64,000 nucleotides of DNA from an uncultured bacterium. GTDB lineage: Bacteria; Oederibacteriota; JAAXVQ01; JAUVAV01. The position numbers and the translations under genes are program-made. Location: contig CAVQBK010000003.1 in assembly GCA_963710755.1 (NCBI GenBank), positions 352,001 to 416,000 on the forward strand, written 5' to 3'. Numbering within the stretch: the stretch's first letter is position 1; each line of letters opens with the position of its first letter. Below the pieces are notes generated by a model that did not search any database, was not told where the DNA came from, and saw only the letters and a list, made by a program, of their open reading frames with translations. This document shows, in pieces, positions 1 to 64,000 of this stretch.

Positions 1-410
1 TCGAGTTCAATACCAGCGGCTTGCACCAAGCGGTAGAGTTCCTTACCCAAGGTCAAAGCCAAGCTGCTGCGGCGATAGCGTGGATCAATTAAGACGGGTG
101 TGGAAAAACTTAGATGACGTTGGTCCATGAACTCCAGCAACAGGGCCAAGGCACATTTTTCTTCCAGGTCATCATTGAGATTGGCGGCTGCCAACGGGGT
201 GGTGCGCATGGTCGCCAAGGGTTGACCGCTCTCCTGGTCCAGGGCTTCGATGACCCAGGACTGTTCATCCAGCAGGTCATTATGGCGGAGATGGACATGA
301 TCCATATTCGGCAAGTGCTGCAAACCCTGCTGCGCATATAGGCGGTAACGGAAACGTTGTATCCGTTCCAGGGCGGCGGCATCTTGTACATGATGTACTA
401 AAATGTTCAT
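1..410 (-). CDS. GNAT-fold N-acyltransferase (FeeM/N-acyl amino acid synthase-like), 3' end runs off the window
   Basis: Not in ORF track. Hand translation from ATG at 410 is open to position 1: MNILVHHVQDAAALERIQRFRYRLYAQQG...NDLLDEQS...LATMRTT...IDPRYRRSSLA. 'RFRYRLY', 'ATMR' and 'IDPRYR' fit this acyltransferase group. AGGA precedes the ATG. Confidence 0.6.
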   Translation of the reverse strand, partial: MNILVHHVQDAAALERIQRFRYRLYAQQGLQHLPNMDHVHLRHNDLLDEQSWVIEALDQESGQPLATMRTTPLAAANLNDDLEEKCALALLLEFMDQRHLSFSTPVLIDPRYRRSSLALTLGKELYRLVQAAGIEL

Positions 411-628
411 AAACGGTCCTTTGCAGAATCTGTCGATCTACTCATAAAAACGACCACTTGCATGGTTTAGTTAAGGAAAAATATCTGGTATTTTTAAAAA
501 AATAAGGCTGTCAGAGGATTTTGGCACCGCCACTGGTGACGGATCATCCCTGTAATATAATTTAAATTTATCTTTTGCAGACAGGCGGACGATACTAGGT
601 CCACAACTCTTTTTATGGGCAGGGGACC

Positions 629-2131
629 ATGTCCGATATACTTGTGGTTGATTATGACAAAGGCAATAGCCGGATATTAACCGAAATTTTAACCGAGGCC
701 GGCCATAAGGTCTATTCCACCCATGACAGCGTGGAAGCCGTCAGTTATTTGAATTCCCAGCGATATGATCTGGTGCTGACGGAGATGAACATGCCCGATA
801 TGGATGGTATAGATCTGTTGCGCATGATCAAGGAAAAGTGGAAAAATAAAGAGATTCCCGTCATTTTTGTGGCTGAAAAGGCGGATGTTAAAACCACGTT
901 CATGGCTATTAATGAAGGCGCGCGCGACCTTATCGTCAAGCCCTTCGATCCTCATACTATTCTCGATGCCGTAAGTTACGTACTGGATAATCATGTCTCT
1001 ATGACCGCCGAAGAGTCAGGCGCCCATTTGCGGGAAAAACTGAGAGCCACCGATCAAGGTCTGCATAAAAATATGGTCGATATCAAAATGCTCGACGATA
1101 TTTCTAAGGAGATCAGCCAGGCAGGTACGGTTACTGATGTTTGCTGGACGGTACTGAATATGGTGCAGCAATTAATGGAGGCCAACCGCATAGCCTTGGC
1201 TGTCTACAATCGGCAGGAGAATTCCGTGGCCTTTGTCTGCACCTATGCTGATGATACAGGGGTCATCAATGAATTAACGCCCATAGATAAAAAAATACAA
1301 AGCTGGGTGATCCAGCATAAAAGCGAATTGTTAATCGGTGATCTTAATAAGGATTACAAGTATGCAGGCTTGGATAAAAGTGATCAACAGCCGGGTTCTT
1401 TGCTGGCAGTGCCCATGATGATAAAAAACAGTTTGGTCGGCTATCTGACCCTATTTAAAAATACGCCCAACTATTTCTCCAAGGAAATGGTCCGCTTTTT
1501 AATGACCTTGGGACGAATCGCGGCCACAGCTATTGATAATGTAGAACTCAGTAAAGAAGTGCAGAAATACCTCAACGGCACGATTCGGGCCTTAATTGCG
1601 GCGGTAGAGGCCAAGGATGAATGGGCCCTGGGTCATGCCGCCCGGGTGGGACGTTATGCCTTAATGATGGCCAAGGAAATGGGTCTGCCCAAGGATGATA
1701 TACGGCAACTGGAATATCTGGCCTTACTTCATGACATCGGCATGATTGGGGTACCGGAGAGTCTTTTAAAAAGAAAAGGACAACTTACACCGGAAGAATG
1801 GGCGGCTTTGCGCAAGCACACGGAGATTGGTGCTAATATCGTGCATGCCATCGAATTTATCAAAGACGGCGCGCGGGTCATCAAGCACCATCATGAATGG
1901 TACAATGGGGAAGGTTACCCGGATGGCCTCAAAGGCGAAGCCATTCCTCTGTTCTCGCGTATGATTGGGGTGGCGGAAGCTTTTGACAGCATGACCAGCA
2001 CCACATGTTATCGGGAACCGATCGAATTAGCCCAAGCCGTAGTGGAATTAAAGGCACATGCAGCCAAACAATTTGATCCCGAGTTGGTGGCCATTTTCCT
2101 GATGGCCCTAAAGAAAGAAAAAACACTTTGA
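629..2131 (+). CDS. REC-GAF-HD-GYP signalling protein (c-di-GMP phosphodiesterase family)
   Basis: N-terminal receiver fold (ILVVD...MPDMDG...KPF), central GAF (LLAVPMMIKNSLVGYL), C-terminal HD-GYP (LHDIG, HHEWYNGEGYPDGL). Confidence 0.9.
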   Translation: MSDILVVDYDKGNSRILTEILTEAGHKVYSTHDSVEAVSYLNSQRYDLVLTEMNMPDMDGIDLLRMIKEKWKNKEIPVIFVAEKADVKTTFMAINEGARDLIVKPFDPHTILDAVSYVLDNHVSMTAEESGAHLREKLRATDQGLHKNMVDIKMLDDISKEISQAGTVTDVCWTVLNMVQQLMEANRIALAVYNRQENSVAFVCTYADDTGVINELTPIDKKIQSWVIQHKSELLIGDLNKDYKYAGLDKSDQQPGSLLAVPMMIKNSLVGYLTLFKNTPNYFSKEMVRFLMTLGRIAATAIDNVELSKEVQKYLNGTIRALIAAVEAKDEWALGHAARVGRYALMMAKEMGLPKDDIRQLEYLALLHDIGMIGVPESLLKRKGQLTPEEWAALRKHTEIGANIVHAIEFIKDGARVIKHHHEWYNGEGYPDGLKGEAIPLFSRMIGVAEAFDSMTSTTCYREPIELAQAVVELKAHAAKQFDPELVAIFLMALKKEKTL

Positions 2132-2430
2132 TTACAAAACAATATTTATTAAAATGAATTGCTTCATTATTATATTTAGGGGTAGCCATTCCCCTGTGAT
2201 GTTGTCTTGACAATAAAGGTTAATCAAGCTCTTCCAAACTAAAGTAGGTTAGGCCGGTGGACGATGATGTAAGAACCACCTTAAACCGCAGGGGTCTATT
2301 TACCACTTTATTATTCAAAGGCAGGAATAATGAACTCATCTCTTTGCAAGCATGCCTCAAAACGTTTTGCCATCCTTAAGCAACTCCAGCGAGATCCTAA
2401 TTTAAGTTCAAAAAAACAATGGAGGGAAAA

Positions 2431-3615
2431 ATGAAACGAGCATTGAGTATTGTGTTAGGCGCAGCTTTGCTGTGGGGTAGTGGTGTAAGTTTGTCAATGG
2501 TTCATGCTTATACAGATGACAATGCGTACCAGAACGATGAAGGGTATTATGAGGAAGATGCCGAGCAGGCACCACAAGCACCGGGTAAGAATTATGTATG
2601 GATTCAAGCCCAAGTTATTAACGGCATTACCATTCCCGGTTATTGGCGGCCCAAGGTAAAAGTGGGCTTTACCTGGCAAAATGGCGCTTTTGATAACAAC
2701 GGCCGCTGGATTCCGGGCTATTGGAAACCTCAGCGCCATGGCCGCCGAGGGTTATGTCTGGGTACCGGGATTTTGGTATGGCGGGGTGTGGTTTGATGGC
2801 CATTGGCGTCCGGCCAATCGCAGGGGTTATATCTGGGCTCCCGGGCATTGGAACAAGCAGGGGAATGGGTGTTCGGCACCTGGATGCCAAGGCGCGCGCG
2901 CCACGGGTATGTATTGGACGCCCGGCTATTGGGCTCATAATGGCCGTTGGATCGACGGTAGCTGGCGTCCGGAAGCACAGAGCAGGCTATATCTGGGTGG
3001 GTGGTCGCTATGATCACAACCATCGCTGGATCAAAGGCTATTGGGAAAGACATAGACGCGGCCATGTATGGGTCCCTGGTTACTGGAATCGAGGTGGCCA
3101 ATGGATAGCCGGCACATGGCGTGTTGAAAGAGAACAGGGTAAAAACTGGGCAGATGGTCGCTGGAGTAAAAACGGCTATTGGGTGCCCGGCCGCTGGCAA
3201 GGGCCGCAAGCGCGGAGAGAAAGAAGAGGCCAAGCTGTTAAAGTCCGGCCGCAACGGGGTGTTCAACAGAATACTGCGCCCACCCGGGCTATGAAGATGC
3301 TGCAACAAAAAGAGGCACCGGCCAGAAAAGCGCCTTCCGACGGTACTTATTATTACCCAAAGGAAAAAACACGTACTCAAACAAATTACCGTGGCGGCCG
3401 GAGAGAAAGATCAGTGATCGTGAAAAAGCATTCAAAAAACGGCCAGACAGTGATTGAAAAAAACGTGGAAGTCAAAACCAGACGTGGAAGTAGAGGCAGA
3501 ACGGTGAAGGATCGAGAAAGATAAAAACCAAGGTCATGATAATAAAGATAAAGGAAGTCCTGATGATAATGGGAATGAAAAAGATAATGGAAATCATTAT
3601 GGTAAAAAAAGGTAA
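2431..3615 (+). CDS. Exported W-x-x-G-x-W (YXWGXW/BcpO-like) repeat protein, frameshifted
   Basis: RBS GGAGGG, signal peptide MKRALSIVLGAALLWG. Repeats (GYVWVPGFW, GYIWAPGHW, GHVWVPGYW) are split over ORFs 2419-2796, 2681-3013 and 2721-3524. A charged tail (DKNQGHDNKDKG...YGKKR*) continues in another frame to TAA 3613-3615. Confidence 0.75.
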
Positions 3616-3748
3616 TAAATTGAGACAATAAAATATAGGCCAGGGCATATGTCCTGGCCTGTTAATAGATGCATAGAAGACAAAGTTAAGAATAAAGAGG
3701 GTAAGAGACGATAATAATAAAAATAAAAAATGAAAAGGGGATGAACGC

Positions 3749-4178
3749 ATGAAATTGAAAAACGCGATGGATTTTGGGATTGGCAATTTTGGGTATGATT
3801 TCCTTGAGCGCTTGCACTGGTCCGGAAGGACCGATCGGACCTACTGGGCCAACAGGTCCTGCAGGACCTGGGGATCAAATTACCTATATTTTTGATATCA
3901 CACCATCTGCTACGACAGGCCTTTATCAAACGGCAAGCATTCCCAATTTGGTGACGGATTCCATCAATGAGGATTTCACCACAGTGGTTTGCTATGTGCG
4001 CTTTAGCGATGGCCTTGGAACCTATGATGTGGATTCTCAAGCCTTGCCATACAGCGATCCTGTTACACAAGAAGATATTTTCTTCACTATTCAAGATGGG
4101 AAAGTCAATTTGGGATGGGCTTCTTTACCCAATCTTAATCCTTTTGAATTGATTGTAACTATGGTGAACCCTTACTAA
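3749..4178 (+). CDS. Collagen-like (Gly-X-Y) lipoprotein
   Basis: Lipobox LSAC followed by (GPx)6 repeat GPEGPIGPTGPTGPAGPG. Removing one A from the A5 run near 3760 joins ATG 3749 (MKLKTRWILGLAIL) to ORF 3774-4178. Confidence 0.75.
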
Positions 4179-4208
4179 GTTAATATTTTTAAGAAGTTGA
4201 GAAATTTT

Positions 4209-4257
4209 AAACAAAAAGAGCAACGCCGATAAACTTGCGGCGTTGCTCTTTTTGTTT
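4209..4257 (+). terminator. Intrinsic terminator
   Basis: aaacaaaaagagcaacgccg / cggcgttgctctttttgttt inverted repeat with T-tract after the collagen-like gene. Confidence 0.85.
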
Positions 4258-4631
4258 GCTATTTTTAGGTTACGGTCATTACCAGTTCGGCAACGGTCTG
4301 TCTGATGTTTTTTAAGGTTTCAACCAATCCATCCAAATGCAGGAAGAGCCCCTAGCAACGGTTTCATTCATCTTTTCTGAATATCGTCCAACAGCCGTCA
4401 GAAGATATCTTGCGAAGGGATAAATGGTACTCAAGTCCAATATATCGATCCATACTGATTTGTAACTATTATCATAGAACTGCAAGGACAGGCACTCCTG
4501 TGAAAGAACCAATCTCCATCATTTATTTTTACTTGAATTGGAACCAAAAGAAATTGAAAATCATATAATAATTAACAAGGAAGCGATGGAATAATAGGTA
4601 CAAAGAAAATTAATTTTGCAGGAGGGCGGCA

Positions 4632-6040
4632 ATGAAACAATGGGGACTAATATTTTTAGGCAGTTTATTTTTACTGACTGGGTGCATGGTTGTGGTTCGT
4701 GACATCCCCGGCGACAGATGAAGTCGTGATGCCGGGAGGGCCGGTATATGCACTGGAGATGATCGGGTTTACGGCTATTTGGCCAATAAAGCCCAGCATG
4801 ATGCCATCGCAGGCAATGACGACAATGGCGGCATGGAGATCCCAGGCCCAGACCAGACAGGAGGATGAAGATCAGCCGGAAGCCTCGCCTTCGTCTGATG
4901 ATGTATGGGTGGACCCTGTCATCATTGATACGGATGTGGTCATACCCGGGTTTCTGGCGGCCCCAAGTAAGGGCGGGCTTTGTATGGCGCAATGGGACTT
5001 GGGATGAGAGCGGCGATTGGATTCCCGGCTATTGGGAACCGGTTAAAATGTCCTATCGTGACCAAGTGTGGGTTCCCGGTTTTTGGATCAATGGCATGTG
5101 GGTGCAAGGGCACTGGCGGCTAAAAAACCGGGCTGGCTATATTTGGGTTCCCGGCTACTGGAACCGGCAAGGCCTGTGGATCGCAGGGTATTGGCAGCCC
5201 ATTCATGCCCGGGCTGGCTATGTCTGGGTTCCCGGTTATTGGAATACTCAAGGCATTTGGATGGAAGGTCATTGGCGGCCTCAATCGCGATCAGGTTATA
5301 TTTGGGTGGATGGTCATTTTGACGGCCGTGGTTTTTGGGTGTCAGGCGGGTGGGTGGCCGCCCGAGCTGGTTACGAGTGGGTGCCCGGTTATTGGAGCCG
5401 TCAAGGCCGGTGGGTAGATGGTCAATGGCGGGAAAGGGAACGCAAAGGGTATTCCTGGCAAGCTGGCCGGTGGAGCAAGAATGGTCACTGGCTGCCCGGG
5501 CAGTGGACCAAGGGGAAGCGCGCCTATAAAGTAGTCCCCTCGCGCGGTGCAGATGAATCCACCAGGCTTGCGCCCGAACGCGGCTCGCGCCAGGAACAAC
5601 CCACGGCTCAGAAAACCAGAGCGCAAAAAATATTGGAGCAAAAGCAACAAGAAAAAAGGCCCTCCAGGGCACAGCAACTAATTGAAAACAAACTTAACAA
5701 CAGCAGACAAGATTCTCACTCCAAAGTAAAACAAAAGACCAGGGCCCAAAAGCTGTTGGAGCAAAAACAGCAGGAGGAAACACCGTCCCGGGCTAGGCAA
5801 GTGCTCGAGCACAAACAAGAACAAACAACGGTTCGTCAATCGAAATCACGGGAACAACAGTCCCCAAAACGAAAACTCGAAAAAGAGGAAGCTAACGACC
5901 AGGAAGATGCAGTGCCGTCATCAAGACGAGACAAGAGAAAAATAAAACCAACAGCAACCAGGTCGTCCGATGATGGAGCCGAAGATGAGAGTCAGAATGA
6001 TTCTAAATCAAGGGCAGAGCGCCTTTTGGAAAAAAAATAA
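4632..6040 (+). CDS. W-x-x-G-x-W repeat lipoprotein, paralog of 2431-3615, frameshifted near the 5' end
   Basis: RBS GGAGGG, ATG 4632 MKQWGLIFLGSLFLLTGC (lipobox). An acidic linker in ORF 4690-5007 (EDEDQPEASPSSDDVWVDPVII...IPGF) joins the repeats in ORF 4865-6040 (WRPQVRAGFVW..., WVPGYW many times). Charged tail with repeated 'RAQKLLEQK'. Confidence 0.78.
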
Positions 6041-6075
6041 GGTTTGGTCAAATTAAGCCGATAAGATAATAGGAT

Positions 6076-6113
6076 AAAAAAAGCCAGCCCGATCCCACAG
6101 GCTGGCTTTTTTT
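6076..6113. terminator. Bidirectional intrinsic terminator
   Basis: aaaaaaagccagcc / ggctggcttttttt between convergent genes. Confidence 0.85.
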
Positions 6114-6123
6114 ATGGTAAAAC

Positions 6124-6804
6124 CTACCGAAAGGCGTAAGCCACACCAAAATATAAATGATGAAAAGGATCATAGGCGGCGTCATTCAGTTCCAGATTGT
6201 CTACAACCGTATAGGTATTAACACGGTATAGATACTCTCCGTAAATATAAAGATTATGAGTCAAATAATAATCCATGCCCACCCCGAAATTGGCCGATAA
6301 GCCGGAGTAACTGGCCGTCCCAAAAGTGTCATTGGCATAATATTTAATTCTTTCTTCGGTTAGCAAGGAATAGCCCAGTCCAAGAATAAAATAAGCACCG
6401 GCCCGGAACCCTTCGTAAAAATAATATTTGCCGTTTAAGTCATAAAAGGAAGAAAAGATTCGGCCTTCCAGCTGATCGACGGACGAACGGGTTTTTTCAA
6501 AGATACTTTGACTAAACTGCAGTTCCAAACTCCAAAACAAGGATTTGAAGCCCAGTCTGCCCGAAAAACCGGCATTGCTGGTCTGGGCTCGGGGTGCGTC
6601 GATGAAAACATAATCCACATCAGCGGAAGCGGACGGGATATAGCCAAAAATTCCGGTAAAATCACTGCCAGCAGACATTTGATATTGTCCGCCAAAACCT
6701 ACATAAAATTCCTGGTCCAGAGCCATCACCAGGGGTGATACGGCCAGGGCGGCGCCCAAAAACAAGGCTGTCCAGCAATGCGGGTGATTTAAGATACGGG
6801 CCAT
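6124..6804 (-). CDS. Outer-membrane beta-barrel protein (OmpA/PorT-like 8-strand type)
   Basis: Signal peptide, alternating aromatic strands (YDLNGKYYF, NFGVGMDYYL, IYGEYLYR), C-terminal YFGVAYAFR. Confidence 0.75.
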   Translation of the reverse strand: MARILNHPHCWTALFLGAALAVSPLVMALDQEFYVGFGGQYQMSAGSDFTGIFGYIPSASADVDYVFIDAPRAQTSNAGFSGRLGFKSLFWSLELQFSQSIFEKTRSSVDQLEGRIFSSFYDLNGKYYFYEGFRAGAYFILGLGYSLLTEERIKYYANDTFGTASYSGLSANFGVGMDYYLTHNLYIYGEYLYRVNTYTVVDNLELNDAAYDPFHHLYFGVAYAFR

Positions 6805-6984
6805 TCCAAATCCTCCTTAGTTTTAATTTTTAAAAGTCTATCATTTTTAACGGGTGAAGCAAATGTAAATCTCAGCAGCTGGCCCAAGGAGCGAAGGAAG
6901 GAAAAAAATTTCATGTCATCAGAAAAATTTAAAAATCGTGCTATACTTACGTTATGGAAATAAGCAGTCAAAGGGGTGGTCTAA

Positions 6985-7347
6985 ATGGACGAAAAAGTGC
7001 AACATCAACGTTGGGAAGTCAGGTCAAGTGATCTCATTAATCTTGATCCTCAGAAAGCCCGTGATTTGGTGGTAAAGTGTATGATGGAAAGCCAAAAAGA
7101 AACATTTCACCGGGTTAAAGTCAAAATGGGGAAAGTTGCCAGCGAAGAAGAAATAGAAAAATCCATCGTGGGGGCCATCCGGATGGTATTTAGGGAAGTG
7201 GGAGAGGACTACAATAGTCCCACTAAATTAGGATTGATCAAAGTCGTGACCCGTCTGGCGGAAAAAGCCTATGGGTGGGGCACACCCAAGGAAATAATTG
7301 AACACCATAAAGTTCAAATGGAAAAAGTAGTATTTGCCATAACCTGA
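6985..7347 (+). CDS. Hypothetical helical protein
   Basis: 120-aa ORF with RBS GGGGTGG, followed by a terminator-like hairpin. Confidence 0.7.
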   Translation: MDEKVQHQRWEVRSSDLINLDPQKARDLVVKCMMESQKETFHRVKVKMGKVASEEEIEKSIVGAIRMVFREVGEDYNSPTKLGLIKVVTRLAEKAYGWGTPKEIIEHHKVQMEKVVFAIT

Positions 7348-7390
7348 GCCAGGGGATGGGGCTTTAACTATAAACGGCCGGTACCAGGTG

Positions 7391-7427
7391 TAAAAAAGTC
7401 CTGTTCATTGTAACCGGACTTTTTTTA
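7391..7427 (+). terminator. Probable intrinsic terminator
   Basis: taaaaaagtcc / ggactttttt hairpin. Confidence 0.6.
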
Positions 7428-7552
7428 ATTTAACCTGAATAACTTGACAGCCCGGGCCCGGCATGATAGCTTTCCTCAGTTGCGCAGGCCCTGCCCCTTT
7501 TTAGCAAGCCTTGGGCCACGTTTAACCATCTCTTGATAAGGAATCCCTCAGC

Positions 7553-7774
7553 ATGGAGAAATTTTTAGCCAGCTTTTCCTACAGCACCCTCATTCTGTTT
7601 GCGGTCTTAATGTTACTGGCACCGTTCGCGCCCATGCCCCATGTGGTGGAAAAAATTATCATGCTTAAACGGGGAGAACTGAAACGGGCCATCGATATTT
7701 TTGATTTATTTTTTCACTTCATTCCCACCTTTTTGCTGTTACTCAAACTTTTTTATGATATGAAGAAAAACTGA
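7553..7774 (+). CDS. Small two-TM membrane protein
   Basis: 73 aa, hydrophobic ends, motif APFxPxPHxxEK...IDIFDLxxH. RBS AAGGA. Confidence 0.7.
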   Translation: MEKFLASFSYSTLILFAVLMLLAPFAPMPHVVEKIIMLKRGELKRAIDIFDLFFHFIPTFLLLLKLFYDMKKN

Positions 7775-7894
7775 AGTGCCCAAAGACTTGGGCAGCGGCT
7801 AAATTATTTATGTTGTCAAATATTCTCTTTACAAAGGTTGACTGCTTACTATAATATACCAGTAAATTTATCCTTAATAAATGGGAGGCAAGGC

Positions 7895-8113
7895 ATGAAA
7901 AAGTTAATAGCGTTAATGTTTTGTGTGATGTTGGGCAGCGCCGCGTTGCTCACGGGGTGCAATGCACCTAAGCAAAACAGCACCGAAAATGCAGCACCTC
8001 AAATGGAAGAAGCCACACCCACGACCAACGATGAAGGCGCGGGCGCCATGGAAGAAGCTACACCTGGTGCTGATGGTTCCCAAATGAACGATGAGGGTAC
8101 TGAAGCTCAATAA
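7895..8113 (+). CDS. Small acidic lipoprotein
   Basis: RBS GGGAGG, MKKLIALMFCVMLGSAALLTGC lipobox, low-complexity MEEATP/NDEG repeats. Confidence 0.8.
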   Translation: MKKLIALMFCVMLGSAALLTGCNAPKQNSTENAAPQMEEATPTTNDEGAGAMEEATPGADGSQMNDEGTEAQ

Positions 8114-8129
8114 AAATGAGTTAACCACC

Positions 8130-8166
8130 AAGCGGGCCGGTAGGAATTACCGGCCCGCTTTTTTTA
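8130..8166 (+). terminator. Intrinsic terminator
   Basis: aagcgggccggta / taccggcccgctt plus T-tract. Confidence 0.85.
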
Positions 8167-8232
8167 TGTTCTTTAAGAAAGGCTGGACGTGCTGGAAGGT
8201 TTAGATAAAAGGGTAATCGTAAGGGAAAAGAA

Positions 8233-8919
8233 TTAGTGACTTAAGGCGTAGCCCAACCCAAGATAGATGACATGCAAAGGCTGACTCAAAGCTTCATGCA
8301 ATTGACTATGATCAAACATAGTGTAACTAAGACCGCGGTACATATAATCACCGAAAATAAATACCGTGGTATTAAGGTAATAGCTTAGCCCAATACCCAA
8401 ATTATATCCCCACCCTTCATATTGGCCAGGCCCATAAGCCAAATCCTCGGACTGTTTCATTTCCGTGCCGGAGAGGGTGGCATAGCCGAATCCAAAAATT
8501 AAATAACTCTGAAAACTAGAGGGTTGGAAAACGTAATATTTGGCATTAAGATCGTAAAAGGCCATGGTCAAATCACTGGCACTTAAAGGCAAGCTGGTGG
8601 CTATTTTACCAACAGCGCTCTGATTATACTGGAATTCCCACGCCCAGCGGTTGGCTTTATAGCCCAGCCGGCCGGTAATGCCATAATTGTCCGGGGTTAA
8701 TTCCGGCACATCCACAATGAGCTTGTTGGTCACCATAGGTTCACCGGTGGGCAGAGATTGGCCATTAAATTCACCGGGCATTTTAGTCTGATAACTGCCG
8801 GCCACAGCCAACTGCAACCCATTGCCCTGTACACCGGCAGCCTGAGCTGACAGGGCGGGCAATAACCAACTCCATAGCAACAATATAATAAGGTAATGAA
8901 CTGGTTTGATCATGAGCAA
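8233..8919 (-). CDS. Outer-membrane beta-barrel protein, paralog of 6124-6804
   Basis: Signal peptide. Shared motifs GRLGY/F, FYDLNAKYY, YLIFGFGY, GDYMYR, YLGLGYA. Confidence 0.75.
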   Translation of the reverse strand: MLMIKPVHYLIILLLWSWLLPALSAQAAGVQGNGLQLAVAGSYQTKMPGEFNGQSLPTGEPMVTNKLIVDVPELTPDNYGITGRLGYKANRWAWEFQYNQSAVGKIATSLPLSASDLTMAFYDLNAKYYVFQPSSFQSYLIFGFGYATLSGTEMKQSEDLAYGPGQYEGWGYNLGIGLSYYLNTTVFIFGDYMYRGLSYTMFDHSQLHEALSQPLHVIYLGLGYALSH

Positions 8920-9160
8920 CTATCTCCCTTGCGCGGCAGCTCAATTATTTGCACCTGCCACTAAAACGCTAACAATTTAAACTGATCATGGGTTTATTGC
9001 AATGATAAAATTATCTTATAGCCGATAAGACCAGATCCTCGAGAACGGGGTCTTGGCAGGAGAATCCGAAGATTGACGGTCGAAAATCATCATCAATGTG
9101 ACAATTGGGGGTCCATAGGATGTTGACAAGGCCCTGAAATTCATAAAAAAAGGAACCCAT

Positions 9161-10951
9161 ATGGCTCAGAAACATGCTGTAAAACAACCGGAATTTCTTC
9201 CCATGACCCTTCTGGAAATGAGACGGTTGGGATGGGAGGAACTGGACATCCTGCTTATCACAGGTGATGCCTACGTGGATCATCCCAGTTTCGGCGTAGC
9301 GGTGATTGGCCGCTGGCTGGTGGCTGCTGGTTATCGGGTAGGGATTATTGCCCAACCGGATTGGCGATCAGCCGAATCTGTGGCCGGTCTGGGCCGCCCC
9401 CTTCTCTGGGCCGGCATTACGGCCGGGGCCATGGATTCCATGGTGGCCAATTATACGGCCAATAAAAAATTAAGACGTCAGGATGCTTATACCCCCGGTA
9501 GTGCGTACGGAAAACGTCCCAACCGTGCCACCATTATATATAGTAATTTAATTAAACAGGCATTTCCCGGCTTGCCGGTAGTACTCGGCGGTATTGAGGC
9601 CAGTTTGCGGCGCTTGGTTCACTATGATTACTGGAGCGACAGTATTCGCCGCAGTGTTTTATTTGATGCCAAAGCGGATTACTTGGTTTACGGAATGGCG
9701 GAAAGGACGGTGGTGGCCCTTTCCCAGGCATTGGAAGAGGGGCGCCCCGTTGCGCCGATTGCGGGCTTAGCGATAATTCAAAAAACACTACCCAGGGACA
9801 AGCCTTATGTGATACTTCCCAGCTACGAAGCCATTATAGCCGATTGGCGTCAATTGGGCCAGGCAGCATTAGCAGAAGAAGCGCAGCGCGATTGGCGCAA
9901 AGGCAAACCCCTCGTGCAGGCCCATGGCCAGCGCTATTTGGTTTGTAATCCTCCGGCCCAGCCTCTGGACACCCTCTCCATGGACCGGCTCTTTGGCCTG
10001 CCATTCCAACGCCAAGTTCATCCCCATTATCACGAAAAAGTGGCGGCCCTGGAACCAGTGCTTCATTCCATCATCAGCCACCGCGGCTGCTTTGGGGGAT
10101 GTACTTTTTGTGCGCTTGGTGCCCACCAGGGCAAGGCCATTCAAAGCCGCAGTGTCGACTCTCTGATTGAGGAAGCCAAGCGCCTTGCAGCCAGACCTGA
10201 TTTTCACGGTACCATTACCGACGTGGGCGGTCCCAGTGCCAATATGTGGGGACTGGACTGCCGTGCTCCCCACGGGGCCTGCCAACGGCCATCCTGTTTA
10301 ATGCCCAGTCCCTGCCGGCATCTGAACATCGATCAAACGCCCATGCTTAAGGTCCTGGCGCGAATACAGCAGCTGCCCAAGGTCAAGCATGTGTTTGTAG
10401 CTTCCGGGGTACGTTATGATTTGGCACTTCAAGACAAGGCCTATCTGGCTGGTCTGGTGAAAGGCGGGCATATCAGCGGGGCGCTTAAAGTAGCGCCCGA
10501 GCATAGCGAGAATAATATATTGGCCTTGATGGGCAAGCCAACCAGCTCGGTCTTTGAGGCCTTTATTGCCAGCTACCGTCAGTTTTGCCGCCAATTCGGA
10601 CAACATGATTTTATCACGGCTTATTTTATCAGTGCGTTTCCGGGCAGTGATCGCCAAGCCATGCAGCAGGTGGCAGCATTTGCTAAAAAATGGCGCCTGC
10701 GGGTGGAACAACTGCAGGATTTCATTCCCCTACCCATGACCATGGCGGGTATCATGTATGCTTTGGGCGAAAATCCTTATACAGGCCATCAAATCAAGGT
10801 GGTAAAACTAGACCGGGAAAGAAAAACTCAACGCCGGACATTGCTGGGGCATCCGGGTTCGGTAAAAAATAAGCTCAACAAACCTGCCGCCAAGAGGTAT
10901 AATAATTCCTTTGCGGCAACATCATTTAAAGGCAAGCGGAGAGGGACGTGA
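9161..10951 (+). CDS. ygiQ: YgiQ/UPF0313 family radical SAM protein
   Basis: GDAYVDHPSFG, GGIEASLRR, CFGGCTFC (CxxxCxxC), DVGGPSANMW, SGVRYDL, KVAPEH. Confidence 0.92.
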   Translation: MAQKHAVKQPEFLPMTLLEMRRLGWEELDILLITGDAYVDHPSFGVAVIGRWLVAAGYRVGIIAQPDWRSAESVAGLGRPLLWAGITAGAMDSMVANYTANKKLRRQDAYTPGSAYGKRPNRATIIYSNLIKQAFPGLPVVLGGIEASLRRLVHYDYWSDSIRRSVLFDAKADYLVYGMAERTVVALSQALEEGRPVAPIAGLAIIQKTLPRDKPYVILPSYEAIIADWRQLGQAALAEEAQRDWRKGKPLVQAHGQRYLVCNPPAQPLDTLSMDRLFGLPFQRQVHPHYHEKVAALEPVLHSIISHRGCFGGCTFCALGAHQGKAIQSRSVDSLIEEAKRLAARPDFHGTITDVGGPSANMWGLDCRAPHGACQRPSCLMPSPCRHLNIDQTPMLKVLARIQQLPKVKHVFVASGVRYDLALQDKAYLAGLVKGGHISGALKVAPEHSENNILALMGKPTSSVFEAFIASYRQFCRQFGQHDFITAYFISAFPGSDRQAMQQVAAFAKKWRLRVEQLQDFIPLPMTMAGIMYALGENPYTGHQIKVVKLDRERKTQRRTLLGHPGSVKNKLNKPAAKRYNNSFAATSFKGKRRGT

Positions 10952-11175
10952 AGCGTTATCCAAAGTCCAAAGCAGAAAAAGACCGGATGATGGCTCAAAG
11001 ATGCCTGCAGTGCACGGCCTGCCGTCACGCCCGCAAAAAACAGCGTGGCTTAATCTTCTGGATAGTTAAAAAAGTTGAAAGAAAAGTTTGTCCTTATTGC
11101 GAGGCTTATCACCGTATATTTGGTCGCTTTGCCCATGAACCTTTACCTGACCATTGGCCGGAAGAAGTCAGCTGA
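10948..11175 (+). CDS. Small Cys-rich (putative metal-binding) protein
   Basis: GTGA overlap with the ygiQ stop. CLQCTAC and CPYC motifs. Confidence 0.65.
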   Translation: MKRYPKSKAEKDRMMAQRCLQCTACRHARKKQRGLIFWIVKKVERKVCPYCEAYHRIFGRFAHEPLPDHWPEEVS

Positions 11176-11227
11176 TCTTTAGGAGATCGGGCGGTGTCTG
11201 CCGGACAGTATTAAAAGGAGAATAAAC

Positions 11228-11578
11228 ATGGAAGAAGTTAAAGCGCTCTTGCGTCAAGTCATTAAAAATCAAAATGATCTTTTAGGCCTTAAAGAAGTGG
11301 AACTATCTCCAAAATGGCAGGGGGGCAAAGTGATCATCGAACCGGGAGATGAAAGCCTGAAAGCCTGTGAAATTCCACTGGATAATTTGTTTAAAAAAAT
11401 CATTTCCATCCGGGAAAAGTTAAGGGTTTTGGAGCAGAAAATCAATAACCATTCCGGTTTAAGCGGGCCGGAAAAATTAGAATTGGAGCAATACATCACC
11501 CGCTGCTACGGGTCCTTAACCACCTTTAATATTTTATTCAAACATCAAGAAGATAGGTTCAAAGGGTCAGTGGTTTAG
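11228..11578 (+). CDS. Hypothetical protein
   Basis: RBS AGGAG, 116 aa, KWxGG...QYITRCYGSLTTFNILF. Confidence 0.75.
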   Translation: MEEVKALLRQVIKNQNDLLGLKEVELSPKWQGGKVIIEPGDESLKACEIPLDNLFKKIISIREKLRVLEQKINNHSGLSGPEKLELEQYITRCYGSLTTFNILFKHQEDRFKGSVV

Positions 11579-11637
11579 ATTCCTTTTTAGCGGTGTACAT
11601 GGATTTGTTGTCTACCACCTAAAAGAAGGACCGCCTC

Positions 11638-12621
11638 ATGTTCTCAAATAATCGTAACACCAGAATGACTTACCAGGCTTGTGGGCGGCAGGGCTTGAAA
11701 TTACCCAAACTGTCTCTGGGTTGCTGGCACAATTTCAGCACCACCGATGATTATCATAATGCCAAGGAAATGGTGCGCAAAGCTTTTGATCTGGGAATTA
11801 CTCATTTCGACCTGGCCAATAATTACGGACCGCCGCCAGGGGCTGCAGAAATCACTTTTGGCCAGATATTAAAAAAAGATTTTCTGGGCTACCGGGATGA
11901 ACTGGTGATTTCCACCAAGGCCGGTTATGAAATGTGGCCCGGGCCATATGGAGATGGAGGGTCCAGGAAATATTTAGTGGCCAGTCTTAATCAAAGTTTA
12001 AAACGGCTGGGCCTTGATTATGTGGATATTTTTTATCATCATCGTCCTGATCCGGAAACACCTTTGGAAGAGACCATGGCCGCTTTGGATTATTTGGTGC
12101 GCAGCGGCAAAGCTCTGTATATAGGGATCTCATCCTATTCTCCGCAATTAACCAAGCGGGCCGTGGTGCTGCTTAAGGCCCTGGGCACGCCTTGCCTAAT
12201 TCACCAGCCGGTCTATAATATGTTCAACCGGCAATTAGAAAAGGAGTTACTGGGTGTTATTGAAAAAGCCGGCATGGGGTGTGTCGTGTTTTCACCCTTG
12301 GGCCAAGGGTTGCTAACCAACCGTTACCTTAACGGCGTTCCCTCGGGGTCGCGGGCCGCTAATCCCAACGGCTTTTTAAGACCGGAGAGCATTACGCCCC
12401 ATCGCTTACAAATGGTGAAGGCGCTTAATGAGATGGCCATGACGCGCGGGCAGTCTCTGGCACAAATGGCCTTGACCTGGGTGCTGCGCCATGGAGCCGT
12501 CACGTCGGCTCTGATCGGCGCCAGCCGGCCGGACCAAATCGAGGATTGCGCCGGTGCTTTGAGGGGCCCGGCCTTATCCCCAGAAGAACTGGAGCAAATA
12601 GAAGTTATTCTTAAGGGGTGA
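11638..12621 (+). CDS. gpr: Aldo-keto reductase, L-glyceraldehyde 3-phosphate reductase (Gpr/YghZ) family
   Basis: SLGCWHNF, THFDLANNYGPPPG, ISTKAGYEMWPGPYG, DIFYHHRPD, IHQP, SALIGAS. Confidence 0.88.
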   Translation: MFSNNRNTRMTYQACGRQGLKLPKLSLGCWHNFSTTDDYHNAKEMVRKAFDLGITHFDLANNYGPPPGAAEITFGQILKKDFLGYRDELVISTKAGYEMWPGPYGDGGSRKYLVASLNQSLKRLGLDYVDIFYHHRPDPETPLEETMAALDYLVRSGKALYIGISSYSPQLTKRAVVLLKALGTPCLIHQPVYNMFNRQLEKELLGVIEKAGMGCVVFSPLGQGLLTNRYLNGVPSGSRAANPNGFLRPESITPHRLQMVKALNEMAMTRGQSLAQMALTWVLRHGAVTSALIGASRPDQIEDCAGALRGPALSPEELEQIEVILKG

Positions 12622-12777
12622 TTAGTCCTGGAAAGATTGTTAAAATCATGGTATTCACGGGATCCATTCCGGGGATACCGATTACCCTCTCCTTTTTAGG
12701 GAGTGGGACAATGGGTGAGGGTTACCTTAATACGCGCACTTTAGTGCGGGGTAAGATATTATCATCAAGGAGGGATT

Positions 12778-12948
12778 ATGTTTACCATCGGAGAATTTAA
12801 AGGCAATGCTGTAATTACCCTGAAACGCAGCGAGGACGACAAATACGGGTTTACTTTTGGGGTTTCCAAAGCCAAGCTGGTTTTAGAACACTTCGAAGAC
12901 ATCAAGCAGTTTGTGGCCGCTCATGATAAACCCAAGAAACAGGATTAA
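12778..12948 (+). CDS. Small protein (56 aa), below the ORF-track cutoff
   Basis: RBS AAGGAGGG. MFTIGEFKGNAVITLKRSEDDKYGFTFGVSKAKLVLEHFEDIKQFVAAHDKPKKQD*. Confidence 0.75.
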   Translation: MFTIGEFKGNAVITLKRSEDDKYGFTFGVSKAKLVLEHFEDIKQFVAAHDKPKKQD

Positions 12949-13072
12949 CCGCCAAGGGCGACAATGCATTCGACCTTAAGTTGTGCGGCGAAAATTACCC
13001 GCATGAAGCTGCGGTGTAATTAAGTCAGATGGGGGACACGCCTTGGCCCCATCCATTCCCAGGAGGTGAAAC

Positions 13073-13573
13073 ATGCAGACCAAACAATGGTTGGCAGCAG
13101 TAGCAGTGGCAGTAGCATTAATGACCCAGGTTCAAGCTGAAAACACCACTATGGCCGATGAAAGCAAACCTGCGGCCACCACCATGGAAGCCCAGCCAGC
13201 TGCGACCCCCCAGGCGAAAGCTGTAACACCAGCTGCAGCACCGGAAACAACCAGCGCCCTACAAGTAGTCGAGATCAGCATTGCTCCCGAAATCAAAGAT
13301 CGCGAACCGGTTGGGGCAGCTGATAAATTTCCCGCGACCGTGGGCAAGCTTTATTGCTATACCAAAATCGTAGGCGGGACGGAAGGCACGGTTATTACCC
13401 ACCGCTGGAAAAAAGGCAATGATGTCATGGCAGTTGTGCAACTCAAGGTTAACGGCTCTCCCTGGCGGACCTTTAGCTCCAAGTCCATCATGAGTGATTG
13501 GACCGGGGCTTGGTCCGTGGAGGTGTTGGAGGGAGACAAGGTACTGAAAACCATTGATTTTACCATAGAATAA
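13073..13573 (+). CDS. Exported DUF2914-like Ig-fold protein
   Basis: RBS AGGAGG, signal peptide, A/T/P linker, LYCYTKI...HRW...WRTFSSK...GAWSVEV. Confidence 0.8.
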   Translation: MQTKQWLAAVAVAVALMTQVQAENTTMADESKPAATTMEAQPAATPQAKAVTPAAAPETTSALQVVEISIAPEIKDREPVGAADKFPATVGKLYCYTKIVGGTEGTVITHRWKKGNDVMAVVQLKVNGSPWRTFSSKSIMSDWTGAWSVEVLEGDKVLKTIDFTIE

Positions 13574-13595
13574 AACCCATCGTCTCCTGACCCTG

Positions 13596-13631
13596 GCCGC
13601 AACCAGAATCTTCTGGTTGCGGCTTTTTTTT
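13596..13631 (+). terminator. Intrinsic terminator
   Basis: gccgcaaccaga / tctggttgcggc plus T8. Confidence 0.85.
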
Positions 13632-13708
13632 GTATATTTATGGAACCAGAACGCCGTAACTAAAGTCTATAAGTCACTCAGTTTGAGTGGGGAAAAAGAG
13701 GTGTGAGT

Positions 13709-13867
13709 ATGGAATTATTAAGTTGTCATGACTGTCATGGGGAAAACATTGCGGGCGACAAATTTTGTCGTCATTGCGGCGCTAAACTTAAAAAAGAAAT
13801 TTCGGAAACCATGGTATTGACAGGATTTATTATTCTTGGATTAATTGGGTTGATCACTGTTTTTTAA
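13709..13867 (+). CDS. Small zinc-ribbon membrane protein (52 aa), below the ORF-track cutoff
   Basis: RBS GAGGTG. MELLSCHDCHGENIAGDKFCRHCGAKLKK then a C-terminal TM (VLTGFIILGLIGLITVF*). Confidence 0.7.
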   Translation: MELLSCHDCHGENIAGDKFCRHCGAKLKKEISETMVLTGFIILGLIGLITVF

Positions 13868-14060
13868 TAACAGGACCAGCGCCCCGGTTTCCACAATTGT
13901 TGAAAAAAAAAGAAACCGGGGAAGGAATGTAAGACCGATTCAATAGGGAATGCCTATCTAAATAAATATTTCACTAGACCTGATTAAAGTCCCTTGATTA
14001 AAATCAAATAGTTTAAACTTGCCCAATCGTTGTAGCCAGCGGTGAGGAGGCCTTTTGCGC

Positions 14061-14092
14061 TTGACACATAATTATACGATTGTATAATTATG
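14061..14092 (+). promoter_or_regulatory. Sigma70 promoter overlapped by a palindromic TetR operator
   Basis: TTGACA(14061)-16 bp-TATAAT(14083). Near-perfect palindrome cataattatac-gatt-gtataattatg (14067-14092) just upstream of the TetR gene. Confidence 0.85.
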
Positions 14093-14116
14093 ACACCTTT
14101 TTGAAAGGATTGTGGC

Positions 14117-14770
14117 ATGGCCCGTCCCTCCGGCAATACTGATCAAAAGCTAATCGAGGCTGCGCTGGCTCTGTTTCCGGAAACCGGATTCAGTAATATG
14201 AAAGTGCGCGATGTGGCCCGGCAGGCCGGGGTGAATCTGGGACTATTTCACTACCATTTCAAAAATAAAAACGTTTTTGCGCAGCGCATTATGCACGATT
14301 TTTACGAATCCTTTTTCAGCCGGTTTCAGTGGAATATTGCCACTGTGGCCGACCCTCAGTTGCGACTGCGCCAAGGCGTGCTCACCATTGCCAAATTCCT
14401 TCGTGATCATCGCCAGCTCATGATCCCCTTTCTCAATGATGTGCTCCAGGGCCACCAGCAGGTCATCCAATTTTTAAGCGAGAACATGCAGCGTCATATC
14501 AGGATTCTGGTGCAATTGATCAAGGCTTGCCAAAAAAACGGTTTTATGGCCAAATGGCCGGTGGCGACGGTGATCTTTTTCTTGATGGGTCCACAGGCAG
14601 TACCGGCCATGGCTTTAACCGTTTTCGAAAAAAATCAGCGTCATTTATCGGGGGCTTTGGTAAAATTAATGGCTTTGCCCCAACACTTGACAGACCGGGC
14701 CATTGAACAACGTGTGGATTTAGCGCTTAAGGCGATGCAACCCAATCCTGACCTCAGGCCAGGACAATAA
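14117..14770 (+). CDS. TetR/AcrR family regulator (CecR/YbiH-like context)
   Basis: N-terminal HTH LIEAALALF...VRDVARQAGVNLGLFHYHFKNK. First gene of the efflux operon. Confidence 0.9.
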   Translation: MARPSGNTDQKLIEAALALFPETGFSNMKVRDVARQAGVNLGLFHYHFKNKNVFAQRIMHDFYESFFSRFQWNIATVADPQLRLRQGVLTIAKFLRDHRQLMIPFLNDVLQGHQQVIQFLSENMQRHIRILVQLIKACQKNGFMAKWPVATVIFFLMGPQAVPAMALTVFEKNQRHLSGALVKLMALPQHLTDRAIEQRVDLALKAMQPNPDLRPGQ

Positions 14771-14786
14771 GGTGGAGGCTCAACCC

Positions 14787-16190
14787 ATGATACGAAAGCT
14801 AGCATGCTTGGCGGTGCTCGTGGGCATCAGCGGCCTGGTCAGTGCAGCTGATTACCCCCGGTTAAATCTAGACCTGGCCCGGGCGGAGCGCCTGGCCTTG
14901 GACCATTCCCAGATGGTGAAGGCCAAAATTCTGGAAATGGAGGCCGCCAAAGCCAAGGCCAACAGTCAATTTTCCCTTTTCTGGCCTTCGCTGGCCATTG
15001 AAGGAACCATCAATTACGCTGCCAAGATTCCTAACCTGGAACTCAACCTGCCTCATATGGGGTCGGTCTCGTTTCCCTTCGGCGATCACACCAATTACAG
15101 CCTGGGGGCAGTGGCGGCCTGGGATTTTTGGGATTCCGGCCGTACTTACTATCAGTGGAAAGCCCTGCAACATGCCGTGGAAGCCAAAAAGCTGGATGTG
15201 GTGCTGGCCCGGCAAAAGGTGCTTCTGGATACCCGCTTGGCCTATTTTAAAACCCAACTTGCTTTGGAACAAGCCCGCCTGCTTCAGGACGCGCTTAAAG
15301 TCAACCAAAATCAATATACCGATATTGAACATAAACAACAGGCCGGAACTGCCAGCCGGGCCGACAGCCTGGCCAGTCACTTGCAGGTGTTGGATAGTCT
15401 CACTGCTCTGGCAAACGCCAGAACCCAATTGTCCGACAACATCCGGGAACTGTTACACTTAACCGGCCAAGTGGAAGACTATGATGTCACTTATCCCATG
15501 GCTCCGGGACAGCTGCAGGGGCGCAGTCCGCAAGAGCCCAACCCCACGGTGGTGGTGGAATTTGATAAATTATCAACATCCTTGACCGTGTTCAATCCGG
15601 CCGGCCAAGCCACACTGGATGAACATCATCCTCAAAATCAGTTTTTTGAGGAACTGGCCAAAATGGCCAGGCGCACTTCCCTGAGTATTGAATCCAATCA
15701 CTGGCCCACCTTGCAGCTGTCCGCCCGTACCGGACTGGAATACCCCAATGGCCCGGTAAATGAAAAGGTGTATCAAAACCGGGCCGGCGCCAAAGCGGAG
15801 TGGTTGCTTTTTAAAGGATCTCAAATTACCCATCTGGAACAGGAACAAGCCATTCAGGCCCAACAGTATGAACATCAACGAAATGAAACCAAGCTTAATT
15901 TAAAGCTGCAATGGTTAAAAACCCAGGCTCAATGGCAGCTGCAGCGCCAACAGGAACAAACCCTATTGCAGGCGGTCAAGGAAACGGAATTGCTTGCCCG
16001 CTTAACCTACCAGGCTTATCTGGCCGGCCAGGTGGATTATATCAAGGTGCAGGCCGCCAATTTACAGGTAGTGCAAACCAAGACCAAAAAAGTGCAAGCC
16101 CAAGTTCAGCAGCTTATACAGCTAGCCATTCTGGATTCGTTGGCGCAAAAGAAAGTGAGGGAGACGAACGATGAACCGCAAAAAAATTAA
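14787..16190 (+). CDS. TolC-family outer-membrane efflux protein
   Basis: Signal peptide MIRKLACLAVL, duplicated OEP pattern (WPSLAIEG / WPTLQLSA, YLAGQVDY), operon context. Confidence 0.85.
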   Translation: MIRKLACLAVLVGISGLVSAADYPRLNLDLARAERLALDHSQMVKAKILEMEAAKAKANSQFSLFWPSLAIEGTINYAAKIPNLELNLPHMGSVSFPFGDHTNYSLGAVAAWDFWDSGRTYYQWKALQHAVEAKKLDVVLARQKVLLDTRLAYFKTQLALEQARLLQDALKVNQNQYTDIEHKQQAGTASRADSLASHLQVLDSLTALANARTQLSDNIRELLHLTGQVEDYDVTYPMAPGQLQGRSPQEPNPTVVVEFDKLSTSLTVFNPAGQATLDEHHPQNQFFEELAKMARRTSLSIESNHWPTLQLSARTGLEYPNGPVNEKVYQNRAGAKAEWLLFKGSQITHLEQEQAIQAQQYEHQRNETKLNLKLQWLKTQAQWQLQRQQEQTLLQAVKETELLARLTYQAYLAGQVDYIKVQAANLQVVQTKTKKVQAQVQQLIQLAILDSLAQKKVRETNDEPQKN

Positions 16191-16914
16191 GATCATCTTG
16201 CCCCTGGCCGTCGTGTTGGTAATCGCCGGTGTGGTCATTTGGGCGCTCAATCTGAAGAAACCATTTTATTACGCCGGAACCATTGAAGCCACGGAGATTA
16301 CCCTTTCCAGCCAGGTCATGTCCGTGATCGGTCAATTTTCCGCTCAGGAAGGCCGGGACGTTAAGCTAGGCGAGTCCTTGGTGGTTATGAAAGGCGAGGA
16401 TTACAAGCTAAACGCAGCCCTGGCGCAAAAGGATTTTGAGCGGGGCCAGCGGTTGCTCAACAGCGGCTCGATCACCAAAGCTGATTTTGACAAGCTGAAA
16501 TTTCAAAGGGACCGAGCGGCACTGCTGGTGAGCTGGTGCCGTATCGAAGCTCCTTTGGATGCCACAGTGCTGCAGACTTATCGCGAGCCCGGGGAATTGG
16601 TGGCCCCGGGCACGACCTTGTTAACCCTGGGCGACCTTTCGACAGTGTGGGCCTATATCTATGTGGAAGAACCCATGTTGGTCAGGCTGCAGTTAAATCA
16701 GGTGGTCACCGGTTTTCTGCCCGAATTACCGGGCAAGACATTCAAGGGCAGAATTACGGTCATTCGGGATCAAGCGGAGTTTACGCCCAAAAATGTGCAA
16801 ACCAGGGAAGAACGGGCCCGTTTGGTTTACGGTATTAAGGTGGAGTTTGATAATGCCCAACGGCTGCTTAAACCGGGCATGAGCATCGAAGTGAAGTTGC
16901 CGGAACTGCCCTAA
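16171..16914 (+). CDS. HlyD-family membrane fusion protein (YbhG-like)
   Basis: N-terminal TM, GTIEATE, AEFTPKNVQTREER...VYGIKV...LKPGM. Confidence 0.9.
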   Translation: MNRKKIKIILPLAVVLVIAGVVIWALNLKKPFYYAGTIEATEITLSSQVMSVIGQFSAQEGRDVKLGESLVVMKGEDYKLNAALAQKDFERGQRLLNSGSITKADFDKLKFQRDRAALLVSWCRIEAPLDATVLQTYREPGELVAPGTTLLTLGDLSTVWAYIYVEEPMLVRLQLNQVVTGFLPELPGKTFKGRITVIRDQAEFTPKNVQTREERARLVYGIKVEFDNAQRLLKPGMSIEVKLPELP

Positions 16915-16935
16915 TGCCCCTTTGAAAAGGCGACT

Positions 16936-17853
16936 ATGACAATTGCGATTAAAGTCAACAACTTAAGCAAAAAAATGAAGCGCATCCAGGCTTTGAGCGG
17001 AGTGACGATAGACTTCGAATCCCGCATGCTTCATGGTCTGATCGGGCCTGACGGTGCCGGCAAGACTACTTTGCTCAGAACCCTAGTGGGCCTGCTGCAC
17101 GCAGACGATGGCGCCATCGTTTATTATCAGGACAGCCAACAGGTTCCTTTTCCTATTATCCGGCCGCACCTGGCCTACATGCCTCAGCAGCAAAGCCTTT
17201 ATCCGGATTTGACCGTGGGGGAGCACCTTAATTTCTTTCGTGATCTTTATCTGATACCCAAACCGGTTTACCAGCAGCGGCGGGAAACGTTACTGCACAT
17301 GACACGCATGCAACCTTTTCAAGACCGGCCTGCCGCCAAACTCTCGGGAGGCATGTATAAAAAGCTGGGTCTTATGTGTGCGCTGCTCCAGTCACCGGAG
17401 GTGGTGTTGCTCGATGAACCCACCAACGGCGTGGATCCCATCAGCCGGCGGGAGTTTTGGGACCTCTTGTACCGCCTGCGGGATCAGGGTATTTTGATCA
17501 TCGTTTCCACAGCGTATATGGATGAAGCAGAACGGTGCAATCATGTTCATGTGCTCAATGAAGGTCGGCTGTTGGCCACAGGGGAACCGCGTCAAATTTT
17601 ACAGCAAGAAAACGTGGAATCCTTTGAAGCCTTGTTTGTGCTTAAAGACCGCAGTGCTATGGCTCCTGCTCCCGAGGCGGACAAAGCCGATAGGGAACGA
17701 GTGCAAAACAAGGAGGACCGTCAGCGTCGTTCACAGCGGAAAGTAACGGCCCCCAAAGCAGAAGGACATCATCGCACGCCGGGCGAAAAGAAAACTGTAA
17801 AAAAAGCCAAGCGGCCATTGAAAACTAAAAAAACGGGCAGGGCCCAATCATGA
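16936..17853 (+). CDS. ABC transporter ATP-binding protein (YbhF N-half-like)
   Basis: GPDGAGKTT, LSGGM, LLDEPTNGVDPISRREFW, STAYMDEAE. Basic low-complexity C-terminal tail. Confidence 0.92.
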   Translation: MTIAIKVNNLSKKMKRIQALSGVTIDFESRMLHGLIGPDGAGKTTLLRTLVGLLHADDGAIVYYQDSQQVPFPIIRPHLAYMPQQQSLYPDLTVGEHLNFFRDLYLIPKPVYQQRRETLLHMTRMQPFQDRPAAKLSGGMYKKLGLMCALLQSPEVVLLDEPTNGVDPISRREFWDLLYRLRDQGILIIVSTAYMDEAERCNHVHVLNEGRLLATGEPRQILQQENVESFEALFVLKDRSAMAPAPEADKADRERVQNKEDRQRRSQRKVTAPKAEGHHRTPGEKKTVKKAKRPLKTKKTGRAQS

Positions 17854-18767
17854 CCAGGACGCTGGCAGTAGATGTTAGCCATCTGACCATGAAATTCGGC
17901 GTCTTTACGGCTGTGGATGATATTTCTTTTGCCGTTACCAGCGGGGAGATCTTTGGCTTTTTGGGCGCTAATGGCGCCGGCAAAACCACGACAATCCGTA
18001 TTTTATGCGGTTTGTTGATTCCTACCGCAGGATCAGCCTTGATCGCCGGTGAAGATATTCATACCAGTATCCAAGCCATCAAATCCAAGGTCGGGTATAT
18101 GTCTCAAAAGTTTACCCTTTATAATGACCTGAGTGTGGCGGAAAACATGGAATTTACGGGGCGGCTGAGAAAATTGGATCTGGTTTATCTGAAACAGCGC
18201 AAACAAGAATTGTTTGACTTCGTAGAATTTCGTCAGTCGGAAAAGACACTGGTGCGTGATCTGCCGGGTGGTATTAAACAGCAGATGGCCTTGGCCGCGG
18301 CCTTGTTGCATGATCCCAAAATCATCTTTCTCGATGAACCAACCGCCGGCGTGGCGCCGGCGGTACGCATGCGCTTCTGGCAATTGATCAATCAATTAGC
18401 CCGGCAGGGCAAAACGGTGTTTGTGACCACCCACTACATGGATGAAGCAGAAAATTGCGGACGGATTGCGCTGATGCGCGATGGACGCATCATTGCCCTG
18501 GATACACCGGCCAGTTTGAAGGCACGCACCTTTCCCAAACCGGTCATGGAACTTGATTATACTGGCACCGAGCCGCCGGCCTGGTTGTTGGAACTGGGCC
18601 GGCAAAAAAATGTGGCCAAGCTCAACCCGTATGGCAGGCGTTATCATGCTCAAATCCTTGATGATCAGGCATGGAAAACATGGTTGCGCAAAAAACCGGA
18701 TACCGTGCAGGTTAAGGCCATTACGCCTTCCTTGGAAGATGTGTTTATCCGTTTGGTGGAGGGTTAA
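17850..18767 (+). CDS. ABC transporter ATP-binding protein (YbhF C-half-like)
   Basis: GANGAGKTT, GYMSQKF, LPGG, FLDEPTAGV, TTHYMDEAE. Confidence 0.92.
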   Translation: MTRTLAVDVSHLTMKFGVFTAVDDISFAVTSGEIFGFLGANGAGKTTTIRILCGLLIPTAGSALIAGEDIHTSIQAIKSKVGYMSQKFTLYNDLSVAENMEFTGRLRKLDLVYLKQRKQELFDFVEFRQSEKTLVRDLPGGIKQQMALAAALLHDPKIIFLDEPTAGVAPAVRMRFWQLINQLARQGKTVFVTTHYMDEAENCGRIALMRDGRIIALDTPASLKARTFPKPVMELDYTGTEPPAWLLELGRQKNVAKLNPYGRRYHAQILDDQAWKTWLRKKPDTVQVKAITPSLEDVFIRLVEG

Positions 18768-18770
18768 GTC

Positions 18771-19892
18771 ATGAGCAAAGGATTTTATTTTAGCCGGGCC
18801 TGGTCTATCAGCAAGAAGGAATTCCGGCATTTTATACGCGATCCCTTTACCTTGGCCCTGGCTTTGGGTGTGCCCATGATGTTGGTCATCTTTTTTGGCT
18901 ATTCCATTGACTTCAATGTCAAAGACGTACAGCTGGTTAGTGTAGACCAGGATCACAGCCGCGCTTCCCGGCAACTTTTGGATATTATCAACAGCACCCA
19001 GTATATCCAAACCGAACCATTGGCGCCGGGAGAAAACATGCTGGCCAAAATGGACAGGGAAGAAGCCAAGGGGACGATGATCATCCAACCTCGTTTTGGC
19101 CGTCATCTGGGGCAAAGCCGTCCCAGCCAGGTTCAGATTCTTCTCGACGGTGCTGATAATGCCAGTACGGGTATTATCCTCAGTTATCTGGCAGGCATTG
19201 AAAAATCGGCACAGGCGCAATTGTTGGGGCACAAGCTGCCCGAACCAGTGGCCGTAAAAGCGCGTTATTTATTCAATCCCGAACTCAACAGCAAATGGTT
19301 TGTAGTGCCCGGGTTGATTGTGGTGGTGATTGGGATTTTTTCAATTTTATTAACCGCGTTGACTGTGGCCCGGGAATGGGAAACCGGGTCCATGGAATTG
19401 TTATTATCCACCCCGGTCAGGCCCCTGGAAATCATTGTGGGCAAACTAACCCCCTATTTTGGGTTGGTTTCCTTGAATGTTTTTGTCATCTATTTAATCG
19501 CCCGACTCCAATTTGGCCTGCCTTTCCGAGGGAGTCATTGGCTGTTTATTTTGGGTGCCAGTTTGTTTTTGATCATGTGTCTGGCCCAGGGTCTGGTTAT
19601 TTCCGTTCTGACCCGTCAACAGCAACTGGCCATGCAATTGGCCCTGATCACCGGCATGCTTCCCACGTTTTTATTGTCAGGGTTTATTTTCCCCATTGAA
19701 AGCATGCCGTCCTTTTTTCAATACTTGACCTACATCCTGGCTCCCCGCTGGTTCATGGTGATCAGCCGGGGATTGTTTCTCAAGGGCGCCGGTTTGCAGG
19801 AGTTGGCTCAGCCGCTGCTCATGCTGCTTATTATCAGCAGTCTGATCGTGGCGGTGGCTTTAAAACGGTTTAAAAAGGATCTGGAACCATGA
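18771..19892 (+). CDS. ABC-2 permease (YbhS-like)
   Basis: KEFRHFIRDP, FNPELNS..FVVPG, AREWETGSMELL, LSGFIFPIESMP. Confidence 0.9.
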   Translation: MSKGFYFSRAWSISKKEFRHFIRDPFTLALALGVPMMLVIFFGYSIDFNVKDVQLVSVDQDHSRASRQLLDIINSTQYIQTEPLAPGENMLAKMDREEAKGTMIIQPRFGRHLGQSRPSQVQILLDGADNASTGIILSYLAGIEKSAQAQLLGHKLPEPVAVKARYLFNPELNSKWFVVPGLIVVVIGIFSILLTALTVAREWETGSMELLLSTPVRPLEIIVGKLTPYFGLVSLNVFVIYLIARLQFGLPFRGSHWLFILGASLFLIMCLAQGLVISVLTRQQQLAMQLALITGMLPTFLLSGFIFPIESMPSFFQYLTYILAPRWFMVISRGLFLKGAGLQELAQPLLMLLIISSLIVAVALKRFKKDLEP

Positions 19893-20989
19893 ACAGCACT
19901 ATTATGGGGTTCATTAAAAAGGAATTTGCCCAGACCCTGCGCGATCCGCGCATGCGTCTGCTTTTGTTCGTGGCGCCCATTATCCAATTGCTCTTGTTGG
20001 GTTACGCCATTTCCAATGAAGTGAAGAATGTGAAACTGGCGGTGCTTTACAGCGTTGGGGATACCTTGTCAGAAAAAATTGAGGAACATTGCGCTCACAT
20101 TGAGAGTTTTCGCCTTATTGACGGACGGGGACAGGATCCCATGTTTTTGATCGAGTCCGGCCAGGCTGATGCCGTGCTGATCGCTCCGGCCCGGGGGTTG
20201 ACCCGCACCCTTGCCCGAGGGGAGGGACGCCTGCAATTGCTGATTGATGCCACCAATGTGCTGCGCGCGCGCAGTGTGGAACAATATGTGCGGGCAATTG
20301 TAGCTAAGACCGTAGCAGGACAATTTTCCGGTTTAGCCAGCCCGGTACCTTTTTCCTTCGATGTACGCGTGCTTTATAATCCGGCCATGAACACCTCTTA
20401 TTTTCTAGTTCCCGGCGTCATGGCCTTGCTGCTATGTCTGCTCACAGTCATCATGACCAGCATGTCCCTGGTGCGCGAACGGGAATTGGGCACCTTTGAA
20501 ACCCTGGTCAGTGCTCCGGTTAGCAACAGCGAAATTCTGCTGGGCAAGACCCTGCCTTATGTGCTGTTGGGCATAATGCAGATGCTGCTTATTCTTATGG
20601 CAGCGCTTTTTATCTTCCGGCTGCCCATGACCGGCGCGTGGTGGAAATTTGCCCTGGCGGCGGTGGTGTATATCTGCACGACCATTGCCGTGGGGATTTT
20701 TATCTCCACCATTGCCCGCAATCAACAACAAGCCATGATGGGCAGCTTCATGTTTCTTTTTTCCGGCATCCTGCTGTCAGGGTTGATGTTTCCCGTAGAG
20801 AATATGCCGGAGGTGATCAGGGGCATTGCCTATCTTAATCCCATCAAGTATTTTTTAACTTTACTGCGTAACATTATGCTAAAAGGCGGGGATAATATGG
20901 TGTTCTGGACTAATTTGGGGGCGCTGGTCCTGCTGGCTGTGGGCATGATGGGATTATCGCTCAACCGCTTCCGGCAAACCTTAAATTAA
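19889..20989 (+). CDS. ABC-2 permease (YbhR-like)
   Basis: KEFAQTLRDP, YNPAMN...VPG, RERELGTFETL, LSGLMFPVENMP. Confidence 0.9.
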   Translation: MNSTIMGFIKKEFAQTLRDPRMRLLLFVAPIIQLLLLGYAISNEVKNVKLAVLYSVGDTLSEKIEEHCAHIESFRLIDGRGQDPMFLIESGQADAVLIAPARGLTRTLARGEGRLQLLIDATNVLRARSVEQYVRAIVAKTVAGQFSGLASPVPFSFDVRVLYNPAMNTSYFLVPGVMALLLCLLTVIMTSMSLVRERELGTFETLVSAPVSNSEILLGKTLPYVLLGIMQMLLILMAALFIFRLPMTGAWWKFALAAVVYICTTIAVGIFISTIARNQQQAMMGSFMFLFSGILLSGLMFPVENMPEVIRGIAYLNPIKYFLTLLRNIMLKGGDNMVFWTNLGALVLLAVGMMGLSLNRFRQTLN

Positions 20990-21091
20990 ATGGTCTGCGC
21001 AACGCCTGAGGAAATCCGAGCCCATAGTCAAAAATTCCATCCACACTTTTATTCAACGAACGCCTCCGTACTGTCTGGCGAGGAAGCATTT

Positions 21092-21616
21092 TCATTTCAG
21101 GCTAAAATTTTCCTTTAGGACTCTTTCCAATAGCTTTTTATCCTCGGCCGACATCTGGGCGCCCGCGTTTTTTATCAATTTAAGGCGTGTGTTCAATCCT
21201 TCCACCATTTGATTAAAGGCCCTCTCCATATCGTGCAATTCGTCATGCTGCCGGATATGCATGGAGATATTCAACTCCCCATTTTCCACTGTTTTGAGCA
21301 TACGCTTTAAATTGAACAGCGGCCCGGCAATGCGATGGGAGTAGAGCAGGCCAAAGACCAAAACAAAGATAACCCCCAGAATAAGGGCAATTAAAATCGG
21401 CAGCCAGAGTCCTTCCAAAACGGATTTAAGTTGAAGATGCCACGATGTTCCCTGAAGCATGGTCTTGGCATGGTGTGATGACATTAATTCGGCAAAGCCC
21501 ATAGCCAAACCATGGGCAATCAGCAATACACCCAAAACCAACAAACAGATGTACACGATCATTTTGGTTTGCAAAGGTTTGTTGATTAAATATTGACGCC
21601 GTCTATTTTTTTCCAT
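21092..21616 (-). CDS. Two-TM HAMP-domain protein
   Basis: RRRQYLINKPLQ, two TMs, SHRIAGPL...IRQHDELHDMERAFNQM (HAMP). No output domain. Confidence 0.8.
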   Translation of the reverse strand: MEKNRRRQYLINKPLQTKMIVYICLLVLGVLLIAHGLAMGFAELMSSHHAKTMLQGTSWHLQLKSVLEGLWLPILIALILGVIFVLVFGLLYSHRIAGPLFNLKRMLKTVENGELNISMHIRQHDELHDMERAFNQMVEGLNTRLKLIKNAGAQMSAEDKKLLERVLKENFSLK

Positions 21617-21681
21617 GATTACAAATCCTTTCTGTGCGATGCTGTGACCTCTGCCAATGTCAGCGGCTTAAACAGCCCACT

Positions 21682-22131
21682 TTAAATGAGATTGGGCTTT
21701 TGCAGATAAAAATCCTTTAAAAATTCGTCAAAGATAGCCTGGTCGTCATCGGCCACTGCGGTAAATTCCACGCCATAAGCAAATTTATTGCCTGCAAAAG
21801 GCAGTCGCCAGACGATCCGGCTCTGAATCTGGACAGGAATGCACTCTTCTTCATGCCAGGCGGTCAAACTCAGATCGGGTGACCGTTTTTCCTTGGGCGG
21901 AAGATAAAGTATGATCGACAGTTTCTGGCCTTTTTCCATTTTTAGATCACTGAACAGGGCCAAGCCATTGGCACTGATGTTTTCAGAGCGTCCGCCATCA
22001 ATACAACCGGAATCGGCGACATTGATAGAATCCGTTGGGATAAGGTTAAATTTCAGGCTCAGGGTCAGTGGTTTTCTGGGAAACCGGCGCCGTTCCGCAA
22101 TTATATGACTTTTATATTCATTGGGCGTCAT
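21682..22131 (-). CDS. PilZ-domain c-di-GMP receptor
   Basis: ERRRFPR (RxxxR), NISANG ((D/N)xSxxG), YGVEF. Confidence 0.85.
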   Translation of the reverse strand: MTPNEYKSHIIAERRRFPRKPLTLSLKFNLIPTDSINVADSGCIDGGRSENISANGLALFSDLKMEKGQKLSIILYLPPKEKRSPDLSLTAWHEEECIPVQIQSRIVWRLPFAGNKFAYGVEFTAVADDDQAIFDEFLKDFYLQKPNLI

Positions 22132-22178
22132 AGGCTCTATGCTCCGTCATAGGTCTTGATTTCCAGGACCTGCATTTA

Positions 22179-22205
22179 GTATCGGAAGGGCGTAGGAGGG
22201 CTTGA
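22179..22205 (-). promoter_or_regulatory. Sigma28-like promoter upstream of the PilZ gene
   Basis: Minus strand TCAA-N15-TCCGATAC. Confidence 0.45.
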
Positions 22206-22257
22206 AATATATTTTTTAGTTTTTTGAAGTAAACACCAGGCTCCTGTCCTGGGCAAA

Positions 22258-22695
22258 CTATTGGGCGAAGTTGGGGATATGCATATCAAAATCGTTTAAA
22301 AATTCCTGAAAGGCTGATTTGGATGCCGGCGCAATGGCTGTGAATTCCACCCCGTAAGCATATTTGCTGCCAATAAAGGGCATCTGCCAGACAATACGGC
22401 CCTGAATGCTTACTTTAACTGTCTCACTTTCTTCCCACGTCATTTGGCTTAGATCGCCACGCCGCTTGTCCTGGGGTGGCAGATAAAGGGTCAAGTTAAG
22501 TTTATCGTCAGGACGCAATTCCAATTCACTGTAAAGCGCCAGCCCACTGGCACTGATATTCTGGGTTTGCGTGATTTTTTGTGAGCGCACAATATCTTCT
22601 CCGCATTTGGCTGCAAAGGTCAGGCTAAGACTGATGGGTTTGCGCGGGAACTGACGCCGTTCCGAAAACTCCTCGAAAATGGGAGGTTCACTCAT
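22258..22695 (-). CDS. PilZ-domain c-di-GMP receptor (tandem paralog)
   Basis: Likely start MSEPP at 22695 with RBS AGGAG. ERRQFPR, NISASG, YGVEF. Similar throughout to 21682-22131. Confidence 0.85.
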   Translation of the reverse strand: MSEPPIFEEFSERRQFPRKPISLSLTFAAKCGEDIVRSQKITQTQNISASGLALYSELELRPDDKLNLTLYLPPQDKRRGDLSQMTWEESETVKVSIQGRIVWQMPFIGSKYAYGVEFTAIAPASKSAFQEFLNDFDMHIPNFAQ

Positions 22696-22956
22696 GAAGT
22701 CACTCCTGTGAAAACTGGTACTGACGCCATGTTTAGTAACGGATAACCTTGTAAAATCATAAAAGAATTCCTGAGGCCAAGCATACGCTTCCTGGCCGCG
22801 CCTTGCGATTTCTGTAAATAGGTTTTCGCTCCACCAAGCCATCAAATTTCCTGCAGATGAATGGGAACGTAGTAAAAAACAACCAATTAAACTGTTACAA
22901 AATAGATCAGAGCAGAGGCAATATGCGGACAAACTGATTATTGCATAAGCCGGGAT

Positions 22957-22985
22957 TTGACCCGCATTTGGAATGACGGTATAGT
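22957..22985 (+). promoter_or_regulatory. Sigma70 promoter of the giant gene
   Basis: TTGACC-17 bp-TATAGT about 130 bp upstream of ATG 23114. Confidence 0.6.
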
Positions 22986-23113
22986 TAATGGATGCGTTAT
23001 TTCTTTAAATTAAGGCAAATACGATAAATGACAACCAGGGCAGCAAAGGAAGCGACGCCATGAGGAGTGGCGACCGACGGCTGCCTGACCAAGGCTGTTA
23101 GGGAAAAATTGCG

Positions 23114-26100
23114 ATGACCATCAGGACCTTATTTAAACATCAGGCGTTACGTTTATTGGTAACCATCCTGCAGCTCTGTCTGCTGGCTCCTGATTATGCT
23201 TGGGCTTTGCATCCAGGCCAGTTTAGGGCGCGGCCCAACGAATTCATCTTCCACGGCAAGGCGATGATTATTCCGAGTCAATTTGGCCGGATTCAAAGCC
23301 AGGCGCTGGCGACCCGGCCCAAAGGGCTGGTGCTGCATATCGAAGATCTGCACTGTCACGCCGAGGTTCAGCAAAACATTGCCTCATTACTAAACTATCT
23401 GCAGGTCCATACCCGTCTGAGTCTGGTGGGGCTGGAAGGCGCCAGCGGGCCGGTACCCACCGATAAACTTAAAACCTTTCCACTTGCTCAGATCAGATCC
23501 CAACTCGGCGTCTATTTAATGCGACAAGGCCGCCTATCGGGCGCGGAATTATTTGCAACTTTAAGTTCAAATCATATTGAGTTGATGGGCATGGAGGATC
23601 AGACCAGCTATGACCGAAGTTATCAATTGGCGCTGAGTTTTTTAGACGAAGAAACAGCAGGGAGTCTATGGGATTTGCGCGCTTTGTTCAATGACCTCAA
23701 ACCACGAATTTATTCCAAACCGTTAATGGCTTTCGATCAGGGCAAGGAAGCTTTTGAACAAGGCCGGTGGCCTTTGATTAATTATTTAAAGCACCTCAAA
23801 CGCTTTGCCCGGGCGCAAGGCATGAAGGGTAAGGCTTTTACTCTTGTAAACGCTTATTTAAAATATGGTCAATCAAACTTCATTACCTCAGAAGACCTTC
23901 ATGAGGCTGCGTACGTTTTAGACCGGTCGCTTAGAAACAACCTTTATATAAATAATGAAGAAAAGGAGTTGGACGATAAGCTAAACCTGTTGGACCGGAT
24001 GGAAAAAGGACTGTCACTGAGCATGACGCCGCAGGAGTGGACGGCTTGGCAAACAGAAGGAAACGGGCTGAAGCAAATGGTCCGTTTTTTAGAGCATCAT
24101 CAAGTGGATGTGCAAATGCTGCTCGAGCCGGTGGCCGCGCTAGGAAAAAAAATCAAGGCTGTTCAAGCGTTTTACTATTTAGCGGATGAGCGAAGCCGGC
24201 AATTGGCGGATCATCTGACGATCCAAATGAAAAACCGCGGTCTGCCTTTGGCTGTGCTTGTCACTGGAGGATTTCATACAAGCGGGGTAAAACAACGGTT
24301 GATCAACCAGGGATATTCGGTAGTAACTATCCGTCCCAGAATCACCAAACAAGACCTGGTCAACCCTTACCTGGATAGGCTGCGCCATCATTATTCCCCT
24401 TTGGAAAAATTGCTGGCCCAGAATCAAAAAGCTCTGGCTCTTCCTCCCGGGCTGTTGCAGCCTGAGGTCAAAGATAAAATCGATGTGCTCTTTAAAGCTC
24501 TGCTTTGTTATCGCTATCGCCATCTTTTAGCTGAAGATGTTAACTTATTTTGGTCCCAACTGAGGAAAATGTTGGACACTTATCCTCATAACAATCACGC
24601 CATTCAACTAAATGCGTCGGGGGTTAAACTTCTTTCCGGGCAGGTTCTGCAAATTAATCTGTTAACCAAGATAAAAAAAATGTTTCTGACCGTAGGGGCA
24701 AGACAAGAGCAAGCCCAAGGTCGCGAACAGATGGATATTACCAATCGCATCAGCGTTACCTACTGGGATAAGGAGCCTGCCGAGGCTAGTCCGGGGTATC
24801 GGGCGGGGGAGAATAATAGGCGCCGGCGCTTTCACCACGCCAAAACCAAAGTCCTCACCGTGGCTAGGGGCTTAATGATAGCAACCATGAGTTGGTGGTC
24901 TCAGACCGTTTGGGGTAATCCATCGGGGTATCGCAAAATAGTGGCTTTGGAAGATGTGGTTTTCTCGCAAGAAATGTTGACCATCCTCGTGATCCTGTGG
25001 GTGGCTTTTGCCGGATTTTGGGCTGTAGTGGGCGTGGTGCACTGGATAATCAAGATTATTAAAAATGGGAAAAAGCAAAAAAACGCTCAACCGCCTGAGG
25101 CGTTTTATCCCGGCGTCACGTTGTCCCAAAAACTGGATAACTATTATGAACACCAGATTCATTCCAAATTAGACAAAAATCAAATCGACCTTTATGCCCT
25201 TTATCTTCTCTCGCTGGACCACACCAAAAGCACGACCCAGAACATGATCTTCCGTGAATTCCTTAATCGTGAAAATGGTCTTGATTATATGATTTTTAAA
25301 AAAGAGGCTATCATCGAGGCGGCACAACAGTTGGCGAGATCGACAGATTACCCCAAGGAAAAAATTATGGCCATTCCCAAGACCATCAGTAACGCCATTG
25401 ATGGAATTAAAAATCAATACCAAGTTGTACCCAAAGCCCTGGCCAAGTTGGTGCAGTACCATTTACCAGGTCTGATTGATTTATCGGCGTTTTTGTCCGG
25501 TCTGGCGGTAAAACAACAGCTGAAGTTTAAAAATGGCCAATTGGAAGCCTGGCAGGATTACGGGCTGGCCCAGCATAAGGCAGGTGTGGTCAACACACCG
25601 GCAGGTCCTTTGGTAAGTTTCCAATTTCCTTTTGATGAAGAGACCCATACTGGAAAAAGTGAACGGTTTTTTCAAGGCGCCTTAATTTCGCTGCTGCTCT
25701 TATCCATGGCTATGGTTACAGGCCTGTTCACCCCCACGCTACCGTCAGGTATGGTCTCACTGGTATCGCGTCATTTACCACTTTGGCTGGGGATAAAAGT
25801 GCTCAATTTATTTGTTTTGGTCCCACAGTTGATGTTGGCCGGTGTGGCTGCAGGCTTGCTACTTTTTATTTTGCATATGTGGGGACAGTATGCTCTTTTT
25901 TTACGATCAGGGCCAAGTGCGCCTTGGATAATCATGAGCAGTTCCTTATTGCAAGGTATGGCACTGGGTTTGGGCTCTTTCTCCACTTCCCGGACAAGGC
26001 AGCCTGGTGTTGGAAATAAGAAGCATCTTTTTTGGGGAAACCTGCATCAACTTGGTTTGATTGAATCGATTCGTAAAATGGCGAAAAAAATAAACCAACG

Positions 26101-29029
26101 AATCTTCCGTTTACCCAACCTAGCTATCTCCGAGATAAACTTTAATGACCATGAAGTTAAAAGAGGTCTTTTTAATACGGTCCGTCCTATCACTTATCAT
26201 GGTAAACGCTGTGCTTTGATAATGAGCCGTTTTTTTGATCTCAATGAAGACCTACCTGGATCGGATCGCGATACCCTGAAAGAACTCTTTAATATTGGCA
26301 GTCCTGCAGAAGCAAATGAATTGCTGGAATTAAAGCTAAAGCACATGACGCAAGTGCAAAAAGAACCCACTTTAAACGTTCATGACAAGCCCGGCCTTTT
26401 GGCCCTGGTCCACAATCAACAAGGTAAACTTATTGGCTACCTCAGCGAGTGGGTAGAAGGGGCTTCTTTGGAAGACCTGATTAAAACCGGACTTATTAGC
26501 GGCGCGGTCTTTGAAAAAACAATTGTAGAAGCCGAGGAGACCTTGGCGCATCTTCATAAACAAGGTCTCCTCCATGGTGATCCCACCATTAGCAATTGGA
26601 TGGTGCAGTTACAGGATCAGGAAGAAACAGAAGGTCGCTTTGTGGATTTGGGCCCCAACCTGCCAGGATGGACTATGGCCCAGGACAACAATATATTTAA
26701 AGATGATGTTTTGACTGGGCGCGGGGAACTATTATTTTTAGAGTTAGCTAGTCGTGCCGTAGCAGGCTGGCTGGAAAGTCTTAGTAGTGCCATGCTTTTA
26801 GCCAAACCTGAGGAACAACGCAAGTTGAGAGACCATCAACAAACCCTGTTGGCCACACTGCAAGAAAACGGGCTGAGCATGGACAATATTCTTAAAGTCT
26901 ACGCCTGGATTGGTGATTATAAGGACCAAGCACGCGATCAGAGTGGCCAGCATGGGCAGGCTCTAACCGATATTCCCGCATTTAAGGCGAAGTTTGAGGA
27001 AAAAGTTGAGCCGGTTCTGACGGCTCTTGAACAATTTCGAGAGCTGCTTTATGACCTACGGCAGCAACCCTTGACCTTCGGTTTATCACCTGTCGATGAG
27101 GTGGCCAAAGCCATGGCTGCAACTAAAGAAAAGCAGACGCCATCAGCCCCTGGCGCCATGATGGGCTGGTTGAAAACCCTGTATGTGAATAAGAAAATAA
27201 GCGCAGCCCATAAACAAAATAAATTTAGTCGTGAGAAGCAAGCGACTTTGAAGGACCATTACGAGCGGCACTATCAAGCCTGGGGCGCAGTGGTCTTAGA
27301 AATGCTACCGTTGGGATTAACGGCTGTATCGATTTTAGGAGCTGCGCTGATCGCTTGGATGACTGGTTTTTTACATCCTACCGCAGGATTATCTGATCTG
27401 CTGCGGTTGGTGCATGCCCTGACCTGGCTTAGCTTTCCTCTCTGGCATTTGGTCCCGGCGGATCATCGCGGCTGGCAAGCCTTGCGTCAAGGTCAATTTA
27501 AAAAAACATTTAAGCTTTTAACCAAGGCGGACAAAATGAATGCCGTCGTGGCCACTTTTTTCGCAGCAGCCATGGCTTTGCTCAGCTTTTCTTCAATGTC
27601 ATTATGGCTGATAGTCATTCTGGGGCAAGTATTCCATGAGATCATTAATCTGATCGGGTTTGTAATCAGATATGGCCCGTCCGGATTTAATACCCCAGGG
27701 CTCAAGAAGGGAATTAAATCTATTTTACAAACGGTTAAAAAAGGTTTTACCTGGCCGGGACGTTTATGGGCCAGCTTTTATGACCATGCTATTTTTTATC
27801 CATTAGAGTTCCGTCAGGTTAATAAAAATCAACCATCAGCGCAAGAGAAACAGCAACGCTGGCGTAACCTAACATCCTGGCACTTTTTCGTTTTGGCAGC
27901 TGTGCTGGTAATTTTGATGGTATTACGCAGCCAAAGCCATGCAGCAATAATGTCCCTATTTGATAACACCAAGATTTTTCAAGGGAGTTCAGGTTTGCTT
28001 TTCCCCCTACTGTTGGAGACCCTGGGCCTGGTGCGGGTAGCCCATCCCGAAACAGAACCAAAAGTGGTACTGGATAAATCTAAAGGCAACCTTAGCAGTA
28101 TCCCAGAAAGACAGGAGAACCGCAGCCGCTTATATGGCCGCTCGCGCAGCCGTCCGGCCTGGGAACCATTGCAACTCATTCGTTGGCCCCGCGTTATTTA
28201 CTTAGGCCTGCTCTGGGGGTTATTCCAGGTGGTTAATCGTGTCGTCGGACCATCTCGGCGATTAGGAGATAAGGCTTGGCCGCAACAGCGCTGGAATGAT
28301 CTACTCAGACAGTACTTTCCTGCCAATAGCCAGGAATCCGTTTACTTTAATCCGCTTCAGGTCAGGCGCGGAGCGTACACAGGACGAGGAGTGGATGATT
28401 TTTTGGGACAATACAGTACCACAGCAGAAGGAGAAGCCGAGCTAAATCTTCATCCTCAATTGGCGGCTGTGGTGCTTGCTTCGCCCCGCAATGACCGCTT
28501 AGGCCGTTTCCAACAACAACTGGGCCGCACGCTGGTACGCCAGCTGCTTTATTATCGCAGTGCTCAATTTTACGGCCAAACCTTGAGTCAACAGTGGCAA
28601 CAAGCGTGGCAGAATAAGGGCAGCTTCTTTAAACGCTATCAGGGCTGGCATTGGTTGGCAGGGTTTAACAATCCATCACTTCTTGAAGCCTATGGCATTG
28701 TCCTGCGATTACGCGGGATTGGATCACAAGCGTACTTTTACGAACAGTTATGTGATGTTTTGGAACAATCCATGGCCAGAGAAAAAAGCCCAGAGGACTT
28801 GGCCTCACTTGCCACGCTTTTGATAGCATTAGACTCACATGGGCCGGCGATTTATCAAATTTCTGATGTCCACAGCCAAACGGTTATCAGGGTACCGGCC
28901 GTGCTTTATAAGCAACGAAAGGACTTGGTTAGGCGTTTGCAAAACCTATTAAAGACTTGGCCATTAACGGAAACTCAAAAAAGAAAGCGCCACCGACGGC
29001 CCCAGGTGACTATCCATCAAGCAGCCTAA
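23114..29029 (+). CDS. Giant (1971 aa) multi-pass membrane protein with conserved exported N-terminal module and an internal protein-kinase-like domain
   Basis: Single ORF. Signal peptide ending AWA. Motifs IEDLHCHAEVQ, VGLEG, GRLSGAE, TGGFHT. Several TM clusters. Kinase-like segment around 26150-26750 (SEWVEGASL, LHKQGLLHGDPTISNWMV, RFVDLG). Confidence 0.85.
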   Translation: MTIRTLFKHQALRLLVTILQLCLLAPDYAWALHPGQFRARPNEFIFHGKAMIIPSQFGRIQSQALATRPKGLVLHIEDLHCHAEVQQNIASLLNYLQVHTRLSLVGLEGASGPVPTDKLKTFPLAQIRSQLGVYLMRQGRLSGAELFATLSSNHIELMGMEDQTSYDRSYQLALSFLDEETAGSLWDLRALFNDLKPRIYSKPLMAFDQGKEAFEQGRWPLINYLKHLKRFARAQGMKGKAFTLVNAYLKYGQSNFITSEDLHEAAYVLDRSLRNNLYINNEEKELDDKLNLLDRMEKGLSLSMTPQEWTAWQTEGNGLKQMVRFLEHHQVDVQMLLEPVAALGKKIKAVQAFYYLADERSRQLADHLTIQMKNRGLPLAVLVTGGFHTSGVKQRLINQGYSVVTIRPRITKQDLVNPYLDRLRHHYSPLEKLLAQNQKALALPPGLLQPEVKDKIDVLFKALLCYRYRHLLAEDVNLFWSQLRKMLDTYPHNNHAIQLNASGVKLLSGQVLQINLLTKIKKMFLTVGARQEQAQGREQMDITNRISVTYWDKEPAEASPGYRAGENNRRRRFHHAKTKVLTVARGLMIATMSWWSQTVWGNPSGYRKIVALEDVVFSQEMLTILVILWVAFAGFWAVVGVVHWIIKIIKNGKKQKNAQPPEAFYPGVTLSQKLDNYYEHQIHSKLDKNQIDLYALYLLSLDHTKSTTQNMIFREFLNRENGLDYMIFKKEAIIEAAQQLARSTDYPKEKIMAIPKTISNAIDGIKNQYQVVPKALAKLVQYHLPGLIDLSAFLSGLAVKQQLKFKNGQLEAWQDYGLAQHKAGVVNTPAGPLVSFQFPFDEETHTGKSERFFQGALISLLLLSMAMVTGLFTPTLPSGMVSLVSRHLPLWLGIKVLNLFVLVPQLMLAGVAAGLLLFILHMWGQYALFLRSGPSAPWIIMSSSLLQGMALGLGSFSTSRTRQPGVGNKKHLFWGNLHQLGLIESIRKMAKKINQRIFRLPNLAISEINFNDHEVKRGLFNTVRPITYHGKRCALIMSRFFDLNEDLPGSDRDTLKELFNIGSPAEANELLELKLKHMTQVQKEPTLNVHDKPGLLALVHNQQGKLIGYLSEWVEGASLEDLIKTGLISGAVFEKTIVEAEETLAHLHKQGLLHGDPTISNWMVQLQDQEETEGRFVDLGPNLPGWTMAQDNNIFKDDVLTGRGELLFLELASRAVAGWLESLSSAMLLAKPEEQRKLRDHQQTLLATLQENGLSMDNILKVYAWIGDYKDQARDQSGQHGQALTDIPAFKAKFEEKVEPVLTALEQFRELLYDLRQQPLTFGLSPVDEVAKAMAATKEKQTPSAPGAMMGWLKTLYVNKKISAAHKQNKFSREKQATLKDHYERHYQAWGAVVLEMLPLGLTAVSILGAALIAWMTGFLHPTAGLSDLLRLVHALTWLSFPLWHLVPADHRGWQALRQGQFKKTFKLLTKADKMNAVVATFFAAAMALLSFSSMSLWLIVILGQVFHEIINLIGFVIRYGPSGFNTPGLKKGIKSILQTVKKGFTWPGRLWASFYDHAIFYPLEFRQVNKNQPSAQEKQQRWRNLTSWHFFVLAAVLVILMVLRSQSHAAIMSLFDNTKIFQGSSGLLFPLLLETLGLVRVAHPETEPKVVLDKSKGNLSSIPERQENRSRLYGRSRSRPAWEPLQLIRWPRVIYLGLLWGLFQVVNRVVGPSRRLGDKAWPQQRWNDLLRQYFPANSQESVYFNPLQVRRGAYTGRGVDDFLGQYSTTAEGEAELNLHPQLAAVVLASPRNDRLGRFQQQLGRTLVRQLLYYRSAQFYGQTLSQQWQQAWQNKGSFFKRYQGWHWLAGFNNPSLLEAYGIVLRLRGIGSQAYFYEQLCDVLEQSMAREKSPEDLASLATLLIALDSHGPAIYQISDVHSQTVIRVPAVLYKQRKDLVRRLQNLLKTWPLTETQKRKRHRRPQVTIHQAA

Positions 29030-29096
29030 AACAGGAAGTTTTATTAAATCAGTGAGGTTGGCTCCAAGGTCGGGTTAACAAGGGCCGCAAGCGATT

Positions 29097-29131
29097 AAAG
29101 AGCAGGCGCAAGAAAGAGCGCCTGCTCTTTT
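29097..29131. terminator. Bidirectional intrinsic terminator
   Basis: aaagagcaggcgc / gcgcctgctcttt between convergent genes. Confidence 0.8.
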
Positions 29132-29160
29132 GGATTTAAACACGAGTTGTCCGCGAGTGA

Positions 29161-29415
29161 TTATTCAGCTGGAGCCGTTTCTTCCACTTTCTTAACTTCC
29201 TTTACTTTTTTAACTTTTTTCTTGGTCCCTTTTTTATGTTTTTTAACTTTTTTCTTGGTTTTCTTTTCTACCTTTATCTTTTCTTTTTTAGCGGGCGCAG
29301 CTGCAGTGGTTTGATCAGCAGCAGCGGCAGCTTCTTCTTCAGCCACCGCATAGGCAGCCAAAGACATGCCAAACATTATAGCCAATACGAGTGCTAGAAA
29401 CTTTTTCATGTGCAT
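29161..29415 (-). CDS. Small exported Lys-rich protein
   Basis: RBS AAGGAGA, MHMKKFLALVLAIMFGMSLAAYAVA signal peptide, then KKEKIKVEKKTKKKVKKHKKG. Confidence 0.75.
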   Translation of the reverse strand: MHMKKFLALVLAIMFGMSLAAYAVAEEEAAAAADQTTAAAPAKKEKIKVEKKTKKKVKKHKKGTKKKVKKVKEVKKVEETAPAE

Positions 29416-29781
29416 GGTCTCCTTAAGACGAGTTTTGCCGGCCCATATATTAAAAGCAATTGCCGCGCCAATCCAGACATGACCTTTTTTTTTATATAAA
29501 CACTTAATAAACAATCCTTTTTTTAAGAGGGTACTATAAACCGGTTCCACTCAAGTTCAAGTTATGTGACCATTTGCCGCAAGCCAAGCAAAAATGCCAC
29601 AACATCATTGTCTTGGCAGAATATCTGTCCTGCAAAAAGAGGAGGCCACGGGAGTCATGGAATCACCGCAAAGGAAAGGTGTGTGGTGGCTTAACAAAAG
29701 ATGCTGGCTTTTGGCCGTACTGGTTAGGTTATCAGGTTGAGGATGGTCCCAACTGTAAACCAACCGGGAGCATAACTTTTT

Positions 29782-30684
29782 TTAACGTACGGAATCACGG
29801 CCCAGGAGCATGTCCCCAAGGATGGACAAATAGTCTCCAAGGGAGATGACTACCGACCCTTCGGGCAGAGGCAGCCGGCCTGGGAAGGGGCGGCCATAAA
29901 TCCTGGTTTGGGTATGATGCAAGACGTGTTCCTGAGCATCATGATGGGTCATCCATAAAAAGAGTTTTTCCAGCCAGGTGTGGGCGCGCAGGTTTCTGGT
30001 TTTGATATTGCGCTGTTGCCAGTCACCTTCCACATAAAGGTTGCCGTGTTCTACCAGCTGGGAGTGGTGAAGCAGCATGGAGCCAAGGCCATAAGTCAAC
30101 GCATAAGGAATGAGGATTTGTACCACCGTGGCCTGAAAGAGGAAATGGCTAAGCAGACCCAAGCTGGTGAAGATTACTGCGGTCACCAGCACTGTAAGCA
30201 AGGTCTGACTCAACCGGAATTTGGCTGCATAGCGGGGATGGCGGGGAATGGCGATGAGGGACATGAGCAACACAAAGCCCACCCCCAAGGTGATTTCCAG
30301 AAATTGATAAACCATGCGGCCAAAGCGGTTATTGATTCTACCGAGCGGATGGAATTCCCGGTCATCATAAGTATTGACCTCGGCATGATGATGGCCATGG
30401 AGCAGACGGTAAATCTGGGGATCAGTAAGCAGCAGATAAGCGAAGATTTGGTAGAAAAAAAGATTAGGCACGTTGGGCACATACTTATGCCAGGCTTCGT
30501 GCATCAAATAGCCCATCCAGGTAAAAAAATAAAGTCCAGGAAAAAGGACCAACCCCAAGCTGGGCCAACCCCAGGCAGCATAAGCCCCGGGTAGGAGCAG
30601 TAAATATAAACACCAGCCCGTCAACACCAGATAATAATTGCGGGCCTGGCGCTGAATTTCTTCAGAAGTAATGGTCTCCATCAT
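29782..30684 (-). CDS. Membrane fatty acid desaturase family protein
   Basis: Three His boxes HEAWH, HGHHH, HVLHH plus TM segments. Confidence 0.85.
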   Translation of the reverse strand: MMETITSEEIQRQARNYYLVLTGWCLYLLLLPGAYAAWGWPSLGLVLFPGLYFFTWMGYLMHEAWHKYVPNVPNLFFYQIFAYLLLTDPQIYRLLHGHHHAEVNTYDDREFHPLGRINNRFGRMVYQFLEITLGVGFVLLMSLIAIPRHPRYAAKFRLSQTLLTVLVTAVIFTSLGLLSHFLFQATVVQILIPYALTYGLGSMLLHHSQLVEHGNLYVEGDWQQRNIKTRNLRAHTWLEKLFLWMTHHDAQEHVLHHTQTRIYGRPFPGRLPLPEGSVVISLGDYLSILGDMLLGRDSVR

Positions 30685-30878
30685 TCACCTGCTTAACTTG
30701 GACGGTTACGATCTGAATTACAGCATGAAATTGATTTCGTCAAGCGTTAAATCCATAGGCCGGACCTGATGAAGCCCTGGCGTATGGTTTGAATAATAAG
30801 TATTATAATTAAACTTAATTCCATCCACCAGGTCTAAGTAGCGTAAGCACTGGGAAGCAGGATCGAGGAGGTGAAGCT

Positions 30879-31304
30879 ATGAGCACTTCTCAATTGTTCG
30901 TTAATCTGCCGGTCAAGAATCTGGAAAAATCTAAACTATTTTTTTCAAAATTGGGGTACAGTTTTAATGACCAATTTACCGACGAAAATGCGGCTTGTAT
31001 GGTTCTAGGTGGCGACAATTTTATTATGTTGCTGTCTGAAGAATTTTTCCAAAGCTTTACCAATAAATCCATTGCCAATGCCCACACCACCACCGAAGTC
31101 ATTGTCACCGTCAGTTTGCCTACTAAGGAGAGTGTTAATGACTTGGTGGGTAAAGCCATGCAAGCGGGCGGTACTACCAGTAAGCCGCCTATGGACCAGG
31201 GCTGGATGTATGGCTGGGGATTTCAGGATATGGACGGTCATTTGTGGGAAGCCGTCTATATGGATCCAACAGCCTTGGCCAAAACACCGGCGAAGGCAGG
31301 TTAA
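30879..31304 (+). CDS. VOC/glyoxalase family protein
   Basis: LFVNLPVKNLEKS..FF..LG, FTDENAACM, MYGWGFQDMDGHLWE. Confidence 0.9.
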   Translation: MSTSQLFVNLPVKNLEKSKLFFSKLGYSFNDQFTDENAACMVLGGDNFIMLLSEEFFQSFTNKSIANAHTTTEVIVTVSLPTKESVNDLVGKAMQAGGTTSKPPMDQGWMYGWGFQDMDGHLWEAVYMDPTALAKTPAKAG

Positions 31305-31340
31305 AAAGCCTACAGGCCCCAAGGAAGGGACTGCTTAACA

Positions 31341-32075
31341 TCAAAGGTGCAGCTGGTCAATTTTATTGAGCATGGCCTGGTAATGACTGCCTTGCCAGTA
31401 GACATGACCGCATTGGCGGCATTGAAAGAAGTGATGCTGCTGTGAGCGGATGCGCGGCGGCACCAGGGGGTGGACCAGAGAGGGTTTGACCATGGAGATA
31501 AGACCATTACACTTTAGGCAGCGGGTAAAGGGGCGCAGGCACCGGGTCAAGTGGTAGCGCCTGGCCACAGCTCGCACTTGTTGAATAGGAGCGGTGGTGC
31601 GCAAACAGTAGCCCAGGCGCACCTGATGGTATTTGAGAATGCCGCGATCACGAGTGAGGATAATGCGCTGTTGTTCCACAGCCAGAGTTACGATATCTTT
31701 GTCCGGAAATTGAGCCCGGTAAAGACAATCAAATCCAAGCAGGCGCAAGGTTTTGGCCAGTTTACCCAGATGGCCATCGAGTACAAACGCCGGTGAGGGA
31801 GGAATGGCAGGCCAGAGCGCCGGGTGGGGGTAGAGATTGGGTGTGAAGGGCGGATACACCTGGATGACATCATGCGGATGCAAGCGGTGGCTGAAATCAA
31901 CCCACTGCTTGTTGATCATAATACCATTAATTTCCGTATGAGGAATGCCGGCTGCTTCTACGGTATCCTTGACAGCAGGCGATCCCAGTATGGTTATGGT
32001 GAAAAAACGGTAGCGCTGCCCAGGTCGTATGAAATAATTCAAATCCCTATAAAAACGCAGGCGTACTGTGGTCAT
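31341..32075 (-). CDS. Mut7-C RNase (PIN) protein with N-terminal ubiquitin-like domain
   Basis: VKDTVEAAGIPHTE, FVLDGHLGKLAKTLRLLGFD, LTRDR, RCLKCNG, CRQCGHVYWQGSH. Confidence 0.88.
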   Translation of the reverse strand: MTTVRLRFYRDLNYFIRPGQRYRFFTITILGSPAVKDTVEAAGIPHTEINGIMINKQWVDFSHRLHPHDVIQVYPPFTPNLYPHPALWPAIPPSPAFVLDGHLGKLAKTLRLLGFDCLYRAQFPDKDIVTLAVEQQRIILTRDRGILKYHQVRLGYCLRTTAPIQQVRAVARRYHLTRCLRPFTRCLKCNGLISMVKPSLVHPLVPPRIRSQQHHFFQCRQCGHVYWQGSHYQAMLNKIDQLHL

Positions 32076-32268
32076 GATCTTTTATTATACGCTTCTTTAC
32101 CAACGGCACCAGCAGATTAGATGAGGAGACGAAATCGCTGTCCTTTAAGCTTGTCCACAGACAAGATTGCTAAAAGAAAGCGGTTGACATTATCTTTTGA
32201 AAATAATAAAAATATAAAACATCGTCAGCTCCTCCCACGCCTATATCAATTAGCCAGAAAGAAGTAAT

Positions 32269-32805
32269 ATGCGCATCAGAACTGCTGATTTAGTCTCGGT
32301 CAGACATTTTGTGGAAGAGCAGGGTTTGGAGCAGAAGGTCGCAGGTGTTCTGAATCCGGAAGAATGGGAACTTTTCAACACGGTTCAAGTCGATGATTGG
32401 ATCCCTGTTACTTTACAAGCGTCCATTTATACCAAGATCGCCCAATTGGCCTACCCGGAAGATCATGAACCCATCTACAAGCTCCATCTGGTGGTGGCGG
32501 AAAAATGTTATTCTTCTATTTATAAAATTCTACTCAAGATCAAGAAACTTGACGATATGCTCGATCATGGTCCGGAAATTTGGTCCTACCACTATGAACA
32601 AGGCGAGCCCGAAGTGAAACGCATCAGCCCGAACGAAGTGGACTTTCTGGTTAAAAATTATCCGGCCTTGCCCATAGAAAGCATTGAAGTGACCAGGGCC
32701 CATATTCATATTCTTATTGCCGCTACCGGCAAAAAAGAGATTACCGTAAAGCCTGATACCAGCAATCCCCAATGTTGGCGCTGGCAAGTGCAATGGCAAA
32801 AGTGA
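32269..32805 (+). CDS. DUF2378/TIGR02265-like (V4R/H-NOX-like) protein
   Basis: ~180 aa, pattern W.P...Y.IL....IWS.HYEQG...W.WQVQW. Paralog of 50911-51462. Family assigned by resemblance only. Confidence 0.55.
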   Translation: MRIRTADLVSVRHFVEEQGLEQKVAGVLNPEEWELFNTVQVDDWIPVTLQASIYTKIAQLAYPEDHEPIYKLHLVVAEKCYSSIYKILLKIKKLDDMLDHGPEIWSYHYEQGEPEVKRISPNEVDFLVKNYPALPIESIEVTRAHIHILIAATGKKEITVKPDTSNPQCWRWQVQWQK

Positions 32806-32855
32806 ATCCTGCGGTTATTTCCTGAGGGATCATTCTTTAAGTACAAAAACGCCGG

Positions 32856-33107
32856 TCATTTTTTCTGATCTTTGTTCATTTCCTTCAAATAGTCCAAATA
32901 TTTATCCACAAAAACACCTGGTCGCATGGCCAGGGCGGAACACAATTTTTCCAGCATAGACAATTCCAGCTTGCTCACGCCGTTATTCCAGCGAATCAAT
33001 TGTTGGTAAGGGATACCCGTGCGGTTATGTATCTCATATACCGACAATCCGAAAATTTTATGCAACAATTTTTGGCCGCTAATCAGATTTTGATTTGACA
33101 TGATCAT
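32856..33107 (-). CDS. XRE/Cro-like HTH regulator
   Basis: GLSVYEIHNRTGIPYQQLIRWNNG...LEKLCSAL. Divergent from the ECF sigma gene. Confidence 0.75.
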   Translation of the reverse strand: MIMSNQNLISGQKLLHKIFGLSVYEIHNRTGIPYQQLIRWNNGVSKLELSMLEKLCSALAMRPGVFVDKYLDYLKEMNKDQKK

Positions 33108-33116
33108 CCTTCGATA

Positions 33117-33149
33117 GTATACTCCAAAGTATATTATTGTTGAGTATAC
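33117..33149. promoter_or_regulatory. Inverted repeat, candidate operator between the XRE and ECF sigma genes
   Basis: gtatactc(33117)...gagtatac(33142) in the 89-bp divergent intergenic region. TATAAT at about 33160. Confidence 0.5.
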
Positions 33150-33196
33150 AACTGTAGGCTATAATAAATCAAAAGAGTGAGGATGACAAGGACAAA

Positions 33197-33889
33197 ATGA
33201 AAGCACCCCAACCCCCCCTTAAATTTAAGCCAGCCAACCCGGGCGCGGCCGGCCAAGGCGTCACCTTAACCCGTCCCAAGGCTGCAGCTCAGGCGGCAAC
33301 TCTGGCCAGGGCGGCCCATTATCAGGCTTTGCCGGAGGAAGAACTTGTCCGGCGTTGTCAGCAACAGGATCTGCATGCCTTTGAAGAATTGATACAGCGT
33401 TATGAAAAACTGGTGCTTAATCTCGTCAACCGCTTTTTACGTCATTCCTCCAATGTGGTGGATGAAGCTCAAGAAGTGTTTATCAAGGTTTTGACCAAGG
33501 TGGGCATGTTCCGTCAGGAAGCCCGCTTCAGTACCTGGCTTTATCGCCTGACAGTAAACCACTGTATGACCGTGATCCGCAAAAATAAACAACGCGTAAC
33601 CTGGATCGAGGCTACAGCTGAGCGCCGAGATCAGGAACCAGTGTCTCCAACGGCAGCACCTGATGCCAATTATATGGAGCATGTGCAAAAACGTCAATTA
33701 TGGCAAGCCATGGACCGGTTACCTGATGACCAGAAGCAGATTTTGATCTTTTATTATTATCAGAACTTAAAATACAGGGAAATCAGCGAACTGATGGGTT
33801 TGTCGGAAGGCACGGTTTGCTCACGGCTCTACCGCGCCCGCAGTTCCCTGCGCAAACATCTGAAACGTCGCTATCTTTCCCTTTCTTAA
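33197..33889 (+). CDS. ECF-family RNA polymerase sigma factor
   Basis: AFEELIQRY, DEAQEVFIK, FSTWLYRLTVN (region 2); YREISELMGLSEGTVCSRLYRAR (region 4). Confidence 0.93.
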   Translation: MKAPQPPLKFKPANPGAAGQGVTLTRPKAAAQAATLARAAHYQALPEEELVRRCQQQDLHAFEELIQRYEKLVLNLVNRFLRHSSNVVDEAQEVFIKVLTKVGMFRQEARFSTWLYRLTVNHCMTVIRKNKQRVTWIEATAERRDQEPVSPTAAPDANYMEHVQKRQLWQAMDRLPDDQKQILIFYYYQNLKYREISELMGLSEGTVCSRLYRARSSLRKHLKRRYLSLS

Positions 33890-33916
33890 CACCTTCTAGC
33901 AAATCCTCCGCATTCG

Positions 33917-34235
33917 CAGGGCAGCCGCAGGCGTCCTTATCAGAATAATATTTAACCGGTCAGGGCAGCCGCAGGCGTCCTTATCAGAATAATATTTAAC
34001 CGGTCAGGGCAGCCGCAGGCGTCCTTATCAGAATAATATTTAACCGGTCAGGGCAGCCGCAGGCGTCCTTATCAGAATAATATTTAACCGGTCAGGGCAG
34101 CCGCAGGCGTCCTTATCAGAATAATATTTAACCGGTCAGGGCAGCCGCAGGCGTCCTTATCAGAATAATATTTAACCGGTCAGGGCAGCCGCAGGCGTCC
34201 TTATCAGAATAATATTTAACCGGTCAGGGCAGCCG
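33917..34235 (+). repeat. Perfect 44-bp tandem repeat, 7 full copies plus an 11-bp partial
   Basis: Unit cagggcagccgcaggcgtccttatcagaataatatttaaccggt starts at 33917, 33961, 34005, 34049, 34093, 34137 and 34181. Partial cagggcagccg at 34225. No spacers. Confidence 0.97.
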
Positions 34236-34260
34236 GGTAATTTAATCGTTTTTCGCCAAC

Positions 34261-34282
34261 AAGAGCAGCAGTGCTCTTTTTT
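34261..34282 (+). terminator. Weak intrinsic terminator after the repeat array
   Basis: aagagca-gcag-tgctctt followed by T-tract. Confidence 0.5.
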
Positions 34283-34284
34283 AA

Positions 34285-34311
34285 GGTAACCTTTATTTGC
34301 CTCCAAACGTA
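34285..34311 (+). promoter_or_regulatory. ECF-type promoter upstream of the DUF4139 gene
   Basis: GGTAAC-17 bp-CGTA, matching the general ECF AAC-N16/17-CGT pattern. Confidence 0.45.
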
Positions 34312-34399
34312 TTATTAGCAACGGGCTAGCCTGGTTTTAAATTTGGCCGTTAAGGCCGATACTAAGGGCTAGCATCAGTTACTTATCTGGAGGTTTTCC

Positions 34400-36061
34400 A
34401 TGGTCAACATCCGGCACGCCTTATTAATCATCATTACACCCTTCCTGTTCGTCACAGCTGCAGTGCAGCCTGTTGTGGCTTCCACGGCCAGCCGCATTGA
34501 TGAAGTAACGGTATATTCAGACCGGGCTCTGGTGGTGCGCAGAGCGCAGGTGACAGTTCGGCCCGGGGAACAAACGCTTGCTTTTAAGCATTTGACAGGC
34601 AGCATGGATCCCAACACGGTCCAGGTTAAAGGACAAGGCAGCGCGGCCATTAAAGGCGTGAAGGTGGAACAGGTGCATATGGATGAAGCCACGGACAGTG
34701 ATCTGAAAACCCTGCAGGACCAGTGGGATGAAATCAATGAAGCCATGGCCGACCTGAATGACAAAGTCAACAATGTCAAACACGAAAAAGACTTTGTGGA
34801 AGCCATTGCTAAGCGGCTGACTACGGCCACGGACAAAGCGGATCAAGCTTCCTTCGATCCTAAAAAATGGATTGCCATGGTTGGGTTTTATCGGGGCAAG
34901 TTGACCCATTTGGACAAGGAACTGCGTCAAGCCCAAGCCGCTTTAAAACCATTGCAGGTAAAAAAGCAGAAGCTGGAACAGGACATGAACATTGTCAGGG
35001 GCAGAATTCAATACACCAAATATAATGTTGCAGTTATTTTGACCGCTGCCCAGGAAGGTCAGGCCACGCTGGAAATAAGTTATGTGGTCATGGGACCCAA
35101 CTGGCAGCCTCAATATGACATTCGGGCTGATTCCAAACAAGCCACAGTTCAGGTCGCTTATCATGCTGCCATTCGGCAAAACACAGGGGAAGATTGGCGG
35201 CAAGCCAAAATCCTGCTTTCCACCGCGCAACCACAGGCTGGAGATACGCAGCCTAATCTCAACCCCTGGGTCATCAGTCCCTATGTTCCAGCACCCCGTG
35301 GGAGGCGGCAGGCCTTGAAAGCCCGGCCCAGATCCCGCGCGGCCTCTATACCATCTGTGGCAGCCGCTGAAGCATACCGCGAGGATGCTGCACCTGCACC
35401 CATGCCTGTCATGCAGGCGCAAGTGCAAGAAAGTGGCACGGCTATTAATTTTGATATCAAGGGTCGCTATTCCGTGCTGAGTGATAATCAGCCCCATCAA
35501 GTGACCATCATGATTCAGAATTTCCCCGCCAAATTTACCTATGCCGTGGTGCCCAAGTTGATTAAACACGCTTATTTGAAAGCGGAAATTACCAATGACA
35601 CGGCTTTTCCTTTGTTGGCGGGAGAGACCAATGTGTTTCTGGACAATAATTACGTGACCAGCGGCAGTCTGGAAACAGTAGCGCCTTCGGAAACGTTCCA
35701 AGCCTCTTTAGGCATTGATGAAGGCATCAAGGTGGAGTACAAGCTTGTCCACCGTCAACAGGAAACCCAGGGCATGTTTGGCGGCAGGACACTTGTCAAG
35801 TTTGAGTATCTCATCACCCTTACCAATCACAAGCGTCAGGAACACCGGCTGGTCATTCAGGACCAGCTGCCTCTGCCCAGCCACAATGATATTCAGGTGG
35901 AACTCATCAGTCCCGAACTACGTCAAAACAACGACCAGTTCGCCAAAAGCAGCCAGAATCTTCTGGAATGGCATCAAGCTCTCAAGGCAGGCCAAAAACT
36001 GGAAATTCCCCTCAAGTTCAACGTATCTTACCCCGAGCAAATGAAAATACAAGGGTTGTAA
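34400..36061 (+). CDS. DUF4140/DUF4139 (MuiA/TIGR02231-like) exported protein
   Basis: SRIDEVTVYSDRALV, coiled coil, WQPQYDIR, IRQNTGEDW..A.I.LSTAQP, LLAGETNVFLD, LGIDEGI, IQDQLPL. Confidence 0.88.
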   Translation: MVNIRHALLIIITPFLFVTAAVQPVVASTASRIDEVTVYSDRALVVRRAQVTVRPGEQTLAFKHLTGSMDPNTVQVKGQGSAAIKGVKVEQVHMDEATDSDLKTLQDQWDEINEAMADLNDKVNNVKHEKDFVEAIAKRLTTATDKADQASFDPKKWIAMVGFYRGKLTHLDKELRQAQAALKPLQVKKQKLEQDMNIVRGRIQYTKYNVAVILTAAQEGQATLEISYVVMGPNWQPQYDIRADSKQATVQVAYHAAIRQNTGEDWRQAKILLSTAQPQAGDTQPNLNPWVISPYVPAPRGRRQALKARPRSRAASIPSVAAAEAYREDAAPAPMPVMQAQVQESGTAINFDIKGRYSVLSDNQPHQVTIMIQNFPAKFTYAVVPKLIKHAYLKAEITNDTAFPLLAGETNVFLDNNYVTSGSLETVAPSETFQASLGIDEGIKVEYKLVHRQQETQGMFGGRTLVKFEYLITLTNHKRQEHRLVIQDQLPLPSHNDIQVELISPELRQNNDQFAKSSQNLLEWHQALKAGQKLEIPLKFNVSYPEQMKIQGL

Positions 36062-36073
36062 ACCAGGTCGGCA

Positions 36074-39000
36074 CTATTTAAGCACAGCTATTTTGAAAGG
36101 CCCAAGACGGCAGGATCGGCCGTCTTGGGTGTAGGACATAAGATAATAATACAGGCCCGGGGCCAGAGATGCGCATGACCACTCCAGCATTCCGGCAGCC
36201 GCATCGTCCTGTCGTAGGTAGGCCACTTTATCTCCGGTTAAATTGTAGACCACAATGGTCCAATCCTGAACATCGGTTTGTGGACAGACAAAGGTCACCC
36301 GGTCACGGCAGGGATTGGGATAAGCGGTGACATGGTCCAGCACGGCTGGTCTGGGTGTGCGCGTGGCCGAGGCGGTTGGTCCCGAGCCGGCTGGCAATTG
36401 GCCAGTAATGGCCGCAGAAGAATTGCTTTGGCCGCGGCTATTGGTGGCGGTCAGTTTATAGTAATAGGTAATAGGTACTTGAACAGTCGTGTCTTCAAAT
36501 TGCGGAAGCGTAAATTCATTGTAAATCACTTGTCCAACCTGATGTCCGGCATCGCAAACAAAATCCCGGATCAAGCCACGGTAAATCACATAGTGTTGCA
36601 CTTCTTCGTCCACAGCATTATGCGTCCAGTTCACAATCAATGAAGACGTCGACGCCGTCAAGGTCAGACCTTGCGGTGCAGATGGATAGGCCAGATTGGG
36701 AGTGGCTTGAACTTCATTGGAAGGGAGACTGCTGTTGCCTTGGCTGTCGTTTGCCACCAGATAATAATAATAGGCGATTCCATTGCTACAGGCTACATCC
36801 GTAAAGCTTTGGGTATTCTTGGCGACGGTGGTTAGTTTAACGGGTGTGGCACTATGGGGTACCAAGGCCCGAAAGATAACCACATTTTCCAAAGCATAAG
36901 TGCCGGCCGAAGGTGCATGCCAAGTCAGGACTACCTGTTCGTTGATCGCCGAGGCGGCTAAATCATTGACTGTGGAGGGCAAAGCCAAAGGCGTGACCGA
37001 GGCCTCGTTGGAATAAGGGCTTTCATTATTCAGGCTGTCAAGGGTGGTCAGCTTATAATAATAGACCATTCCATTAACCAGCGTGGAGTCAGTGTAGGAC
37101 AGCCCAGAAATGACATTGACATTGACAGGTGTGGGAGTCTGGCCATTTGGACTGAGACCACGATAGACCTGATAACCAGCTACGGGATTGCTGCCTGCCA
37201 GCGCTGGCTGCCAGTTTAGCTGCACAGCCTGATCATGGGCCTGGACCTGTACAGTCAAAGGGGCCGAAGGCAATACAAACCCAGCGGTTGGCATTACTTC
37301 CACTTCCGCCGTGGAACCGCAGGTATTACCCATACTGTCCAGAGCGATTACCCGATAAAAATAAGAAGTGTTGTTGGTTAAGCCTGAAAGGTCAGTATAA
37401 GAAGTTGTGGTCAACGGCAAGGCATTGGCCACCAACGTGTTGCTGTCATGGCTTACAGTACTTCGCAGTACATTGTACCCGGTGATGGGATAGCCCGCAC
37501 TTGCAGCTGTCCAGGCCAGGGATGCTTGCTGATCGCCGGCCACGGCCAGCAAATTTCCAGGCGACCGATAGACCGAGAAGGGCGCCAAGGTGAGGACGCT
37601 GGTCTTACCCACTTGATCTTGGGCTTGTACAGTGATTTGATAAAACCCCGCTTGCATGGCCGTCAGCTGCTCGCTCATATACCCCGAGCCAGCGGGATAC
37701 ACGCCGGTGCCCATCCAAAATACCATGGGTGAGAGCGCCTGGCCGGAAGGATCCATAACCGTCATGGTACATGTCATCATGCCTGCTTGTGTGGCATCGT
37801 CGGCTACATCCATATAAATGGTGAAAAAATCATTTTGACCAACGGTTTTGGCTTCATATTCACGATAGGTGGAAGAGGTGAGAAAGCCGGACGTAATCCA
37901 TCCGCCCTGAATCACAGGAGGGGTGCTGTCGGCCATGACTTCAAAAGCTGTGTCCGGAAAAGTGGTGACCAATTGGGAGGAAGCAGTATTACCGGACGGA
38001 TCGGTGACCAGCACATGGACCTGATACCGACCTGCCTGGCTGGTGTTGGAGAAGGGATAGTTCAAGGCACCCTGGGATGCGACTATCTGAGTAACAATAG
38101 TGGCATCGGGCTGGGTGATATCCAATTGAATGGTCAGGTCGCCGTTACTATTGTCCTGGGCCTGAATCTGCAGCCAAACGGTTTCCATGGGTGCAACCAG
38201 GCTTTTGTCCGCGGTAGCGCTTAAAATAACCGGCGCCTGGGTATCGGCATTGACGGTAACGGTCAAGGTCTGGCTATCGGTCTGTTTATTACCGGAGATG
38301 TCCTGCGCCTGGACACGTACCTGGTAATCGCCAGTCAACCCCGTAGCCGCATAAATCCCAGTGAATGATGATGATCCGGCAATGCGGGTCAAAGGACATT
38401 GATCCACACTGGCATCAGGCCCGGTAATTTGCGCCCATACGTGGCTGCTGACCTCGTCATTATCGGTGACCACGGCCGTGATGGAAATGTTTTGGTAAGC
38501 CGCGGCTGTACTCGGCCCGACGAAGCGGTCATTAATAATGGGCGGAGTCTGGTCATTGTCCAGACGCAAATCCCATTCGGCCGTGGGATCGCCAAGAAAC
38601 GTGAATTCCGAGGTGCCCACATAAAAATAATAGAGGGCGCTGAAATTGATGCGGCCATTATCGAAATATTGGGTTTGCATCCCCTGGGTCAAGGCATTAA
38701 TCATCCCGCCGGCGGAGCCGAACGTAATTTCTTTATAAGCTCCTATATAGCCAATGGCACCGCCGTGCGGCGTTTTAAAAAAACTTTCTGCTATTGAATA
38801 GGGGGCATCCAATTTGCCGGTCAGACAAGCCGCGGCATACACAAAGGGGCATTGGCTGCCATTAGTTAGATATTGGTTGTGGCTGAAAAGGTAATTGACT
38901 TGGCCCCAGGTGGTGTCCGAGCCATGGCCATAATAGCCCAGCACGCCAATGCCGCCGTTAATTTGACTGACAATGGTAAAGGGAATCACACCTTCGCCCA

Positions 39001-39559
39001 ATTCAACGGGTTGCAGCTTGGAGAAACTATTTAAATGATTGGTCAGCCAACCGCAGAAGACGGCAGTTCTGGTCCAGGCAGCGCTGCCGTCATAAGCTGC
39101 CCAATAATTGGCCATGGTCTGAACTTGCGCTAAGGTCGTGCCGGGCAGGCGGCCGCCCAGCACGGCGACACTGCCACTGTAGGGATCACTGTCCAAATCA
39201 AAATAAAATTTATCACTCAGATTGACGGCATTGTAAAAAGGAATCACGCTCTCATCACCGCCAAAAAGCACATAAGAAATGGACCAGGTGGCGTAGGCAT
39301 CGGTTATGAAGGCGCGTACTTTGTCCTGCAAAGTGGCGCCCGCGTAGGCAGTGGCGATGGCTTCGGTGGTAAACACACGAGTAGTTAAACCGTTATTATT
39401 CTTAGAGATCACATAACCATCAAAAGCACTGACCCAGTCCGCCTTGGTGATGATCACATACTGGGCCGCCGTACCGGTGCACAGCCCGGCCCGACCATTA
39501 GCCGGTATGGCCAGGGTTAACATACAGAGGAACAAAAAGGACGCTCTAAGCCTGCTCAT
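36074..39559 (-). CDS. C25 (gingipain-family) cysteine peptidase with Ig-like and FN3 repeats and a T9SS-like C-terminal domain
   Basis: Own signal peptide. YVLFGGD, SDKFY, GRLP, catalytic YYGHG and AAC(LTG), LGDP. Repeated D.TPP.I Ig modules, four FN3 (W...GY.V.R...YYY.V.A), tail AYPNP...VYNLTG...LAPGLYYY. Confidence 0.85.
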   Translation of the reverse strand: MSRLRASFLFLCMLTLAIPANGRAGLCTGTAAQYVIITKADWVSAFDGYVISKNNNGLTTRVFTTEAIATAYAGATLQDKVRAFITDAYATWSISYVLFGGDESVIPFYNAVNLSDKFYFDLDSDPYSGSVAVLGGRLPGTTLAQVQTMANYWAAYDGSAAWTRTAVFCGWLTNHLNSFSKLQPVELGEGVIPFTIVSQINGGIGVLGYYGHGSDTTWGQVNYLFSHNQYLTNGSQCPFVYAAACLTGKLDAPYSIAESFFKTPHGGAIGYIGAYKEITFGSAGGMINALTQGMQTQYFDNGRINFSALYYFYVGTSEFTFLGDPTAEWDLRLDNDQTPPIINDRFVGPSTAAAYQNISITAVVTDNDEVSSHVWAQITGPDASVDQCPLTRIAGSSSFTGIYAATGLTGDYQVRVQAQDISGNKQTDSQTLTVTVNADTQAPVILSATADKSLVAPMETVWLQIQAQDNSNGDLTIQLDITQPDATIVTQIVASQGALNYPFSNTSQAGRYQVHVLVTDPSGNTASSQLVTTFPDTAFEVMADSTPPVIQGGWITSGFLTSSTYREYEAKTVGQNDFFTIYMDVADDATQAGMMTCTMTVMDPSGQALSPMVFWMGTGVYPAGSGYMSEQLTAMQAGFYQITVQAQDQVGKTSVLTLAPFSVYRSPGNLLAVAGDQQASLAWTAASAGYPITGYNVLRSTVSHDSNTLVANALPLTTTSYTDLSGLTNNTSYFYRVIALDSMGNTCGSTAEVEVMPTAGFVLPSAPLTVQVQAHDQAVQLNWQPALAGSNPVAGYQVYRGLSPNGQTPTPVNVNVISGLSYTDSTLVNGMVYYYKLTTLDSLNNESPYSNEASVTPLALPSTVNDLAASAINEQVVLTWHAPSAGTYALENVVIFRALVPHSATPVKLTTVAKNTQSFTDVACSNGIAYYYYLVANDSQGNSSLPSNEVQATPNLAYPSAPQGLTLTASTSSLIVNWTHNAVDEEVQHYVIYRGLIRDFVCDAGHQVGQVIYNEFTLPQFEDTTVQVPITYYYKLTATNSRGQSNSSAAITGQLPAGSGPTASATRTPRPAVLDHVTAYPNPCRDRVTFVCPQTDVQDWTIVVYNLTGDKVAYLRQDDAAAGMLEWSCASLAPGLYYYLMSYTQDGRSCRLGPFKIAVLK

Positions 39560-40219
39560 TCAATGCACGCCCTGACCAAAAAAGGCTTGTTCCGGATTGA
39601 CCAGCTTTTGACGGATAACGCGGTCCACCTGATTGATCGGTGTGGGAGAGGGTGACCAGCCGGAAGACTGCAAAGTAATGGTCAGCTTGAGCTGGTCGTA
39701 ACGGATTAACTGTAGCGTTGTTCCTTGGTATTTGTAGGGATAGACCAAAAGTCTTAAGACGGTGGTGCTCCCCATGCGGGTTGTTTCCTGATCCACCCAG
39801 TGGGAGGGATAAAGCTGGGTTTGATGATACAGGCCGGGAGCAGCGACCAAGGCCGGCGGACTCACGCCAGGCCTGGGAATATAGTCACGCCGGACCGGCT
39901 TGAGCGGCGCGCTCAGGTTGCGGGATATGGGCGTGCCTTCCACCTGGATGTCTTTAACCACCGCCCCAGCAGGAATGGAGATGAGGTATTCCAGCACCGG
40001 CAGTTCGGGAGCCTCGGCCTGCTTGGTAAGCTGTCCTGACCAGGAACCCGGAGTTATCGTCAGCCAGGGCGGTTGGGCACTCAAAGACAAAGGCGTTACA
40101 TGATCACTGAGCATAATAGTGACGGTTTGGTGGTCACGTTCCACATGGTAGGCGGGCCGGGCCCACAAAGGGGTAACCCCCAGCAGCAGCAAGCCTATAA
40201 GCAAAGGGGATTTGAGCAT
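39560..40219 (-). CDS. Stand-alone C25 propeptide-domain protein (exported)
   Basis: Signal peptide ending PLWA. APELPV...ISIPAGA, LYP, LRLLVYPYKY...L..Y..L.LTI, IRQKLVNP resemble a gingipain prodomain. Stop abuts the protease ATG. Confidence 0.72.
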   Translation of the reverse strand: MLKSPLLIGLLLLGVTPLWARPAYHVERDHQTVTIMLSDHVTPLSLSAQPPWLTITPGSWSGQLTKQAEAPELPVLEYLISIPAGAVVKDIQVEGTPISRNLSAPLKPVRRDYIPRPGVSPPALVAAPGLYHQTQLYPSHWVDQETTRMGSTTVLRLLVYPYKYQGTTLQLIRYDQLKLTITLQSSGWSPSPTPINQVDRVIRQKLVNPEQAFFGQGVH

Positions 40220-40493
40220 CCATCCTCCTGGCTGGATCTGACTTCACCATAACAAAAGAGCAACCCCTGGATAAATTGGTGAAATCTGAAAAGGTAATTA
40301 CTAATGCCCGGGCGAAGGCTGTATAAAGCAGAGATAATTAACTATATCATGTGATGTATTGAGGTAATAGCAATGAAATTAAATCTCTATCAGGAGAAAG
40401 ACACTTATGGCTACTCCAAACGGCCCATGATCAAGTGCGCCATATCCTGGAACTAGTTCCGGATAGGAGCAAGTCCCGGCGCGTATAAAAAAA

Positions 40494-40790
40494 TTGATCA
40501 GGCACATCAATGTTTTTGAGATGGATATTATCGGGCCTGTGGCACTGACCCATCACGCTTTTGAAATTGTTCATCCCTTTTTTGATAGAAACGGCAGGGT
40601 GGGCAGGTTGCTCATGATCGCCCAGTTACTGTTCCAAGGGTTGCCCTCAGCCATTGTTAAATATGAAAACCGTTAGGCTTATTATTGGGCCTTGGATCAG
40701 GCTAATGAGCAGGAAACCGGACAACTCATTCAATTTGTGGACGAGTCCATTTTAGCCGGGTATGAGTGGTTAAAAAAACCACCGGTCCAA
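40494..40790 (+). pseudogene. Fic-domain gene remnant
   Basis: HHAFEIVHPFFDRNGRVGRLLM (Fic HPFxDGNGRxxR with G>R). In-frame TAG at 40674 then AYYWALDQAN...FVDESIL. N-terminus missing. Confidence 0.75.
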
Positions 40791-40806
40791 GTTTCCCGGT
40801 GGGAGT

Positions 40807-41643
40807 TTAATTTACCTCAAAAGTCTTGCTCGCATAGGGCACATGCAGATCTCCAAAGGGCGTGGAAAAGATAATATCCCCATCCACTGCAATTTCCGCT
40901 TTACGGTTAATCAGGGCGTTGGCCAACATGCTGATGCCCTTGCCCAAGGTGTTGGTCATCAACAAAGATATAACCTGGCTCTCGCCGGCACCACAGACCA
41001 TCTCGCTCTGACCTTGCACTAAGGTGTAGACCTGGTTATTCATGTGCATGCGTGTGTCCGCCTGGGCCAGAGTGATGGGAAAGGTATTGCCGTTTTTAAG
41101 TTTCAGCAGAATGGTAAAGTGATCTCCGAAGGGCGAACCTTCGGTACGGTAAAAGCTAAGCAGAGGCAGTTGCGGTACCGGCCGGGCTTTTTCAATCCTA
41201 AAGGGAATTTCACGAAAGGGCAGGTCCGTGTTGATGAACAGGGTACCGCTAAAGGCAGCCTGGTAACTGGCGTTTTTCGACTTGGAAACCACTTGCGCTA
41301 CCAGATTTTCCCAGGTCAGTATGAAGGGAAAAGAGACTACTTGGCGGTGCCGACCGGAGAACACATCAAAACGGTCATAGCTGCCGGTAACCAAAGGTTT
41401 ATGATTGATTTCAAAAGTATAGTCCATGCGGCTAACAGGCAAGGTGATGGGCATGTTGTTTTTAATTTCCATGTCCACCTCGAACTTGACGCCCTGAGGT
41501 GTGATGGCTACGGAATTAAATTTTTTAAAGGTAAGGGTAGGGGACATGGGTTCAAGCACTTTAGGCATACTGGCGCATCCGGTTAGAATGGCCAGGGCTA
41601 AGGCCGCGCTAAGGACAAATGTAGGCGATTTGAGTTTCATCAT
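40807..41643 (-). CDS. LEA_2/WHy tandem-domain lipoprotein
   Basis: Lipobox LTGC. Two repeats (IKNNMPITLPV..MDY; LKNGNTFPITL) ending TPFGDLHVPY. Confidence 0.78.
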   Translation of the reverse strand: MMKLKSPTFVLSAALALAILTGCASMPKVLEPMSPTLTFKKFNSVAITPQGVKFEVDMEIKNNMPITLPVSRMDYTFEINHKPLVTGSYDRFDVFSGRHRQVVSFPFILTWENLVAQVVSKSKNASYQAAFSGTLFINTDLPFREIPFRIEKARPVPQLPLLSFYRTEGSPFGDHFTILLKLKNGNTFPITLAQADTRMHMNNQVYTLVQGQSEMVCGAGESQVISLLMTNTLGKGISMLANALINRKAEIAVDGDIIFSTPFGDLHVPYASKTFEVN

Positions 41644-41720
41644 GCCTCCTTGGAGTTCCCGGCCCTTTGCCGGGACTAATAGCAGGGTTAAAACAGCGGC
41701 TGCTTAGCCGGGATGCGTTA

Positions 41721-41747
41721 CTATCGGCAAGCGCGCTAAAGCATTAA
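41721..41747 (-). promoter_or_regulatory. Sigma28-like promoter upstream of the LEA lipoprotein
   Basis: Minus strand TTAA-N15-GCCGATAG. Confidence 0.5.
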
Positions 41748-41788
41748 AGAAATATGGTAAAGGATAAAAAATGAGGAATAGTGGGAGT

Positions 41789-42214
41789 TCAAACCTGGCC
41801 TGGCCGGCGTTCCCACTTGATCCAGGTGATGATGGTACCCTGGCCGGCCCCGGTTTTAATATCAAATTCATCGGCTAACTTTTTGCTGCCACTGAGGCCG
41901 ATGCCCATACCCTTGGTGTATTCTGAAACAGATTTTGGGCGCATAGCTGCCTCCAGATCGGGAATGCCCGGCCCGGTATCTTGAAAAATGATTTTAATGC
42001 CTCTTTTGCCGTCTCTTATGATTACCATCATATCCACTTCACCTTGGCCGGCATAATCACAGATATTGCGGCTAAGTTCGGAGACCGCGGTAATTACCTG
42101 CATGCGCTCCAGGTTGCTAAACCCAAGATGGGTGTCCATCAGCTGGCGAACAGCCACACGTACGGAAACGACCCGGTTGGCGTCGGTGATAGCGATGGTT
42201 TCTCTGTCAGTCAT
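41789..42214 (-). CDS. rsbT: Stressosome kinase RsbT
   Basis: TAVSELSRNI..YAG.G, D.GPGIPD, GMGIGLSGSKKLADEFDI..G.GT...KW. Confidence 0.9.
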   Translation of the reverse strand: MTDRETIAITDANRVVSVRVAVRQLMDTHLGFSNLERMQVITAVSELSRNICDYAGQGEVDMMVIIRDGKRGIKIIFQDTGPGIPDLEAAMRPKSVSEYTKGMGIGLSGSKKLADEFDIKTGAGQGTIITWIKWERRPGQV

Positions 42215-42563
42215 GGTTGGCGATGATCGTCATGGCTTCCTCCACGTTTAAAGCCGTCTTGACGCCCCTCCAGGTAAGCCCCATCTGGGTCAGGGTAATG
42301 GCCACATCGGGGGTAATGCCCACCACTACCGTATCGCAATCCAGGCAGCGGGCCGCGCGGCCCACATTGATCAGGATACGGGCCAAATAGGAATCAATAA
42401 ATTCCACCGTAGAGACATCCAGAATAAGCCCTCTCAGGTTATGGTCCTCAATTTTTTTCAGGATATTGATTTGGAGCTCTTCGGCCATCTCATCGAGCAA
42501 TTCCACCTCAATGGGAACCAATAACACCGACCCTATTTTCAGCAAGGGTACAGGAAGTTTCAT
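42207..42563 (-). CDS. rsbS: Stressosome STAS protein RsbS
   Basis: VPLLKIG..LLVPI, LILDVSTVEFIDSY (conserved phospho-Ser), GITPDVAITLTQMG, TALNVE. Confidence 0.9.
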   Translation of the reverse strand: MKLPVPLLKIGSVLLVPIEVELLDEMAEELQINILKKIEDHNLRGLILDVSTVEFIDSYLARILINVGRAARCLDCDTVVVGITPDVAITLTQMGLTWRGVKTALNVEEAMTIIANHD

Positions 42564-43300
42564 TTTTTAGCCTCGATCAAGCGGATGGCGTGTTGCAAGC
42601 CTTCGCGCAGGCTGTGGCGGGTGATGAACTGTTCGATCTCAATGCCGATTTTAACCAGGATGGACGCCACTTCGGCTGAGATGCCGGTGATGATGGCGTC
42701 GCTGCCTAAAATTTTGACAGCCTTGACGGTTTTAATGAGATGCTGGGCTACCATGGAATCGATGACGGGCACGCCGGTAATGTCAACAATGGCGATCTTG
42801 GCGCCATAATTGGTGATGGCATTCAAGATCTTTTCCATTGCTTCCTGGGCCCGGTTGCTGGTCAAGGTGCCGATGAGGGGCATGACCACCACGCCCTCCC
42901 AGGCATAGAGCACGGGTGTGGAAAGTTCTTTCATCAATTCTTCCAGTTTACTGCGCTCCTCCATTTTTTCCACGGCCATGTTGATGCCCTGGCCCAGCGC
43001 ATTGAGAGCTTCGCTGGAATAATCGGTGGAAGCCTGGATGTGAAAATTACCCACGGCCACTTGGTTAAGCACGTTTAGAAATTGGGCAATGGCCAGAGAA
43101 AGGTCCATGGATTGATTGATGGATTCCTGGTTAATGAGCGCGATCTGATTAATGAGTTTACCCAGTTGCGCCATGATCGCGATGGAAGAATCCTCCTGGG
43201 TGCGCGCCTCCGGGTCGCCGCTTTCGATTTTTTTCATGACCTCCACATGGGCTTGCAGTTCTGTGAGCACACGGGGATCAATGGGATTGTCCTTGGCCAT
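42560..43300 (-). CDS. rsbR: Stressosome sensor RsbR with HAMP-like N-terminus
   Basis: ELSTPVL..WEGV..MPLIGTL.S.RA, DITGVPVIDSMVAQHL..T..A...LG...I.TGI. Confidence 0.9.
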   Translation of the reverse strand: MAKDNPIDPRVLTELQAHVEVMKKIESGDPEARTQEDSSIAIMAQLGKLINQIALINQESINQSMDLSLAIAQFLNVLNQVAVGNFHIQASTDYSSEALNALGQGINMAVEKMEERSKLEELMKELSTPVLYAWEGVVVMPLIGTLTSNRAQEAMEKILNAITNYGAKIAIVDITGVPVIDSMVAQHLIKTVKAVKILGSDAIITGISAEVASILVKIGIEIEQFITRHSLREGLQHAIRLIEAKK

Positions 43301-43366
43301 AAGATTATCACCTTTCTAAAGTTAATGGCTGTTGCCGGTCTTTATTACTTCACGTCTTTCTTCCTG

Positions 43367-43591
43367 CTAGACCCGAATCTGGCAGTGGTAGACACCCTGT
43401 TCATCCTGCTGCAAGAGTACCAGGGTCTTGCCAACCTTGTCGCACCAGTTGCGGATGTCATTTTCAAAGGTGGGGCAAGTGGCTTCCACCTCGATGATGT
43501 CACCGCTGCTCAGGGATACCGACTTGGCTGTGATTTTGAGAATGGGTTGGGGACAGCGCAGATTTTTAAGATCCATTTTAATGGTAGCCAT
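43367..43591 (-). CDS. TusA/SirA-family sulfur-carrier protein
   Basis: 74 aa, MDLKNLRCPQPILK (CPxP), GDIIEVEATCPTFENDIRNWC. RBS GGAGG. Confidence 0.88.
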   Translation of the reverse strand: MATIKMDLKNLRCPQPILKITAKSVSLSSGDIIEVEATCPTFENDIRNWCDKVGKTLVLLQQDEQGVYHCQIRV

Positions 43592-43643
43592 AATTGCCTC
43601 CTGGGCATGTTAATAAGGCGCCTTCGGGGTGCCCAAACTTAAG

Positions 43644-44657
43644 CTACAACAGTTTAGCCAAAAGCAAAGTCCGGTCGTCATGGGCCCGGCCGAATTGATC
43701 CATTAAACGATTCACCAAGTGTACGGGATGTTCTTGGCGCGATGTCTTCGGGATGGAGAGCTTGCCCGAGAGCCCGTCGGAAAACATGGCGATCAGTGCA
43801 CCCGGGACCAAAGGAAACTGCTGAACCTGCAAGGTGCGCCACAGATCACCTACGATGCCTTCCTGCGGCAAAGGATAAAGGCTCTTGTCTTCGTGAGGAA
43901 GAAAAATTTTAACCATCACATCGCCCAGACCGCAGAACAGTACCGCCTTGGCGTCATAGTCGATTTTTACCAACGAAACGGCAGCCCCGCGCAGTCTGCG
44001 GTCCTTCAGTGCTTTGTGCGCCTCGTAAAGCATGGCTTCCAATCCCAGACTGTGATGCTGGGCCAAAACACCTTGAACGGCTACAGTGCTTTGGTGGGCA
44101 TCTTCGCCATGACCGAGGGCGTCGATAACACAAAAAAGGTCAGCATGATTGCGATGAATCAGATAGCCATCACCATTGCAATGATCACGCAGCATCAGCG
44201 GATAACTGAGTACGGCGATTTCAGAACGAACGGGAAAAGGCTGGGTATATTTCACTGTCCGGATGCGCAGCACTTTGCCGTTCTGCTCATAGCTGACTGC
44301 ATCGGACAAGCGGTTAATAACCCCCAGGCCCAGGCCGGCCGTGTTTTTGGTGGATACCCCGTCTTTAAAAGACTGGGGTGACAGCGTGCCTTCGTTTTCT
44401 GATAAGAGTTCCACATAAGGGGGGCTGCCGGGGTGGTAGGTCAGGGTGATCTTACCGTGACCATGATGTTTTAAAATGTTTTCCACCAGCTCGCCGGCCA
44501 CCATTTCCATCTCACGAATGTTTTTGTCGGCCAGGCCATATTTTTTTTCCAGGGTTTTTAATTGCTTTTCAACAGTCAAAACATCACTGTTGACGTTAAC
44601 AGTGATGACTTGACCAGTGCCGTTATCAGGGACCAATTCAGGTACAGGATCAGACAT
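43644..44657 (-). CDS. rsbX: HATPase-PP2C (SpoIIE) fusion, RsbX-like stressosome phosphatase
   Basis: GELVENILKH...GVST.NTAGLGLGVINRLSD (anti-sigma kinase fold). CNGD, IDALGHG, GLGD, FSDGL, HDDRT (PP2C). Probable start MSDP at 44657. Confidence 0.82.
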   Translation of the reverse strand: MSDPVPELVPDNGTGQVITVNVNSDVLTVEKQLKTLEKKYGLADKNIREMEMVAGELVENILKHHGHGKITLTYHPGSPPYVELLSENEGTLSPQSFKDGVSTKNTAGLGLGVINRLSDAVSYEQNGKVLRIRTVKYTQPFPVRSEIAVLSYPLMLRDHCNGDGYLIHRNHADLFCVIDALGHGEDAHQSTVAVQGVLAQHHSLGLEAMLYEAHKALKDRRLRGAAVSLVKIDYDAKAVLFCGLGDVMVKIFLPHEDKSLYPLPQEGIVGDLWRTLQVQQFPLVPGALIAMFSDGLSGKLSIPKTSRQEHPVHLVNRLMDQFGRAHDDRTLLLAKLL

Positions 44658-44708
44658 ACGAACCTCGATGACTATAATAATCAAACATTATATTGCTGTC
44701 ATTTAATA

Positions 44709-44735
44709 TTATCGGCAGGAGCAGCAGGGTGCTTA
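44709..44735 (-). promoter_or_regulatory. Sigma28 (FliA/SigD)-type promoter of the stressosome operon
   Basis: Minus strand TAAG-N15-GCCGATAA versus consensus TAAA-N15-GCCGATAA. Confidence 0.65.
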
Positions 44736-44825
44736 AGTGAAAACGTAATTTTGATAAAAACAGGTGAGTGTTGACGGGTATAAAGATCTTCTAGTCAAGA
44801 AGTTAAAGCAGTAAGGGAATGTAGA

Positions 44826-44857
44826 AAGCCAAGCGCCTGCTTTCAGGCGCTTGGCTT
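44826..44857. terminator. Hairpin, probable terminator of the upstream minus-strand gene
   Basis: aagccaagcgcctg / caggcgcttggctt. Confidence 0.7.
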
Positions 44858-44876
44858 AGAGGCCATAATAACTTTT

Positions 44877-46133
44877 TTAACGGGATTTTTTAAAGGACCT
44901 TAGGAACTGCTTGACTTCCTGATCCACTTCGCGGGTATAGGGCAAATAGACCGAGGTTTGAATGCAAATCATCTGATGATTGACAATGGTCCAATTGATC
45001 CATTTTTGGCCGAAAGCCTTTTTTCTGGCTTCGTCCATATAATTATTCAATTTAAGGGTACCCCACAGTTGGTTTCCAACTTTGGTATAGGTCACGGATT
45101 CCATGGCTGTGGTTAAGGTTAAGGATCTTTGGCTGAAATCGTAAAAAAGATGGAGAAATTTTAAAAGAGGAGAAAAATTTTCCGGATATAAAGTGTCGAA
45201 AGCTTGACGCACATTTATATCATCTTTCGGATTTGTGTCTTGGAAAACATGGCGCTGAATAATTGAGATCATGCCTTTTTCAGCAGGCTCATTCTTGGCG
45301 GCACCATCGTTCTTAATGATAATCACAGCCTTCAACCCGGGAACCCAAGCGCTTGTAAAGCCTACATAGTTTGCTGGAATGGTTTTTTGGTCAACCACTT
45401 TTTCAGGGGTGATCTCCTGGGCTATTTGCATTTCTATTGTTTTGGGGGGATCAATATTAAGTTGCCAGTCACCGGGAATAGATTGGAAAGAGCCTTCGGC
45501 AACAGACAGTACGGAAATATTTTTTCGACCGATTTGTGCTTCCCAATGATTGGACAATATTTCTTGAAAAAGGACAAAGGCCAAGGTGCCTATCAATAGC
45601 ACCCAAAAGACCGGTTTGAAAGAGCGCCAGGGTGCTTTGGGCCAGAGTTTTTCTCCCTTGACTGAGCGCAGATAAAAATCATAGTTACCAAACAGTCCGG
45701 CATAAGTAAATATGAGTATCCAACTTATACCGTAATCAAATGTCCAATAAAAAATATATTCCAGCCAATAAACAGCTAAAGCTAGCAAGATCATTTTTGC
45801 ATACAAGCCTGCAAAAAAATACCACACTATATGAAATATAGCCGCAAACCAGTTCCAAGTTATTTCAAAGCCTTGGTTAAATCTGGAGAATAGCTTTTGA
45901 AAACGAGGAGGGAGGTTGTCCATGCTGGCCAGAGTATGGAGTTGATGAAACTCCTGAATAAGCGCAAGCGCCTTGGCTTCTTCAATTTTTTCAATAATAA
46001 ACATTTTATTTTGCTCGATGTGGTCCTGGATCCGGTCGGTCTCCCAACCACTTGCTTGATGAAGCTTTTCCAAAACCTCGTTCCAATTGGATTGCTGCGG
46101 ATGGGCATAAACATAACAGTGACGCAGGGCCAT
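44877..46133 (-). CDS. Membrane protein with a DUF2628-like segment
   Basis: ITWNWFAAIFHIVWYFFAGLYAK...GLFGNYDFY pattern, TMs, then a soluble C-terminal domain. Confidence 0.65.
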   Translation of the reverse strand: MALRHCYVYAHPQQSNWNEVLEKLHQASGWETDRIQDHIEQNKMFIIEKIEEAKALALIQEFHQLHTLASMDNLPPRFQKLFSRFNQGFEITWNWFAAIFHIVWYFFAGLYAKMILLALAVYWLEYIFYWTFDYGISWILIFTYAGLFGNYDFYLRSVKGEKLWPKAPWRSFKPVFWVLLIGTLAFVLFQEILSNHWEAQIGRKNISVLSVAEGSFQSIPGDWQLNIDPPKTIEMQIAQEITPEKVVDQKTIPANYVGFTSAWVPGLKAVIIIKNDGAAKNEPAEKGMISIIQRHVFQDTNPKDDINVRQAFDTLYPENFSPLLKFLHLFYDFSQRSLTLTTAMESVTYTKVGNQLWGTLKLNNYMDEARKKAFGQKWINWTIVNHQMICIQTSVYLPYTREVDQEVKQFLRSFKKSR

Positions 46134-46266
46134 ATGCTGTTTTCCTTTCCTGAAGAGGATACCCTTAAAGTGCGGGTCAGAAATGACAGGGTCATTATAA
46201 TGACCTGATTTGCGTGCGTCAACCAGTGTCGAGGAGGATGCCGGTTGGCGGATGGTTCCTTAGGGA

Positions 46267-46782
46267 TCAGTCCCAGCGTTCATAGCGAACCAGCTGGTCC
46301 AGTGATTGCCGCGATTTGGGTCTGACCGCATCCGCTGGATAACCGAGGGGTGTGAAGGCTATGGGTTCCACCTCAGTCGGAAGATGGAAAAGGTCACGGC
46401 TTGCCTGGGGATTAAACGCTGCGATCCAGCAGGTGCCCAAACCGGCTGCCGTCGCAGCCAGGATGAGATGGTCCATCACAATGGCAGCATCCACGTCGGC
46501 GTAGTTTTTTTGGTCAAAGGATCTCACCCAGGCCTGGCTTGGCAAGGCGCATACGCCGATGAGCAAAGGGGCCTGAGTAAACCAGGGTCGGGGATAAAGC
46601 TTTAATAATTCTTCCTGCTTGCCGGAGGTATGAACCACCAACAATCGAAAGGGCTGCCGATTGGCAGCGGTTGGCGCCAGCCGCGCCGCCTCAAGCACTT
46701 GCTGTAAAAGTTCATCAGGCACTGGAGTGGGTTGATAGGCCCGCACGCTATAGCGGGTCCGTAGGAGATTTGAAAAATCCAT
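46267..46782 (-). CDS. Nitroreductase family protein
   Basis: RYSVRAY, LAPTAANRQP, DAAIVMDHLILAATAAGLGTCWI, PLGYP. RBS GGAGG before MDFS. Confidence 0.92.
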   Translation of the reverse strand: MDFSNLLRTRYSVRAYQPTPVPDELLQQVLEAARLAPTAANRQPFRLLVVHTSGKQEELLKLYPRPWFTQAPLLIGVCALPSQAWVRSFDQKNYADVDAAIVMDHLILAATAAGLGTCWIAAFNPQASRDLFHLPTEVEPIAFTPLGYPADAVRPKSRQSLDQLVRYERWD

Positions 46783-46844
46783 GACAAGACCTCCGTTCAT
46801 TATGTTTGACAAATTTTATGGCTTTTAGGCGAGCGTGGAAAGCT

Positions 46845-48407
46845 TTATTTGATCAGGGCAACTTTGCAGTGGCCTATTTCCTGGCCGTTCCGGGTAAGGC
46901 GAGCCAGGTAAAGTCCGGCAGCCACGTCTTTGCAGGTCCAGGTGACCGTGGTTTGGGCTGACGCAGCCACAGGCACCATGATGGTGCTTATCCTTTCGCC
47001 GGCCAAATTGTAAATAGATAAAATAGCGGCACTGTCGGGATTGCGCGGCAGCTGGAAAAAGACCTGGTCTTTGGCAGGATTGGGATAGGCTAACAACGCC
47101 TGGTTTATATCCGGACTTAAAACAGGTGGTAAAGTGGGGGTGCTGGTGCAGCTCGAGGTTGCGGTAGTTGTGACCAGGGGAGTAGCGGTAAGCACGGGAG
47201 ACGTCGTCGCGGTGGGTGTAGGGGTGGCGGTTGGGCTGATGGTAGCAGTGGGGGAAGCCGTGGCAGAAATACTGGGCGTGAAGGTGGCCGTAGGCAGGGC
47301 GCTCTGCGGAGCGATTGTCAGCGTACCGTCGCCGAGGAGCACCATGCCATAAAACCAGGAAATATAGGTGTCATTTGTCGAACTAATAAGCACATGCTGC
47401 CACCAAGCCTTGAAAGCCTCTCCGAAACACTGATGTTGGCCCAGAGCCTCCATATAATAATAGGTACTCAGCATGCCGCCGGTTTTGGTGCTGCCGTCGG
47501 CCACCAAGCCGCCATCAGCGGTGGTAATATAGCAGCTGCCCATATTGTTGGTGTAAGTGTAATCGCAATTAGAACAGGCGAAAAGATTGTAAAACCAGAC
47601 CTTGGGATTGTCGCCGGGAATGGAGCTGTTGTGGTAAGAGCCGTTTTCAAATTGATGCAGGCTGGCCGAAGAATGAGCGCAGAGGTACATGAATTCATAA
47701 CCAGCGGCCAGCTTGGCGCGGTACGTGGTGGTGGTAAAATCCGGATTGCCGATGGCCTCGTAATCACTGTAAGCCAGTCCCAAGGTATTGGCCCAGCTGA
47801 GAGACCAGCCATTGTCGTGGGGAGGGTTGGTATAAATCATGGCGCAAGCGCGCTGAGGCAACGTCTTATTCTGGGTGCGGTAAGCATGGTTCTTGGCAAA
47901 ATAATTTTTGACCAAATCTTCCATGGTACCCATAGCCGGCAAGTTGGACGCCACCAGGCGGGATACCCAGATTTGAGGGCGGCTATCGCCGGACACCGTG
48001 TCAAACTTACCATCACTGTTGCTGTCAGTCCAGGTGCTGTTGAGGTTCATATAATAAAGATCACAGGCAAAGGTGGAGGCGGCTCCGTAAAAATCATTGG
48101 CGTGATAATACAAAGCAATAGGTAGGTCACCCACCAAGACCGCGCCTACCAGACCGTGAGGTTGCTGGCTGATAAGATAGTCTTTTAATTGCGCCGGCGT
48201 GGAACCGGCCAGAGTCCAGGCGGTAATGGTCACGCCGTAGCCTTCATTGATCAAATCCTGTTGATACTGATTCAGTTCATTCTGGATCAAAGGTGCCAGG
48301 GTATCATTGACCACCACGGCCACCAGGGGTTGGCTGGCATGGACTGGGAGGCGCCCGAGCAGCAGGGCTGCCGACGACAGCACCAGCCAGATCAGAGCTT
48401 TTCTCAT
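46845..48407 (-). CDS. C25-like cysteine peptidase with Thr/Pro linker and T9SS-like C-terminal domain
   Basis: Start MRKAL at 48407 (ATGA overlap). GAVLVGDLP, CDLYYMNL, WVSRL, putative catalytic CAHS and FAC, LLGDGTL, T/P/S linker, AYPNP...IYNLAGE...AAGLYL. Confidence 0.75.
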   Translation of the reverse strand: MRKALIWLVLSSAALLLGRLPVHASQPLVAVVVNDTLAPLIQNELNQYQQDLINEGYGVTITAWTLAGSTPAQLKDYLISQQPHGLVGAVLVGDLPIALYYHANDFYGAASTFACDLYYMNLNSTWTDSNSDGKFDTVSGDSRPQIWVSRLVASNLPAMGTMEDLVKNYFAKNHAYRTQNKTLPQRACAMIYTNPPHDNGWSLSWANTLGLAYSDYEAIGNPDFTTTTYRAKLAAGYEFMYLCAHSSASLHQFENGSYHNSSIPGDNPKVWFYNLFACSNCDYTYTNNMGSCYITTADGGLVADGSTKTGGMLSTYYYMEALGQHQCFGEAFKAWWQHVLISSTNDTYISWFYGMVLLGDGTLTIAPQSALPTATFTPSISATASPTATISPTATPTPTATTSPVLTATPLVTTTATSSCTSTPTLPPVLSPDINQALLAYPNPAKDQVFFQLPRNPDSAAILSIYNLAGERISTIMVPVAASAQTTVTWTCKDVAAGLYLARLTRNGQEIGHCKVALIK

Positions 48408-48949
48408 GGCAGGGCCTTGAGTTTCTGCAGGGCTTCCTGCACCCGCTGGACATAGGTTTCCCATTGATAGCGTATCATCGGATCCTGTGGCCGGCGGCTT
48501 TTTAAGTCCTGTAAATACGCCCGCAGTTCAGGCACAGCCTTAGGGTCACCGATTTCGCCCAGGGCAAAAACTATTTCATCTTTATAGTGGACGTCATTAT
48601 TGGTGCGAAATTCCTGAAGCAAGAAAGGCACGGCAGCCGGTGATTTCAGGGCAGCCAGAGTTTGCAAAATGGAGATTTGAATAGAAAGGCTGTACCCGTC
48701 GCTGCGTTTGTTATTTTCACGATAAGCTTTGATCAAGGCCATGACTTGGGACTTGTCTTTTTTATCCTGCACTTGGTGAATTTTTCGAAGGGCTACCCTG
48801 GGATCAGCCAGCGTATAGGACGAAGCGTGGACGGATAAACGGGGTGAGTCTTTGGGAATAGCTTTGGATTCCTTTGGCACGGCCTGAACGGAGGCAGCCA
48901 TTAATCCAGCCAGCAGACTTAGGATAAGTCGTCGGTATATCAGGGCCAT
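48404..48949 (-). CDS. Exported HEAT-repeat protein
   Basis: Signal peptide ending VQA. LAALKSPAAVPFLL and ALGEIGDPKAVPEL HEAT/PBS-lyase repeats. Confidence 0.78.
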   Translation of the reverse strand: MALIYRRLILSLLAGLMAASVQAVPKESKAIPKDSPRLSVHASSYTLADPRVALRKIHQVQDKKDKSQVMALIKAYRENNKRSDGYSLSIQISILQTLAALKSPAAVPFLLQEFRTNNDVHYKDEIVFALGEIGDPKAVPELRAYLQDLKSRRPQDPMIRYQWETYVQRVQEALQKLKALP

Positions 48950-49215
48950 GAACAACCTCGCTGGGAAGTAATAATCAGCTTTAGTGTAAGTTTACTTACT
49001 CTAACCGGGCAGGTCAAATTTATTTTCAAACTTCCTAATATTATAAAAACTTAACCTTTGTATGAGAAAGACGATACTTGCCATGTGCAGGCAAAAGTAT
49101 TATCGTTTAAATATATATCGATACGATCCGGCGGACTAAGCGTTGCGGTTCTGCTCGAATCAAATGCCTTGCGGCTTGCAGCACGAAATTGGATATGAAA
49201 AAAGGGAGGATCATT

Positions 49216-49515
49216 ATGACGATGAACTTAACGCTTATCATTGACATTGCCGCGATTGTGGCCATTTTGGTGGCGCTTTTCCGGGCGCTCAAACTGCGCC
49301 ATGCCATCCCCGGTGGCATCGTTAAATCCACTTGGAACATCTTGACTGCCTTGATCGCGCTTTTTGTTCTGGGCTATTTGCTGATACCTTTTTATTCCAT
49401 ACTGGATACAGCCACCAAAGACATTGTGGCCAGTCTCATATTCTTTTTTGGCGCCCTTTTTGTCATCATCGTGATTCATCTGTTCCAGAGAATCATGAAA
49501 GATTTAGGACTATAA
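49216..49515 (+). CDS. Small three-TM membrane protein
   Basis: RBS GGGAGG, 99 aa, three hydrophobic helices. Confidence 0.75.
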   Translation: MTMNLTLIIDIAAIVAILVALFRALKLRHAIPGGIVKSTWNILTALIALFVLGYLLIPFYSILDTATKDIVASLIFFFGALFVIIVIHLFQRIMKDLGL

Positions 49516-49519
49516 TCAA

Positions 49520-49783
49520 ATGACCGCCATGGAGGATCGTCCCACACAAATAACCGACAAACAGAAAATTATCATTCATGAAATCAACAAGGTCCTGGGA
49601 AACGATTATGTGCAAACCTATAAGCGGATTATAGCCAAGGAATTGGAACAAACCCCACTGAATAATGAGGAACTTAAGAAAGCCTGCAATAAGGTCAAGA
49701 ATCTGGTGGCCTTGTTTATTGATAAAACTAAAGCCGAACTGATTGCCCAGAAAATCAAACCTTATTTGGATTCGCCGACCTGA
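49520..49783 (+). CDS. Hypothetical small helical protein, coupled to the upstream membrane protein
   Basis: 87-aa ORF starting 4 bp after the previous stop. Confidence 0.65.
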   Translation: MTAMEDRPTQITDKQKIIIHEINKVLGNDYVQTYKRIIAKELEQTPLNNEELKKACNKVKNLVALFIDKTKAELIAQKIKPYLDSPT

Positions 49784-49814
49784 CCCTACGGGTTACCCTT
49801 CCATTCGACCAACC

Positions 49815-50339
49815 CTATTTCATCACTTGATAGTGGCTTTGAACCAATCCGTTTTTAAAGGCAATGGTTTTTAGATGCTGCAGGGGAAGTTCGCGATGCA
49901 GGTGGCCGAAAAGGGGAATGCCGGCGCCAAGCAGCAGCGGCACCCGGGTGATAATCAGCTCATCGATAAGGTTATAGTTGAGGAAGCGTTGAATGGTTTG
50001 GCCGCCGTCAATGTATAAATGGCGGAAGCCTCTTTGGGTTAATTTTTCCACCACCATCGGCGGCTCGTTGGCGACCACCTCAATCAAGTTTGGTTGTTCC
50101 GAAGGTGGCAAAGTCCGGGATAAGACCACAACCGGCTTGGTGTAAGGCCACGCCCCCATGCTTTTCACGAACTCATAAGTTTTTCTCCCCATGACCACGG
50201 CATCCATGTTTTCCATAAATGCGACATATCCGTAATCTTCCTGACCGGGATTAGCAAATTTGGTTAGCCAATCCAGGGAACCATCGCGGCGGGCGATAAA
50301 GCCGTCCAGGCTGGTGGCAATGTAAACATAATTGCGCAT
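49815..50339 (-). CDS. Dihydrofolate reductase/RibD C-terminal family protein
   Basis: YIATSLDGFIA, VMGRKTYE, IDGG, IDEL...P.LLG.GIPLF. Confidence 0.9.
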   Translation of the reverse strand: MRNYVYIATSLDGFIARRDGSLDWLTKFANPGQEDYGYVAFMENMDAVVMGRKTYEFVKSMGAWPYTKPVVVLSRTLPPSEQPNLIEVVANEPPMVVEKLTQRGFRHLYIDGGQTIQRFLNYNLIDELIITRVPLLLGAGIPLFGHLHRELPLQHLKTIAFKNGLVQSHYQVMK

Positions 50340-50910
50340 CGTCGTCCTCGTAGGAAATGGAAATCAGCCCATTGGCTGTTACTTAGCGTGAGTCAAGATT
50401 AACCCAAACAGGCATTAGACCACAAATGCGTTAGAAAGGATATTACCTGAATTATGAAAATGAAAAGATTATTTTTCCACCGAGTACACAGATTTAAAAA
50501 TATATTCTTTAGATTTTGTTGCAGGCCGCAATGGTGGGCAGATCATGTTTCCATCAGCCCGGTATGGTTTTGGCCGGGGTTCAGAACAACACTTTAAAAA
50601 TTGCTGGATTCCGGCCAAGTGTATGCCCGCATAACGACTACGGCCAGAGGTTAATTTCCGACAACTCTTTTTCGCAACAGGAACCAATTAATAGAAAGAC
50701 ATAAATTATTGGATAGTACTTCTGATTAATTTTAAACCTGCGGGATTTGTGACAATCATTCTTGATCCCTTGCCCTTGTATGATTGGTTCTTGTCACGAA
50801 AGAAACGCATTAAAGCAAGCGTTACACCTACACCGATAGTAACTTAGGATAAAGGCAACCGGTTCTCTTGGGCAGGGATAACCGGCTGTCGGACTATAAG
50901 AGGTGAGGTC

Positions 50911-51462
50911 ATGGCCAAGGTCAAAGGCAGTGCGGAAGACACGATGAGACGAATCCTTAAGAAGCAACCTCAGGAGATTCAGGAGAAATATCTGGCCTCA
51001 CTTGGTCCGGAGGCACGTGACGTTTTTCTGAATGCCATGGCTATCTCCTGGCGGGAACTTGATACCAATGAAGAGACCAACAGTGTGGCCATGCTGGCCA
51101 GGACGCTTTACCCCGACGATCCCCTGGCGTTGCAGAAGCTGGCTTATGAAATGGCCAAAGACAGCTTGCCGCGCTTTTATCAAATTTTTATTCGCATTCC
51201 TTCGGTGGAATTTGTGGTTAAACGAGTAGCCAAGATATGGAGTTCTTTTTATGAATGCGGTGAGGCCTCGATTGAAAATTTTAAAGATCAACACTTCACC
51301 ATGATATTAAAAGACTACCCCGACTACCCCCCCTTTTTACGGGAGTACATGTGCGGCTATCTAAAAGGCATAGGCGATTTGCTGCATTTGAAAAATGTGG
51401 CCGTGAAAAAAATAGAAACCGATCCCCAGGCCTGGAAATGGGATGTGGCATGGGAGAGGTGA
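50911..51462 (+). CDS. DUF2378/TIGR02265-like protein, paralog of 32269-32805
   Basis: MAKVKG, YQIFIRIPS.EF..KR..KIWSSFYECG, YP..P, WKWDVAW. Confidence 0.6.
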   Translation: MAKVKGSAEDTMRRILKKQPQEIQEKYLASLGPEARDVFLNAMAISWRELDTNEETNSVAMLARTLYPDDPLALQKLAYEMAKDSLPRFYQIFIRIPSVEFVVKRVAKIWSSFYECGEASIENFKDQHFTMILKDYPDYPPFLREYMCGYLKGIGDLLHLKNVAVKKIETDPQAWKWDVAWER

Positions 51463-51618
51463 AAAAATGTTTTCACACGCATTTCCCGAATATTTGATGT
51501 ACAGGCATTTTCTACGAGGAAAGAGATTAAAAAAAACTTATTTAACCTTAAACTCTCAGCCTATGCCTCCGGTAATAGTCAATAGAACCGAACCTTACGC
51601 TTTTTTAAATTTCAAGAG

Positions 51619-52975
51619 GTGATGATGAATCCCGACAAACTCCGTACTAATGTGATGTCAGCGTTTATCCTTTTCGGCCTATTTTTTCTGATGGTCGGGG
51701 TGGTGGTTGGCGTTTATGCCAACTTCATCCAGCCGGACAGTATGGGTTCCGCGAGCAAGCTCGTTCCCCTAGCGTTTATGGGGTTTGGCTTGCTCTTCGG
51801 CGGCTTAGGCTGGGTAGAAATCAAAGCTGATCAACGCACCCTGGATAAAATGCGTGCCTTTTTGCTCACGCAGGAGAAATCTAATGCAACCGCCCCTAGT
51901 GCTTTTGAGCCCCTGACGCACCAGGAAAATGGCAATTATCTGATGGGCATAGTGCTGACCTTTGTGGGACTAGGGTTGATGGGGGCTGCGGGCAGTACCC
52001 TACACAGCCAATGGCAGCAGGGTGTTCATGCAGACCTTGTGCCTCCGCTGATGAGTGTGCTTCTGTTATTTGGGCTGGCCCTGTTGTTTTTTGCCCAGCA
52101 GGATTTTTACAGCACCAGGGTCACTGTGTCACCGCAAGGCATAAGTTACCGCAAGAAGGCCCTGATCGGCGCGGCGGAATGGCAGGAACCTTTGAGCCGT
52201 TATATTGGCATTAGAAAAGAGTATTTGGACATTCGCACCAGAAGGCGGGTGGAAAGGACTTTTGTCTTTTATTTAATTCATGAACGCCTTCACGCCAAAA
52301 CCGTGGTCATTGGGGCGGCCAGTCTGGTCAATTTGGAGATTCTCCTGCGTCATGGACAAGAGCGCCAACCTTTGGAAGCCTTGGCCAAGATGCTACAGCT
52401 TCCGATCGTGGAAGAAGCAGCTTCCGGCGGATTCTCAGCGCGCTATCCCCAGGATCTGGACAGCTCCGTGCAGGAGCAGCAATGGGCAGGCACCCTTAAA
52501 CGCAGCGGTATTTCAAAGGGGCACATTCCCCGGTAAGCGCATTCAATTAAAGGAAACCGTCTCTGCCCTCATTGCCTCTCAGAGCGGCAAGGGCTCGCTT
52601 TGGCTAGCCCTGGTGTTTCTGATCGGCGGAGGCGCAGCAGCCTATTTGCTCAAAGCCGTGGAGATTATTATACCCTGTGGCATGATGGGGTTAATTTTAT
52701 TGGTGGTTTCCTTTTTGGGTTTCCAGATGACCGTGGATAAACAAACCGTGGCGGTGGGCATGACCTGGATGAATAAAGAGCTCGATCGTACAGTGATCGC
52801 GTTTAAAGATATAGAAGAGATTAAAATCATGCGGGATCCGAATCGCAACCGGGCGCTGACTCTGGCCGTGGTTTCCGATAGCGCCACTCTTATGTTTGGG
52901 CAGGGCGGCAGCAAGGAAGAATTGGAATGGCTGCAGGACCGCCTGCTGGCGGAAACGGCGAAAACCGCCTCCTAA
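51619..52975 (+). CDS. Multi-TM membrane protein with PH-like segments, one frameshift
   Basis: ORFs 51619-52536 and 52280-52975 overlap. The second frame reads as protein from about 52510 (GTFPGKRIQL..., two TMs, IEEIKI), implying a one-base shift. Confidence 0.65.
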
Positions 52976-53026
52976 GCCCGCAAAGGCGCCAATAAAAGCA
53001 AATTAAATGTAGAATAAATGCTCTTT

Positions 53027-53113
53027 CTCACGCTAAGTCGCGAAGGATGCAAAGGTAAAAAGCTTATGACGCTTGGTTGGTCCTTCTTTGCGCCTTGGTG
53101 TCCTTTGCGTGAG
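53027..53113. repeat. Imperfect REP-like inverted repeat
   Basis: ctcacgctaagtcgcgaaggatgcaaag ... ctttgcgccttggtgtcctttgcgtgag. A related cgcaaaggcgccaa lies at 52979. Confidence 0.55.
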
Positions 53114-53210
53114 CTATTAATGATCTTCTGCATATAAAATCAGTAGCTGGCACCGTATATCCTCGTTATCTTCCCTTTTTTGACACGGCAAAACCAAAGA
53201 TAGACAGCAC

Positions 53211-53969
53211 ATTAACTATTCTGCATATGCCATGGCCGTTCGATCCAATTGTATCAGCCGCCAAGTTGGAGCCATTATTGTTAATGATGATGGCTATATT
53301 GTGAGTGCGGGTTGGAATGACGTGGAGGAAGGGCAGCTTGTTTGTGGTTTGTTAATTCTGGATGACTTATCCGATTTCTCAACGCTCGTAAGTTAGGCCA
53401 AAATATTTAATGGGGCCAAAGATTCCAAAGAAGTTGTAAAGGGATTATTGGATTATAAAAGCGAATGTCACAAATTCAGTTTTTGTTTTAAAGATGCCTA
53501 TTACCGGAAAAGAGCAATGAAAAAAGTGATAAAATTATGGAAATGATAAAAAAATAGATGTTTCCGGGGGGCCTGACTTGTCTGAAGAGTTAAAAAAATG
53601 AAACTTGTTAAAAAAATGGATTTCTGCCGGGTCTTGCACGCGGAAGAAAATGCAATTATTCAATCTGCTCTGACCGGCAGTATAAGCCTGGAAAATTTCC
53701 GGATTTATTCCACTTATTTCCCAAATAACCTATGCGCCAAGATGATTATCCAAGTCGGCATCGGGGAAGTGATTTATTGGGAGCCTTATCCGGAGATCAT
53801 TGGAGAAGAATTATTTTTTAAAGAGACCTTTAAGGATATTAAAAGAACCCAGTATGAAGGCGTCATGCCTGCGGCCTATTTCAGATTGTTCAAGCCATTG
53901 CAGAATAAAAAAGATGCGCAGGAATGCCGGAAAAAGTATAAGAAACAAACCCGGAAGCCCCACAATTAG
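53211..53969 (+). pseudogene. Decayed dCMP/dCTP deaminase (anti-phage Dcd/AvcD-like) gene
   Basis: AYAMAVRSNCISRQVGAII...GWNDV..GQ, TAG 53394, FCFKD, TGA, then ORF 53598: LHAEENAI, FPNNLC (PCxxC lost), EPYP, YEGVMPAAYFRLF. Confidence 0.78.
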
Positions 53970-54610
53970 AATTCGATTTCAATTCATCTTCAGATATCCC
54001 TCTATAATCTTGGCCACCAGCCAGGAAATAGAGCGTTCCTGATCTTCAGCCAACTTCCGAAGCGCTTTCTTGGAATCCTTTGAAATCCGGACTCCGATTA
54101 ATTCTGTTTTAATTGAGATTTATTTGTTTTCATGGGCTTGTATTTACAAAAAGTTACACACCGGCACAACATGTTAATAATGTTAACGATATTAATAAAC
54201 AGGCGCGTCCCACTTTAATTATAATGATTATCCGACAAGGAGACTATGATATGCAATTGCTTCGATCATCCCTGTCCATGATCCTGGGAGTTGATCGACT
54301 GGATGTCCATATTTTGCATCTGGCTTTGCATAAATATAAAAACCAATTAAAAAGAGCACCTGCTATTTGTAGACAAAAACCATAATACGAACGTCTCAGT
54401 CGCCTGATGGTCCTAGTGGATTTGATGATGTAAAAAATGATTTGTCCACAAAAAGGACTTGAAGGCAAAGCCCGTTAGCCAGTTGAGGGGTGCAGGAGCC
54501 GGCAACGGCGGGTGCGAATGGCGAATGGAAAAAATGATCGCGTCTTCACTTTATTTGTAATAAAGCAAGGGTATAAGCTATCCTATAAGAAACAAAAGAA
54601 AGGAATTGTT

Positions 54611-55858
54611 ATGAGCAAAAGCTGGTTGGCCTTTTTGGGTGTGCTGCTCTTCTTGCCCACGCTGTGCATGGGCGATGTATTAATATTTAAGTACGGATTT
54701 TATATGGATAATATTGTTTGCGTTGACGTTAAGCCAACATTTGACGGACGTATTTATTATTTCAAAGATGGCGCGACTAACAAGTTCTTTTCATTAAATG
54801 AAGCGTATATCAAAAATCTAAGCAGTGAAAAGCCGGATGTGCAAAATTTGATTCCTTTGACTCTGGATACACTTGCCACTTACATCAACTTGGCCAAGGC
54901 CAAAGATGAGGAGCACCTCCCAAAGCCGTCCGCAATCGCCGGACAGGGAACTGCCGAACAAAACCTTGCTGAAAAAAAGGAGGACCGCCAGGCCTCCTCC
55001 AATAGCACGCCACCAGAAAATACTTCCGGAAAAAATAGCAAGGCCTCGGAAGCAACAGGGTTTCTAACCCGCACTTATGCCATGGGTCATACCTCAATAG
55101 CGGTTAATGACAATCTCAATAGTGTTATAGGCAATCCGGCTGGTATTGGTCCAATCAGCACCTTGGACATTGGGCTGGCCTATGGAGCCATTTTGGAATA
55201 CAATTATCAACAACCGCCCAAGCCCCTGGATACCAAAAGCCTATCCGTGGCGTTCCCTATTATTAAAGCCATCAATGTAGGCATCGCCCTTGCGGAGATT
55301 AAAAAATTCTACAACTTCTATTACCTTATTCCTGGTTACAATGACCCGAATCTGTATACTCACTATTATTCTTCCATACAAACGGTGGTTGGACTCAGTT
55401 TTAAACCCAATGACTTCATCACTGTGGGGATTAGCAACGGCTCCTTTGAAAACGCATCCAATTTTACAGCTGGGCTGATGATTACGCCTGCTACGGTTTG
55501 GCGCCTTGGTATTATTTGGAAAGAATTTGACGATTATGGCATGCCCGGTATTGGCCTGGCCTATCATTTTAAAAACACTGAGTTGGGTTTTAACGGCTTG
55601 GCGACCACCGAGGTGCAAACCAGAACCAGCGATAACTATTTACAATTTAACCTGGGGAGTGAATTGGAGATTAGGAACTTCTTTGTTTTGAGAGCGGGAT
55701 TCTACTCGAAAAGATCCAATTCAATAGCATTCAATAACTGGCTGACCATGGGTATAGGTGTTTCTTTTCTGGATTCCACTTTGGATATAACTTTGAATCG
55801 CAGTCTGGATGAAATAAGCACAACCAGTGCTTATGCTTCATTAGGATTTGCCTTGTAA
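54611..55858 (+). CDS. FadL/PorV-like outer-membrane barrel with an extra N-terminal domain
   Basis: Start MSKSW (RBS AAGGA), signal peptide, linker, then RTYAMGHTSIAVNDNLNSVIGNPAGI (cf. RxxAMG...NPAG), LGSELE...LRAGF, C-terminal SLGFAL. Confidence 0.68.
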   Translation: MSKSWLAFLGVLLFLPTLCMGDVLIFKYGFYMDNIVCVDVKPTFDGRIYYFKDGATNKFFSLNEAYIKNLSSEKPDVQNLIPLTLDTLATYINLAKAKDEEHLPKPSAIAGQGTAEQNLAEKKEDRQASSNSTPPENTSGKNSKASEATGFLTRTYAMGHTSIAVNDNLNSVIGNPAGIGPISTLDIGLAYGAILEYNYQQPPKPLDTKSLSVAFPIIKAINVGIALAEIKKFYNFYYLIPGYNDPNLYTHYYSSIQTVVGLSFKPNDFITVGISNGSFENASNFTAGLMITPATVWRLGIIWKEFDDYGMPGIGLAYHFKNTELGFNGLATTEVQTRTSDNYLQFNLGSELEIRNFFVLRAGFYSKRSNSIAFNNWLTMGIGVSFLDSTLDITLNRSLDEISTTSAYASLGFAL

Positions 55859-56007
55859 GCCTTAGTGCCGGTTAATGAATGGCCCGAAAATGTGTTGTCC
55901 GCGTGGCAATAAATGGCCGTTAAATGGCTGGCACCGTATGACCTGGCGTATTGAGTCCCTACCTCCACAAGGGCCGGAAGTAAAGAACCTTTACCGGCGC
56001 AGGGGCT

Positions 56008-57108
56008 TTATGGTGCTGATGGTGACGCTTGGTTGGTCCTGTTCTGTTGGGATTGGGGCTCCAGGCTGGCGCGGATTTTGGGCAGGCTCTGGGGATAATG
56101 CTCCTGTAAAAAAGCGACCATTTGCTCGCGCACATAGCAGCGCAGGTCCCAGGCTTGGGAAGAATTGGGCGCGCTCATCAAAGCCCTTAGCTCCATGGTC
56201 TTGTCCGTGCTGTCCGTCACCTGAAGATTCCACACTTTTTTGTCCCACAGAGGCGTGCCATCGAGAACCTTAAATAAGTGTTCCCGCACGGCTTGTACTG
56301 GCACGGTGTAATCGGTGTATAAAAAAACCGTGCCCAGCAGGTCGGCAGTCTGGCGGGTCCAGTTCTGAAAAGGCTTTTCAATAAAATAAGAGATGGGCAG
56401 CACCATACGCCTAAGATCCCAGATTCGGACCACCACATAGGTGCTGCGGATTTCTTCAATCCAGCCCCATTCGTTCTCCACAATGACCACATCATCAATG
56501 CGAATCGGCTGAGCAAAGGCGATCTGCAGCCCGGCAACCAGATTACCCAGGGTGGGCCGGGCCGCCATGCCGGCCATAATACCGATGATGCCGGCGGAAG
56601 CAAACAAGCCGGCACCCACATTGCGGATGGGCGGAAAGACCATAAGCATAAAGGCCAAGGTGATAATAATCACCCCTGCGTGCAGGAGCCGACGCAGTAC
56701 CACCACCTGGGTATTGATTTTGCGCGCCAGCAGATTGTCTGGTTCCTTTGTGGTGTGCCGGCGGATAATGAAATCACTGCCCAGGCTGACCAGGGAAGCC
56801 AGTTGCCAGCCCACAGCCAGGATCAGAGCACAGAACATCAAGCGTTGAATGATTACTTCCGGAAAATCACTGGGCATGGCCGGGGTAATTGAAATCAGAG
56901 AAGCAAAGAAAAAAAATAAAAGAATGGTGCCTGGCCTGAGCGATTGGTAAAACTCTTTTTTATTAATCAAGTCGGTTTTAAATTCCACGAACCGGTAAAG
57001 CAAGCGGCTGAGCAGACGCCGTACCAGCAGCGCCGCCACGAAGGCCAGAACCAATAATCCGCCATAGAGTAACAAGACCTGCCAATTGGCAGCGATGTAA
57101 GCCCACAT
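56008..57108 (-). CDS. Small-conductance mechanosensitive channel (MscS family)
   Basis: ASAGIIG...AARPTLGNLVAGLQIAFAQPIRIDDVVIVENEWGWIEEI, PFQNWTR, AWDLRC.VRE. Confidence 0.9.
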   Translation of the reverse strand: MWAYIAANWQVLLLYGGLLVLAFVAALLVRRLLSRLLYRFVEFKTDLINKKEFYQSLRPGTILLFFFFASLISITPAMPSDFPEVIIQRLMFCALILAVGWQLASLVSLGSDFIIRRHTTKEPDNLLARKINTQVVVLRRLLHAGVIIITLAFMLMVFPPIRNVGAGLFASAGIIGIMAGMAARPTLGNLVAGLQIAFAQPIRIDDVVIVENEWGWIEEIRSTYVVVRIWDLRRMVLPISYFIEKPFQNWTRQTADLLGTVFLYTDYTVPVQAVREHLFKVLDGTPLWDKKVWNLQVTDSTDKTMELRALMSAPNSSQAWDLRCYVREQMVAFLQEHYPQSLPKIRASLEPQSQQNRTNQASPSAP

Positions 57109-57279
57109 AGAATCACCTCCACGGAAAGGGTTGGTGCGGCTTTATCCTAACACAACCACTCCAGGTCAACCAGTGCTCTTTATCGGTCTTTTTCGTTCAG
57201 GCCGAGCAGACCATTGCTATGAGCGATTTTTTATCTTTGGCTCCGTATGATCAAAGCTTTGAAAATATAAAAGTGCATT

Positions 57280-57402
57280 TATCCACAGATGACGCAGATT
57301 AAGCGATTAAAGCAAAAAAAACTCTGGGACGGGTCACGTACATCAAAAGCATTATTTAGATCCATAATTTTTTAAGGTTGTAATCTGTGTCATCTGCGGA
57401 TA
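57280..57402. repeat. 22-bp inverted repeat (REP/MITE-like)
   Basis: tatccacagatgacgcagatta (57280) and taatctgtgtcatctgcggata (57381), 20/22 complementary, 79-bp spacer. Confidence 0.7.
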
Positions 57403-57619
57403 CGGATATTTTTATCCTCGGCTTGCCCATAAAATCACAATGGGGAACGTTCTTTTTGAAACAGTCCGTCGTTAAAATATTGGAATTTAAATATATAGCT
57501 TAACCGCAATGGAATCCAAAAACAGTTAAAGGTATACTTAAAAGATGATCAATTGGAGGAAGGGCAGCTTGACCTAAATCCTTCTATTTTAGAATTTTCA
57601 GAGTAGGAAAGACTATTCT

Positions 57620-60600
57620 ATGAACAAAAATCATTTTAAAAATGTCTTGCGCCTGACGGTTATGCTGCTTCTTTACAGCCTTCTTGCGCCTTCCTTTATT
57701 TGGGCCTTTAATCCGGTCAATTTGGCCACCGGACCTAATGTCATCAAGCTGGGCCGGCAGACCATTGACATCCCCCGGAAATGGGGTGCTATTCAGTCGG
57801 TCCGGATTGACGACCCCAGCCGGCCGCTGGTGGTGCTCATAGAAGATTTGCACTGTCATGCCGAGGTCCAGCAACATATTGCCGGGCTATTGGATCATCT
57901 CCGTCAACAAGGGTTGGCTCTGGTGGGATTGGAAGGTACCAGCCGGACCGTGACCGTGGACAAGCTCAGGACATTTCCCCTTCAAGCCATCAAGGCCCAG
58001 GTCGGGCGTTATCTGGTCAGGCAAGGCCGCCTCAGTGGGGCGGAACTGGCCGCCAGTCTCAGTGCTCAGCCGCTGCAGCTCCAAGGCATGGAAAATCAGG
58101 ACAGTTATGACCGCAGCTACCACCTGGCCATGAGTTTTTTAACTAATGAAACCCTGGGTTATGTCTGGGATGTGCGCGAACAGCTCAACAACCTCAAAGC
58201 CAAAGTATACCATGAGCCGCTGCTGGTTTTTGACAAAGGGCGGGAGGCGTTTAAGGCAGGCCGATGGCCATTGCGCAAGTATGGCGTCTATCTGTTACAG
58301 CAGTGCGGCGTGCATCACATTGATACCACAGGCCTGAGCGGGCTTAAGGCTTATTTGCGCCCCCTGCCCGACGCGTCCCTAAATCAGGATGACGTGCAGC
58401 CTGACCTTGCGAAGGCGGAACAGCTGATCCGGGAGCGCCTGTATAACAGCCCCGATGAGCGGCGCTTGGATCAGCAGGTGCACACCCTTGATGAAATGGA
58501 AAAATTGCTGAGCATCAGCATGAGCCCGGAAGAATGGGCCAACTGGGACGCAGCGGGCAGGGGCATTGAGGGGATCAGCGCTTATTTGGGTGATCAAGGG
58601 GCCTTGAACGGTTCACTTTTGGAGGCGGTTCAGGTCTTGAAGGAGCGTTGCCAGGCTGCCCGGGATTTTTACCGTCTGGCCTGCCAACGCAGCCGCCAGC
58701 TGGCCTTAAACATGATCCGGGCCATGCAGGCCGGACATCAGCCCCTGGCTGCTTTAATTACGGGCGGGTTTCACACCGCCCAAATTCAGCAGGCGCTAAA
58801 GGCCCGGGCGGTTAATGTGGTCACCATCCGGCCGCGCCTCACCCGGGTGGATTTGGTCAATCCCTATTGGGATATTCTCAAAGGGAAATGCACGCCCTTG
58901 GAGCGGCTTTTGGCGCAGAATCAAAAAGCCCTGGCCGTGAAGCCGGGCCTGCTGCTGCCTGAACTGCGCGACGAAATGGACGTGCTGCTCAAAGCATTGC
59001 TGGCCTTTGAGTTCAAAGGGTTGCTTAAAAAAAACATTATTCAGTTCAAAGCCAGGATTCAATCAGTGCTGAGAACTTACCCGGCCAATAATCAAGCCAT
59101 ACAATTTGATCCGGCTCACGTCAGGACCTTGCGCGCCCGCCTATTGTCCCTGCCTTTTACATTAAAAGCAAAATCTTTCTTTGTCACTGTGGGGGAACAA
59201 ACAAAAGCCCTTAAAGCCAGGGAAGTCATGTCCATCGATGGGCGGCATACGGTAAGTTATTATGACCGGAAGCCGGAAATAGCCCCCGAGCAAGCACGGC
59301 TGCTGTTTATGGCCGTACGCTGGGCAACTTATGCGATGGTGTCCCATCAATCAGTCCTGACCCAGCGAGCGTTGACCCATATGACCGGCCTGTTTGGTCT
59401 GGGATTTAACCTCAATCTGGTGGAAAGGCGGAAAAAAAGTATCCCCCATCTCCTGGCCTGGCTGAAAGCGTCAATAAACAGCTTCCTTACGAATTCCAAG
59501 ACCAATCTAAACGCGTCCTTAAATAAGGCATGGGACTTTATCAAGTGGTTACCTTCCAATGAACCAAAGGCTGTTACCATGCGCCGAACCCTGTTTATTT
59601 GGGGTGGCGTGGCTTTGATAGTAGTCCTTTTAACGGTATGGATCATGTTTAATATAAATCGGGATGGCTTTAGTTTCCTTATCAGGTCCGGGTATGAGCT
59701 CAAAACGCACCCCTGGTGGGCCATGCTGCCCATGGGGTTGGGGATGGCGGGATCCGCGAACCTATCAAGTAGGGAGCTTAGTCTGCCCAAAACGAGAGAA
59801 ACTCCTGAGACGTGGCTCTCCCAAGGCGATAGGCATAATCCCTTCTTGTTGGACCATCTTATACCGCTGTGGAACAGCCAAGATCATCCTGGTTCCAAAA
59901 ATGAGTTCATGGCTTTAATCAACTTATATAAGTCCATCCCAGAACCATTACGTATTGCAGCTGAAGAAGGGTTGAACACAGCAGCGACTTACCCTTTCGC
60001 AAGTTTCAAGGAACGTTGCCACCGGCTGCTGGAAGCTTGCCAAATCATTTCACCTGAGGTTTTGGCCGCCTATCTCAAAAAATCCACGCAAGGGGCTTCA
60101 GGATCGCTTTATGTCATGGAAACTAATGGTACCGTCATTCCGATGATTAGCGTGGCCAAGAAGCTAGGCGAGCGTCTGGCCGGGAACCATCAACGGCAAT
60201 TTATTGAAAAGATAGTTCTCCCTACCTGTGGGTTGGTGGACGGAAGCAGAGCTGATCTTGAGGCTGCCTTTCGAGAATATCAGCACTGGCCAGCACACGA
60301 TCAACAAGCTTGGGAACAAGCTCTGGCCGCAGACCGTATCCCCGCTTTCAAAGTCGCGGGCAGGTTTCTGTATAAGGATAATATCCCCAATCAAATGCGG
60401 TTTTATTTGGCCAAGCATCAAAGCGGCCAACAACCGGGGCAGTATCCCGAGCAAACGGCAGTCCTAAAAATCATTACGGCGTTACCGGCAGCGCCGTATG
60501 TCCAAGCCACACTATTCGCTTATTGGCAGCAGATGAAAAAAGTTTGGCGTCCGGCCTATGCGACCTTGTTAAGGTTACCTGCTGTTTCGCATTATTTCAG

Positions 60601-63600
60601 AGATGTGCAAACTTCTGGTATGGCCTACGGCGATTTGTCCTTGGTGCTGGTAATGGATTATATTCTTCGTTATGACATCGAGCAGCCCAATGCAGTTCAT
60701 CGCTTGTTAACCAAGGCCCGCGAAAACAAGAAACTAAAAAATTATATCCAACGCAGACTTCTGTTGCCCGGGTTTGCGCTCCATGCTCCAAAAATTCTTG
60801 CCACTGATCATGTTGAATCTCCGACAGCCTGAGGACCTGGCGGTGACCAAGCAAATCTATCCGGAGCTGATGGACCATAACAGGCATGCCGTCGGAACTT
60901 ATGGAATGGCCGGCTTTTTGAGAAAACTAACCATTCTACTCGCGAGCTTACTCAGGGCCAACCAGCAAGAACTTATTTCAGATGGAGGGTGGAAGTTCCT
61001 GACGGAAGAATATGTTCCACGCTTTGGTTTTAACAGCAATACCTGGTTGATTCAAATGGCCTTTGATCTGTACCGGGTACAAACAGTGAAGGACGAGTCC
61101 CTGCAGATCTATCATCCCGAACAAATGGGGTTATCCGCCGCAGGCCGGGCAGGTCTGAACCAATTGGCGGCTATGTATCAAGCCGACCGACAAGAGTTAT
61201 ATTCGCGGCGGCAAATTGATCCTAAAAAAATCAGCAGCCCTCTTTATTGCGCCATGGCGGCCTATGAAACAGGATTTTCCACCGCCACTTGGGGGCATGG
61301 TTCTCACTATCACCTTGATTTCAAGAATTATGTCAGCAAGCATATGCAGCAAGATCATTTAACACGAGGCCTGGCAGTAACCTTGGGTCAACAATACCCG
61401 CTAAGCAGAAAGGGCAATGATGCATTTGATAAAGACAGCCAGAAAAAGGGTGTACTGCATGCTTCTTTCAGCCGTTATTGGCTGCCCCTGGCAGCGGATT
61501 TGGGGAATGCCTGTTATTCCTGGATCATTTATTTTGAAGATAAGAAAAGTGTTTTGGGTACTGTGGTCTATACTGAAGGCGAAGGTAGGGAAGAGCATTT
61601 CAGCGGGTCTACACTGATTTTGGAAAACAGGATAAAAGGCAAAAAAACCTGGATTTTGCGTGCGGTTAACCCTTCCACCGAGCTTTGTGAAACCTATCAT
61701 GATCAGGATATATTCCGTGCAGTGCTGGATTATACGGTGAAATTGGCGGAAAAATATAATCTGGAAAATCCGGGAGAAGCAGTGGAGGTGCTGGTGGCGC
61801 CTTTTGATAAGAGCCTCCCAGAATCCTTCAGCCGCCGGCCGGCCATGGTCAAAACCTTGCAACAATGGTTTGGCACAGCCCGGGACGTGACCCTTGATCA
61901 AAAAGAGAAGTTTAACAAAATGGACATCACTAACAGTTGCCGGGTAATTGCCGAACGTGGCCAGGACGGGCACTTCATCTACAGCCAGGAGGCGTTCAAC
62001 CGCCAAGGGATAAAGCACAGCGCTGCCACCATGACCGCCACCAAGGTGCTGCGAAGCCATGCCCTCGCCGGTCCGGCGGCCTGGCTGGTCAGGCACTGGG
62101 GCGCTTGGGGCATTGCCCTGGTGGAAGAGTTTGGCCTGGGGACCGGCAATAGTCAGATTAACAAAGACAAGTTTGCTCAACTTAGAGCGCAAGTCTTGAC
62201 GCCTTGGCAGGCCCTGCAGCGCGGCCGCTGGCTGCCGGCCGTAATGGTTGGGCTGACCTATGCATTCTGGATGCAGTTGGATTTTGGAGTGTATATACTC
62301 GTTCCCCTGGCCATCGTCATGGCCGGATGGCCGGCCAAAGGGCAATGGGCTTTTGTGACTGGCCATGACCAAGGCACCCGCCAACAATGGGCAGCGCGAA
62401 TCATGGCCATGTTGTTTTTCAACCTCATTTCCTTGTCCCTCAGTACCACCCTCCTGACGATTTTATTATCCTTCAATCCAGGCGGTATTCCGTTTGTGCT
62501 CATGGCCGTGTTCGCGAGCAGTATGGCCGGTACGTTGACTGCAACCATGGGTCATATTAAATGGAACAGTCGAGCATCTATAAAGAACCTCATCACCAAA
62601 GCAGGCCGTCTCAATTGGAGAACGCTGTTGCTTTGGAGCAGCACCGTGCTGATCATCCTGCTGGTCGCTACGATGGTTTTACCCTATAACGGCATGGACC
62701 AAGCGATGCTTTTAAAACCGGGCAACATGGGAGGCCAATCGCTTTGGGGAGGGATGTTGCCCGCCGGACCGGGCATGAGCGCCATGCCGCCAACTGCCGA
62801 AGAATTCCTAGTAATGAGCCTTTTACAAGCCGGCGTAGCCGGACTATTTTTTGCAGTTATCAGTTATTTTTTATTTAAGTGGCTGGATAGAAATGAAGAT
62901 CCACAGAAGAAGGGGGAGATAGATGAATCCCTTAAAAAGACTTTAATTAATGAAGTAACCAGAATAGCGAAGCAATACCGGGGCCAGGAAGTGGCGATAG
63001 TGCCTTTTCTACAGGGATTTATGAAAAGGAATTATAAAAACACTATGGCCACCCCGGAGCAATTATTGTCTGTTCAGGATCAATTAATCAAAGAGCACAT
63101 CATCACCTCCAAATCAGCCTCGATTCAACAGTTAGGCACGGGAGAGCAAGATGAGCAACAAGCAGCACGTTTGGAAAAAAGAGTCCAGGGGTGGTTGTTC
63201 CTCTTCCTGTTGGTGTTGTTCTTCCATATCACGGTCGACTATAATCCACCTCTGTTGATTTTGAGCACGATGTATCATATGAGTATAGCCATGCTGTATC
63301 TCGGGCTTTTGGCGGCATTTGTTTATGATGATGCCAGGCAGGCGGTGTTAAGGAACGAGTTCAATGGCTGGCATGAACTTTTCATCAGCGGTGTTTCCTA
63401 TTTGATGGGGCGCCGGTCCGCGGGCACACGGGCGGCGCTGATGAGCGCGGTTGATGATCAGTCGCTTCCCGTCAAAACAGGAAAAAACAACAACTCAACA
63501 TGGCAGCGCTGGTGGCCATGGCTGCTGATTGGAGGGGCGGGGATGCTGGGGCTGTGGATTTGGCTGTCGCAGGACAGCAGCGCGGGTCAGGCGCTGGGCT

Positions 63601-64000
63601 TGGCCCCCCTGGGAGATCAACCCAAGGGATGGCTTGGCTTGGCGGCAGGGCTGGCGATGGTCGCGGGGATGATCGTGGCCGCGGGGCTGAGCCTGTTTTG
63701 GTTGATCAAATGGCTGTCGCAAAGACCGTGGTGGCAAGATTGGTTACAACGCTTGGGCTCGAGCCTGCACGCCCTGACGGAACACATGCTTCCCAAACCT
63801 GCCAAGAACGATTCATCACAGAAGAGCAGGGAGGTGGAGCAGACCAGAGAAAAGCAAAGGCGTCAAAGAGTGATGTTGTGGATTGGGTTTGGACTGCTGA
63901 TCGTGATCATCCTGATGAGTTTAAACCTTAATTCCGGCGAGGGGCCTTTGAACTTGAGTATGCTCAAACCCCTTGTGAACGACAAAATCCTGACCGCCAG
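57620..64000 (+). CDS. Giant multi-pass membrane protein, paralog of 23114-29029; one frameshift near 60790; runs off the window (about 2120 aa or more)
   Basis: ORF 57620-60832 shares IEDLHCHAEVQ, VGLEG, GRLSGAE, TGGFHT and LLAQNQKALA with the first giant. The +1 frame is open from 60738 to 64000 by hand translation (FLPLIMLNLRQPEDL...WILRAVNPS...many TMs) and is missing from the ORF track because it has no stop. Confidence 0.8.

What the first reader, a model, noticed from the sequence alone, without database searches (positions are those of the whole stretch)
23114..29029. Family of giant modular membrane proteins: constant exported N-terminal module plus variable cargo
Seen: this 1971-aa protein and the one at 57620 onward align closely for about 550 aa (signal peptide, IEDLHCHAEVQQ.IA.LL, LVGLEG, FPL..I..Q.G.YL.RQGRLSGAE, GME.Q.SYDRSY, TGGFHT, DLVNPY, LLAQNQKALA..PGL, to TYWDKEP/SYYDRKP). 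After that they show no evident similarity, each becoming soluble domains separated by TM clusters. Known: constant-carrier/variable-payload layouts typify polymorphic toxin and effector systems, and giant genes are reported from some candidate-phylum bacteria, but this N-module matches no delivery domain I recognise. Inference: a poorly described effector or polyprotein system in which the N-module drives export or processing of interchangeable membrane-tethered cargos. No adjacent immunity-like gene is visible. This is the best candidate for a new system in the window.
Basis: partly seen in the sequence, partly recalled or inferred. Interest (0 to 1): 0.85.

Follow-up and report, generated by a model that had tools for sequence, protein, structure and literature searches.

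The report
Giant membrane enzymes sharing exported hydrolase-like head
About thirty very long membrane proteins in this uncultured bacterium all begin with the same exported, hydrolase-like head domain and then carry different, reshuffled sets of ordinary cell-interior enzymes, which points to a large unannotated family of membrane-tethered enzyme arrays and not to a toxin delivery system.

Summary
P0001 (23114-29029, 1971 aa) and P0002 (57620-60832) share 44% identity over 549 aa. The same N-module heads 31 ORFs of 0.6-9.5 kaa in this 3.44-Mb genome, 7.0% of its bases, and 7,153 protein clusters in public data. It matches no Pfam or NCBIfam model.

The module is a Sec-type signal peptide followed by a ~520-aa domain. 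Its AlphaFold model (pLDDT 86.9) matches only erythromycin-esterase/ChaN/TIKI-superfamily structures at the top of two independent fold searches. The D-x-H...E...R...GGxH set is invariant or nearly so.

Tails carry cytoplasm-type enzymes between transmembrane clusters: PPDK-like, GH77, amylase, NUDIX, HD, kinases. P0001 holds a protein-kinase fold.

At the orthologous locus of a close relative, the head is 89% identical and similarity stops dead at residue ~600, so tails are exchanged by recombination.

No toxin, trafficking or immunity features were found. The closest described things are the 'Archaeovorin'/multi-enzyme giants of Omnitrophota, whose N-terminal regions are reported to generally lack identifiable domains. 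The head's substrate and any self-processing role remain inferred.

The parts
22957..22985 (+). sigma-70-like promoter match (TTGACC-17-TATAGT, 10 of 12) about 130 nt upstream of the P0001 start
   Evidence: a consensus match only
23114..29029 (+). P0001, 1971-aa gene: signal peptide, exported head, TM, soluble domains separated by two TM clusters
23114..23206 (+). residues 1-31: Sec-type signal peptide (K/R n-region, ~14-residue hydrophobic core, P at -6, A-W-A before L32)
   Evidence: the same layout is seen in the 31 paralogues, and canonical signal peptides occur in distant relatives. No dedicated predictor was available
23210..24448 (+). residues 33-445: core of the N-module, an alpha/beta domain of the Ere/ChaN/TIKI superfamily with a long helical insertion (about 163-375)
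   Evidence: AF2 model pLDDT 86.9; fold searches
23345..23353 (+). D78-L79-H80, first catalytic-type motif (consensus IQDLHC)
   Evidence: D78 and H80 are at least 90% conserved in 47 sequences. In 40 wider relatives H80 is 40/40 and D78 39/40
23435..23437 (+). E108 (consensus xEGa), 28 residues after H80
   Evidence: invariant in 47/47 and 40/40. Bcr135 H85-E113 and RRSP H3902-E3930 have the same spacing (PMC6254334)
24191..24193 (+). R360 (AD.RS / .RD motif)
   Evidence: invariant in 47/47 and 40/40
24266..24280 (+). G385-G386-F-H388-T (GGFHT), second catalytic-type histidine
   Evidence: G385, G386 and H388 are invariant. The GG[FY]H motif is present in 40/40 relatives
24449..24793 (+). residues 446-560: helical plus small beta subdomain that ends the module
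   Evidence: The profile covers it in most relatives. It gave no convincing fold match of its own
24977..25063 (+). residues 622-650: first transmembrane helix after the head; 0 K/R in the 15 residues before it and 5 after it
25064..25663 (+). residues 651-850: soluble domain of unknown family
   Evidence: no Pfam or NCBIfam match; no relative within this genome
25676..25903 (+). residues 855-930: TM cluster A (2-3 hydrophobic segments)
26108..26740 (+). residues ~999-1209: protein-kinase-like domain (HGD....N at 1154-1161, VDLG after it)
   Evidence: weak Pkinase/Bud32 matches below cut-off. The core of the AF2 model has pLDDT ~80. Foldseek gave at least 500 PDB matches at E<=1e-3; nearly all 47 rows displayed are protein kinases or pseudokinases. 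H, HGD and N are invariant in 9 aligned sequences
27302..27928 (+). residues 1397-1605: TM cluster B (about 4 hydrophobic segments); residues 1385-1516 recur in giant ORFs of related genomes
28091..29026 (+). residues 1660-1971: C-terminal domain of unknown family, shared with the end of the ORF downstream of P0002 and with giant ORFs of related genomes
   Evidence: no usable Atlas hit
57620..60832 (+). P0002, 1070-aa ORF: sister head (44% identical to P0001 over 549 aa) plus about 470 aa of tail
59410..59430 (+). head/tail recombination breakpoint. DNA is 90% identical to locus L044 from 57620 to 59422 and unalignable after that, while the upstream MscS-like gene is syntenic (83%)
60738..60832 (+). 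overlap of the P0002 frame with the +1 frame of the next giant ORF; holds an A6 run at its start
   Evidence: It is undecided whether this is a sequencing error, a real frameshift or two genes
60774..64000 (+). first 1075 codons of a 3630-aa ORF (runs about 7.7 kb past the window end) with many TM segments; probably the continuation of P0002

Best explanation
P0001 and its about 30 paralogues are inner-membrane proteins built on one plan.

The plan:
- A cleavable Sec signal peptide exports a ~520-residue head into the periplasm.
- The head is a previously unannotated family of the erythromycin-esterase/ChaN/TraB/TIKI superfamily. It keeps that superfamily's catalytic-type His-Glu pair, second His and Arg, so it is most likely an active hydrolase (peptidase or esterase).
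- A stop-transfer helix follows the head.
- The rest of the chain is a long tail of nucleotide-dependent, cytoplasm-type enzymes and kinases, stapled to the membrane at intervals by clusters of transmembrane helices.

The head is the constant part and does the same job in every copy. Tails are assembled from a shared pool of domains. They are exchanged by recombination at the head/tail boundary and by block insertions and deletions.

Shown here: family size, head conservation, fold class, motif conservation, signal-peptide-like N-termini, enzyme content of the tails, the kinase fold in P0001, and the sharp recombination break.

Inferred: periplasmic location, catalytic activity, and the head's role. 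My preferred reading of that role (about 1 in 3 given the plan) is a cis-acting, membrane-tethered maturation hydrolase that acts on the protein's own periplasmic loops or on a common envelope substrate, as the exported TIKI and PrgY proteases do.

The confidence given is for the plan, not for that last step.
For: Family:
- 31 ORFs carry the module, always at the N-terminus. They total 80,562 aa, or 7.0% of the genome.
- Public data hold 7,153 clusters at E<=1e-3. The module starts within the first 108 residues in 150 of 150 listed proteins. Of the 148 listed proteins other than P0001 and P0002, the median length is 2299 aa and 17 are >=5000 aa.

Fold:
- The AF2 model has pLDDT 86.9 and pTM 0.82.
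- The six best Foldseek PDB rows are EreC (6xcq, 6xcs) and the B. cereus Ere-like proteins 3b55, 2rad and 2qgm (best E 1.8e-3, probability 0.96).
- PMC6254334 names PMT, HopBA1, Bcr135 and ChaN as TIKI-superfamily matches of RRSP, with a 2His/2Glu catalytic motif (passages).

Motif:
- E108, R360 and H388 are invariant in 47/47 sequences; D78 and H80 are at least 90% conserved.
- In 40 wider relatives, including records named Omnitrophota and Elusimicrobiota, H80, E108, R360 and H388 are 40/40 and D78 is 39/40.
- The H80-E108 spacing of 28 equals that of Bcr135 H85-E113 and RRSP H3902-E3930.

Export:
- In the paralogues with a complete N-terminus, there is a K/R n-region, a ~14-residue hydrophobic core and P-x-[VI]-[ST]-W-[AS] followed by F-[ED].
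- Distant relatives have ordinary, unrelated signal peptides ending in A-x-A-type sites.

Tails:
- 15 of 31 paralogues have Pfam hits at E<=1e-3: PPDK_N/PEP-utilizers, GH77, alpha-amylase, TreT/GT1, NTP_transferase, HD, NUDIX, GNAT, LMWPc, cytidylate kinase, GGDEF, transglutaminase and AAA.
- Relatives add GAPDH, hexokinase, adenylate kinase, polyphosphate kinase, starch synthase and glycogen phosphorylase.
- P0001 has a kinase fold.
- In one paralogue a cytidylate kinase directly follows the first TM helix.

Shuffling:
- One search finds little tail similarity between paralogues.
- P0001 tail domains recur in other giant ORFs of 7 of 10 same-family genomes.
- L044 is 89% identical to P0002 over residues 1-588 and then shows nothing, although its ORF runs on for another ~970 aa.
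Against: - No sequence or profile method links the head to Ere, ChaN or TraB. A profile against PDB sequences found nothing. No consistent Pfam hit appeared in 47 members at E<=10. PF01963 found nothing in the genome, and PF04187 gave one match at E 0.12.
- I could not superpose residues, so the equivalence of H80/E108/H388 with the Ere/RRSP catalytic residues rests on order, spacing and alignment ranges.
- Some superfamily members are not enzymes (ChaN binds haem; PMT lacks the motif).
- No signal-peptide or topology predictor was available. My charge count around the first TM helix is not decisive (43 K/R before against 51 after, summed over 27 paralogues).
- Several members are split by overlapping frames, so some copies may be decaying.
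- Nothing here shows expression, cleavage or activity.
Confidence: 0.62

Rival explanations
1. Sensor reading. The exported head is a ligand-binding ectodomain (ChaN-like, not catalytic), and each protein is a transmembrane receptor whose cytoplasmic enzymes, kinases, phosphatases and cyclases are its outputs.
Against: Sensor ectodomains that feed 30 different outputs would be expected to diversify at the pocket. Here the His/Glu/Arg/His set is invariant from close paralogues to Omnitrophota and Elusimicrobiota relatives. Most tail domains are bulk metabolic enzymes, and multi-kiloresidue tails with repeated TM clusters are unlike known receptors.
Confidence: 0.15
2. Polymorphic toxin or effector system. 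The head is a delivery or processing module, and the variable tails are payloads used against competitors or hosts.
For: The architecture is constant-N, variable-C in many copies. There is an abrupt loss of similarity right after an 89%-identical head at a syntenic locus of a close relative. RRSP, PMT and HopBA1, which are domains of toxins or effectors, share the head's fold class.
Against: No Pfam or NCBIfam match to any trafficking or toxin domain was found in 31 paralogues. Tails hold housekeeping-type, ATP/NTP-dependent enzymes and repeated TM clusters that would keep them in the producer's own membrane. There is no co-oriented gene after P0001; the next ORFs are on the other strand. Heads of paralogues are only 24-42% identical, unlike the near-identical constant regions of CDI/Rhs-type loci (recalled).
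Confidence: 0.06
3. Cytoplasmic head. The N-terminal hydrophobic stretch is not a cleaved signal peptide, and the Ere-like head is an intracellular esterase or hydrolase fused to the enzyme tail, as Ere esterases are cytoplasmic (recalled).
For: In several paralogues, including P0002, K/R residues lie on the head side of the first TM helix. P0001 has an RRRR..K.K patch at 568-578, between the head and the membrane segment.
Against: The N-termini have a positive n-region, a short (~14 residue) hydrophobic core, a helix breaker at -6 and small residues at -3/-1. Distant relatives have sequence-unrelated but canonical signal peptides at the same place. In P0001 the K/R count is 0 before and 5 after the TM helix. 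A single TM helix lies between the head and a cytidylate kinase in one paralogue.
Confidence: 0.1

Closest known systems
Erythromycin esterase / ChaN / TraB-PrgY / TIKI superfamily (EreC 6xcq and 6xcs; B. cereus Ere-like proteins 3b55, 2rad and 2qgm; ChaN 2g5g; HopBA1 5t09; RRSP 5w6l)
   Same: They share the alpha/beta core fold with a helical insertion. The conserved residues come in the same order: acidic-x-His, Glu 28 residues later, Arg, then Gly-x-x-His (motif and spacing from PMC6254334). The signal peptide + domain + TM helix layout is the one I recall for vertebrate TIKI1/2 and for enterococcal PrgY (recalled, not checked here).
   Different: There is no detectable sequence or profile similarity to any described family of the superfamily. 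The head is about twice the size, with a ~210-residue helical insertion and an extra 110-residue subdomain. Asp replaces the first Glu. It is always fused to multi-kiloresidue enzyme tails, and it occurs in tens of copies per genome.
'Archaeovorin'-type giant proteins and 'multi-enzyme metabolic cluster' giants of Omnitrophota (West-Roberts et al. 2023, bioRxiv 10.1101/2023.11.21.568195, outline, section 7 and passages read; Nielsen & Lui 2026, bioRxiv 10.64898/2026.06.07.730766, outline, sections 8-9 and passages read)
   Same: Both have an N-terminal signal peptide, many TM helices spread along the chain, and the same kinds of enzyme domains: glycosyltransferases, glycoside hydrolases, methyltransferases, NUDIX, HD, GNAT, HAD, PPDK_N and GGDEF. 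[quoted passage not shown] Records named Omnitrophota carry this head.
   Different: Those studies concern proteins of >=10,000 or >30,000 aa in Omnitrophota. These are 0.6-9.5 kaa here and up to 13.7 kaa in relatives. The genome's nearest public relatives are titled FCPU426, Goldiibacteriota and Firestonebacteria. No SecA-like domain was reported at E<=1e-3 in the 31 paralogues. Neither text mentions erythromycin esterase or a shared head; TraB is absent from the one text queried for it, and ChaN gave only a reference-list author-name match there. Their supplements were not seen.
Polymorphic toxin loci (CDI CdiA, Rhs, MafB and similar; features recalled)
   Same: Both have a constant N-terminal part and variable C-terminal parts, many copies, and a sharp recombination junction between close relatives.
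   Different: There are no trafficking, toxin or immunity components. Payloads are membrane-threaded metabolic enzymes, and the constant parts of paralogues have diverged anciently.

Membership tests
TIKI / Ere / ChaN / TraB superfamily (fold level) | alpha/beta domain with a parallel beta-sheet core flanked by helices, superposable on solved members | tested here: met
   [not shown]
TIKI / Ere / ChaN / TraB superfamily (fold level) | catalytic 2His/2Glu-type motif with a His-Glu pair (Bcr135 H85-E113; RRSP E3900, H3902, E3930, H4030; PMC6254334) | tested here: met
   D78-x-H80, E108 and H388 are present. E108 and H388 are 47/47, and D78 and H80 at least 90%. In wider relatives H80, E108 and H388 are 40/40 and D78 is 39/40. 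The H-to-E spacing is 28, as in Bcr135 and RRSP. Asp stands where RRSP has the first Glu.
Pfam families Erythro_esteras (PF05139), Cofac_haem_bdg (PF04187), TraB_PrgY_gumN (PF01963) | score over the family's curated cut-off | tested here: not met
   P0001 and P0002 gave no match at E<=1. Among 47 heads at E<=10, none of the three is among the 25 families listed. A PF01963 search of the whole genome gave 0 matches at E<=10. PF04187 gave one match at E 0.12, 12.5 bits, under the cut-off, on the GGFH region of one paralogue. PF05139 was not searched on its own over the genome.
Polymorphic toxin systems | N-terminal trafficking domain of a known secretion route and a C-terminal toxin domain | tested here: not met
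   Pfam scans of all 31 paralogues plus the ORF downstream of P0002, and an NCBIfam scan of P0001, P0002 and that ORF, gave only metabolic or signalling enzyme domains or nothing. PADLOC and toxin-specific libraries were not scanned.
Polymorphic toxin systems | immunity gene directly downstream, co-oriented | tested here: not met
   After P0001 the next ORFs of 40 aa or more with plausible features lie on the opposite strand: a 129-aa lysine-rich ORF at 29161-29550 and a fatty-acid desaturase at 29782-30684.
Polymorphic toxin systems | conserved N-part with an abrupt junction to unrelated C-parts between close relatives | tested here: met
   P0002 against L044: 90% DNA identity over 1803 nt, then no alignment, with a syntenic upstream gene. 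Two further pairs lose similarity after the head.
Archaeovorin / multi-enzyme giant proteins of Omnitrophota | numerous TM helices along the chain plus glycosyl-transferase/hydrolase, methyltransferase, NUDIX-type enzyme domains | tested here: met
   A hydrophobicity scan found 0-39 segments per paralogue and 10 in P0001. P0001 itself shows only a kinase fold.
Archaeovorin / multi-enzyme giant proteins of Omnitrophota | length >30,000 aa (West-Roberts) or >=10,000 aa (Nielsen & Lui) and Omnitrophota origin | tested here: not met
   P0001 is 1971 aa and the longest paralogue is 9465 aa. Same-order relatives reach 13,678 aa. The nearest public records are titled FCPU426, Goldiibacteriota and Firestonebacteria.
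Archaeovorin / multi-enzyme giant proteins of Omnitrophota | divergent SecA DEAD-like domain (reported in most giants) | tested here: not met
   No SecA family appears among the Pfam matches at E<=1e-3 in the 31 paralogues. Weaker or very divergent copies are not excluded.

The most novel reading that the evidence does not exclude
The heads are cis-acting periplasmic maturation proteases. Each giant gene would be a membrane-threaded polyprotein whose TM clusters expose loops to its own tethered TIKI-like head. The head would cut the chain into separate membrane-anchored enzymes. This would be a bacterial, envelope-side counterpart of viral polyprotein processing, used by several candidate phyla to build membrane-bound metabolic arrays. 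It would explain why every giant gene carries its own copy of one invariant catalytic head, and why heads work with unrelated, freely exchanged tails.
Probability: 0.2. Interest if true: 0.9.

Novelty: new variant of a known kind. Interest (0 to 1): 0.68.

Why it matters
Giant, membrane-threaded multi-enzyme proteins are a recently recognised and unexplained feature of Omnitrophota and neighbouring candidate phyla. The preprints I read describe their N-terminal regions as generally lacking identifiable domains.

This work adds three things:
- One conserved, exported head marks thousands of such proteins, from about 1 to over 13 kaa, across FCPU426/Goldiibacteriota/Firestonebacteria-type genomes, with more distant copies in Omnitrophota and Elusimicrobiota. 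That gives a handle for finding and classifying them.
- The fold class and invariant catalytic-type residues yield a concrete, testable hypothesis: a tethered periplasmic hydrolase, possibly a self-processing one.
- The sharp head/tail recombination break shows how the tails diversify.

The family takes up 7% of this genome, so it is central to the organism's biology. The head is also a new, large branch of the TIKI/Ere superfamily that is missing from Pfam and NCBIfam.

Tried and rejected
- Sequence routes to a known family for the head all failed: phmmer and a 47-sequence profile against PDB sequences, Pfam and NCBIfam, and genome searches with PF01963 and PF04187.
- The ESM Atlas returned only unnamed Omnitrophota clusters for the head, and nothing usable for the C-terminal domain.
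- Homodimer prediction of the head (residues 33-450, two copies) gave 'no answer'. This is not evidence either way.
- Sequencing runs: no RNA holder was listed. Four DNA contig runs held small shares (0.18 or less). No contig covered 60538-60971, so the P0002/P0003 frame junction could not be checked.
- Relatives did not settle the junction. The tail parts of P0002 and P0003 have at best weak partial matches in 1 of 14 other same-order genomes.
- The positive-inside count around the first TM helix was inconclusive (43 against 51).
- Iterated HMMs of P0001's tail pieces found no further copies in this genome, except the C-terminal domain in the ORF downstream of P0002.
- A recurring ~160-aa two-TM module was found in only 3 paralogues, so no general 'linker' or cleavage-site motif emerged.
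- Earlier notes of this scan on the same genome concern other loci and did not bear on this one.
- Literature searches for a described link between this head and giant proteins found none (in-text searches). Supplements of the two preprints are closed and may list domains that I could not see.
Full report
**1. The observation**

The window holds a 1971-aa ORF at 23114-29029 (P0001) and a 1070-aa ORF at 57620-60832 (P0002). BLASTP aligns residues 12-560 with 10-556 at 44% identity (244/549, E 9e-143). This is far beyond chance.

Two corrections apply.

- P0002 is followed by a 3630-aa ORF in the +1 frame. It overlaps P0002's end at 60738/60774-60832, a stretch that begins at an A6 run, and it continues past the window.
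- That ORF ends with a domain homologous to the C-terminal domain of P0001. P0001 residues 1668-1825 match its residues 3316-3475 at 42% identity (E 1e-24), and one search gives 34% over about 300 aa. One search finds this domain only in these two proteins in the genome.

The two loci are therefore sisters that share a head and a C-terminal end but differ in the middle. P0002 plus the next ORF is probably one unit of about 4.7 kaa. Whether the frame change is real could not be decided.

In the same genome four other family members, among them the two other shortest chromosomal ones (1156 and 1311 aa), are likewise followed by overlapping same-strand ORFs.

**2. Size of the family**

The window lies in a 3.44-Mb, 13-contig genome that is 98% complete.

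- The 559-aa N-module finds 33 places in it. These correspond to 31 ORFs of 619-9465 aa, and the module is at the N-terminus in every one.
- Together they hold 80,562 codons, which is 7.0% of the genome. ORFs of 1000 aa or more make up 18.6% of it.
- Two members sit on 9-kb contigs. One of them has a head identical to a chromosomal copy, so 29-31 genes are distinct.
- Several lie in tandem or in same-strand clusters.

In a library of 1.84 billion representative proteins the module has 7,153 matches at E<=1e-3, 4,726 at 1e-10 and 340 at 1e-30. In all 150 listed proteins it starts within the first 108 residues. Of the 148 listed proteins other than P0001 and P0002, the median length is 2299 aa, 90 are >=2000 aa and 17 are >=5000 aa, although many are cut by contig ends.

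Taxonomic range:

- A pattern scan of species-representative genomes gave 278 confirmed relatives. The 80 kept come from records titled candidate division FCPU426, Candidatus Goldiibacteriota, Candidatus Firestonebacteria or 'uncultured bacterium'.
- Within the genome's own phylum, as held by the tool, 16 of 99 genomes match. These are G000, 10 of 10 others in its family, 4 of 4 in a second family of the same order, and 1 of 84 elsewhere (a weak match, E 1.7e-5). ORFs behind the head reach 13,678 aa.
- More distant copies carry source names of Omnitrophota and Elusimicrobiota. A profile of the module matches all 40 proteins at E 1e-39 to 1e-207.

**3. What the head is**

No Pfam or NCBIfam model matches it, and no PDB sequence does. 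An alignment of 47 heads (29 from this genome, 18 short database proteins) shows:

- invariant E108, G139, G143, G159, G183, R360, G385, G386 and H388;
- nearly invariant D78, H80, C81, Q86, N417, P418 and Y419.

AlphaFold2 on this alignment gives a confident model (mean pLDDT 86.9, pTM 0.82). It has a beta/alpha core at 43-160 and 379-408, interrupted by a helical insertion of about 210 residues, and is followed by a helical plus beta subdomain at 450-551.

Three fold searches agree:

- Foldseek against the PDB ranks EreC (6xcq, 6xcs) and the B. cereus Ere-like proteins 3b55, 2rad and 2qgm in its first six rows (best E 1.8e-3, probability 0.96).

These are the proteins that the RRSP structure paper names as the TIKI superfamily. 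That paper describes a catalytic 2His/2Glu motif whose core is a His-Glu pair (Bcr135 H85-E113; RRSP H3902-E3930) (PMC6254334, passages).

The head has D78-x-H80, E108 exactly 28 residues later, R360 and GGFH388. In the 40 wider relatives H80, E108, R360 and H388 are present in 40/40 and D78 in 39/40.

I conclude that the head is a new, unannotated family of the Ere/ChaN/TraB/TIKI superfamily with an intact catalytic-type site. The caveats:

- No profile method confirms the link. The only hint is a PF04187 match at E 0.12 on the GGFH region of one paralogue.
- I could not superpose residues.

**4. Where the head sits**

In the paralogues whose ORF has a complete N-terminus, the head is preceded by a K/R-rich stretch, a hydrophobic core of about 14 residues, a proline at -6, and [ST]-W-[AS] followed by F-[ED]. 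This is the pattern of a signal peptidase I substrate (established knowledge of Sec signal peptides).

Distant relatives with complete N-termini have sequence-unrelated but canonical signal peptides at the same position. Nearly all paralogues then have a strong hydrophobic segment 100-250 residues after the conserved core. In P0001 this segment has 0 K/R before it and 5 after it. In one paralogue a cytidylate kinase follows directly.

Summed over 27 paralogues, the charge bias is not decisive (43 against 51), and I had no dedicated predictor. I put the periplasmic location at about 85%.

**5. The tails**

- 15 of 31 paralogues have Pfam matches at E<=1e-3 behind the head. These are PPDK_N with the PEP-utilizers mobile domain (in 5), GH77, alpha-amylase, TreT/GT1, NTP_transferase, HD (2), NUDIX, GNAT, LMW phosphatase, cytidylate kinase, GGDEF, transglutaminase and AAA. 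One below-cut-off M50 peptidase match lies in a TM cluster. The other 16 have none.
- Relatives add methyltransferases, HAD, SIS, UDPGP, glycogen phosphorylase, GH13 debranching enzymes, GAPDH, hexokinase, adenylate kinase, polyphosphate kinase, starch synthase, UDP-glucose dehydrogenase, HATPase and receiver domains (precomputed Pfam).

These are ATP-, NTP-, NAD- or acetyl-CoA-dependent enzymes that work in the cytoplasm (established biochemistry).

In P0001 itself, residues ~1000-1210 gave weak Pkinase/Bud32 matches. They carry invariant HGD....N in an alignment with eight tail segments from related genomes. They fold, with core pLDDT about 80, into a protein-kinase-like domain: Foldseek gave at least 500 PDB matches at E<=1e-3, and nearly all 47 rows displayed are protein kinases or pseudokinases.

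The remaining parts of P0001 are of unknown family:

- a soluble domain at 651-850;
- two TM clusters;
- the C-terminal domain at 1660-1971.

The kinase-like domain, TM cluster B and the C-terminal domain recur, in other orders and contexts, inside giant ORFs of 7 of 10 other genomes of the family.

**6. How the tails vary**

Tails of paralogues mostly share no BLAST similarity. Heads of different paralogues are old: 24-42% identical to P0001's.

I built a tree of 109 heads. It held 29 from G000 and 80 relatives; two G000 heads with internal deletions were left out by my length filter. Different G000 heads lie 1.56 substitutions per site or more apart, apart from one near-duplicate trio. Seven have a much closer partner (0.10-0.77) in another genome.

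At such orthologous loci I compared head and tail (10 comparisons for 9 relatives' loci).

- P0002 against locus L044. The upstream MscS-like gene is syntenic (83% DNA identity). The head region is 90% identical over 1803 nt (89% over protein residues 1-588). At window position ~59422 the similarity ends completely, although the L044 ORF continues for about 970 more codons.
- Two further pairs lose similarity just after the head, with 230 and 686 further codons' worth of locus available. For these I did not check that the ORF stays open.
- Two pairs stay collinear. One of them has a ~410-aa block present only in G000.
- One pair lacks a counterpart for ~1170 aa.
- Four comparisons were uninformative because the locus ended.

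Tails are therefore remodelled by replacement at the head/tail boundary and by block gain or loss, while heads are kept.

**7. Context**

P0001 has a promoter-like site 130 nt upstream. A divergent PilZ-domain gene lies before it. After it lie only opposite-strand ORFs: a 129-aa lysine-rich ORF and a fatty-acid desaturase. Nothing resembles an immunity gene or a secretion apparatus dedicated to it. The window shows a diderm envelope: OMP beta-barrels, a TolC-like protein and T9SS-type sorting tails.

**8. Mechanism**

The best-supported plan is: signal peptide, periplasmic Ere/TIKI-like hydrolase head, stop-transfer helix, then a cytoplasmic enzyme tail repeatedly stapled to the membrane.

Each of about 30 genes keeps its own copy of an invariant catalytic-type head. 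Heads also tolerate wholesale tail exchange. Together these argue for a generic function tied to each polypeptide, and against a tail-specific one.

I favour a tethered periplasmic hydrolase acting in cis on exposed loops, or on a common envelope substrate. This is by analogy with exported TIKI and PrgY (recalled), and with the N-terminal C39/S8 peptidase domains that West-Roberts et al. suggest may cleave Omnitrophota giants (section 7). This last step is inference only.

The rivals are a non-catalytic sensor ectodomain, a cytoplasmic head, and a polymorphic toxin system. They are weighed in their own sections. The toxin reading fails on payload type, membrane retention, and the lack of trafficking, toxin and immunity parts. 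It does share the recombination signature.

**9. Comparison with what is known, and novelty**

Membrane-threaded giants with mixed sugar-metabolism, methyltransferase, NUDIX, HD, GNAT and signalling domains and N-terminal signal peptides are described for Omnitrophota:

- West-Roberts et al. 2023: outline, section 7 and passages read.
- Nielsen & Lui 2026: outline, sections 8-9 and passages read.

The first of these states that the N-terminal regions generally lack identifiable domains. Text searches of both found no mention of erythromycin esterase or a shared head; TraB was absent from the one queried for it, and ChaN gave only a reference-list author-name match there. Library searches found no paper linking this superfamily to giant proteins. 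I could not see the supplements.

The present family is thus a variant of a known kind. It has the same building logic at smaller size and occurs in other candidate phyla. What is new: the common head, its fold class with an intact catalytic motif, its per-genome expansion (7% of the genome), and a documented head/tail recombination break.

Noticed in passing
window 60738-60832 (and G000 contigs C1, C3, C13): Five family members are followed by a large same-strand ORF that overlaps their end by 59-182 nt. For P0002 the shift is +1, and an A6 run sits at the start of the overlap. These could be homopolymer sequencing errors, decaying genes or programmed frameshifts.
   Followed up: partly
whole genome G000: 112 ORFs of 1000 aa or more cover 18.6% of the genome. 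Several giants lack the head, for example 8125 aa on C4:21455-45832 and 6804 aa at the start of C1. What heads those was not examined.
   Followed up: no
G000 contigs C11 and C12 against C4:146591-150532: Two 9-kb contigs carry near-copies (63-100% protein identity) of one family member and its surroundings. This could be an assembly variant, strain heterogeneity or a recent duplication.
   Followed up: partly
window 36074-39559 (-) and 46845-48464 (-): Two proteins have T9SS-type C-terminal sorting domains. One is an 1161-aa gingipain-like C25 peptidase with fn3 and Ig-like domains. This suggests a type IX secretion system in this lineage.
   Followed up: no
window 629-2131 (+): A response regulator is fused to GAF and HD-GYP-type (HD_5) domains. 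A PilZ-domain gene lies at 22258-22932 (-), next to P0001, and one paralogue tail carries GGDEF. Cyclic-di-GMP signalling may surround the family.
   Followed up: no
window 31341-32075 (-): A Mut7-C RNase domain is fused to an N-terminal ubiquitin-like domain (Ub-Mut7C).
   Followed up: no
window 29161-29550 (-): A small ORF has a signal-peptide-like start (from an internal Met) and a very lysine-rich, low-complexity tail. It lies between P0001 and the desaturase gene.
   Followed up: no
[not shown]
   Followed up: no
G000 C5:106014-114461, C2:20337-32525, C13:249404-256249: A ~160-aa module with two hydrophobic helices recurs four times in three paralogues, twice in one protein. This hints that TM clusters are themselves mobile building blocks.
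   Followed up: partly
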